Shown one piece after another: positions 1 through 19,255 of a stretch of 19,255 nt of DNA. Made by a program: the position numbers and the translations under genes. Under the pieces are notes generated by a model. That model was not told the origin of the DNA and searched no databases. It worked only from the letters and a program-made list of their open reading frames with translations. Source of the DNA: a virus. The number at the start of each line of letters is the position of its first letter. Position 1 is the first letter of the stretch. The stretch lies in IMG/VR virus record IMGVR_UViG_3300037515_000038, positions 1 to 19,255 of that record. One strand, given 5' to 3'.

Positions 1-127
1 CTGACCGAGTCCACCAACGCTGTCGAAAAGACCTTCGGTGACGCAGCCGAAGCCATCCTCGACATCGGTAGGAACTCTGCCGAGAGTTTTGGGTTGTCGA
101 AGGCCGAGTTCAACTCCTTTGCCGTCT
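1..127. repeat. Terminal direct repeat, identical to 19129..19255. This is the assembly overlap of a circular or circularly permuted genome with a 19,128-bp unit.
   Basis: Base-by-base comparison: 1..127 (ctgaccgagtccaccaacgc...ctcctttgccgtct) equals 19129..19255 with no mismatch. Confidence 0.95.
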
Positions 128-1584
128 CCATGGCCGGGTTCGCCAAGAACATCGCCGGAGAGGGCGGGAGCATTGTCGAGGTCACCGAGAAACTCATCCA
201 GAGGGCTGCCGACTTCGCCTCGGTCCACAACATCGAGGTAGCCGACGCCCTCGGTATCTTCCAGTCCACCCTGGCCGGTCAGACCGAGCCGATACGCCGA
301 TACGGTAAGGACATCTCCGATGCAGCCATCAAGCTGTTCGCCTTGGAGACGGGGATCATCGACACCAAGCGGGAGATGACCGAAGGCGAGAAGCAGACCG
401 CCCGTTACGGGCTGTTGCTCCGTGAGACCGAAGACTGGGCTGGTGACTTCGCTGACACCGCTGGCGAGCTTGCCAACCAACAGCGGATAGCCAACGCCGA
501 GTTGGAGGACGCCAAAGCCAAGCTGGGTGAGAAGCTGGCCCCCGTCGTGTTGGAGGTCACACAGCTTTTCAGAGACTTCATCAATGTTCTGGGCGAACTC
601 CTCGATCTGCTTCCAGGAGTGGACGTGGGGATCATGGACATCGTCGAGGCCATCGTCCCCTTCGGCCAACAGATTGGTTGGGCCAAGGACCGGCTTGGGG
701 ATTGGAGCGACTCGATTGATGAGAACAACGAGAAGGAAGCCAAAGCCGAAACTCTCACCAAGCAGTGGACCCGTGCCCATGAGGCGATGCGGGGGGAACT
801 GGTCGAAGGTCGTCCCCCACTCCAAAGACACACTGAGGCTGTCGAAGACGCCACTGACGCCACCGAAGAACTCGCTGAGGAGACCCAGACCGCTGCCGAT
901 GCCATTCGGGATGTCCAGTCTGCTGCCCGTGAGGCTGTCGACCCGGTGTTCGCCTACATGCAGGGCACCCAGGAGCTAGCCGATGCTCAGGCTGCCTACA
1001 ACGCTGCTGTGGACGAGTTCGGGGTGAACAGCCCTGAGGCCATCCAGGCAGCCGAGGACATTGCCAGGGCCAACGGGAAAATCCAGGAGGCGGTGACCGA
1101 CATCGGTGAAGTGGGGGTGCCTGCTGCTATGGCAGCCCTCAAGTCGCTGGGTGTCCCCCAGGCGGTCATTGACAAGTTCGCTGCCGACAAGAAGCGCATC
1201 GAAGAAATCTTCCGCAACATGGTCCTCAGGATCGGTGTGTCGGCTCCGACCCTGTATCCGACCTCACCGTCCTCGGGAGGCGTTGGGTGGAAGTCAGAAT
1301 CCAGGAACTACTACGCCCACGGTGGTATCGCCAAGGCCCGTCCTGGTGGTGTCGATGTGGCTGCTGAGGCCGGGTCTGACGAGGCGATGATCCCCATGAA
1401 CTCGGAGGGGATCGGGATTCTGGCTGCCGCCATGAAGGAGGCCATCGGCGGGGGAGGCCAGGCGATCAACCTAATCGTCCCGGCGTCACGGTCCACCGCC
1501 ATCGACGGGTGGGACATCATCGAGATGCTCCAGAAGATCGAACAGTCGTCAGGGCCGCTTCCGATCAGGGTGAGGCAAGGCTGA
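1..1584 (+). CDS. Tail tape measure protein, 3' portion. The 5' portion is 18928..19255. The joined gene is 1785 nt, about 594 aa.
   Basis: Frame 1 is open from base 1 to the TGA at 1582..1584. It is in frame with ATG 18928 through the 127-bp overlap (201 nt, divisible by 3). The product is long, helical and Ala/Glu/Leu-rich with a TP901-type tape-measure core-like segment (SVHNIEVADALGIFQSTLAG...). It lies upstream of the minor tail genes. Confidence 0.85.
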   Translation: MTESTNAVEKTFGDAAEAILDIGRNSAESFGLSKAEFNSFAVSMAGFAKNIAGEGGSIVEVTEKLIQRAADFASVHNIEVADALGIFQSTLAGQTEPIRRYGKDISDAAIKLFALETGIIDTKREMTEGEKQTARYGLLLRETEDWAGDFADTAGELANQQRIANAELEDAKAKLGEKLAPVVLEVTQLFRDFINVLGELLDLLPGVDVGIMDIVEAIVPFGQQIGWAKDRLGDWSDSIDENNEKEAKAETLTKQWTRAHEAMRGELVEGRPPLQRHTEAVEDATDATEELAEETQTAADAIRDVQSAAREAVDPVFAYMQGTQELADAQAAYNAAVDEFGVNSPEAIQAAEDIARANGKIQEAVTDIGEVGVPAAMAALKSLGVPQAVIDKFAADKKRIEEIFRNMVLRIGVSAPTLYPTSPSSGGVGWKSESRNYYAHGGIAKARPGGVDVAAEAGSDEAMIPMNSEGIGILAAAMKEAIGGGGQAINLIVPASRSTAIDGWDIIEMLQKIEQSSGPLPIRVRQG

Positions 1585-2294
1585 TGCAGGCTATCTACCC
1601 CGGTCATGTGCTCGGAGGCTCCCCCCTCTATGTGGGGTTGACCCTCGGGGACATCCTCTACTTCGACGCCGATGACACCTTCGACTATCCCGACTACCCA
1701 GGGTTGAGGGCTGTTCGTGTGAAGGTTCAAGCTGGTGGGGCTGCCGGTGGGGGAGCGGCCACCACGGGGGCTTCTCAGTCGTCTGGAGGTAACGGTGGGG
1801 CTGGCGGAGGCTATTCAGAGAAGCTGATACTGGTTACAGCCCTGTCCCCCTCTGAGACGGTCACAGTGGGGGCTGGTGGGTCAGGAGTGGCCGGGGGGAC
1901 GGGAGGCGCTGGAGGGGCATCTTCTTTCGGCTCACACCTGTCAGCGTCGGGTGGTCTCGGCGGGGGAGTGGCAGGAGCGTCAGGCACCCTAACAGCGGGT
2001 GCCCCCTCGAACTCGGGTGGGGGAGTGGGAAGTGGTGGTGACCTGAACCTGGTTGGGTCTCCCGGTGGGGCGGTGCTGAGATACATAGCGACTAGGGTGC
2101 TCGGCGGGAGAGGGGCACACAGTCAACTGGGTGTGGGTGGAGTGGAAGGCTCGTCTACTTCCAGCACCAACGGCAACCCAGGCCGGGGATACGGGAGCGG
2201 CGGGTCAGGTGGCACCAACTCTCAGAACCAGGCGGGCACCGCTACTGGCGGGGGTGGAACGCCCGGCCTGATCATCGTGGAGCTTCTCTATTGA
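1584..2294 (+). CDS. Glycine-rich domain minor tail protein (236 aa)
   Basis: ATG 1584 overlaps the tape-measure stop (ATGA). The sequence VRVKVQAGGAAGGGA...GGNGGAGGGYSE...VTVGAGGSG...GGAGGASSFG...ASGGLGG matches the pattern of phage glycine-rich tail-fibre domains. GC3 is high. Confidence 0.7.
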   Translation: MQAIYPGHVLGGSPLYVGLTLGDILYFDADDTFDYPDYPGLRAVRVKVQAGGAAGGGAATTGASQSSGGNGGAGGGYSEKLILVTALSPSETVTVGAGGSGVAGGTGGAGGASSFGSHLSASGGLGGGVAGASGTLTAGAPSNSGGGVGSGGDLNLVGSPGGAVLRYIATRVLGGRGAHSQLGVGGVEGSSTSSTNGNPGRGYGSGGSGGTNSQNQAGTATGGGGTPGLIIVELLY

Positions 2295-4864
2295 TCCCGC
2301 TACCCGACCTCGCACAGTCGCTCCTGTGGGCTGGAGGCCAGATCGACGTTCGTGTCGAAGTGGACACCGGCACCACCGGCTCGGGAGACGAGTTCGCCCT
2401 GTGGGGTGAAGACCTTTGGGCTGAGTTCTTGTGGGGGTCGTCCGCACCAGGTTGGTTGGACCTGTCCATCTTCGTCCTCACCCTCGACTTCGACGGTGGG
2501 GCGGAACGGTGGGGGCAGAGGTTCAAGACTGGTAGCGCCACGATCATCCTCGACAACACGACAGGCATCTTCACCCAGGACGCTGACGTGGTTAAGCCGT
2601 TCCACCTTCCCTTCCGTCCTGGCCGCAAGATCAGGGTGGTGGCGATCCCCGACCCTTCCGCCGACCCTGAAAGCGTTGGCTACCGGGTGCCGCTGTTCAC
2701 CGGGGTCATCGACTCGACATCCGACGATTACGCATATGGGGCTTGGGACAACACGACCAGGGTGTTGTGTTTCGACAATGGGGCCGTCTGGTCTGGGTTC
2801 AACCCTCCCATGCTGTCCACGCCCACCGGGGTAGAACTGTCTTCAGATCGGATTACCTCGGCTCTTGACCGTCTCAACTGGCCGGTGGATGATCGGGACA
2901 TCCAGACAGGGGAGCATTCCCTCCAAAGCTCTGACCTGGCTCAGTCCACATGGGAGGAATGCCAGACCGCAGCCGACGCCGAAGGGGGAGCCTTCTTCGC
3001 AGGCAAGGACGGCAAGGCGGTGTTCAAGTCTCGTGACTGGCTGTCGGTGGAAGACCCGGACGACTCGGGGGTCGTCGTGCTGTCGTTTGCCTCACCGGCT
3101 GGTTCACCCTACGACCTGGCGTGGGATGGGTCGAGTCTGTGGCACACCGACGACGTGACCAACACGGTCTATGAGTTGGACCCGTCAGACGGTTCGGTCA
3201 TCTCCTCATTTGCGGCACCTGGCTCAAACTCGGCTGGGCTGGCCTGGGACGGGACGAATCTGTGGCTGTCCGACTACACGACCCAACTCATCTACAAGCT
3301 GTCCACGTCCGGCTCGGTCCTCGACTCGTTCGCCGCACCCGGTTCTTCGGCCAGCGGTCTGGCATGGGACGGGTCGTCACTCTGGCTGGCCGACTTCGGT
3401 GGGGAGGTCTATGAGATCGACCCGGACACCGGGTCAACCCTGTCCTCGTTCACCGGGCCGGGCACCCAGCAGACCGGTCTCACCTTCGACGGCACCAGTC
3501 TCTACCTGACGGACATGGTCCTCGACACCATCTACAAGTTCACGACCGAAGGCGTCCTCCTCGACTCTTTCCCTTCCCAGGGCGATCAGCCCCGTGGCCT
3601 CGGTTGGGATGGCCACTACCTCTGGCACTCGGACAAGCTGGCCGACCTCATTTACCGGCTGGCCCCTCCACGTAGAGGCCCCACCGAGATACAGGGTTAC
3701 CTCGGATACGACGAGGTCCCAGACGGGGTGCAGGGTGCCCATGTCATAGACGTTGACACATCATGGGAGTTGGCGAGGATCAGAAATCAGGTGCGGTTCG
3801 CCCGTGTCGGTTCGACCATGCAGGAGGCCGAAGACGCAACCTCCCAGACCCTCTACGGGGTGCGCTCATACGAGAGGACCGACTTCAAGAACAATGCTGA
3901 CGCCGACCTCGTCTTCCTCGCCGCACGTCATGTGAAGGTCCACAAGGACAACCGTATGCGTGTCGATGCGGTCACTATCGCCGGAGTGGTAGACGGTGAC
4001 AATGAGGACCTGAACCGGCTGCTGTGGGCCACCGAATACGGGGACCTGCTGTCGGTGAGAGTGATGACCGGACAGGGGTGGAGTTTCGAGCGTCTCGTCC
4101 AAGTGTTCGGCATCCACCATCACATCACCGGAGACGACTGGGAGGTCACCTTCCGTCTCGACGACGCTCAGATCAACTTCCTGGCGGGTCGTGACGTTCT
4201 TATGGCCCAGTCTGCTCCCGTCGCCTGGTGGAAGTTCTCCGAGTCGGGAGGGACCTCGACAGCGGACCAGGTGGGCACCCACACTCTCACCTGGAACGGC
4301 ACCCCCACCCTCGCATCGTCTGGTGGGCCTATCGCCGGGGGAGACGGGATAGCCACCCTCGACGGCACCGACGACTACGCCACGGTTGCCAATGAGGCAG
4401 ACCTGGAGCTTCACCAGAACATGACGTTCGAGGCTCGGGTCCGGCCCCATGACGCCACGGGAGCGTTGCAGGCGATCCTGTCGGTGAGAGGCACCGGGGA
4501 CGACCGCAACCTTTACTCCCTCTACTGGTATCCCGACAACTCGGTCTTCCGGTTCTACCCCCTCGGATCAGCGGGGGTATCGACCGACATCGCAGCGGGC
4601 GCTGCCAACGTCTGGCATCACCTTGTCGTCACCGTCGAGTGGACCGCCACCGAGCGTCGGATCACCCGCTATGTGGATGGGGTCCAGGGCTTCACGTCGA
4701 TCACCAGCTACCTGCCGTCTGTGATAGCCCGTGAGGCTAACGTCGGTCGGGAGGGGACAGACGGGGGAGAGTTCTTCAACGGGGACATCTCCGAGCTTGC
4801 CGTTTGGGATCGGTTGTTGGCCCCGTCTGAGATCACCAACCTTTACAACGCTAGCTATGAGTAG
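2291..4864 (+). CDS. Large minor tail / receptor-binding protein (857 aa). Dit-like (siphovirus distal tail) N- and C-halves are split by a 5-blade beta-propeller, followed by a C-terminal LamG/ConA-like lectin domain.
   Basis: The TTG start overlaps the upstream stop (TTGA). The N-terminus (KTGSATIILDNTTGIF...PGRKIRV) resembles phage-tail-family Dit proteins. Five 40-41-aa repeats occupy 3083..3668. The C-terminus (about 4200..4861) has Laminin_G_3 hallmarks (LDGTDDYATV...WHHLVVTV...FNGDISELAVWDRLLAPSEITNLY). Confidence 0.8.
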   Translation: MIPLPDLAQSLLWAGGQIDVRVEVDTGTTGSGDEFALWGEDLWAEFLWGSSAPGWLDLSIFVLTLDFDGGAERWGQRFKTGSATIILDNTTGIFTQDADVVKPFHLPFRPGRKIRVVAIPDPSADPESVGYRVPLFTGVIDSTSDDYAYGAWDNTTRVLCFDNGAVWSGFNPPMLSTPTGVELSSDRITSALDRLNWPVDDRDIQTGEHSLQSSDLAQSTWEECQTAADAEGGAFFAGKDGKAVFKSRDWLSVEDPDDSGVVVLSFASPAGSPYDLAWDGSSLWHTDDVTNTVYELDPSDGSVISSFAAPGSNSAGLAWDGTNLWLSDYTTQLIYKLSTSGSVLDSFAAPGSSASGLAWDGSSLWLADFGGEVYEIDPDTGSTLSSFTGPGTQQTGLTFDGTSLYLTDMVLDTIYKFTTEGVLLDSFPSQGDQPRGLGWDGHYLWHSDKLADLIYRLAPPRRGPTEIQGYLGYDEVPDGVQGAHVIDVDTSWELARIRNQVRFARVGSTMQEAEDATSQTLYGVRSYERTDFKNNADADLVFLAARHVKVHKDNRMRVDAVTIAGVVDGDNEDLNRLLWATEYGDLLSVRVMTGQGWSFERLVQVFGIHHHITGDDWEVTFRLDDAQINFLAGRDVLMAQSAPVAWWKFSESGGTSTADQVGTHTLTWNGTPTLASSGGPIAGGDGIATLDGTDDYATVANEADLELHQNMTFEARVRPHDATGALQAILSVRGTGDDRNLYSLYWYPDNSVFRFYPLGSAGVSTDIAAGAANVWHHLVVTVEWTATERRITRYVDGVQGFTSITSYLPSVIAREANVGREGTDGGEFFNGDISELAVWDRLLAPSEITNLYNASYE
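3083..3668 (+). repeat. Five tandem 40-41-codon repeats encoding NHL/glutaminyl-cyclase-like beta-propeller blades
   Basis: Repeat starts (SF..) fall at 3083, 3206, 3326, 3446 and 3566. The consensus is SFaaPGs..sGLAWDGssLWl.D.....iYel....Gsvl. Confidence 0.85.
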
Positions 4865-4874
4865 GAGGCCCTAA

Positions 4875-5801
4875 ATGCCTGAGATCATTGATGTAGTCGA
4901 CAGCGAAGACCTGGCTGTTGCCGAGTGGGCCAACGCCATCAGGGACCGCACCGTCCAACGCTACAACGACCTGTCCACCCGCACCACCGAGCACGCCACA
5001 CCGGCTGCTGGGGACCTCAGCTTCCTCGAAGACTCGGGGGCTTTGGAGGTCTACTTCGGAGGCTCATGGAGAGGTCTGCTGCCCACCGGGGCTGTCATCG
5101 CCCATGCGGGGACCACAGCGCCGTCTGGGTGGCTACTCGCCAACGGTGCCGAGGTATCCAGGACAACCTATGCCGCCCTGTTCGCTGTCATCGGGACAGT
5201 GTTCGGGGTTGGTGACGGCTCGACCACGTTCAACCTGCCCAACCTGAAACAGAGGTTCCCGCTGGGGAAGGCCGACTCGGGCACCGGAGCGGCGGTGGGA
5301 GCTACTGGTGGTGCGATCGATCATGTTCATTCGGGGCCTTCGCACACCCACACCGGGCCGTCGCACACCCACACGATGGGCACCCACACCCATTCCAACC
5401 CGAGCACAGCAGCGAATGGCTCCCACGCCCACTTCATCGACGGGGGTGCCACCGCATCGGGGGGAAGCCACACCCACTCGTTCTCCGACTCGTTCACTAC
5501 TGGTGGCGGGTCAGGCACGACCTCCAAGGAGGGGGGAGCGTTCCTGGCTTCCGTTCCGGCTCACACCCACACGGGTTCAGTGTCAGGGACGACCGGCTCG
5601 GGAGGTTCGCACACCCACGGGCCGGGAACCCTGGACACCGACTCGGCAGGGAGCCACACCCACACTCAGGGGGTTACCGGGGCCACCGATCCTGGAGACA
5701 CCAACGCTGCGGGCACTGGGGCTACTGGTGCGGGGGGAACCGGGAGCACAGGCACCCAGAACCCACCGTTCCTGACCCTGCTGTTCATAGTCAAGATATG
5801 A
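4875..5801 (+). CDS. Tail fibre protein with a phage tail-collar domain and a His-rich HxH-repeat C-terminal shaft (308 aa)
   Basis: AGGAGG lies about 10 nt upstream of the ATG. The collar motif is PTGAVIAHAGTTAPSGWLLANGAEVSRTTYAALFAVIGTVFGVGDGSTTFNLPNLKQRFPLG. It is followed by nine HxH motifs (HVH, HTH x7, HAH). Confidence 0.8.
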   Translation: MPEIIDVVDSEDLAVAEWANAIRDRTVQRYNDLSTRTTEHATPAAGDLSFLEDSGALEVYFGGSWRGLLPTGAVIAHAGTTAPSGWLLANGAEVSRTTYAALFAVIGTVFGVGDGSTTFNLPNLKQRFPLGKADSGTGAAVGATGGAIDHVHSGPSHTHTGPSHTHTMGTHTHSNPSTAANGSHAHFIDGGATASGGSHTHSFSDSFTTGGGSGTTSKEGGAFLASVPAHTHTGSVSGTTGSGGSHTHGPGTLDTDSAGSHTHTQGVTGATDPGDTNAAGTGATGAGGTGSTGTQNPPFLTLLFIVKI

Positions 5802-5811
5802 GGAGAACACC

Positions 5812-6042
5812 ATGACTACACCAGCCGAACTGACCGTCAACGAGGCAGCCGACTACCTGAAGATCACACCCGAGGAGTTGGTCTTCTCCCGTGCTCGGGG
5901 TCTGCCACCAGGGAAGGTGGGCTACACCAGGGGAGGGCAGTTGTTCTTCCGCAAGGTGGACCTGATCCCACCGAAGCCCACCAAGAAGCCTAAGCCTCAA
6001 GTAGAGGTTGAGACCAACCCTCAACCAGTGGTTGAAGGTTAG
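5812..6042 (+). CDS. Helix-turn-helix (excisionase/MerR-like HTH_17-type) DNA-binding protein with a Lys/Pro-rich tail (76 aa)
   Basis: GAGGAG lies upstream of the ATG. The pattern LTVNEAADYLKITPEELVFSRARGLPPGKVGY...FFRKVDL fits HTH_17-type domains. Confidence 0.6.
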   Translation: MTTPAELTVNEAADYLKITPEELVFSRARGLPPGKVGYTRGGQLFFRKVDLIPPKPTKKPKPQVEVETNPQPVVEG

Positions 6043-6043
6043 G

Positions 6044-6208
6044 ATGGAGAGCGCAATGACCAACATCGCACACCAAGACGACTTCAAGGTCGAAGCCTAC
6101 GGCACGTTCACACCACCACCCGTCTCGTGCGGGGGTGCTGAGTGCTACTGGGTGGAGACCGACACCGGGTGGGAGACCATCCATTCAACAGACTGTGAGG
6201 AAAACTGA
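6044..6208 (+). CDS. Small hypothetical protein (54 aa, 3 Cys)
   Basis: ATG 6044 lies 2 nt after the upstream stop. Its stop overlaps the next ATG (ATGA at 6205..6208). GC3 is high. The start choice is uncertain. Confidence 0.4.
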   Translation: MESAMTNIAHQDDFKVEAYGTFTPPPVSCGGAECYWVETDTGWETIHSTDCEEN

Positions 6209-6600
6209 TGTCCCTCGGATACGCCGTAGCCCTACGCAACGCACAACTCGACGAGATCACCGCCAGGGCTGGAGCCTCGGCCCTGCTCAAGATTTTCTCG
6301 GGGACACGGCCCGCCACAGGGGGAGCAGAGACCACCCAGCTATCCGAGCAGGTGTGCAACGCCACCTTTGCTCCAGCAGCTTCCGGTGGGGTGCTCACCC
6401 TCAACGCCATTGCCGACGATGCGGCTGCTGACGCCACCGGGACTGCATCCTGGTTCAGGATCGAGTCAGCCGCTGCCGCCCATGCGATGGACGGTGATGT
6501 TGCCGTGTCAGGTGCAGACCTGAACTTCGACTCGATCAACTTCGTGGCTGGCGGTGTGGTTGCGGTCACATCGTTTGTCATCAACTGCGGCAACGCTTGA
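6208..6600 (+). CDS. Hypothetical Ala/Gly-rich protein (130 aa), probably structural
   Basis: It is translationally coupled on its 5' side, has strong GC3 bias, and lies within the tail-fibre region. I recognise no family. Confidence 0.6.
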   Translation: MSLGYAVALRNAQLDEITARAGASALLKIFSGTRPATGGAETTQLSEQVCNATFAPAASGGVLTLNAIADDAAADATGTASWFRIESAAAAHAMDGDVAVSGADLNFDSINFVAGGVVAVTSFVINCGNA

Positions 6601-6601
6601 T

Positions 6602-6865
6602 GTGTCGCTCTGCACTGGTCGGGGGTCGCTAAGAGGGCAGCACTGCTGTTTCGTCAACGGGCTGGTCTGCCAATACCTGGAGTTGGGGACCGTCCCTGGA
6701 CGCACGTTCGTCTGCGGGTTGAGACGCCAACTCGGCTCGTGGGAGGCCGTCCACGCTGACCCCGGCTACATCGAGAACGTGCAACGGTTTTGGGATGTCC
6801 ACCCCAATATCACATCGTGTGGCGACTGGCAGCCGGAACCTGGCATGTGTTGTAGGGAGACCTGA
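6602..6865 (+). CDS. Small Cys-rich hypothetical protein (87 aa, 8 Cys)
   Basis: GTG 6602 lies 2 nt after the upstream stop. The TGA at 6863..6865 overlaps the next ATG. Third-position G/C is about as strong as in neighbouring genes. The start is uncertain because the ORF is open from 6554. Confidence 0.45.
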   Translation: MSLCTGRGSLRGQHCCFVNGLVCQYLELGTVPGRTFVCGLRRQLGSWEAVHADPGYIENVQRFWDVHPNITSCGDWQPEPGMCCRET

Positions 6866-8430
6866 TGGCAACCCTGAACACCCTCGCCCTCGGCACTTTC
6901 ACCAACGGTAATGACACGGCGATCACCGGGGCTGAGCCGGTCCTCCAAGAGATCGCCTCCGCCGACGACGCCAAGAACGTCCACGACACTGCCAATACAA
7001 CCCACACCGGGATAGCCAAGTTCACCCTTGAGAATGTGAACTCGGACCTGGGCAACATGGACACCCTGTTCATTCGGCTCCGCTACGCCAACTCGAACAC
7101 TCCAGTCAACAACACGTGGGATTCGCTAAGAGCACATGTCTTCAAGTCTGATGGGGTCACCGGGCTAGCAGGCGGGACTTCGCTTTCGGTGGACCGGGTG
7201 GTAGCCACCGATATCACCGCCACCATCCCGACCAACTCAGCAGTTGTCAACTTCATCGCAGTAGACACCGCGGCGACGAAGGACGACTGGGATGGGGCGA
7301 TCGTCGAAGTCAAGTTTTACATCACCAAGAGCATGGCCGGTGACGCCATCGAAGAACGGGTGTTCGCCGCTGAGATCACCGGCACCTACACGCCCGCATC
7401 CAACACTTTCACCGGCTCGGCCAACGTCACCCAAGACGACAACACGTCCGATGCTGCTGGGACGCACACTCCACCCACGTTCACCGGGTCAGCCTCCGAA
7501 ACCCAGGATGACAACACCGCTGACGCTTCGGGGACGTTCACCCCTCCGACGTTCACCGCCACAGCAGCACCCACACAGGAGGACAACACTTCGGCAGCCA
7601 CAGGGACGTTCGTTGTTGGCCCGGTGTCGGGGTCAGCCAACGCCACCCAAGACGACAACACGTCCGAGGCTGCTGGCACTCACACACCACCAACGTTCAC
7701 CGGCAGCGCAGCACCAACCCAAGACGACCAGACCTCGACCGCCACAGGCACCTTCACCGACCCTGTCTACACCGGGGAAGCCTCACCAACCCAAGACGAC
7801 AACACGTCTACAGCCACCGGCACGTTTGTCCCTGGCACTCTCACCGGGTCGGCTGATGCCACTCAGGATGACAACACGGCTACTGCGGTCGGGACTCACA
7901 CACCACCAACATTCACCGGTTCAGTGTCGGTCACCCAGGACGATCAGACTTCGAGCACGACAGCCACGTTCACCGACCCTGTCTACACCGGGTCGGGGGC
8001 TTCGAGCCAGGAGGACAACACATCCACAGCCACCGGCACGTTCACTGCTTCTGAACGGACGGGTTCTGGAGCGCCAACCCAAGACGACAACACTGCTGTT
8101 GGCGCTGGCACGTTTGTCCCGCCTGGCTTCACCGGTTCTTTGGCAGCCGTCCAGGATGACAACCTTGTCGTCGCAGCAGGCACGTTCAGCCTCCCCACCT
8201 TCACCGGGTCAGGCTCTCCCGTCCAAGAGGACAACACGTCGGTTGCTACTGGCACTCACACGACAGACACGATCGCCGGGTCAGCAGCTATCACCCAGGA
8301 CGATCAGGTGCTGGTTGGTGTGGGCACGTTCGCCTGGAACCTCCAGGTTGCCGAGTTCGACGTGCCCTACACGAGACAGTTCATAGGCCGGTTCCCCAAG
8401 TATCCGCTGGTCGACCCGGACAACCGATGA
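6865..8430 (+). CDS. Repeat protein (521 aa): a unique 181-aa N-terminal domain, 13 tandem 24-aa Thr/Ser/Asp-rich repeats, and a short C-terminal tail
   Basis: The ORF is coupled at both ends (ATGA overlaps at 6865 and 8427). The repeat consensus is FTGSa..TQDDNTS.A.GT(F/H)TPPT. Confidence 0.8.
   Translation: MATLNTLALGTFTNGNDTAITGAEPVLQEIASADDAKNVHDTANTTHTGIAKFTLENVNSDLGNMDTLFIRLRYANSNTPVNNTWDSLRAHVFKSDGVTGLAGGTSLSVDRVVATDITATIPTNSAVVNFIAVDTAATKDDWDGAIVEVKFYITKSMAGDAIEERVFAAEITGTYTPASNTFTGSANVTQDDNTSDAAGTHTPPTFTGSASETQDDNTADASGTFTPPTFTATAAPTQEDNTSAATGTFVVGPVSGSANATQDDNTSEAAGTHTPPTFTGSAAPTQDDQTSTATGTFTDPVYTGEASPTQDDNTSTATGTFVPGTLTGSADATQDDNTATAVGTHTPPTFTGSVSVTQDDQTSSTTATFTDPVYTGSGASSQEDNTSTATGTFTASERTGSGAPTQDDNTAVGAGTFVPPGFTGSLAAVQDDNLVVAAGTFSLPTFTGSGSPVQEDNTSVATGTHTTDTIAGSAAITQDDQVLVGVGTFAWNLQVAEFDVPYTRQFIGRFPKYPLVDPDNR
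7408..8343 (+). repeat. 13 x 72-bp in-frame tandem repeat
   Basis: Units start at 7408 + 72n. Unit 13 starts at 8272 (atcgccggg...). Units 1-9 show a 3-unit super-period: GTHTPPT / GTFT.P. / GTFV.... Confidence 0.95.
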
Positions 8431-9008
8431 ACGGTGCCCTGGCTTCATGGTGTCGTGAACCCACCCCGGTGGGGGAGGAGACCTGGACCCCGTGGGGGGA
8501 AGGCTGGTATGCGTGGTCGTCACCCTCACCCGAGGTCGAGTTCTGCGAGTTCGTCGGTGCTCTCGTCCGTCTCCTCCGTCCTCGTCTGGTTGTCGAGACA
8601 GGGGTGGGAGCCGGGTATGTGACCAGACGGATCATCGCTGGCCTCGGGTCGGGGTCTTGGATCGGGTTCGAGTCCGACGACGGATACCGTGCCGAAGGTC
8701 GTCGCCTCCCCTGGCCTGAGGACCTCACCCTCTCATCCGAGGTATCCCCAGCCTCGGCGGATATGGCTGCTGCCGACCTGGTGGTGTTGGATTCCGCACC
8801 CGAATACCGGCTCACCGAGTTCGACCTGTGGCGTGAGCATGGGAAGCCATCCTCGGTCCTGGTGTGCCATGACGTGTCGTCTCGGCATCAACCGTCACCA
8901 CGCAACTCGAAGGTCCACATCCCCTTCTACAACCACATCAGCACGTCAGGGTTGACCGGGGTGTTCCTGACCAACCCTCGTGGCGCATGGATGGGACAGC
9001 ACCCGTGA
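8427..9008 (+). CDS. Class I SAM-dependent methyltransferase-like protein (193 aa; Methyltransf_24 / O-methyltransferase-like)
   Basis: ATGA overlap at the start. There is a motif I-like segment LVVETGVGAGYVT, a later acidic strand DLVVLDS, and then SVLVCHD. This layout is typical of the family. Confidence 0.55.
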   Translation: MNGALASWCREPTPVGEETWTPWGEGWYAWSSPSPEVEFCEFVGALVRLLRPRLVVETGVGAGYVTRRIIAGLGSGSWIGFESDDGYRAEGRRLPWPEDLTLSSEVSPASADMAAADLVVLDSAPEYRLTEFDLWREHGKPSSVLVCHDVSSRHQPSPRNSKVHIPFYNHISTSGLTGVFLTNPRGAWMGQHP

Positions 9009-9715
9009 ACGTGGTCATACCTGTAGGGCCGAACCGGGCAGACACTCTCCGCTGGGTGTTGAGGACCATCCACCAGCATCTGGCTGTGGACCGGGTGGTG
9101 ATCGTCGGGGACATCCCCGGCTGGGTGCGAGGAGTAGAAACCCTCAGCGTCTCCCAACACCGGGATCGGGCCACCAACCACCGTGCCAACATCGAGGCGG
9201 TCCTCGACCACGATCTCGAAGACTTCGTCTGGTGGGACGACGACCATTTCATCCTCGAAGACCGGGACACCATCCCCCTCTACAACGCCGGGTTCGTGTC
9301 CACCTACCTGGCAGCCAAGAAGTCTCAGATGAGGGCGCTGGCAGCACCAGGGGAGTATCAGCGGGCTTTCCAAATGTGCTTCGGCCTGTGCTCAGAGTGG
9401 GGTTATGACGATGTCCTGATGCCTCCACACGTCCCTATGCCCGTAGAGAAGGCGTCCCTGGCCTCCCTGGTCTCCGACACCGACAGATCGGGCCTCGACC
9501 GTAAGGAGATGATGTGGGCGGTGTGGAAGGCCGCATACCTGACCCGTGTGGTCTCCCCTGAGAACTCGACCCACCTTGCCGACCCGAGGCACCGTCACCT
9601 TGACAATCCTGACAGCCCGACAGACGGGTTCTGGGCGACAACAGCCAACCTGTGGACGACCAACACCTGGATCAAAGACCGATACTGGCGTCCATCACCC
9701 TACGAGGCCACCTGA
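9005..9715 (+). CDS. Glycosyltransferase-like protein (236 aa; GT-A fold / Stealth-CR2-like with a DDD motif)
   Basis: GTG 9005 overlaps the upstream stop (GTGA). The segment NVVIPVGPNRADTLRWVLRTIHQHL..DRVVIVGD, followed by DFVWWDDDHFIL, resembles the first strand, helix, second strand and DXD motif of GT-A enzymes. The ORF track start at 8987 is an alternative. Confidence 0.45.
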   Translation: MNVVIPVGPNRADTLRWVLRTIHQHLAVDRVVIVGDIPGWVRGVETLSVSQHRDRATNHRANIEAVLDHDLEDFVWWDDDHFILEDRDTIPLYNAGFVSTYLAAKKSQMRALAAPGEYQRAFQMCFGLCSEWGYDDVLMPPHVPMPVEKASLASLVSDTDRSGLDRKEMMWAVWKAAYLTRVVSPENSTHLADPRHRHLDNPDSPTDGFWATTANLWTTNTWIKDRYWRPSPYEAT

Positions 9716-9975
9716 TGGAAAACTTCCTCTACACTGCTGCTGCGATCGTCGCGTTGGCCGCAGCCCTGAAAGCAACGTTCTACCTGATCGCCAAACTCCG
9801 TCAGACCGGCAAGCTGATGGAGGCGTTGTTCGAGTTGACAAGGGAGGACGACTGGCCCAACGGTGCCGAATCCCTCCAAGCCTCCCATCAGGAACTCTAC
9901 GACAAGGTGTCCAGCATCGAGACTTCCATCAAGGAACTACAGACGGCTGTGGAGCAGGTGCTGACCGGTCGGTAG
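9715..9975 (+). CDS. Small membrane protein (86 aa): one N-terminal TM helix plus a coiled-coil tail. This is a holin-like candidate and the last gene of the long operon.
   Basis: ATG 9715 overlaps the upstream stop (ATGA). FLYTAAAIVALAAALKATFYLIA is a hydrophobic helix. The C-terminus is charged and helical. Confidence 0.6.
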   Translation: MENFLYTAAAIVALAAALKATFYLIAKLRQTGKLMEALFELTREDDWPNGAESLQASHQELYDKVSSIETSIKELQTAVEQVLTGR

Positions 9976-9984
9976 ACATTCATG

Positions 9985-10398
9985 CGAACGTTCAAGCTTC
10001 CTCCCATCCTTCACCCAGCGAACCGCGAGCGTAGCGAGCACGGGAAGAGGGGAGAAACCGGTAGCTGCCCTTGGCAGCGGTAGGTGTCGACCTCTTAACA
10101 TGAAGGTCAGGTGCATATCCTTAGGGGGTTCTCGCTGCGAAATGCCTGGTGACAGACTTTGTACGAATAACGGTCTTATGTGGGCTACCGCCTGCCCTGG
10201 TTAGTGGCTTCTCCTATTGTCCTGAGCCTGCCCGATGCCAGGGGCTTCGTTCGCCCGAACGTTTATGGCGGCGCGCTAAGACGTTGGGAGAGAGGGGAAA
10301 GAGTGCTATTCTTTCGATCGACGATCACCATCATCAGAGAGTAACACCCCTTCGGGGGTGTTCTCTCGTCTCAACCCTTTTTCTTTCAGACGAACGTT
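9985..10398. promoter_or_regulatory. Three dispersed exact copies of CGAACGTT in the large non-coding region (9985..9992, 10256..10263, 10391..10398)
   Basis: Read directly from the sequence. The first copy lies inside the palindrome GAACGTTC. Confidence 0.55.
10343..10387 (+). terminator. Candidate intrinsic terminator or stable RNA hairpin with a C(UUCG)G tetraloop
   Basis: A perfect 8-bp stem joins AACACCCC (10343..10350) and GGGGTGTT (10355..10362) around the loop TTCG. A T-rich run (tttttcttt) begins about 15 nt downstream. Confidence 0.4.
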
Positions 10399-10595
10399 TG
10401 AGGACCCTTGGGTGGTATGCTCGGCCCATATTCGCCCGAGGTCATTCTTGGCCATCCTTCTAAATATGGGCGGATCGGCACTCCTCTTCCTGTCACCGCA
10501 TTTGGGGGAGTGCTACCCAAGTGGGTGCCACTATGGTGCCACTCTTTGAGCGTTATTCAAGAAGTAGCTGAGAGCGGCTTGCCCCTCAAATCATG

Positions 10596-10604
10596 TGATA
10601 AGAT
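10596..10604 (+). promoter_or_regulatory. Candidate extended -10 promoter (TGATAAGAT), giving a leaderless or near-leaderless mRNA for the HTH gene
   Basis: TGnTAAGAT ends 8 nt before ATG 10613. There is no Shine-Dalgarno sequence before that ATG. The tandem GGTGCCACT repeat lies upstream. Confidence 0.35.
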
Positions 10605-10612
10605 CCCCATCC

Positions 10613-10816
10613 ATGACAGAGCTACTCGACCCGAGACAAGTGGCAGACCTCCTGGGGGTCACCGTGCAGCGTCTCGCTAACTGGCGCTACCGAGGGCGAG
10701 GACCGAACTACATCAAGCTCGGCTACCGGTCCATCCGCTACCAGCGAGCCGATGTGGAGCAGTGGCTGGCCGAGCACACCATCCGCGCAGAGGACCACCC
10801 GAAGGTGCTATCGTGA
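10613..10816 (+). CDS. Helix-turn-helix DNA-binding protein (67 aa; excisionase/AlpA-like HTH_17). Candidate early regulator.
   Basis: The sequence LLDPRQVADLLGVTVQRLANWRYRGRGPNYIKLGYRSIRYQRADVEQWL is a classic HTH_17 pattern. The ORF is also open from GTG 10595. Confidence 0.75.
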   Translation: MTELLDPRQVADLLGVTVQRLANWRYRGRGPNYIKLGYRSIRYQRADVEQWLAEHTIRAEDHPKVLS

Positions 10817-10886
10817 GATCACCACAACCTGACATAACGTGGATTAGGCACCAACATCAGGCACTTAACCCACGGGATTGGCTTCT

Positions 10887-11177
10887 ATGCGCTCTGAGCT
10901 TCACAGCGTTCTCGCGGACATCGTCTCCGCTCGAATCCACCTGGACGCCGTCAAAGACCGGGCCATCATCGAAATGCGTCAAGGCCACCGTCCCACCTAC
11001 CGTGGCCACGAGTGGGGGAGAGACCAGTTCGACGCGCTCGAACAGGTCGGCTATGCGGTCGAAGCAGCATTCTCCCTGCTCAAAGCCCTCCAGTTCCCTG
11101 AGACTCAAAGCTCACGGCTCGAAGACGCCCGCATCATGCTTGACTCCCTCGACACGCCAGCCCAGCTTTCCTCATAG
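10887..11177 (+). CDS. Hypothetical helical protein (96 aa)
   Basis: GC3 is strong in this frame. The overlapping 175-aa ORF (10762..11289) has an off-frame-like Ser/Pro/Thr/Arg composition. The alternative TTG start is at 10878. Confidence 0.6.
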   Translation: MRSELHSVLADIVSARIHLDAVKDRAIIEMRQGHRPTYRGHEWGRDQFDALEQVGYAVEAAFSLLKALQFPETQSSRLEDARIMLDSLDTPAQLSS

Positions 11178-11210
11178 CCCAGGCAGGGTAAAACCCGCCA
11201 CCCTGTCATT

Positions 11211-11262
11211 CGAACATTGCAACGTTCGCTCGAACGTTCCATTCACTCCTTATTCGAACGTT
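11211..11262. promoter_or_regulatory. Cluster of four CGAACGTT-type sites: 11211 degenerate CGAACATT, 11221 reverse copy AACGTTCG, 11231 exact, 11255 exact
   Basis: Read directly from the 104-bp intergenic gap between 11177 and 11282. Confidence 0.6.
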
Positions 11263-11281
11263 TACCGGGGGGAGGCCCAAC

Positions 11282-11632
11282 ATGGCTAGGAGACACGGAT
11301 TCGCACGGATAGGACGCCGACGCCCTGAATGGGACATCTGGCAGGCGATGGTCCAACGCTGCACCAACCCCAACCACAAGGAGTACCCCCGGTATGGAGG
11401 CCGCGGCATCACCGTATGCGACCGCTGGACCGAACCTGACGGAGACGGTTTCCTCAACTTCCTCTACGACATGGGGTCCAGGCCCGCCAACCCTGAAGGC
11501 TGGAGTCACCGCCTCGCGTACTGGACGCTCGACCGGATCGACAACGACGGCCACTACGAGCCAGGCAACGTCCGCTGGGCTACCTGGTCCCAGCAGGCGT
11601 TCAACCGGCGTCCAAAGACGGTGACAGCATGA
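11282..11632 (+). CDS. HNH-like (His-Me finger variant) DNA-binding/endonuclease-family protein (116 aa)
   Basis: GGAGG lies 6 nt upstream. The segment YPRYGGRGITVCDRW...FLNFLYDMGSRP...LDRIDNDGHYEPGNVRWATWSQQAFNRR matches a family widely annotated as HNH endonuclease in actinophages. Confidence 0.65.
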   Translation: MARRHGFARIGRRRPEWDIWQAMVQRCTNPNHKEYPRYGGRGITVCDRWTEPDGDGFLNFLYDMGSRPANPEGWSHRLAYWTLDRIDNDGHYEPGNVRWATWSQQAFNRRPKTVTA

Positions 11633-11850
11633 CCTACCGCATCGACAACGATGGACCTCATCCTCTTATCGCAGCCGCTATCAGGATCGCCGCGGATGGG
11701 CCATTCTCGCCACCCAAAGCCTCCAAACGTGCCCTCATAGACCGTGCCCTGATAGACGACCTCAGACACCAACTCGACCGGGCGGGCTACGCCGACCACT
11801 GGCGGGACCTGGCCTACGACCTCCGAATCCAAGAAAGAACCACCCCGTGA
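11629..11850 (+). CDS. Hypothetical protein (73 aa)
   Basis: ATGA overlap with the upstream gene, and high GC3. Confidence 0.55.
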   Translation: MTYRIDNDGPHPLIAAAIRIAADGPFSPPKASKRALIDRALIDDLRHQLDRAGYADHWRDLAYDLRIQERTTP

Positions 11851-11933
11851 ACCCTGACCCCTATTCGAACCTCATCCCCTGGATCATGGTCAGCATCATC
11901 TGGCTCATCGTCATTGTGAGGCTCGCCACATGA
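11847..11933 (+). CDS. Possible 28-aa hydrophobic micro-protein (VNPDPYSNLIPWIMVSIIWLIVIVRLAT)
   Basis: GTG 11847 overlaps the upstream stop (GTGA). Its TGA at 11931..11933 overlaps the next ATG (ATGA). It fills an otherwise empty 79-bp gap. An internal ATG is at 11886. Confidence 0.25.
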   Translation: MNPDPYSNLIPWIMVSIIWLIVIVRLAT

Positions 11934-12118
11934 AAGTCGATGTCGTCTTCAAGGACGGTCGGGACTTCGGCTCAGAGGTCGACGGCTACGCCATAGGAGA
12001 TCCTCCAGGGTTCATCCAAGTCGTCTACTCCGACGTTGTGAAGTTCTACCCGGTAGACCTGATCGACCATGTGACCGTTCCCAACCTGCACGCCAAACTC
12101 ACAGAGGAGACACCATGA
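11930..12118 (+). CDS. Hypothetical protein (62 aa)
   Basis: ORF with GC3 bias and an ATGA overlap with the downstream gene. Confidence 0.55.
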   Translation: MKVDVVFKDGRDFGSEVDGYAIGDPPGFIQVVYSDVVKFYPVDLIDHVTVPNLHAKLTEETP

Positions 12119-12378
12119 TCAAGACACAACGAACCAGATTGACCGTCATAGCAGTAGTGTTCGGCGTGTTGGTGATGCTGCTGGCTGCCGCTCCCGATGT
12201 AGCGCCCAGCACACCTCAGACACCCTCCAATCCAGAAGCCTGTGATACGGCCCTCACCAACCATGAACTCACCGTCGACCGGATAGACATAGCCAAAGCT
12301 CAGGGGGACACCACTGAAGCCAGACGCCTGGAGGCCATCAGGAAAGCTGCATACGCTCACATCCAGGCCAACTGTTGA
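12115..12378 (+). CDS. Membrane-anchored or secreted small protein (87 aa)
   Basis: GAGGAG lies upstream. The N-terminus KTQRTRLTVIAVVFGVLVMLLAAAP is a signal-anchor-like helix. Confidence 0.6.
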   Translation: MIKTQRTRLTVIAVVFGVLVMLLAAAPDVAPSTPQTPSNPEACDTALTNHELTVDRIDIAKAQGDTTEARRLEAIRKAAYAHIQANC

Positions 12379-12632
12379 CCCGCCTCATATCCCCCCTATC
12401 CCCCCCCATGAGACGTGAATATGACAAGAGGCTCTACAGACGCAACCGCAAGCTCCTCCTCTCCACACGCCCCAGATGCGTCCTATGCCCCGCACCTGCC
12501 AAGACAGCAGACCACATCATCCCGGTCAGCAAAGGCGGGACATCGGCCCTATCCAACCTCAGACCAGTCTGTGTTCCCTGCAACTCATCACGAGGAAACA
12601 GGACCAGAACACGAGAGTCACACCCATACTGA
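12375..12632 (+). CDS. HNH endonuclease, terminase-associated position (85 aa from TTG 12375, or 74 aa from ATG 12408)
   Basis: The sequence CVLCPAPAKTADHIIPVSKGGTSALSNLRPVCVPCNSSRGNR is a canonical HNH/His-Me motif with Cys pairs. The gene lies directly upstream of the large terminase. Confidence 0.85.
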   Translation: MTRLISPLSPPMRREYDKRLYRRNRKLLLSTRPRCVLCPAPAKTADHIIPVSKGGTSALSNLRPVCVPCNSSRGNRTRTRESHPY

Positions 12633-12697
12633 ACCGGATGCCGTTTTTTTGATATGAGCCACCCCGACCACCCTGCCCCCCGTTTTCGTTTAGGTAT

Positions 12698-14179
12698 ATG
12701 AGCACTCGATCCCTCCCTACTAAGAGCACACGGTCTCGTGCCCGCACTCGGTTCGAGACGAAGCCGACCAAGGGGTCGAAGACCTGGACCCAGGACCTGA
12801 TCCGCATGGCCGACGAGTTGGGGACGCCTCTGATGCCGTGGCAGAAGAAGGGTGCCCGTCTGCTCGGTGAGCTTCGGGATGAGTGGTGCATCTGCCATGA
12901 CCCGCCTCGTCTGCTGCCCCGATACAAGACGGTGGTGGTCTCGGTGTGCCGCCAGCAGGGGAAGACGGTCCTGGCGCGGGTGGCGATCAGCACCAAGGCT
13001 GAGTCGGAGTGGGACCTGAAGATGTATGGGACGGCTCAGTCCCGCCAGTATGCGGCCCGCCATGTGGTCTCTCTGGGAGATTTCCTCCAGCAGACGGACC
13101 CTCTGTTGACGGTGAAGCGGGGTGTGGGAAACGAGGTTGTCGAATGGGAGAACGGCTCCACCTATCTGCCTATCTCCCCGACCGAAGGTGGCGGGCATGG
13201 TGACTCGATCGACTTTCTCCTGGTGGACGAGGGCTGGGCGGTGTCCGCTGTCACCTTGGGAGGCGTGGTTCCCGCCATGACCGCTCGACCCCACTCGCAA
13301 CTGCTCGCCATCTCGACTATGGGCACCGTCGACTCGGAAGTGTGGAACGGGATCGTCACCCAGGGCCGTGAGGCTGTGGACGACTCAGGTTCGGACATCG
13401 CCTACATCGAATATTCGGCTCCGTCAGATGAGGCTGTCTTTGATGAGTCACAGTGGCACACCTGGATGCCCGCCTTGGGGATCACCGTCTCCTACGACGA
13501 CATCCGCTCGGCCATGAAGCTCCTGGAGGCTGCCGAGGGCCGCAACGAAGTGGTGAGAGCCTTCGGGAACCGGACGGTGAAAACACTGGTGACCGTGTTC
13601 CCCGGCGACTACGTGGAGAAGGCATGGAGGGTAATCGACCCGCCCGACAGATTCGTGTTGGCAGTAGACATCAACGACGAGCCTGCCGGGGCTGCTGTCG
13701 CCACCGGGCATCTCGGGGAGGTTGACGGTGTGGTGGGTGGTGCGGTTCGGATCATCGAAGCCCGCTACGGGACGCCACGGTGGCTGCCCTCCTACGTCGA
13801 GGGGGTGCTCAGGAGTCGTGAGGTTGAGGCTGTCGTGGGTGACTTCGGCGGTCCTGCCCGTGAGGTCAAAGCGGAGCTAACAGCCATCTGTGAGGAGAAC
13901 CTGGTGCCTCTCATCGACCGGGTGCCCCGAGACCTGGCAGCCGACACCCGACGCTTCTACGACGGCCTCAGAGAAGGCACCGTCTACCTGAACAAGTCCG
14001 AATTCCTGGCCGAAGCGTTGGCAGGAGCAAGACGGAAAGACTTCTCCGACACCGGGCTGTGGGTGGTATCCCGTGGCCGCATGTCGGTCGACGCCTCCCC
14101 ACTGATCGCAGCGATCATGGCCCACGGGCTGGCGACGGAATTGTCGGTGTCACCCAAGGTCGAGTTCTTCGTCTATTGA
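12698..14179 (+). CDS. terL: Terminase large subunit (493 aa)
   Basis: Walker A-like VCRQQGKTV and Walker B-like DFLLVDEGW are present, followed by a C-terminal nuclease-type region. The gene lies upstream of the portal. Confidence 0.9.
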   Translation: MSTRSLPTKSTRSRARTRFETKPTKGSKTWTQDLIRMADELGTPLMPWQKKGARLLGELRDEWCICHDPPRLLPRYKTVVVSVCRQQGKTVLARVAISTKAESEWDLKMYGTAQSRQYAARHVVSLGDFLQQTDPLLTVKRGVGNEVVEWENGSTYLPISPTEGGGHGDSIDFLLVDEGWAVSAVTLGGVVPAMTARPHSQLLAISTMGTVDSEVWNGIVTQGREAVDDSGSDIAYIEYSAPSDEAVFDESQWHTWMPALGITVSYDDIRSAMKLLEAAEGRNEVVRAFGNRTVKTLVTVFPGDYVEKAWRVIDPPDRFVLAVDINDEPAGAAVATGHLGEVDGVVGGAVRIIEARYGTPRWLPSYVEGVLRSREVEAVVGDFGGPAREVKAELTAICEENLVPLIDRVPRDLAADTRRFYDGLREGTVYLNKSEFLAEALAGARRKDFSDTGLWVVSRGRMSVDASPLIAAIMAHGLATELSVSPKVEFFVY

Positions 14180-14226
14180 GAGCCGAGACAACCCTCAACC
14201 TCAACTAGAGGGTTATACTGTGGGAC

Positions 14227-15423
14227 GTGCAGATAGCAGGTCGCGAAATTCGTTGGTCTGAACCCTCCCTCCAACAGAGGTCGCTGGATCAGGTGACCGA
14301 CATCAACGTGGCGTTCACTGAGATGCAGAACAGTCTGCTCGGGTTGACCGAGAACTCGGTGCCGTCCGTGTTCCGTGCCCGCCAGTTCCTCTCCGACACG
14401 GTGGCCTCCCTCCATATGGATGAACTCCAGGGGAAGATCATCGTTGAGGACCCGTCTCCGATCATCACCGACCCTGACCCGACGATCACCTACCACGAGT
14501 TCATGGCCCAGGTGATGCTCTCCCTTCTCGACAACGGCAACGCCTATCTGTGGATCAAGACCCGAGACCAGTTGGGCAACCCCAAGTCGGCCTACGTCTG
14601 TGACCCGCTGGAGGTCAACGTCAATTGGGACAGGCAACGGTTGTATCGCCGCTACTCGTGGCGGGACCAGACCATGACCCCTGACGAGGACTTCCTTCAC
14701 ATCGCCATCAACCGTGGACCGGGCAAGTTGAAGGGGATGGGACCGATCGAAGCTGCCCGCACCACCACCATCCAGACGGCCAAGGCCGAGGAGGAGATGG
14801 CCCGAACACTGGCCGAGGACAACTACACGCCGTCGCTGGTCATCAAGTCCCCGGAGGTCAAGACGGCAGTAGACGCAGAGCGAGTCCTCAATATTTGGAT
14901 GGGTGCCCGAGACTCCAACGGTGGGGGTCGCAAACGCCCTTCGGTAGCCAACACTCTCACCGAGTTCGACCAACTCACCATCAACCCGGTTGACGCCCAA
15001 TGGATCGAATCCCGAGACTTCACCGTCCAGCAGATCGGCAGGCTGTTCGGCATCCACGGGTTCTTCCTCCTGGTCGAGTCGGGGTCGTCTCTCACCTACT
15101 CCACCACCGAGTCGCTGTTCCGTCTCCTGTTGACCGCCACCCTCAGACCCACCTACCTGGAGAGGATCGAACAGGCCATGTCGAGGCTTCTCCCCAGGGG
15201 AAGGATCGCCCGTTTCAACACCGATGAGATTCTCCGTGCCGACATCCTGTCTCGCTACGGGGCGTACCAGATCGGCACCGGGAACCGTGGCTTCCTCGCC
15301 GTCAACGAAGTCCGTGAGGATGAGGGACTTCCTCCGATTCCTGGAGGGGATGAGCTAATCGTTCCCTCTACCACGGAGCCTGCCCCTGTTCCTGCCCCTT
15401 CTCTGAATGGAGCATCAGCATGA
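14227..15423 (+). CDS. Portal protein, HK97 family (398 aa, GTG start)
   Basis: Motifs resemble HK97-type portals: LLDNGNAYLWI, FLHIA, KGMGPIEAAR and WIESRDFTVQQIGRLFGI. Size and position also fit. Confidence 0.9.
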   Translation: MQIAGREIRWSEPSLQQRSLDQVTDINVAFTEMQNSLLGLTENSVPSVFRARQFLSDTVASLHMDELQGKIIVEDPSPIITDPDPTITYHEFMAQVMLSLLDNGNAYLWIKTRDQLGNPKSAYVCDPLEVNVNWDRQRLYRRYSWRDQTMTPDEDFLHIAINRGPGKLKGMGPIEAARTTTIQTAKAEEEMARTLAEDNYTPSLVIKSPEVKTAVDAERVLNIWMGARDSNGGGRKRPSVANTLTEFDQLTINPVDAQWIESRDFTVQQIGRLFGIHGFFLLVESGSSLTYSTTESLFRLLLTATLRPTYLERIEQAMSRLLPRGRIARFNTDEILRADILSRYGAYQIGTGNRGFLAVNEVREDEGLPPIPGGDELIVPSTTEPAPVPAPSLNGASA

Positions 15424-17108
15424 CCGACAGATCTAGAGACGACCAAGGCCGGTTCCTCCCCGACGCCGTCTACCCCGACGAGGAGATGGCTCTGGAGGTC
15501 AGGGACTTCGAGCGCCGGGAGATCGTCGCCCGTTTGCTCCCTTACAACGAGCCGATCCTGGTCCGTGGAAGGCCAGAGTCGTTTGTGAGGGGTGCTGTGG
15601 CGGGCATCGACCCCACGTCGATCAAGCTGCTCTCCTTCCACGACCAGCGCCGTCCCATCGGCAAGAGCGTCGAGTTGGAGGAGCGAGACGACGGAGCCTA
15701 CGTCCGATTCCGCATCTCGAAGACCACCGAAGGCGACGAGATGCTCGAACTCGCCAACGACGGGGTCCTCTCCATCTCCCCAGGCTTCATCCCAGGCGTC
15801 CAGAACCAACAGGGTGTTCATCAGAGGTTGAAGGCCCTACCCGAAGCGTCCTTGGTGACCTTCGCTGCATACAGCGGAGCCAAGGTCCTGTCCGTAAGAG
15901 AAAAGGAGGCCGCAATGGCCGACAACAAGCCCACAACCGAACCTGTCGAGGAGCCAGCCGTGCAGACGGTTGACCTCGGCCCCATTGAGACACGTCTGAA
16001 GGACCTCTCGACCCAGATCGAGACCCTCCAGTCGGTGGTCGATGCCCCAGCCCGCAACCTGCCAGCCGGTGGTCCCACACCGTTCGACTGGTTCATGGCG
16101 CAGATGGAGGAAAGACTCCAGCCTCGCTCCATGCAGTATCGGGAAGCCCTCGATGAGAAGTGGGAGAACTTCCAGACCCGAGCCAAGGAGGGGACACTCC
16201 AGACCCGTGCCCTAGCCGACATCACTGGTGGGCAGACCCAGGCCGGTGACAACGACCCAGCCGACGACCTGTCGGGTCTCGTGGTCGAGGAGTATCTCGC
16301 CTCTCAACTGGTGAGCATCCTTGACCGGAGACGGCCACTGTTCGCCAGCTTCGGCTCGTTCCCGTCACCCCGTTCTGGTTACGCCCGCATCCCGGTCGTC
16401 ACCCAGCACGTCACGGTGGCTGCCCGCACCGCCCAGAAGACGGAGCCGACCAGCCAGAAGATGATCCTGAAGACCGAGCCGTTCGAGGCGAAATGGTTGG
16501 ACGGAGCACTCGACGTGGCTATCGAGGTCACCCAGATGGCCGAGCTTCCCGTCATGGAGATGGTGTGGGAGGACCTGAGAGGCGCATACGCCGCAGCCAC
16601 CGAGCACGATGTCACCAACGGTGCCGTGCCCTGGTTCGAGGCTGGTGCCCTCGGGTTCACCTACACGGGCACAGCCCTCGACACTGCCACCTACGCCGGG
16701 TTCATAGCCGACGTGGAGGAGCAGATCGACACCATCGAAGATGCGGCCGGGGAGCCTCCCAGCGTCCTGGCCGTCACCCGTGCCCAATGGCGGGTCCTGG
16801 TGGCGATGGTCGACGCCAACGACCGGAGACTGTTCTCCACGATCAACCCTCAGAACGCTGACGCCTCGGTGGGTCTCACCGCCCGGTCGTTCAGCCTTCC
16901 CGGTGGGATCGAAGTGTTCAAGGTGAAGGGTCTCACCCAGGCAGCCCTCTACGGGCCGTCTGCCCTCCGTGCCACCGACTACGGCCCGTCACGGGTCGAA
17001 GCGACCAACGTGGCCCTGATGGGTCGGGACATCGGCATCCTCGGACGGACCATGCTGGTCAACCGAATCCCTGCCGGTGTCGTTGTGTTCGGAACCGAAC
17101 CGTCCTGA
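15420..17108 (+). CDS. Fusion of prohead (HK97/S78-type) protease, a scaffold-like linker and the major capsid protein (562 aa)
   Basis: The N-terminal 150 aa or so resemble the HK97 protease (LLSFHDQRRPIGKS..., GVLSISPGF). A coiled-coil linker follows (ETRLKDLSTQIETLQSV). The C-terminal 300 aa or so are HK97-fold capsid-like. No stop separates them. An in-frame internal SD plus ATG is at 15903..15917. Confidence 0.8.
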   Translation: MTDRSRDDQGRFLPDAVYPDEEMALEVRDFERREIVARLLPYNEPILVRGRPESFVRGAVAGIDPTSIKLLSFHDQRRPIGKSVELEERDDGAYVRFRISKTTEGDEMLELANDGVLSISPGFIPGVQNQQGVHQRLKALPEASLVTFAAYSGAKVLSVREKEAAMADNKPTTEPVEEPAVQTVDLGPIETRLKDLSTQIETLQSVVDAPARNLPAGGPTPFDWFMAQMEERLQPRSMQYREALDEKWENFQTRAKEGTLQTRALADITGGQTQAGDNDPADDLSGLVVEEYLASQLVSILDRRRPLFASFGSFPSPRSGYARIPVVTQHVTVAARTAQKTEPTSQKMILKTEPFEAKWLDGALDVAIEVTQMAELPVMEMVWEDLRGAYAAATEHDVTNGAVPWFEAGALGFTYTGTALDTATYAGFIADVEEQIDTIEDAAGEPPSVLAVTRAQWRVLVAMVDANDRRLFSTINPQNADASVGLTARSFSLPGGIEVFKVKGLTQAALYGPSALRATDYGPSRVEATNVALMGRDIGILGRTMLVNRIPAGVVVFGTEPS

Positions 17109-17464
17109 TGGCTGACCCCGTAGACGCAACCCCCGAGATCGAGGCTCGGCTGGCACAGGCTGTGCTGGCTAAGGCTCTGCGTATCTATGCGCTGGCCGAG
17201 GCTCCCTTGGGGACGCACGGGGAGATGACCGAGTTCGGAATGATGGCGGTGAGGCCCGACTACCAGATTCAGGAGCTACTCGGAGGGTTGCTCCGTGTCA
17301 ACTGGGATGTTGACCTCACCACCATGATCACGTCAGACGACGTGGTCCGTCATCTCGGCTACGACGACCTGCCAGCAGCCAAGGTCGTTGACATCGACAG
17401 GGCTATCGCTGCTGCCACCTCATGGGTGGCCGACTATGTGTTGGGAGCGGTGGCAATTGCATGA
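17108..17464 (+). CDS. Head-tail adaptor (gp6-like connector) protein (118 aa)
   Basis: Position is directly after the capsid gene. The segment ITSDDVVRHLGYDD...DIDRAIAAATSWVADYV resembles gp6-like connectors. Confidence 0.55.
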   Translation: MADPVDATPEIEARLAQAVLAKALRIYALAEAPLGTHGEMTEFGMMAVRPDYQIQELLGGLLRVNWDVDLTTMITSDDVVRHLGYDDLPAAKVVDIDRAIAAATSWVADYVLGAVAIA

Positions 17465-17832
17465 GCAACATCACCATCGTCGCTGGGGCACTCACCACAG
17501 AGTTCTCCGATGTGGCGTTCGCTGCCGCCCTACCCACCACGTTCACCGCACCGTCTGTGGTGGTAGCCCCAGGAGACCCGTTCCTCGCTCCATCCACGTT
17601 CGGTGGCGTCACCGAGACATGGGATGTGTTGGTGGTGGTGTCGTTCAAGGACAAGGCTGCCGGACTCATCCAGATGCGGGACCTGTCCCTACGTGTCAGA
17701 GAGGTCGTCTCCAAAGCTGGAGCCACCTGGCGTCAAGCGTCGGGTCCTCGGATCAGGGACGGGGAGGCCAACAAAGACTTCGTCATGTCAGTCAACCAGA
17801 TCACATTTGATCACATACCACAGGAGGCATAA
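17461..17832 (+). CDS. Head-tail joining / tail terminator-like protein (123 aa)
   Basis: ATG 17461 overlaps the upstream stop (ATGA). The call rests on position and size. Family resemblance is weak. Confidence 0.45.
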   Translation: MSNITIVAGALTTEFSDVAFAAALPTTFTAPSVVVAPGDPFLAPSTFGGVTETWDVLVVVSFKDKAAGLIQMRDLSLRVREVVSKAGATWRQASGPRIRDGEANKDFVMSVNQITFDHIPQEA

Positions 17833-18251
17833 TGCCTGACCCAATCTTCATCCCCGGTTACTTGGGAACAGTCGTTCTCAACAGCGAAGACCTATCCATC
17901 ATCGGCCATGTGGTGAGCCTCGACGGCTCCCGTGACACCCTCACCAAGAAGGTGTTCGGCCAGACCCATGCGTTCACCATCGGAGGCCAGCGAATGGAAG
18001 CCTTCTCGGCTTCCGGCTCCATTTCCGCTGAGAAGATCGCAGCCTTGGAGGCCGCATACCAGACACAGGCTGCCGTAGCGTTCTCAATGCAGATCGGTGA
18101 GGCGGCGGGAGCCACCGATGGTGGTGTCTACACGGGCAATTGCATCATCGGCTCACGTCGGATCGAAGGCAACGCCGAAGGCCAGTGGACTTGGAACATC
18201 ACCGCCCAGGCGTCCGGCGTTCCCGTCTACACGCCTGCTGCTGCGTCGTGA
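17832..18251 (+). CDS. Putative major tail (tube) protein (139 aa)
   Basis: A strong AGGAGG lies upstream and the start forms a TAATG overlap. It is the only unassigned structural-size ORF between the connectors and the tape measure. The beta-rich composition is tail-tube-like. Confidence 0.45.
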   Translation: MPDPIFIPGYLGTVVLNSEDLSIIGHVVSLDGSRDTLTKKVFGQTHAFTIGGQRMEAFSASGSISAEKIAALEAAYQTQAAVAFSMQIGEAAGATDGGVYTGNCIIGSRRIEGNAEGQWTWNITAQASGVPVYTPAAAS

Positions 18252-18257
18252 TCCTGA

Positions 18258-18644
18258 GTGCCTGCCCCTGGAGTTCGTGTTGAAGGTCTGAACCTTCTGG
18301 TCCGCAATCTCCGCAAGGTGTCCACCGACTACCCCAAGGAGATGAAGGAGATACACCGGAAGATCGGTGAGCCTATCGCCGTGAAGGCCAGGGGCTTGGC
18401 TCGGGTCCGCTCAGGGCGGATGAGGGGGACCATCAAGTCGGCTCCCACCACCCGTGCAGCCCGAGTGTCGGCAGGGCAGCGGACCAAATACACCGGCGTC
18501 CAGCATTGGGGGTGGCCCGCCCACAACATCACTCCCAACCCGTTCCTCACCGAAGCTGTCACCGAGCTTCGAGACAAGACGGTGGCCGACTACCAGAAGC
18601 TCACCAACGAGTTCGTGGAGAGGGTATGGATAGACAACTTCTAG
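18258..18644 (+). CDS. HK97 gp10-family (tail completion / head-tail joining) protein (128 aa, GTG start)
   Basis: The segment VRSGRMRGTIKS...AGQRTKYTGVQHWGWPAHNITPNPFLTEA matches the gp10-family pattern (tG.lr.sI ... Y...vE.G ... PFl..A). Confidence 0.55.
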   Translation: MPAPGVRVEGLNLLVRNLRKVSTDYPKEMKEIHRKIGEPIAVKARGLARVRSGRMRGTIKSAPTTRAARVSAGQRTKYTGVQHWGWPAHNITPNPFLTEAVTELRDKTVADYQKLTNEFVERVWIDNF

Positions 18645-18928
18645 ATATCAATGAGTTGACCTTCCGGTTCGAGCTTGCCGACAGGGTTGTGAACGTGGTG
18701 GTCGACTTCGACTTCTCCGATTTCACCAAGTTCGATGTGGAGCGGGTCGGTGTCCTCCTCGACGGCCAGGTCGATGGGGGGGCTGAAACGGCTGCCGCCT
18801 TCTTCTTCGTCAAGGCTGCCCGCCAGGTCCCCGAACTGACCGACGACGACTTCGGGCCGTTCGCTACAGCCTTTGTTCCCGTGCTCCAAGGGGACGAGAC
18901 CGCCATCGAGTTGGTGGGGGTCGACTGA
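18626..18928 (+). CDS. Putative tail assembly chaperone (100 aa, acidic)
   Basis: GGAG lies 5 nt upstream of ATG 18626. The stop overlaps the tape-measure ATG (ATGA). It is a small acidic protein immediately 5' of the tape measure. Confidence 0.4.
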   Translation: MDRQLLDINELTFRFELADRVVNVVVDFDFSDFTKFDVERVGVLLDGQVDGGAETAAAFFFVKAARQVPELTDDDFGPFATAFVPVLQGDETAIELVGVD

Positions 18929-19255
18929 TGGCTTCCAACGTTGTCCGTGTCTCGATCCTGGCTGACGCCAAGTCTCTAGAACAACAACTCCGAGGAGCAG
19001 GCAAGGAAGCCCAAGCCTTCGGGGATCGTATGGGGTTGATGGGCAAGGCGGTTGTCGCTGCTGTTGCCATCAAAGCCCTCAGTGCTGTCAAAGACTTCGT
19101 CAGTGGGTCGGTTGACGCCTACAAAGATCTGACCGAGTCCACCAACGCTGTCGAAAAGACCTTCGGTGACGCAGCCGAAGCCATCCTCGACATCGGTAGG
19201 AACTCTGCCGAGAGTTTTGGGTTGTCGAAGGCCGAGTTCAACTCCTTTGCCGTCT
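18928..19255 (+). CDS. Tail tape measure protein, 5' portion. It continues at base 128 of the window via the circular junction.
   Basis: ATG 18928 opens an ORF that runs off the window end. Its last 127 nt duplicate 1..127, in frame with the ORF ending at 1584. Confidence 0.85.
   Translation, partial: MASNVVRVSILADAKSLEQQLRGAGKEAQAFGDRMGLMGKAVVAAVAIKALSAVKDFVSGSVDAYKDLTESTNAVEKTFGDAAEAILDIGRNSAESFGLSKAEFNSFAV
19129..19255. repeat. Second copy of the 127-bp terminal overlap
   Basis: Identical to 1..127. Confidence 0.95.

Follow-up and report, generated by a model that had tools for sequence, protein, structure and literature searches.

In two described phage systems, the neck whiskers of Shigella phage Sf14 (gp30/gp31; PDB entry 9C39 [PMC11821841]) and fibre I of the Ralstonia podophage GP4 (gp80; PF23140; PDB entry 8JOU), a small protein of approximately 110–140 amino acids is encoded in the structural gene block, adjacent to a partner; it either forms or anchors a side fibre of the virion. 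A small fibre-associated accessory protein is also part of the tail-fibre complex of the Agrobacterium phage 7-7-1 (PDB entry 9RKV, chain A [PMC12796354]), a 247-kb myovirus in which it is located at the baseplate; its size and the text of that article, which does not say so for chain A, indicate that it is probably the 'garland' protein. Accessory fibres and whiskers shape how phages find their hosts, and they are almost uncharacterized in siphophages of soil Actinomycetota.

Here, we describe a locus in which a small protein of this kind is encoded close to a long repeat protein. The analysed window is the whole 19,255-nucleotide stretch of IMG/VR record IMGVR_UViG_3300037515_000038, and the genome is most likely that of a small, soil-type phage, a 19.1-kb actinophage-like siphovirus. 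The locus contains the following features:

6044..6208, plus strand: small ORF of 54 aa with four cysteines and a YGTFTPPP motif, conserved just 5' of the p130 gene
6208..6600, plus strand: p130, a 130-aa partner protein matching phrog_3758, 'virion structural protein' (PHROG E-value 8e-25)
6602..6865, plus strand: uncalled Cys-rich ORF of 87 aa with eight conserved cysteines and one histidine (GTG start; GC3 0.75)
6865..8430, plus strand: target gene, encoding a 521-aa putative accessory fibre or whisker protein (ATG start; from the ORF and its translation)
6865..7407, plus strand: N-terminal module of the target, aa 1–181 (homology core aa 1–178), a jelly-roll beta-sandwich (from homology and AF2)
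7408..8343, plus strand: thirteen 24-aa repeats with consensus FTGSAxxTQDDNTSxAxGTFTPPT, in 72-bp in-frame units
8344..8427, plus strand: non-repeat C-terminal tail of 28 aa, QVAEFDVPYTRQFIGRFPKYPLVDPDNR, not conserved in homologs

We propose that the target protein is an accessory fibre on the virion surface (a whisker or side fibre) docked by its N-terminal domain, a reading to which we assign a probability of roughly 0.6. In the proposed arrangement, the N-terminal jelly-roll would dock the protein on the particle, at the neck or at the baseplate, probably through two small co-encoded proteins, one of 130 aa (whisker/garland-like) and one of 87 aa (8-Cys), of which the latter may be a metal- or disulfide-stabilized adaptor or may act in assembly. 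The repeats, as 13 amphipathic beta-hairpins, would make up an elongated and very acidic shaft with a Thr/Ser face, terminated by the short C-terminal tail; this docking order and the oligomeric state of such a shaft are what we infer. The fibre would probably adhere reversibly to the host envelope, or to polymers around it, and so raise the chance of productive tail contact. A fibre-like surface protein had been among the suggestions of an earlier sequence-only reading of this DNA, and it is the one with the strongest backing from synteny, from the modular architecture and from the predicted structure.

The target frame has a GC3 of 0.72, and an overlapping 364-aa ORF (7292..8386; GC3 0.55) was rejected as the coding frame. 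The encoded protein is acidic (pI 4.05). The earlier description of its repeat array proved exact: the array consists of thirteen 72-bp units, all in frame, between 7408 and 8343, the lag-24 amino-acid autocorrelation is 0.535 versus 0.113 ± 0.017 in shuffled sequences (n = 2000; z = 24), and periods of 72 and 216 bp were found independently by Tandem Repeats Finder. The QDDNT and GT(F/H) cores that had been singled out are also present, with Q9, D11 and T19 invariant, position 20 occupied by F or H, and D/E10 and N/Q12 retained in 13 of 13 units, and with G3 and G18 retained in 12 of 13. As had been noticed, units 1–9 carry a three-unit super-period and amount to three 72-aa super-repeats (DNA identity of 0.70 at lag 3 versus 0.58–0.59 at lags 1 and 2; protein autocorrelation of 0.65 at lag 72 versus 0.56 at lag 24), and the array decays toward the C-terminus, where units 10–13 are more divergent and unit 13 shares 29–50 per cent identity with the other units. 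The accompanying proposals fared less well. The lag-3 units are only 71–83 per cent identical in DNA, so the recent expansion that had been suggested is not supported. Variation in copy number did not appear among five independent assemblies, which are 100 per cent identical over 6001..9800, but four of the five contigs were fetched by exact protein match and are unable to show other counts. We rejected an ancient, family-wide super-period, as a strong lag-72 excess occurs in this protein only. The relative P0005 has the same linker triad as the target. Units 10–13 were also considered as conserved terminal caps, a candidate that found support in part only and was dropped: units 11 and 13 resemble the terminal units of P0001 and P0013 in their unusual hydrophobic signatures, but BLAST searches show no preferential placement of units 10–13 at the C-termini of homologs.

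In the monomer AF2 model, DSSP assigns paired strands to each repeat unit (pLDDT 50–66), and each 24-aa unit is thus predicted, with low-to-moderate confidence, to be one beta-hairpin. Within the consensus unit, apolar or small residues (F1, G3, A5, A16, G18 and F/H20) alternate with Thr/Ser, so that one face would be buried and the other polar. Residues 441–521 have a pLDDT below 50. A beta-solenoid and a multimeric fibre would both be compatible with a model of the monomer. The target is devoid of a globular C-terminal receptor-binding domain, and its C-terminal tail matches only an identical fragment (P0077), the tails of other homologs being different.

An exhaustive search of representatives recovered 634 metagenomic relatives of the target at E ≤ 1e-3. 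The repeat had been expected to fall outside characterized repeat families, and our searches agree. The repeat region and five relatives have no Pfam match at E ≤ 5, apart from the LamG domains of the relatives; the target has no NCBIfam match and no PDB sequence match at E ≤ 1; and the single PHROG match of the repeat region is to phrog_22803 (E = 6.5e-5), a family whose function is not named. A literature search found no phage fibre repeats of 24 residues. Among annotated phages in INPHARED, neither a megablast of the whole window nor a tblastn of the target gave a match; the low-complexity filter may mask the repeats in the latter search, but the N-terminal domain was likewise without a match, and the N-terminal domain, the repeat and the Cys-rich ORF are absent from the cultured phages searched there. 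In relatives, the 24-aa period often splits into 11 + 13 residues. Related repeat proteins often bear LamG domains, like tail proteins. The nearest of them, LamG/ConA-like phage proteins from metagenomic contigs (P0002, P0018, P0039 and P0125), have the repeat family in common with the target (E-values from 1e-64 to 1e-16), but they carry LamG (PF13385), mostly lack the N-terminal domain and are all unannotated; unlike the target, those of loci L006 and L007 have no Cys-rich ORF upstream.

The N-terminal domain had been called unique, but it is a common module: of the 201 relatives collected, 86 have it, nearly always at the extreme N-terminus. (A word-indexed search had given seven proteins only, and the exhaustive search of representatives was far more productive.) Its C-terminal partners vary. 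Among 89 proteins with the domain, two have the query-type shaft, 24 another periodic shaft (20–24 aa), 45 a non-periodic C-terminus and 18 nothing but the domain itself; conversely, only two of the 37 proteins with the query-type repeat carry it. Here, the N-terminal module is conserved and the C-terminal parts fused to it are interchangeable, as is usual for phage fibres, in which the anchor is conserved and the distal part variable. The jelly-roll is modelled confidently (AF2; pLDDT ~90 over most of residues 41–175), and N44, R73, W85, W142, G159, G173 and Y175 are invariant in the alignment of the domain (A3). With the full model, Foldseek returned only weak matches to CBM-like and viral jelly-rolls (best E = 2e-3; rmsd 6–9 Å), and viral structural matches to CenC-like and CBM96-annotated proteins (8e-6 to 4e-5) have a very high rmsd. 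These matches are to a generic jelly-roll only, and no specific assignment (to IBDV VP2, Cry toxins or CBMs) was accepted; the PDB matches of the domain profile to antibody VH domains are spurious. The carbohydrate-binding modules CBM35, CBM16 and CBM4-like have, at these values, a similar general fold, and no Pfam family matched the domain. We presume that the domain docks or anchors the protein; it could instead be the binding end, given that its resemblance to CBMs is as strong as any other.

The genes upstream of the target recur with it. The recurring order is the small ORF, p130 or p122, the Cys-rich ORF and the gene with the N-terminal domain. In this window, start and stop codons within the cassette overlap or abut (6600/6602, 6865 and 8427–8430), and a signal scan found no promoters or terminators above chance inside it. 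The 54-aa ORF (GC3 0.72) is predicted as a gene in L001–L003 and has 46–47-aa homologs at the equivalent position in L006, L007 and L013. The GTG of the 87-aa ORF lies 2 nt past the p130 stop, and its own stop overlaps the ATG of the target. In all loci with upstream sequence (>20), this ORF is located directly 5' of the gene for the N-terminal domain, and it is coding: differences reach 0.61 at third positions, versus 0.36 and 0.34 at the other two, and 4283 codon differences are synonymous. Its product has no match in Pfam, in PHROG or, by tblastn of the consensus 8-Cys protein, among the cultured phages of INPHARED.

The p130 protein has 3501 homologs, the best 120 of which are 64–98 per cent identical to it. 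Its profile (A4) matches the PDB chains 44nx_B, 'Structural protein' (147 aa; 7.6e-13), and 9rkv_A (3e-3), and 44nx is the nearest homolog with a solved structure. The AF2 model (pLDDT 69) matches 9rkv_A best (E = 8e-6; probability 1.0; TM 0.60; 24 per cent identity), and it also matches 9c39_K (probability 0.99; TMt 0.62) and 9mt4_L; 8jou is absent among the model matches listed. These comparisons place p130 in a small whisker/garland-like fold family. It does not match PF23140 even at E ≤ 1, and the protein at the equivalent position in L005 does so strongly (PF23140 'GP4 fiber I protein gp80'; 1.4e-25; 90.5 bits against a cut-off of 27) and matches both 8jou and 9c39. The pairwise E-value of the two proteins is 0.03, and the link of p130 to the PF23140 type is one of fold and position only. 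Gene p130 lies upstream of fibres with the N-terminal domain or the repeat in many loci, and at 52 loci in bacterial genomes, collected by a GTDB scan with the p130 alignment, large variable proteins are encoded after it, many of which have a 21–24-aa periodicity. Cultured relatives in which a fibre gene comes after p130 include prophages of the isolates Nitrosospira sp. Nsp11 and Ralstonia sp. 25C.

Where such a fibre would sit on the particle, a point on which the solved p130 homologs differ (the neck in Sf14 and the baseplate region in 7-7-1), bears on the most serious alternative, namely that the target is a genuine fibre of the tail tip or baseplate, the primary receptor-binding protein needed for infection and not an accessory whisker. 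The cassette in this window directly follows tail genes (tape measure, a Gly-rich protein, a LamG protein and a Collar tail-fibre gene, which it adjoins). Two p130 homologs annotated as virion structural proteins also adjoin tail genes, one of them (gp24 of mycobacteriophage Charlie) where the minor-tail block ends and the other (Vibrio phage CKB-S1) after the baseplate genes. With the 7-7-1 baseplate complex as the source of the best structural match of p130, and LamG domains on related repeat proteins, these positions favour the tail tip. Yet in most related phages the cassette is part of the head module, and in the 36–45-kb relatives (L013, L005 and L014) it lies between the genes of the major capsid protein and the head-tail adaptor. 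Moreover, this phage already has genes for a LamG tail protein and for a Collar fibre, the target ends without a globular domain, and a shaft that is freely swapped, and missing in 18 of 89 proteins with the N-terminal domain, suggests a dispensable accessory. We consider a role as the primary receptor-binding protein unlikely.

The composition of the repeats invites two other explanations, and two ORFs that follow the target bear on one of them:

8427..9008, plus strand: methyltransferase-like ORF, whose ATG overlaps the target stop (ATGA); weak match to Pfam Methyltransf_24
8987..9715, plus strand: ORF matching phrog_7999 (5e-23), with a weak glycosyltransferase-like N-terminus

Some mycobacteriophages O-glycosylate their capsid and tail-tube proteins via phage-encoded glycosyltransferases. 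Ser and Thr residues, which make up 33 per cent of the repeat region, might be O-glycosylated and perhaps methylated by the products of these two ORFs, making the target a mucin-like scaffold for a glycan coat on the virion. The ORFs show translational coupling to the target (ATGA at 8427–8430), but both enzyme assignments fall under curated thresholds and are without PDB or NCBIfam support. The Methyltransf_24 match (E = 4e-4) scores 21.6 bits against a cut-off of 26.3. The second ORF matches a glycosyltransferase family (phrog_1579; 0.003) over aa 15–93 only (79 aa), has no Pfam, NCBIfam or PDB match, and has homologs among 'hypothetical' genes of Mycobacterium, Microbacterium and Gordonia phages. 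Some gene callers keep only the last 81 aa of the first ORF; its disruption in some contigs was considered and rejected, because the DNA is identical and only the gene calls differ. None of more than 25 homologous cassettes adjoins such genes, and it is uncertain that the two ORFs are members of the fibre system. In addition, Ser and Thr occupy fixed, conserved positions in the predicted strands and are not part of disordered sequence. A glycan scaffold is therefore improbable as the function of the target; glycosylation, which is weakly supported, would be compatible with the accessory fibre as an addition to it and not as its replacement. Less probable still, and in our view very unlikely, is a calcium-binding beta-solenoid analogous to RTX proteins, with calcium coordinated by each QDDNT turn, as the sequence-only reading had suggested for these turns. 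The conservation of positions 9–12 in all units and the strongly acidic repeat region (D + E 36 versus K + R 1) fit such a solenoid. However, the acidic turn is not kept across the wider repeat family, where its equivalents read TEAADTS, TQADQTS, SPALTMSGSG and SVTATASG; no GGxGxD-type motif or other known calcium motif was found, nor any Pfam match at E ≤ 5; and the AF2 model has, at low confidence, hairpins and not a solenoid with ion-binding turns.

A broader version of the accessory-fibre reading can be put forward tentatively. The 54-aa, p130, 8-Cys and N-terminal-domain proteins may together be a previously undescribed, portable 'plug-in fibre' cassette, in which the Cys-rich proteins would be metal- or disulfide-locked adaptors and interchangeable shafts would be mounted on a conserved docking protein. 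Such a cassette would be used by phages of several bacterial phyla, and its insertion site could be in the head gene module or in that of the tail; if so, the shaft of 24-aa Thr-ladder hairpins would represent a new type of fibrous fold. A swappable fibre-mounting system would be of use in the annotation of metagenomic phages, in host-range engineering and in surface display; if the target is an ordinary accessory fibre, the practical benefit is that four unnamed gene families can be annotated better. The locus yields a repeat family that has over 600 relatives and is not represented by any database model, as well as a conserved, presumed N-terminal docking module with an obligately linked 8-Cys gene that gene callers mostly miss, and it ties both to a very large and highly conserved family of small proteins. 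This family has over 3,500 members, and its relatives of solved structure are parts of whiskers or garlands.

In PDB sequence searches, the deposited Sf14 and GP4 chains match neither the protein with the N-terminal domain and 24-aa repeats nor the 8-Cys protein, and a long repeat shaft sets the target family apart from these systems. The best structural match of p130 comes from 7-7-1, whose large myovirus genome and baseplate location are unlike the 19.1-kb genome studied here. Shafts of adenovirus and reovirus fibres are reportedly triple beta-spirals with a 15-residue repeat, as described by van Raaij and colleagues in 1999. The target matches no solved shaft by sequence (PDB) or by Foldseek, and its period is 24 and not 15 residues. 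Nevertheless, it resembles the triple beta-spirals in its short repeats of two strands and a turn, its Gly/Pro turns and its presumed N-terminal attachment, and the apolar pattern of its two predicted strands (F1/G3/A5 and A16/G18/F20) is of the type found in trimeric beta-shafts.

The protein encoded at 6865..8430 is, with a probability of about 0.6, an accessory fibre of the virion, either a whisker or a side fibre, and its gene neighbourhood is the most informative evidence on it. The features of this neighbourhood are as follows.

6044..6208, + strand: 54-aa ORF with four Cys residues, kept as 46-47-aa ORFs just upstream of p130 in three related loci (L006, L007 and L013)
6208..6600, + strand: p130, a 130-aa gene directly upstream of the Cys ORF and target region, matching phrog_3758 'virion structural protein' (8e-25)
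6602..6865, + strand: 87-aa Cys ORF with a GTG start, uncalled, filling the apparent 264-bp gap that separates p130 from the target
6865..8430, + strand: target ORF of 521 aa with an ATG start, found by ORF search and translation
7292..8386, + strand: 364-aa Pro/Arg/Thr-rich ORF overlapping the repeat array in another frame, with the lowest third-position GC (GC3; 0.55)
8427..9008 and 8987..9715, + strand: two overlapping ORFs downstream of the target, with weak methyltransferase-like and glycosyltransferase-like matches

The first 127 bases of the window recur at its end (19129-19255), which makes it a complete genome, circular or terminally redundant, of 19,128 bp (G+C 61%), a small size for a tailed phage. 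Its gene order runs from the tape measure through a Gly-rich protein, an 857-aa LamG protein, the Collar tail fibre and small genes to the target; after it come the two enzyme-like ORFs, HNH, the large terminase, the portal, the capsid protein, and then head-tail and tail genes. Compared with its counterparts in small-genome actinobacteriophages, Rhodococcus RRH1, Gordonia GRU3 and phages of Arthrobacter and Microbacterium among them, the large terminase reaches no more than 32% identity; an actinobacterium is the probable host. Among the cultured phages of the annotated collection, none matched the window DNA or the target. No endolysin was recognisable anywhere in the 19.1-kb genome, and the stretch from the glycosyltransferase-like ORF to the terminase (9715..12700) holds only small ORFs, among them those of an HTH protein, an HNH protein and a putative membrane protein; lysis may depend on novel genes or on some of the unassigned ORFs. 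The capsid gene product (15420..17108, + strand; 562 aa) has only a weak Phage_capsid match. Between portal and capsid there is no sign of a separate gene for a protease or scaffold, so this product may be a fusion protein, by analogy with other very small actinophages. The Collar-domain tail fibre (4875..5801, + strand) carries His/Thr-rich short repeats (HSGPSHTHTGPSHTHTMGTHTHS, a 21-bp tandem repeat, especially at 5334..5374), which could form a metal-binding stretch.

The sequence-only reading had described thirteen in-frame 72-bp units spanning 7408 to 8343, and its coordinates, frame and period all hold. Tandem Repeats Finder reports periods of both 72 bp and 216 bp, and at lag 24 the amino-acid identity reaches 0.535, compared with 0.113 +/- 0.017 for shuffled sequences (z = 24). 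All units share Q9, D11 and T19 and have F or H at position 20; G3 and G18 are kept in 12 of the 13 units. The 3-unit super-period noted earlier is also real: DNA identity in units 1-9 is highest at lag 3 (0.70, versus 0.58-0.59 at lags 1 and 2), and protein autocorrelation is higher at lag 72 (0.65) than at lag 24 (0.56). The described decay toward the C-terminus is seen as greater divergence in units 10-13. Units 11 and 13 have unusual hydrophobic signatures that recur in the terminal units of two relatives (P0001 and P0013), a likeness that is only suggestive. The overlapping ORF at 7292..8386 was rejected as a gene on its third-position GC of only 0.55, versus 0.72 for the target frame, and is most likely a by-product of repeat composition.

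Two claims about the history of the array fared less well. Recent expansion is at odds with the 71-83% DNA identity shared by lag-3 units. Nor is variation in copy number supported: independent assemblies of different samples, five in all, are 100% identical over 6001..9800, with the caveats that an exact protein match served to retrieve these contigs and that minor variants could escape short-read assembly. Among 58 proteins with 24-aa periodicity, the target alone has a strong lag-72 excess, and a 3-unit block was therefore likely duplicated in its lineage, but not recently.

Compositionally, the repeat region is highly acidic (36 D+E versus 1 K+R; pI 4.05 for the whole protein). Because the apolar or small consensus residues (F1, G3, A5, A16, G18 and F/H20) alternate with Thr/Ser, each unit would have one buried and one hydroxyl-rich exposed face. 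An AlphaFold2 model built with a 45-sequence alignment predicts a beta-sandwich at residues ~41-175 (pLDDT about 90), one beta-hairpin per repeat unit (pLDDT 50-66 only) and a stretch of pLDDT below 50 at residues 441-521. In the modelled unit, a strand at positions 1-8 is followed by the QDDNT turn, a strand at 14-20 and the TPPT linker. The QDDNT turns had been proposed to bind Ca2+, a proposal that finds no backing in the wider repeat family, where the acidic turn is not conserved; nor did any known motif match. Even at permissive thresholds, and with five relatives tried too, the repeat region had no sequence match in Pfam, NCBIfam or PDB. For the N-terminal domain, Foldseek returned generic jelly-roll relatives only (best E = 2e-3), including CBM35, CBM16, CBM4 and MAM domains and the IBDV VP2 projection domain; the viral library gave only weak matches.

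An exhaustive search found 634 relatives of the target at E <= 1e-3, all metagenomic and unnamed. The N-terminal domain had been called unique, yet 86 of the 201 proteins collected contain its 178 residues, almost invariably at the very N-terminus. Behind it lie shafts of the query type (2 proteins), other shafts that repeat every 20-24 aa (24), non-periodic regions (45) or almost nothing (18). Conversely, at least three units of the target repeat type occur in 37 proteins, only 2 of which have the N-domain; many of the remainder carry LamG domains in its place. To judge from these combinations, the two halves of the target are distinct modules that have been widely shuffled. Phage fibres usually have this layout, in which the N-terminal module is conserved and the distal part can be exchanged.

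The N-domain is accompanied by the Cys ORF, which lies directly upstream of the N-domain gene in all loci with upstream sequence available (over 20, drawn from IMG/VR and elsewhere) and is absent upstream of repeat proteins without the N-domain. Its GTG lies two bases past the p130 stop and its own stop overlaps the target ATG; it is translationally coupled to both neighbours. The ORF is protein-coding: pairwise differences by codon position are 0.365, 0.342 and 0.611, 4,283 codon differences are synonymous, conservation extends to eight Cys and one His, and GC3 is 0.75. It was overlooked by gene callers in four contigs (L001-L003 and L005) and has no match in Pfam, PHROGs or cultured phages. 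In the 54-aa ORF at 6044..6208, the motif YGTFTPPP is similar to TGTFTPPT, the linker of the fibre repeats, a likeness that may have meaning or be coincidental. The target may be O-glycosylated, as the sequence-only reading suggested: both enzyme-like ORFs downstream are translationally coupled to it, but their methyltransferase and glycosyltransferase matches are sub-threshold only, and they were not found beside any other cassette (four-Cys ORF, p130 or its counterpart, Cys ORF and N-domain gene). The start of 8427..9008 differs between gene callers (193 or 81 aa), with identical DNA.

The p130 family is very large (3,501 matches, all unannotated, the best 120 of them at 64-98% identity) and spans prophages of several bacterial phyla. 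Its conservation is far above that of its neighbours, with 79-82% identity between phages whose adjoining fibre genes differ completely. Against PDB, the p130 profile matches 44nx_B ('Structural protein'; 7.6e-13) and 9rkv_A (3e-3), and its AF2 model (pLDDT 69) also matches 9rkv_A (E = 8e-6, probability 1.0), from the tail-fibre complex of Agrobacterium phage 7-7-1, where this chain probably corresponds to the small homodimeric 'garland' protein. The model additionally matches 9c39_K, a chain of the Shigella phage Sf14 neck whisker entry (probability 0.99), and 9mt4_L, a Bas63 connector chain. A related locus, L005, has in the place of p130 a 122-aa protein that clearly belongs to Pfam family PF23140, 'Podophage GP4 fiber I protein gp80' (1.4e-25), with sequence matches to 8jou and 9c39. 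Its pairwise E with p130 is 0.03; the two partner types are tied by predicted fold and by position, not by direct sequence similarity. Homologs of p130 that carry the annotation 'virion structural protein' include gp24 of mycobacteriophage Charlie, at the end of the minor-tail block, and a protein of Vibrio phage CKB-S1, after the baseplate genes.

In bacterial genomes of several phyla (52 loci, L036-L087, with prophage-like regions in Nitrosospira, Ralstonia, Massilia and Nocardioidaceae among them), the gene after p130 encodes a large variable protein, in many cases with 21-24-aa periodicity. The Cys/N-domain pair was found in none of these loci, and fibres therefore seem to be coupled to p130 in several alternative ways. 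Relatives of 36-45 kb have the cassette between the major capsid protein (MCP) and the head-tail adaptor (in L013: MCP, p104, p77, p130, Cys ORF, N-domain gene, adaptor), whereas here it sits after the Collar tail fibre; it is therefore portable between structural modules.

For the accessory fibre, we propose that the N-domain docks the protein on the particle, probably via p130 and the 8-Cys protein, that the hairpin repeats would build an acidic, Thr-faced shaft, and that this shaft would mediate reversible adhesion. Virion presence, docking order, oligomeric state, attachment site (neck or baseplate) and adhesive role are all features that we infer. Repeat-rich fibre proteins are common in phages, and this kind of object is already known. 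What is new is this 24-aa repeat family, which is without any database model, the recognition of the N-domain as a common, presumably docking, module, the obligately linked, uncalled 8-Cys gene, and the tie to the p130 family, which is very large and has whisker or garland components as its structurally solved relatives.

Follow-up and report, generated by a model that had tools for sequence, protein, structure and literature searches.

The tail-gene operon of a 19-kb phage ends with coupled genes for an O-methyltransferase-like protein and a miniature Stealth relative

The tail-gene operon of a 19-kb phage ends with an O-methyltransferase-like gene that is coupled to a gene for a miniature relative of the Stealth enzymes, not an ordinary glycosyltransferase. 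The probable substrate of this enzyme pair is either a protein of the virion or a sugar polymer on the host surface, and the pair is a further variety of phage glycan-modification modules, the target of which is unproven. We read the pair as a late-expressed, cytoplasmic two-enzyme glycan-modification module with a virion protein as the likely acceptor, and give this reading a probability of about 0.5. The window, i.e., the whole stretch of 19,255 nt analysed here, has overlapping ends; the complete circular genome is 19,128 bp, and its tape-measure gene spans the circular junction. GC3 of the enzyme genes (0.73-0.77) is that of the remaining genome.

Table 1. Features of the window discussed in the text; positions are counted from its first nucleotide.
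Feature	Position	Strand	Basis or remark
Assembly overlap of circular contig	1..127	.	identical to 19129-19255
130-aa phrog_3758 'virion structural protein'	6208-6600	+	PHROG match
103-aa Cys-rich protein	6554-6865	+	ORF
521-aa acidic Thr-rich protein, N-terminal domain (aa 1-~178) followed by 13 repeats	6865..8430	+	translation
Array of 13 x 72-nt (24-aa) repeats, consensus PPTFTGSAxxTQDDNTSxAxGTFT	7399..8337	+	TRF periods 72, 216 nt
ATGA start/stop overlap, repeat-protein gene to methyltransferase gene	8427..8430	+	sequence
Methyltransferase gene, 193 aa	8427..9008	+	ORF
GTGA start/stop overlap, methyltransferase gene to Stealth-like gene	9005..9008	+	methyltransferase stop at 9006-9008
Stealth-like gene, 236 aa (242 aa from ATG 8987)	9005..9715 (or 8987..9715)	+	ORF
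86-aa protein, one N-terminal transmembrane segment, coiled-coil-like tail	9715..9975	+	Kyte-Doolittle maximum 1.98 at aa 8-26

Open reading frames, overlaps, conserved residues and purifying selection all indicate that the two enzyme genes are real. They overlap each other and the flanking genes by 1-22 nt, and the ATGA and GTGA overlaps bear out the coupling of both genes to the upstream repeat-protein gene that the initial annotation had described. The Stealth-like gene more probably starts at GTG 9005 than at ATG 8987, because the relatives L001 and L124 show ATG at exactly the former codon and the family alignment begins there; the start at 8987 would give a 22-nt overlap with the methyltransferase gene. 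The SD-like GGATGGGA is located ~9 nt upstream of GTG 9005. The stop codon of the Stealth-like gene (9713-9715) overlaps the ATG (9715) of the 86-aa membrane-protein gene; homology with L001 breaks off after this gene. The 86-aa protein matches no family in Pfam or PHROG, and is 91% identical in amino acids to its L001 counterpart, with dN/dS of 0.39. In comparison with L001, a 90%-identical relative, dN/dS is 0.36 for the methyltransferase gene and 0.21 for the Stealth-like gene, similar to the structural genes (0.13-0.23). Both enzyme genes are under purifying selection.

The 193-aa protein is a class I SAM-dependent, cation-dependent O-methyltransferase-like protein (Methyltransf_24-type) of the small-molecule/sugar O-methyltransferase type. 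Pfam, homologues, the AF2 model and Foldseek agree that it is methyltransferase-like, as had been proposed from the motifs VVETGVGAGY (aa 55-64) and DLVVLDS (aa 117-123), both of which are present. Its Pfam PF13578 match (E=4.3e-4, 21.6 bits) is under the gathering cutoff of 26.3; homologues P0004 and P0008 carry precomputed PF13578, and one homologue is named 'predicted O-methyltransferase YrrM'. Across 11 homologues, the most distant of which is 41% identical, ETGVGxG, E82, D117, D122, H148 and D149 do not vary. The AF2 model (pLDDT 82, pTM 0.83) has the strand/helix order of class I methyltransferases, and the Foldseek top 50 are all class I methyltransferases, the best matches being TrmR, SafC, CCoAOMT/COMT-like O-methyltransferases and Rv0187 (E 5e-10 to 3e-8, TM ~0.66). 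The protein shares with these and with TylF/Methyltransf_24 enzymes the Rossmann fold, the GxGxG motif I and an acidic residue after beta-2. Invariant acidic residues follow beta-4 (D122, after strand 118-121) and beta-5 (D149; H148-D149 close strand 144-148), positions that, judged from topology, may correspond to the metal ligands of COMT-like enzymes. Its identity to known cation-dependent O-methyltransferases is only 11-19%, and it differs from them in having its own conserved W/E-rich segment at the N-terminus and NPRGxW motif at the C-terminus. Since phages are generally known to glycosylate and methylate DNA, and the structural neighbours of the methyltransferase include small-molecule O-methyltransferases and the tRNA-modifying TrmR, the pair might modify phage DNA, a small molecule or the nucleotide-sugar pool. 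We consider this very unlikely: the methyltransferase has no DNA methyltransferase motifs or fold, the complete genome has no hydroxymethyl-pyrimidine pathway or polymerase, and other phages carry these genes among structural genes and genes for glycan enzymes.

The second protein is a miniature Stealth-superfamily nucleotide-sugar transferase of a divergent DDD/K181 subclade, and is predicted to transfer sugar-1-phosphate. Stealth proteins are a hexose-1-phosphoryl transferase family reportedly described by Sperisen in 2005. The initial annotation had called the gene glycosyltransferase-like from VVIPVG, VVIVGD and WWDDDH. These motifs exist and the fold is indeed that of a GT-A-related nucleotide-sugar transferase, but profile, Pfam and fold point to a Stealth sugar-1-phosphate transferase and not to simple glycosyl transfer. 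The link to Stealth runs through the family profile and the predicted fold because the window protein alone has no Pfam match. The protein belongs to PHROG 7999 (4.8e-23; function unannotated), and the PHROG 7999-type family consists of ~235-aa proteins with 1,292 cluster representatives; the window protein joins this mini-Stealth family at E 1e-12 to 1e-62. The CR2 region of Stealth proteins, ~100 aa long (Pfam Stealth_CR2, PF11380), is matched by 49/66 family members (best E 2.9e-9). Against PDB, the family profile matched GNPTAB 7s6n (1e-12) and CpsY 8j2n (3.9e-12), and profile A3 matched Stealth enzymes exclusively (1e-12 to 2e-10; profile A4, 1.1e-8 to 6.7e-6). The family matched no GT Pfam families, and all its sequence-profile matches were Stealth enzymes. 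The AF2 model has a pLDDT of 89.9. Foldseek, which had been suggested as a check for both proteins, led from the first to class I O-methyltransferases and from the second to CpsY/GNPTAB, which fill PDB ranks 1-12 (E 7e-9 to 3e-7, TMq 0.51-0.60); GT6 (GT-A) enzymes come next (E >= 6e-6, ~1e-5). In BFVD, giant-virus 'Stealth protein' entries are the first named matches, behind two unnamed ones. The closest known enzymes are those of the Stealth family, which gave the best profile (1e-12 to 4e-12) and fold matches: GNPTAB (PDB 7s6n, 7sj2, 9bgg; human/zebrafish), M. tuberculosis CpsY (8j2n) and Neisseria capsule polymerases. Unlike these, the mini-Stealth protein is only ~236 aa long, is devoid of spacer regions, EF-hand, Notch and TM segments, and is encoded in phage structural operons.

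The catalytic map was taken from studies of GNPTAB and CpsY (PMC9388126, PMC10668966). GNPTAB Asp408 corresponds to D86 of the window protein and His956 to H148, which aligns with aHMPH of GNPTAB in HMMER alignments. D85, D86, H148 and E240 are invariant in 66-69 homologues. In the NDD motif, which contains the Mg-binding Asp (GNPTAB Asp407/Asp408, CpsY D324), the DD pair is kept and Asn (Asn84 position) is Asp in the window subclade, giving DDD. Neither GNPTAB nor CpsY can do without its CR3 Arg (Arg986 and Arg419, respectively), which is strictly conserved in Stealth enzymes; an R-to-K change inactivates either enzyme (PMC9388126, PMC10668966). The column corresponding to this Arg, assigned by an HKR / HQRFR alignment to Drosophila GNPT and by spacing rather than coordinates, holds Arg in 51/66 and 64/69 family members (77-93%) and Lys (K181) in the window protein, P0001, P0002, P0013 and P0014. 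K181 is kept among subclade members at 38-49% identity, and Lys for Arg is a conservative replacement at this position, which binds phosphate. CR1, which is IDVVYTF-like in Stealth, has the family consensus D-VVYPVR (D in 59-65 of 66-69) and is degenerate in the window (VNVVIPVG). CLND/CIND of CR4, a nearly universal motif whose Asn1151 binds Mg and the beta-phosphate, is absent; its putative equivalent reads F-L-S-T in the mini-Stealth family, and F-W-A-T in the window protein. The downstream CR4 part, FPxPSxFE, is present as RPSPYE. In summary, the protein shares with Stealth enzymes the CR2 DD pair (Mg ligand), the CR3 His (general base, acceptor hydroxyl) and a C-terminal PSPYE, and perhaps an N-terminal DVVY-like CR1; a Mg/Mn-dependent attack on the UDP-sugar beta-phosphate is expected as in those enzymes.

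Because of Lys181, DDD and the missing CLND, the chemistry could differ from that of canonical Stealth, or activity could be low. The same three departures would fit an enzyme that has drifted from phosphotransfer to become a Leloir glycosyltransferase or to acquire another altered specificity, which would leave a plain pair of glycosyltransferase and O-methyltransferase, and the GT6 matches and a weak match of the window protein to PHROG 1579 'glycosyltransferase' (E=0.003) point the same way. We regard this as unlikely, since neither H148, the general base, nor the DD pair varies, the change to K181 is conservative and maintained in a subclade of a mostly Arg-containing family, and the sequence-profile matches are to Stealth and not to any GT Pfam family.

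The position of the genes, after tail genes and before a small membrane protein, is also that of a usual lysis cassette. No recognisable endolysin or lysin was found anywhere in the complete genome, the 86-aa TM protein is directly downstream, and in L133 a GH25 lysin is encoded just upstream of the fibre trio described below, so that the pair might supply the missing lysis functions. This is effectively refuted by the confident methyltransferase and Stealth/GT-A folds. The initial annotation had named placement among peptidoglycan hydrolases as an outcome that would speak against it; searches with Pfam, PHROGs, NCBIfam, PDB sequences and Foldseek gave no hydrolase family or fold for either protein, and neither belongs to that class.

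As for the acceptor, the protein encoded directly upstream is rich in Thr (24%; S+T 33%) within its repeats. The array has a higher-order period of 216 nt, and its 13 Q[DE]D[NQ] anchors are spaced by exactly 24 aa. The protein had no Pfam, PDB or GenBank-phage match. Such exact phasing suggests a folded fibre or solenoid rather than a mucin-like acceptor, and we treat the repeat protein as a fibre-like virion protein and an unproven candidate acceptor. The trio of 130-aa, 103-aa and repeat-protein genes is kept together in the window and in L132; L133 has a gene for a Gp80-like protein of a different family in place of the first one. The repeat-protein homologues of L132 and L133 are in virion modules without adjoining enzymes, and the L132 copy is equally Thr-rich. 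Conversely, about 120 other loci have members of the methyltransferase and Stealth families but no such repeat protein, and the three genes are adjacent solely in the window lineage (window, L001, L124). The proposal that they form a self-contained cassette of substrate and enzymes is thus not supported as it was put. The Thr/Ser repeats had also been put forward as an obvious candidate acceptor; the repeat protein is still a reasonable candidate because in other phages the gene just ahead of the enzyme genes usually encodes a capsid, 'major tail' or fibre protein.

Mini-Stealth genes directly follow capsid genes and precede head-tail connector genes in L003 and L084-L086, directly follow 'major tail protein' (phrog_792) in 11 loci, precede the head-tail adaptor (phrog_783) in 10 loci, and follow a tail-collar fibre gene in L007/L008. 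They adjoin GT4, Glyco_trans_1_2, RXYLT1-like and FkbM-methyltransferase genes in 8-20 loci each. Of about 40 loci with the methyltransferase family, 15-19 have its gene directly after the one for the major capsid protein (PF05065). Its pairing with mini-Stealth recurs in three lineages independent of each other (the window group, L091, L090), and elsewhere it is paired with GT2-like or TagF-like enzymes. The capsid and 'major tail' proteins encoded beside these enzymes have no obvious Ser/Thr-rich acceptor tails. The placement of both families within virion structural operons, often beside GT4/GT2 and other methyltransferases, fits the virion-glycosylation precedent of Corndog/Che8.

It is possible, at rather low odds, that the pair instead adds a methylated sugar-phosphate to a host envelope glycopolymer (a teichoic-acid-like polymer, arabinogalactan, glucan or a capsule precursor). 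A phage receptor would then be masked, leading to superinfection exclusion in temperate relatives or keeping progeny from adsorbing to debris. All Stealth enzymes characterised so far have glycan substrates (capsule polymerases; CpsY, glucan; GNPTAB, mannose), a methyltransferase homologue is found in a bacterial glycan locus (L002), and the coupled 86-aa membrane protein could anchor the enzymes at the membrane. As no priming glycosyltransferase is encoded in the genome, the enzyme would depend on a hydroxyl or glycan that is already in place. The module lies at the late-operon end, at a mosaic boundary, and in L001 it abuts an HTH + integrase module, with the integrase ~1.3 kb downstream. 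Just upstream of an integrase module is a typical place of host-modifying conversion genes. However, the complete genome of the window phage has no integrase or repressor, so lysogenic conversion is inapplicable to it. No promoter-like site was found in the scanned region, upstream of the enzyme pair included, and thus there is no sign of an independently expressed moron. Neither enzyme has TM segments or a signal peptide; both are soluble and co-transcribed or translationally coupled with late structural genes. Moreover, in many unrelated phages these genes are flanked by those for capsid, connector and tail proteins and do not occupy the position of a moron near att.

For modification of a virion protein, the reading we prefer, the Stealth-like enzyme would transfer sugar-1-phosphate from a UDP-sugar onto a hydroxyl, forming a phosphodiester and releasing UMP, and the methyltransferase would then O-methylate the transferred sugar as a cap. 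The product would be a single methylated sugar-phosphate unit on a pre-existing hydroxyl, because Pfam and PHROG searches of the complete genome (19.1 kb) found no sugar transferase besides the Stealth-like one. By analogy with Corndog and Che8, the acceptor would most likely be a co-produced virion protein; the adjoining Thr-rich fibre-like protein is the leading single candidate, not established. The altered virion surface might provide shielding, stability or adsorption properties. A broader proposal, that in tailed phages of Actinobacteria mini-Stealth enzymes phosphoglycosylate virion proteins at Ser/Thr, here the Thr-rich fibre, and a dedicated O-methyltransferase caps the sugar, is speculative and we think it doubtful. 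To our knowledge, characterised Stealth enzymes all act on sugar hydroxyls of polysaccharides or N-glycans, never on protein side chains, and phosphodiester-linked protein glycosylation is otherwise known only from protists, e.g., Dictyostelium and Leishmania. If true, a previously unrecognised mini-Stealth family would give prokaryotic viruses their first case of phosphodiester-linked protein glycosylation.

Among known systems, Gtr O-antigen glucosylation and TarP-type wall teichoic acid glycosyltransferases are likewise based on phage-borne sugar transferases, and the L001 module is beside the integrase region. Gtr/TarP-type prophage-encoded transferases change a surface polymer. The window module differs from these in having no GtrA/B/C-type membrane proteins, no homology, no integrase in its genome, and coupling to late structural genes. 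Mycobacteriophages are the closer parallel, and the precedent cited in the initial annotation is well founded: Corndog has an O-methyltransferase plus glycosyltransferases inside the structural operon (PMC4351075), and Che8, Corndog and Myrna are reported to glycosylate capsid and tail-tube proteins (Freeman 2023, Cell Host Microbe 31:1216, as cited in PMC12363180 and PMC11256854). The mini-Stealth profile has no detectable relationship to Corndog gp36, gp37 or gp38 (hhalign probability 0.2%). The window methyltransferase aligns with Corndog gp35 over 31 columns around SAM motif I (hhalign probability 33%), and both match Methyltransf_24. Unlike the Corndog/Che8 systems, the window module has two enzymes only, and its linkage is predicted to be a phosphodiester. 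Like Corndog gp35-gp38, Che8 gp107-110 and Myrna, it combines an actinophage-like genome with a ~194-aa Methyltransf_24-type O-methyltransferase beside a nucleotide-sugar transferase, inside or adjoining the structural operon, and as in these mycobacteriophage systems the enzymes are soluble and made late.

The ends of the window (nucleotides 1-127 and 19129-19255) are identical, which indicates that the assembly is a closed circle of 19,128 bp, very small for a siphovirus-like genome. The DNA belongs to a phage: tail genes encode tape-measure, Gly-rich, LamG-type and tail-collar proteins, and the other genes encode an HTH protein, two HNH endonucleases, a large terminase, a portal, a protease-capsid fusion and connector proteins. 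The window shows no recognisable small terminase, and in the complete genome no endolysin, integrase, repressor or replication gene could be recognised. The initial annotation had described two translationally coupled genes with methyltransferase-like and glycosyltransferase-like motifs. These genes are real; the ORFs, their start/stop overlaps and every quoted motif were found, and dN/dS against L001, a 90%-identical relative, is 0.36 (first gene) and 0.21 (second gene), values like those of the structural genes. The GTG start of the second gene is likelier than the ATG because the codon is ATG in L001 and in the homologous contig L124, and because family alignments begin there. Promoter and terminator scans revealed nothing exceeding chance. 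The usual position of a lysis cassette, 3' of the tail genes, is occupied by the two enzyme genes and a gene for an 86-aa transmembrane protein. Nucleotide identity to L001 is 87-93% over the stretch that begins with the tape-measure gene and ends with the 86-aa gene, and L001 diverges exactly after this 85/86-aa gene (window 9955, L001 8476); past this point L001 has an HTH_17 gene and a tyrosine integrase gene, both missing from the window. Window 9975-10595 (~620 nt) has no convincing ORF, and its GC content dips to 0.57; a search for tRNA and Rfam matches across the 9.7-12.8 kb region, which includes it, gave none.

Coordinates of the features discussed in the text (window positions unless a contig is named)
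Feature	Position	Remarks
Tape-measure gene, 594 aa	18928..19128 + 1..1584	spans the circle junction
Conserved trio (gene 1, Cys-rich protein, repeat protein)	6208-6865 + 6865-8430; L132 3468-6818; L133 4279-6017	
Methyltransferase-like gene	8427-9008	ATGA overlap of start with stop of the 521-aa gene
Stealth-like gene	start ATG 8987 or, likelier, GTG 9005	GTGA overlap with stop of the methyltransferase-like gene
86-aa single-TM protein gene		ATG overlapped by stop of the Stealth-like gene
Two separate HNH endonuclease genes	11282-11632, 12375-12632	upstream of the large terminase gene
Protease-capsid fusion, 562 aa, single ORF	15420-17108	Peptidase_S78 aa 53-165; Phage_capsid aa 286-480

Sequence and model comparisons identify the first protein (MT, 193 aa) as a predicted methyltransferase, as had been proposed from its motifs. 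It matches Pfam Methyltransf_24 with E=4e-4, slightly below the gathering score. Among its homologues (n=10, 41-100% identity), some carry a precomputed PF13578 and one is named 'predicted O-methyltransferase YrrM'; ETGVGxG, E82, D117, D122, H148 and D149 are invariant. The AlphaFold model (pLDDT 82) has the strand order of a class I MTase, and Foldseek revealed that its best PDB fold matches are the metal-dependent O-methyltransferases TrmR, SafC, CCoAOMT/COMT-like enzymes and Rv0187 (E 5e-10 to 3e-8, TM ~0.66). No TM segment was found in MT. Neither tblastn with MT nor megablast of the region gave a match against GenBank phages.

The second protein had been called glycosyltransferase-like. 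The transferase fold stands; a classical glycosyltransferase does not, as profile, Pfam and fold comparisons all lead to Stealth enzymes. Searched alone, the protein matches PHROG 7999 (unknown function, 4.8e-23) and, weakly, a glycosyltransferase PHROG; single-sequence searches gave no match in Pfam, NCBIfam or the PDB, and nothing useful came from the latter two. A three-sequence profile, searched exhaustively with HMMER, retrieved 1,292 cluster representatives, 233 of them at E<=1e-10, mostly stand-alone proteins of ~235 aa. Pfam Stealth_CR2 is matched by 49 of 66 family members and GT families by none. In the PDB, every match of the family profile is a Stealth enzyme: the catalytic domain of GNPTAB (7s6n, 1e-12; 9bgg, 2e-12), M. 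tuberculosis CpsY (8j2n, 3.9e-12) and Drosophila GNPT (7dxi, 1.2e-10). The AlphaFold model (pLDDT 89.9, pTM 0.88) agrees, since the top 12 PDB fold matches are all CpsY or GNPTAB, followed by GT-A enzymes of family GT6 that are about three orders of magnitude weaker. When a viral structure library was searched, two unnamed proteins of 231-236 aa ranked first (TM 0.8), ahead of giant-virus entries named 'Stealth protein'. Judged by these profiles and models, the second protein is a putative miniature Stealth enzyme and not a classical glycosyltransferase. Close relatives of its subclade were found in no GTDB genome, and in IMG/VR only in contig L003 (32% identity). Homologues in GenBank come from Mycobacterium cluster-K-like, Microbacterium and Gordonia phages and are without exception annotated 'hypothetical protein'; the literature searched contained no relevant report of a phage-encoded Stealth enzyme.

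In GNPTAB, Asp408 binds Mg, His956 takes the proton from the acceptor hydroxyl for its attack on the UDP-sugar beta-phosphate, Arg986 (CpsY Arg419) holds this phosphate and cannot be replaced by Lys without abolishing activity, and Asn1151 lies in the CR4 motif CLND (PMC9388126, PMC10668966). D85, D86, H148 and the C-terminal E240 are invariant in the mini-Stealth family, PSPYE being the counterpart of FPxPSxFE, and CLND is changed to LST throughout. The Arg column, assigned from the HKR/HQRFR alignment and spacing, holds Arg in 77-93% of the family and Lys in the window protein and its four nearest relatives (P0001, P0002, P0013 and P0014; 38-92% identity). This Lys subclade shares DDD for NDD and Pro146 for Glu/Asp, and its closest members have Ala217 for Ser. 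The substitutions N84D, E146P, R181K and S217A, at otherwise near-invariant sites, co-occur in the subclade, and R181 appears from the alignment to be the counterpart of the Arg that GNPTAB and CpsY cannot exchange for Lys without losing activity. These changes look like a functional variant rather than decay, because they are common to diverged sequences under purifying selection. K181 and the CR4 differences are the grounds for a further reading, ordinary GT chemistry of the second enzyme, which we consider rather unlikely. In the simplest form of the proposed reaction, the product would be one O-methylated sugar-1-phosphate on a pre-existing hydroxyl, a single unit because the complete genome encodes no other sugar transferase. 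The identities of both enzymes are well supported, whereas the target and the exact chemistry are not.

Mini-Stealth genes are widespread in viral contigs of IMG/VR, where the first 600 pattern matches listed include at least 329 relatives. They also occur commonly, under the annotation 'hypothetical', in genomes of Streptomyces and Acidimicrobiales. In four loci (L003, L084-L086) the gene comes after the major capsid gene and is followed by head-tail connector genes; in 11 loci it lies directly 3' of a PHROG-792 'major tail protein', in 10 it lies 5' of a PHROG-783 head-tail adaptor, and in L007 and L008 a tail-collar fibre gene precedes it. Its neighbours include GT4 (20 and 12 loci), FkbM-type methyltransferase (15), RXYLT1-like (13) and Glyco_trans_1_2 (8) genes. 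The MT family, in ~40 loci examined, is usually right behind the major capsid gene, in the order terminase-portal-protease-capsid-MT, and is followed by a protein of ~230 aa that has a DAD motif and gives a weak GT2-like signal. This usual partner, family A5, is weakly identified (Glyco_tranf_2_4, E=0.002; no PDB match) and is probably another unannotated virion-glycan transferase family. Homology between A5 and mini-Stealth was rejected. A5 proteins (L097-L114, L129, L088; e.g. L101 4880-5566) are conserved, ~230 aa long and marked by the motifs WYEEP...DHLIAVDGPY...RIDADE, and their Pfam match is sub-threshold. MT and mini-Stealth are paired in three lineages: the window with L001 and L124; L091, where MT is 62% identical and the Stealth protein only 24%; and L090, where a GT2-methyltransferase fusion lies between them. 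In L092, MT is paired with a TagF/GT-B-like protein. The pairing is recurrent, not obligatory, since none of 80 mini-Stealth loci from IMG/VR carries the MT family. From their placement, both families are therefore read as glycan-pathway enzymes that phages place within virion gene modules. The MT family also occurs in a bacterial locus rich in GT2 and sulfotransferase genes (L002), which suggests that it also methylates bacterial (sulfated?) polysaccharides. In this locus (JGI Ga0679478_0001192), the MT homologue (43% identity) is accompanied by five GT2 genes, one GT47 exostosin-like gene and one Gly_transf_sug gene, along with two sulfotransferase genes. A chromosomal phage-like block of Streptomyces murinus (L083; CP066774, 7294-8705) has the order 1747-aa protein, Cys-rich 234-aa gene, Stealth gene and 268-aa adaptor-like gene, a layout also seen in at least 10 IMG/VR contigs. 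The 234-aa gene belongs to a neighbour family typed phrog_792 'major tail protein' from another locus. The PHROG names may be unreliable, given this odd tail-protein/Stealth/adaptor order.

The initial annotation had grouped the two enzymes with the upstream Thr-rich repeat protein as a cassette of substrate plus enzymes. In the 521-aa repeat protein, an N-terminal domain of ~178 aa precedes 13 repeats, each exactly 24 aa long (consensus PPTFTGSAxxTQDDNTSxAxGTFT), and the C-terminal tail after them is short. Within the repeat region, which has a higher-order period of 216 nt, 24% of the residues are Thr. Phasing this strict suggests that the repeats fold into a solenoid or fibre instead of staying disordered like a mucin. 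A tblastn search against GenBank phages gave no match, and homologues were found in two ~40-kb viral contigs, L132 and L133. In L132, the homologue (N-domain 79% identity, S+T 28%) lies between capsid and gp6-like connector genes, and the genes before it encode homologues of two window proteins, the 130-aa one and the Cys-rich 103-aa one; no MT or Stealth gene occurs within the 8.8 kb examined. The L133 homologue comes after a GH25 lysin, a Gp80 fibre-like protein and the Cys-rich protein. The proposed cassette is thus not conserved; the conserved trio is gene 1, the Cys-rich protein and the repeat protein. Gene 1 encodes ~130-148 aa and is phrog_3758 in the window and L132 and Gp80-like, a different family, in L133. 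The ~91-115-aa Cys-rich protein has a CC..NG..C.YLE...C.LRR...CC motif and no family match, and it may be an assembly factor. The position of the trio varies: past the tail genes in the window, in the capsid-connector interval in L132 and past the GH25 lysin in L133. An S/T-rich neighbour of any kind occurs in only 2-3 independent mini-Stealth loci, and no S/T-rich tails were evident on capsid or 'major tail' proteins beside these enzymes. Several apparent S/T-rich neighbours were rejected as spurious antisense ORFs. The enzyme genes are very often directly 3' of a gene for one of the major structural proteins (capsid, 'major tail' or fibre), which fits an enzyme following its substrate. This is a point for the repeat protein as acceptor, because here the upstream gene encodes it.

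Modification of a virion protein is the most likely reading, and we put the probability of this whole statement at about 0.5. It is favoured by the structural-operon context in many phages, by coupling to late genes with no upstream promoter-like site, by a genome without integrase and by the Corndog/Che8 precedent. A host wall glycopolymer is a possible target that we entertain tentatively: every known Stealth acceptor is a sugar, and the module lies at a mosaic boundary that abuts an HTH-integrase module in L001. Modification of DNA, which had been offered as an alternative, or of a small molecule is unlikely, as the folds and the gene content are against it, and for DNA we reject it. On the same grounds a role of the pair in lysis is unlikely, and a lysin reading was rejected.

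Virion glycosylation in actinophages has been demonstrated only recently, and it influences antibody recognition of therapeutic phages. If mini-Stealth enzymes act on virions, they would add a second, chemically different, negatively charged and acid-labile decoration of phage particles, and a protein-directed role for Stealth enzymes in prokaryotic systems. If the host wall is the target, the pair would be a compact receptor-masking device in a 19-kb phage. Under either target, PHROG 7999 and its GenBank homologues can be re-annotated, within a family of ~1,300 sequence clusters all annotated 'hypothetical'. For mechanistic studies, the family also provides a naturally minimal Stealth catalytic core of ~235 aa, and its natural Arg-to-Lys variant falls at what we take to be a residue mutated in mucolipidosis.

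The phage precedent invoked at the outset is real: the mycobacteriophage Corndog has an O-methyltransferase gene and GT genes in its structural operon, and capsid and tail-tube proteins are glycosylated in Che8, Corndog and Myrna (Freeman 2023, as cited in PMC12363180 and PMC11256854). The Corndog O-methyltransferase gp35 (194 aa) matches TylF and Methyltransf_24, but aligns with the window MT only around motif I. The Corndog GTs are unrelated to mini-Stealth, homology being rejected when tested. In summary, the pair in the window fits best as a variant of the glycan-modification module already known from phages, in which a Stealth-type enzyme replaces the Leloir GTs.

Follow-up and report, generated by a model that had tools for sequence, protein, structure and literature searches.

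The window analysed here, a stretch of 19,255 nucleotides (positions 1 to 19,255 of IMG/VR virus record IMGVR_UViG_3300037515_000038), carries a 127-bp terminal duplicate and thus corresponds to a 19,128-bp circle. The same sequence (100% identity) comes from two further sequencing runs, L378 and L379, so it is not an assembly artefact. A long rightward operon closes with the gene at 9652-9975, whose product is not recorded elsewhere, and is followed by a mosaic control module in which two intergenic regions, gap 1 and gap 2, flank a short block of genes including one for a 67-residue helix-turn-helix protein (HTH-67); the gene at 11282-11632 then starts a gene run leading to an HNH gene, the genome end, the terminase and the structural genes. 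The features of this locus, in order of position, are:

9956-11929, plus strand: mosaic control module of about 2 kb, containing every box and swapped wholesale in the L254/L165 lineage
9975-9992, plus strand: putative operator O1, GACATTCA-TG-CGAACGTT, with its strong half at 9985-9992 and a left arm matching at 5/8 positions
10246-10263, plus strand: putative operator O2, TTCGTTCG-CC-CGAACGTT, with an exact 8-mer and a left arm matching at 6/8 positions
10284-10312, plus strand: candidate promoter Pa, with -35 TTGGGA at 10284-10289, a 17-nt spacer and extended -10 TGCTATTCT at 10304-10312
10343-10387, plus strand: terminator-like hairpin, AACACCCC-TTCG-GGGGTGTT followed by a T-rich run, from sequence and fold
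10381-10398, plus strand: putative operator O3, TTCTTTCA-GA-CGAACGTT, with an exact 8-mer
10413-10421, plus strand: candidate promoter Pb, extended -10 TGGTATGCT
10596-10604, plus strand: candidate promoter Pc, extended -10 TGATAAGAT, with its 3' end 8 nt short of the ATG at 10613
10613-10816, plus strand: HTH-67 gene, encoding a 67-aa winged-helix protein (HTH_17, excisionase/BldC/RdfS-like), the proposed binder of the boxes
10806-10814, plus strand: candidate promoter Pd, extended -10 TGCTATCGT, 5' of the gene at 10878-11177
10878-11177, plus strand: module-specific gene for a product of about 96-99 aa, a long helical hairpin with no HTH
11182-11207, plus strand: hairpin with an 8-bp stem and no T-run, directly 5' of the gap-2 boxes, from the fold
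11211-11218, plus strand: accessory half-site CGAACATT
11221-11238, unstranded: putative operator O4, a perfect dyad, AACGTTCG-CT-CGAACGTT
11255-11262, plus strand: solo half-site CGAACGTT, lacking a left arm (2/8)
11282-11632, plus strand: first gene 3' of gap 2, HNH-like, phrog_374
11863-11873, plus strand: possible degenerate box ATTCGAACCTC in the third intergenic region of the module, a weak match with two mismatches to the 8-mer

An earlier note, made from the letters of the window, had drawn attention to the 8-mer CGAACGTT, and its coordinates proved correct throughout: five copies on the plus strand (9985, 10256, 10391, 11231 and 11255), one on the minus strand (11221), the one-mismatch copy CGAACATT at 11211, the extended forms GAACGTTC at 9986 and 11232 and TTCGAACGTTT at 11253, and the partial match CAACGTTC at 7691 and 9773, both within genes. 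Its restriction of the 8-mer to two intergenic regions also held, all copies falling in two of the nine intergenic stretches that measure 20 bp or more (together 1,477 bp). The same note had expected less than one copy by chance; we count six against 0.52 expected genome-wide, and none of 200 dinucleotide shuffles reaches six, so that the clustering is indeed beyond chance. For the two gaps alone the expectation falls to 0.02 copies, with a maximum of three in 20,000 resamples, and the count inside genes returned no exact copies and one-mismatch copies at chance level. An unbiased k-mer scan of intergenic sequence ranked CGAACGTT first, with 6/6 copies intergenic and runners-up at three, whereas in the genome-wide Poisson ranking it stands 12th of 2,001, a 72-bp protein repeat giving several coding k-mers a still higher enrichment. 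It is the exclusive intergenic placement of the 8-mer, rather than its genome-wide enrichment rank, that marks it. Five of the six copies run with transcription; the boxes are dispersed, 135-840 bp apart, occupy 1.3 kb to the left and right of the HTH-67 gene, and are not part of longer duplicated segments. The region that holds them is the largest non-coding region, with a GC content of 55% against 61%. Gap 1 shows no codon-position GC periodicity, which argues that it is truly non-coding, and its small ORFs include no plausible candidate gene. Rfam and tRNA scans of the window gave no matches, and a role at the RNA level was discarded since both gaps fold no better than shuffled controls (z = -1.1 for gap 2 and -1.2 for gap 1).

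The 8-mer, which had been taken as the unit of repetition, is real but represents only the strong half of an 18-bp dyad with an 8-2-8 layout, in which the right half is strong and the left half degenerate (consensus nnCnTTCr-NN-CGAACGTT). With a 2-bp spacer the left arms match at 15/24 positions (P=1.1e-4), other spacers remaining at background, and this arrangement explains why CG is found on just one flank of every core; the outer-flank CG occurs in 0/6 CGAACGTT cores. Four such dyads (O1-O4) are accompanied by the two accessory half-sites at 11211 and 11255. The stop codon (9973-9975) that closes the rightward operon's final gene overlaps with O1. O2 is centred about 64 bp 5' of the presumed start of Pa transcripts, and in the 95%-identical variant L167 its 8-mer is intact while its left arm has changed once (C10248T). 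In O3, AACGTT is placed exactly 17 nt 5' of the Pb -10 hexamer, that is, at the -35 position. The longest difference-free run between the window and L167 (10334-10424, 91 bp, P=0.036) spans the terminator-like hairpin, O3 and Pb in gap 1; on its own, the fact that L167 keeps boxes 2 and 3 falls short of significance (P=0.32). Both L167 and L166 keep the terminator-like hairpin unchanged, and O4 is unaltered in L166. In gap 2 the half-site at 11211 faces the left arm of O4 head-to-head, offset from it by 10 bp, and that at 11255 follows the right arm of O4 by 24 bp and precedes the ATG at 11282 (RBS GGGAGG) by 20 nt.

The same module concentrates promoter-like sequences, and the boxes alternate with these and with the terminator-like hairpin. 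Five of the six matches to the extended -10 motif TGNTANNNT in the genome fall within 502 bp (10304-10814), a clustering with a scan P of about 1e-5 and a composition-aware P=5e-5. The -35 and spacer of Pa were read directly off the sequence and its extended -10 was assigned by motif match; an automated -35/-10 promoter scan found none, Pa-Pd being consensus matches only. As Pc ends 8 nt before the ATG of the HTH-67 gene, which has no Shine-Dalgarno sequence, the mRNA of this gene may be leaderless. Gap 2 contains no TANNNT and no sigma-A-type -10 motif.

Comparison with relatives defines the module as an exchangeable unit. Similarity to the sibling L254 ends at 9955 and that to L165 restarts at 11930, and between these bounds lie all the boxes, the HTH-67 gene and five of the six extended -10 motifs. 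Outside them L254 is 88-93% identical to the window; inside, it carries a different cassette with zero copies of CGAACGTT, where an HTH-67 ortholog adjoins, in an excisionase-like position, an attP-like tRNA-Val(TAC) fragment that is flanked by two GAGTGCCT repeat pairs and a tyrosine integrase. Conservation in relatives, raised in the earlier note as a way to challenge the motif, gave a divided answer: CGAACGTT is absent in all relatives beyond about 95% identity, and close variants of the same phage (four related contigs, 95-100% identical) retain the boxes. Since this absence follows from the swapping of the whole module of about 2 kb, it is no argument against function. Searches of deposited phages by megablast and tblastn revealed no close relative, terminase-profile scans of metagenome and viral collections returned mostly contigs that start at the terminase and do not reach the box region, and the phages L087 and L002 (terminase identity 54-65%) have unrelated early regions with no motif. 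A search for the dyad in viral contigs produced five unrelated single matches, as expected by chance. A link of the motif to the HNH-like gene was likewise rejected, 809 kb of loci bearing homologs holding 16 copies, which is not above chance, with no upstream placement. In the same slot, a large non-coding gap accompanies the regulatory HTH genes of phage Barebow and of cluster EE phages, and VitulaEligans has private repeats of its own. Four relatives have contigs that begin at positions matching 12661-12712 of the window, suggesting a genome end 1.4-2.7 kb from the boxes. The host is probably an actinobacterium, because related terminases occur in two Acidimicrobiia MAGs and the relative L002 encodes WhiB.

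HTH-67 is the sole DNA-binding protein encoded within the module. It scores 42.7 bits with Pfam PF12728 (HTH_17), above the gathering threshold of 27 (E=6.8e-11), and its profile matches in the PDB are led by RdfS (E=2.6e-5, the best sequence match) and include BldC (E=1.4e-3); its nearest solved relatives are these two, a 73-aa AlpA-family regulator and Pukovnik Xis. The single-sequence AF2 model (pLDDT 79) has winged-HTH topology, with helices at 7-14, 18-24 and 45-54 and strands at 33-36 and 39-42, and nothing beyond the winged helix, neither an effector nor a dimerisation domain. A Foldseek search of this model gave a ranking consistent with a winged helix but not significant (best E=0.2). 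Matches to the NCBIfam excisionase and BldC models stay below their cut-offs; for the BldC model NF033787, HTH-67 has no match and its L254 ortholog reaches 18.7 bits where 77 are required. That ortholog is 58% identical to HTH-67 with a diverged recognition helix, and L101 encodes an HTH with 48% identity in unrelated surroundings; no other close homolog was found among 5.8 billion proteins, and none in viral contigs. A function as recombination directionality factor was discarded, as the window has neither an integrase (by Pfam and tblastn) nor a tRNA-like core, and so was that of an AlpA-type antiterminator, which needs a long N-terminal RNA-exit-channel segment and has its HTH at about residues 128-142, whereas HTH-67 has only 67 residues and consists of the HTH alone. 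The neighbouring 99-aa product has no family matches and is modelled by AF2 as three helices (pLDDT 80); it was rejected as the binder of the boxes, having no HTH and no significant structural match.

We favour, with a probability of about 0.5, the interpretation that the boxes are operators of the phage early control module and that HTH-67 binds them. The boxes, the HTH gene and the promoters share one swapped module, and in L254 the recognition helix is changed and CGAACGTT is missing; the anatomy and enrichment of the boxes, their linkage to the module, the protein family and the clustering of promoter motifs are shown, whereas the identity of the binder and the sign of its effect, positive or negative, are our inferences. 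The suggestion of operators for the HTH protein encoded at 10613 was borne out in part, as far as the boxes lie in the control region around its gene and the protein belongs to a winged-helix family that binds short repeats. The alternative binder then proposed, the HTH protein encoded at 5812, can be set aside, its ortholog being 92.5% identical in L254, a phage with no CGAACGTT. Against HTH-67 counts the fact that BldC, Xis and D29 Gp36 bind direct repeats rather than inverted 8-2-8 dyads like those found here. HTH-67 would bind the boxes as dimers or small cooperative oligomers. At O3 it would cover the -35 position of Pb, leading to autoregulation or early shut-off. The O4 cluster is situated between the hairpin and the RBS of the first gene of a run of about 17 kb of packaging, structural and lysis genes, and HTH-67 bound there could gate the entry of transcription into the late genes. 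Activation or anti-pausing at O4 would be preferred over a roadblock because an accumulating early protein should turn the late genes on, and O1 and O2 may contribute cooperativity or looping. Most likely, this is an ordinary kind of genetic switch in which the exact sequence of the box is new.

An unlikely alternative is that the boxes bind a host transcription factor, at the extreme a LacI-family repressor, which would make late transcription depend on host physiology. The perfect dyad AACGTTCG-NN-CGAACGTT, its 2-bp spacer included, is identical to the 18-bp core of a tandem operator, GCGAACGTTCG-cg-CGAACGTTCGC, that is conserved and, in Anaerolineae, autoregulatory; in Chloroflexota 68/76 copies of this operator lie at a median of 22 bp 5' of a LacI-family gene (PF00356 + Peripla_BP_3). 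LacI-family operators typically have a central CG in an AACGTT-type core. The bacterial operator, however, forms a double palindrome of 24 bp whose outer flanks are conserved and which adjoins a LacI gene, and the phage sites have neither: they lack the outer CG/GC flanks needed by a symmetric LacI dimer (the palindrome about a central CG with both flanks, GCGAAC/GTTCGC, is not present), and the phage has no LacI gene. Moreover, only the core of O4 matches, as the left arms of O1-O3 do not keep AACGTT; the regulon is seen in Chloroflexota, whereas the phage appears to infect another phylum, its presumed host being actinobacterial; and neither the DNA nor the proteins of the window resemble the Chloroflexota LacI loci. 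The match of O4 to the LacI operator core is probably a coincidence. A phage that had captured a host operator would be an unusual case, hence the match deserves mention, and we see little chance that the phage copied a sugar-responsive LacI operator to the gateway of its late operon, so that a host metabolic signal would license late expression and lysis; were this so, the host would be a member of the Chloroflexota or another bacterium with that regulator, and O1-O3 would be auxiliary sites.

We regard as quite improbable that RNA polymerase carrying an alternative sigma factor, for instance one of ECF type, reads the boxes directly as phage-specific promoters, even though five of the six copies are oriented with transcription, gap 2 offers no sigma-A -10, and the GAAC and CGTT of the boxes resemble ECF -35 and -10 cores. 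GAAC and CGTT are contiguous, and gap 2 allows spacings of 19 and 23 nt instead of the usual 16-18 nt; besides, a dyad with a fixed 2-bp spacer is the signature of a protein dimer, not of a promoter, and O1 overlaps a stop codon with nothing directly 3' to transcribe. Very improbable, too, is a role as iterons of a replication origin, which the earlier note had also considered. Repeated short sites in the largest non-coding region, with its lower GC, would suit an origin, but the boxes are dispersed and dyad-shaped and form no tandem direct array, no initiator, helicase or primase gene was detected, and cumulative GC skew crosses both gaps with no inflection.

There is hardly any case for the boxes as packaging sites (cosB/pac-like) with HTH-67, perhaps together with the 99-aa protein, as a split small terminase. 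Pac sites often lie within or next to terS, a recognisable small terminase is lacking throughout this phage group, HTH-67 weakly resembles the small-terminase DNA-binding domains of lambda gpNu1, 6HN7 and 7LW0, and the helical hairpin of 99 aa has a weak match in the core of the G20c small terminase, but all these similarity scores are insignificant, the presumed terminus is 1.4-2.7 kb away from the boxes, the large terminase of L254 is 88% identical in a phage that has neither the boxes nor the 99-aa gene, and the L254 HTH sits beside attP and the integrase as an excisionase would. Equally hard to credit are relics of a recombination region, that is, excisionase or integrase arm sites left with no current regulatory role after loss of the integrase, for although the L254 homolog directly adjoins the attP-like tRNA-Val fragment, the GAGTGCCT repeats and the tyrosine integrase, the window has no integrase or tRNA-like core, and its boxes extend over 1.3 kb flanking the HTH gene, coincide with promoter elements, lie outside longer duplications and comprise six exactly conserved copies, which argues for current selection. 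A LexA (Cheo) box was dismissed because direct reading shows no GAAC-N4-GTTC spacing.

If HTH-67 does act through these boxes, the early-to-late programme of this phage would run on one 67-residue winged-helix protein and about six boxes within a 2-kb exchangeable cassette, which would place it among the most compact modules for studying how an excisionase-type protein becomes a transcription regulator after loss of the integrase. The sibling L254 provides a natural before/after pair, sharing the structural genes and having a cassette with an integrase, attP and the 58%-identical HTH. The practical value is modest: an explicit set of operators, and boxes that may mark the cassette in metagenomes.

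The known systems that come closest differ in which features they share with this locus. Two familiar classes of phage repeats were rejected. The earlier note had likened the boxes to start-associated sequences (clusters K and EF), an analogy that did not hold, as only 1/7 boxes is near a start codon, namely 11255-11262, the only one within 30 nt of a start and itself 5' of a separate GGGAGG RBS; cluster A stoperators are many asymmetric 13-14-bp repressor sites distributed genome-wide in the orientation of transcription and accompanied by an immunity repressor gene, whereas here dyads occupy one 2-kb module with no repressor-type gene. Closer in architecture are the 18-bp intergenic dyad GATCAACC-NN-GGTTGATC of cluster EG actinophages (PMC7302621) and the 17-bp dyad TGTTCGG-NNN-CCGAACA of cluster O actinophages (PMC4351075), which likewise have short inverted arms, a 2-3 bp spacer, several copies and an intergenic position in the non-structural region, the former with the same 8-2-8 layout and the latter with the same inner GTTCG...CGAAC half-sites. 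They occur, however, 8-34 times per genome, mostly 14-22 bp 5' of start codons and with both arms conserved, whereas we find four dyads with one weak arm in one module, where a single half-site and no dyad is start-proximal.

As to the protein, BldC of Streptomyces (PDB 6AMA, 6AMK) is an actinobacterial winged helix of 68 aa with no dimerisation or effector domain that binds variable numbers of short repeats cooperatively, but it does so head-to-tail on direct AATTnnnnC repeats and mostly by indirect readout (PMC5859096), in contrast to the inverted and very sharply conserved boxes of the window. RdfS, the best profile match of HTH-67, binds attP and promoters and coordinates expression (PMC11963761), and the L254 ortholog is in the classic excisionase position; RdfS differs in having no clear consensus and in forming filaments through an extra N-terminal helix (PMC11963761), and the window has no integrase or attP. 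The third parallel is Gp36 of the lytic actinophage D29, which recognises a repeated 8-mer, AGGCGGCG-N13-AGGCGGCG, and acts as a repressor of the early and late genes downstream of it (PMC12266134). Its motif is unrelated in sequence and forms one direct-repeat pair near gene 1, as opposed to four inverted dyads and two half-sites over 1.3 kb here, where HTH-67 is a proposed binder. Nonetheless, in D29 too a lytic actinophage employs a tiny excisionase-family, MerR-like winged helix with no partner integrase function (PMC12266134), and copies of an 8-bp motif are set about two helical turns apart, much as the copies at 11231 and 11255 of the window lie 24 bp apart.

Six exact copies of the 8-mer CGAACGTT are found in the window, on the + strand at 9985, 10256, 10391, 11231 and 11255 and on the - strand at 11221, versus 0.52 expected, and none of 200 dinucleotide-preserving shuffles attained six. 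This count confirms what an earlier note had read by eye, namely six copies confined to two intergenic regions and clustered beyond chance; the one-mismatch copy at 11211, the longer forms GAACGTTC and TTCGAACGTTT to which some copies extend, and partial copies within genes (7691 and 9773) are also present as it described. Our gene model leaves nine stretches of 20 bp or more between genes (1,477 bp summed), and two of them, gap 1 (9976-10612) and gap 2 (11178-11281), hold all these boxes, with 0.02 copies expected from gap composition. In an intergenic-only scan CGAACGTT is the top-ranked 8-mer, 100% of its genomic copies being intergenic. Codon-position GC periodicity is absent in gap 1, unlike in both flanking genes, and therefore this gap is truly non-coding. 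An assembly artefact is ruled out because two contigs of other sequencing runs are 100% identical over the box region. The window end is a 127-bp duplicate of its start, making the genome a 19,128-bp circle.

The repeat unit is more than the 8-mer, since each of the four + strand boxes listed below as dyads follows a degenerate copy in inverted orientation, at a spacer of exactly 2 bp:

9975-9992, + strand box, dyad O1: GACATTCA-TG-CGAACGTT
10246-10263, + strand box, dyad O2: TTCGTTCG-CC-CGAACGTT
10381-10398, + strand box, dyad O3: TTCTTTCA-GA-CGAACGTT
11211, half-site CGAACATT, 10 bp left of O4
11221-11238, both strands, perfect dyad O4: AACGTTCG-CT-CGAACGTT
11255, + strand, half-site CGAACGTT, 24 bp right of O4 and 20 nt upstream of the start codon (ATG, 11282)
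11863, degenerate box ATTCGAACCTC

With the 2-bp spacer the left arms of O1-O3 match at 15 of 24 positions (P=1.1e-4), and spacers of 0, 1 and 3-8 bp gave background matching only. Every intergenic AACGTT core has CG on exactly one flank, the side toward the dyad centre, and never on the other, as follows from the 8-2-8 arrangement. No longer duplicated segments containing boxes were found.

The phage that carries the boxes is tailed and small, and its genes all lie on the same strand:

94-5801, tail genes
5812-6042, weak HTH_17 protein
lysis-region block, ending at 9975
10613-10816, HTH-67, a 67-aa protein clearly of the HTH_17 type
10878-11177, 99-aa protein with no functional assignment
11282-11632, HNH-like protein of 116 aa (phrog_374), directly after the gap-2 boxes
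12375-12632, canonical HNH endonuclease of 85 aa, adjoining the genome end
12698-14179, large terminase
portal protein and protease-capsid fusion, both genes present

Two HNH-type genes (11282-11632 and 12375-12632) thus share one 19-kb genome. Neither this phage nor its cultured relatives have a recognisable small terminase, and no close relative was found among deposited phages. The portal proteins of Microbacterium cluster EE phages and of Curtobacterium phage Barebow show about 35% identity to that of the window phage, and these phages have its small-genome architecture as well (PMC7302621). The host is probably an actinobacterium, given that two Acidimicrobiia MAGs are the source of the named terminase relatives and that WhiB is encoded by one relative. 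Four relatives with 56-86% terminase identity have contigs that begin at equivalents of 12661-12712, which places a physical (or cohesive) genome end between the HNH and terminase genes; the terminase start annotated there, 12698, probably lies too far upstream, database versions of the protein having 448-457 aa. Gene 6865-8430 encodes a 521-aa product with no family match (85% identical in its ortholog of the sibling phage L254) and contains at 7404-8300 a 72-bp (24-aa) periodic repeat nested in a 216-bp period, with copies about 74% alike, from which most top-ranked repeated k-mers of the genome derive.

The extended -10 pattern TGNTANNNT has six matches genome-wide, five of them inside 502 bp (10304-10814) and four of these on the + strand (scan P about 1e-5; composition-aware P=5e-5). 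This clustering marks 10304-10814 as the putative promoter hub of the phage, with four candidate promoters read as consensus matches:

10304-10312, + strand, Pa: -35 TTGGGA at 17-nt spacing, then a strong hairpin (TTCG loop and T-run) about 30 nt on
10413-10421, + strand, Pb: -35 hexamer position filled exactly by AACGTT of O3
10596-10604, + strand, Pc: ends 8 nt upstream of the HTH-67 start codon
10806-10814, + strand, Pd: upstream of the 99-aa gene

A two-hexamer (-35/-10) scan found no promoters. The distance from Pc to the ATG and the missing Shine-Dalgarno sequence at this start codon suggest a leaderless HTH-67 mRNA. Pa and its terminator hairpin (10304-10387) would give a transcript of about 55-65 nt; a - strand extended -10 motif at 10346-10338 faces Pa, and the 5' part of the transcript, 10316-10333, is hypervariable (10 differences in 18 nt to the close variant L167), the terminator being invariant. 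Just downstream of Pb, the inverted repeat GCCCATAT...ATATGGGC (10424-10471; 8-bp arms 32 nt apart) carries two L167 substitutions in its arms (10425, 10465), which are not compensatory. Gap 2 has no match at all to TANNNT; besides its box cluster it holds just one hairpin (11182-11207) and, for the gene that follows, the ribosome-binding site.

Comparison with the sibling lineage, represented by L254 and, from the same sample, L165, ties the boxes to their neighbourhood. L254 is 88-93% identical to the window through the tail genes up to 9955, where similarity ends; a different 909-bp gap follows, then a 62-aa HTH_17 protein 58% identical to HTH-67, with both recognition helix and wing changed, and L254 has no copy of CGAACGTT. 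None of the loci retrieved for comparison is enriched in this 8-mer. Because similarity restarts only at 11930, the alignment indicates that a module of about 2 kb (9956-11929), with every box within it, is exchanged as a unit. Past its HTH gene, L254 has a fragment that resembles tRNA-Val(TAC) in its 3' half and is flanked on either side by two GAGTGCCT copies, and then a tyrosine integrase encoded on the other strand. The order over L254:9403-10646 is HTH_17 gene, GAGTGCCTCTGGAGTGCCT, the tRNA-like GGCGGTTCGAGTCCGTCAACGCCCACA, a second GAGTGCCTCTGGAGTGCCT and the integrase (- strand), and this segment holds all of the exactly four GAGTGCCT copies. The pairs are probably integrase arm-type sites, which they resemble, and were therefore not counted as protein-site co-variation; GGCGGTTCGAGTCCGTCAACGCCCACA is a probable attP core. 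This sibling is temperate, with structural genes 88-93% identical to those of the window phage. Among close variants, L167 (95% identical) differs at 42 positions in 597 bp of gap 1 and keeps boxes 2 and 3, not significant alone (P=0.32), its longest unchanged run spanning the terminator, O3 and Pb (P=0.036); in L166 (99.3% identical) gap 2 is unchanged. Lack of conservation in relatives, which the earlier note would have counted against a functional motif, thus holds for L254 and not for the variants. That note had offered the proteins of 10613 or 5812 as binders; the latter is disfavoured, since its ortholog is 92.5% conserved in box-free L254.

HTH-67 exceeds the Pfam HTH_17 threshold. Single-sequence search gave weak matches to small-terminase DNA-binding domains, a 73-aa AlpA-family regulator, RdfS and Pukovnik Xis, and a profile with two homologs gave RdfS (2.6e-5) and BldC (1.4e-3). 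Its AlphaFold single-sequence model has winged-helix topology (pLDDT 79), for which Foldseek ranked the same proteins first, without significance. An AlpA-type antiterminator identity was rejected, the protein being too short; the neighbouring 99-aa protein lacks an HTH and is a helical hairpin. From the anatomy and statistics of the boxes, their linkage to the module and this protein class, we infer that HTH-67, the winged-helix protein encoded in the module itself, uses the boxes as operators, with a probability of about 0.5. HTH-67 bound at O3 would control Pb, resulting in autoregulation or early shut-off, and at the O4 cluster it would control whether transcription passes into the long run of packaging, structural and lysis genes; there we favour activation rather than a roadblock, on timing logic.

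Recognition of the boxes by some host factor is, in its general form, unlikely, and its strong form, a host LacI-family operator, a little more so. A perfect-dyad scan of 185,579 species genomes returned at least 120 matches, Chloroflexota predominating among the matches listed; 76 extend to GCGAACGTTCG-cg-CGAACGTTCGC, whose core and spacer are the same as in O4, and 68 of these precede a LacI-family gene, at a median distance of 22 bp. By its sequence context this is a genuine conserved autoregulatory operator, yet the phage sites miss its outer flanks, O1-O3 miss the left AACGTT, no similarity connects the phage with the operator-bearing genomes and the inferred host belongs to another phylum. 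These 76 loci come almost entirely from Chloroflexota (Anaerolineae and relatives; for example L261:1734-1751, among loci L256-L375); their operator, a tandem palindrome next to TATAAT-like boxes, and their LacI-family regulator of ~340 aa look like an autoregulated phylum-wide LacI regulon. Alternative-sigma promoter elements would require other spacings, and dyad symmetry is no feature of promoters. The origin iterons proposed in the earlier note were not borne out, tandem array, initiator gene and skew inflection all being absent. Packaging sites are contradicted by the distance of 1.4-2.7 kb to the genome end and by the box-free sibling, whose terminase is 88% identical; recombination relics, by the absence of both integrase and attP core from the window. 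An RNA-structure role was rejected, as the gaps fold no better than shuffled controls, and hitch-hiking with the HNH-like gene was refuted.

The box set is therefore real, well defined and testable, and of a known sort that will not surprise the specialist, given the documented actinophage repeats and the precedent of D29 Gp36; its sole unusual element is the identity of O4 with a LacI-family operator of another phylum. BldC binds cooperatively to variable numbers of 9-bp repeats (PMC5859096), RdfS binds attP and promoters (PMC11963761), and Gp36 of the lytic actinophage D29 represses early as well as late genes that lie downstream of its binding site, AGGCGGCG-N13-AGGCGGCG (PMC12266134). All three belong to the same protein class as HTH-67, the putative binder here, and act on short-repeat arrays, and through Gp36 the action of such a regulator on an 8-mer repeat is experimentally established. 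Short private repeats, mostly without known binder, are well documented in non-structural intergenic actinophage DNA, as in Microbacterium clusters EC, EF, EG and EI and cluster O mycobacteriophages (PMC7302621, PMC4351075). Cluster EG repeats have the same 8-2-8 layout as the window boxes; those of cluster O share GTTCG...CGAAC inner half-sites, which are spaced differently. A private set also occupies the corresponding 510-bp gap of VitulaEligans, a cluster EE phage (MH371124:15965-16946), where GAGCTAGGGG is present three times; two tandem copies of a 9-bp repeat, CCCCACA(A), immediately precede gp23 and three immediately precede gp24, the HTH gene.
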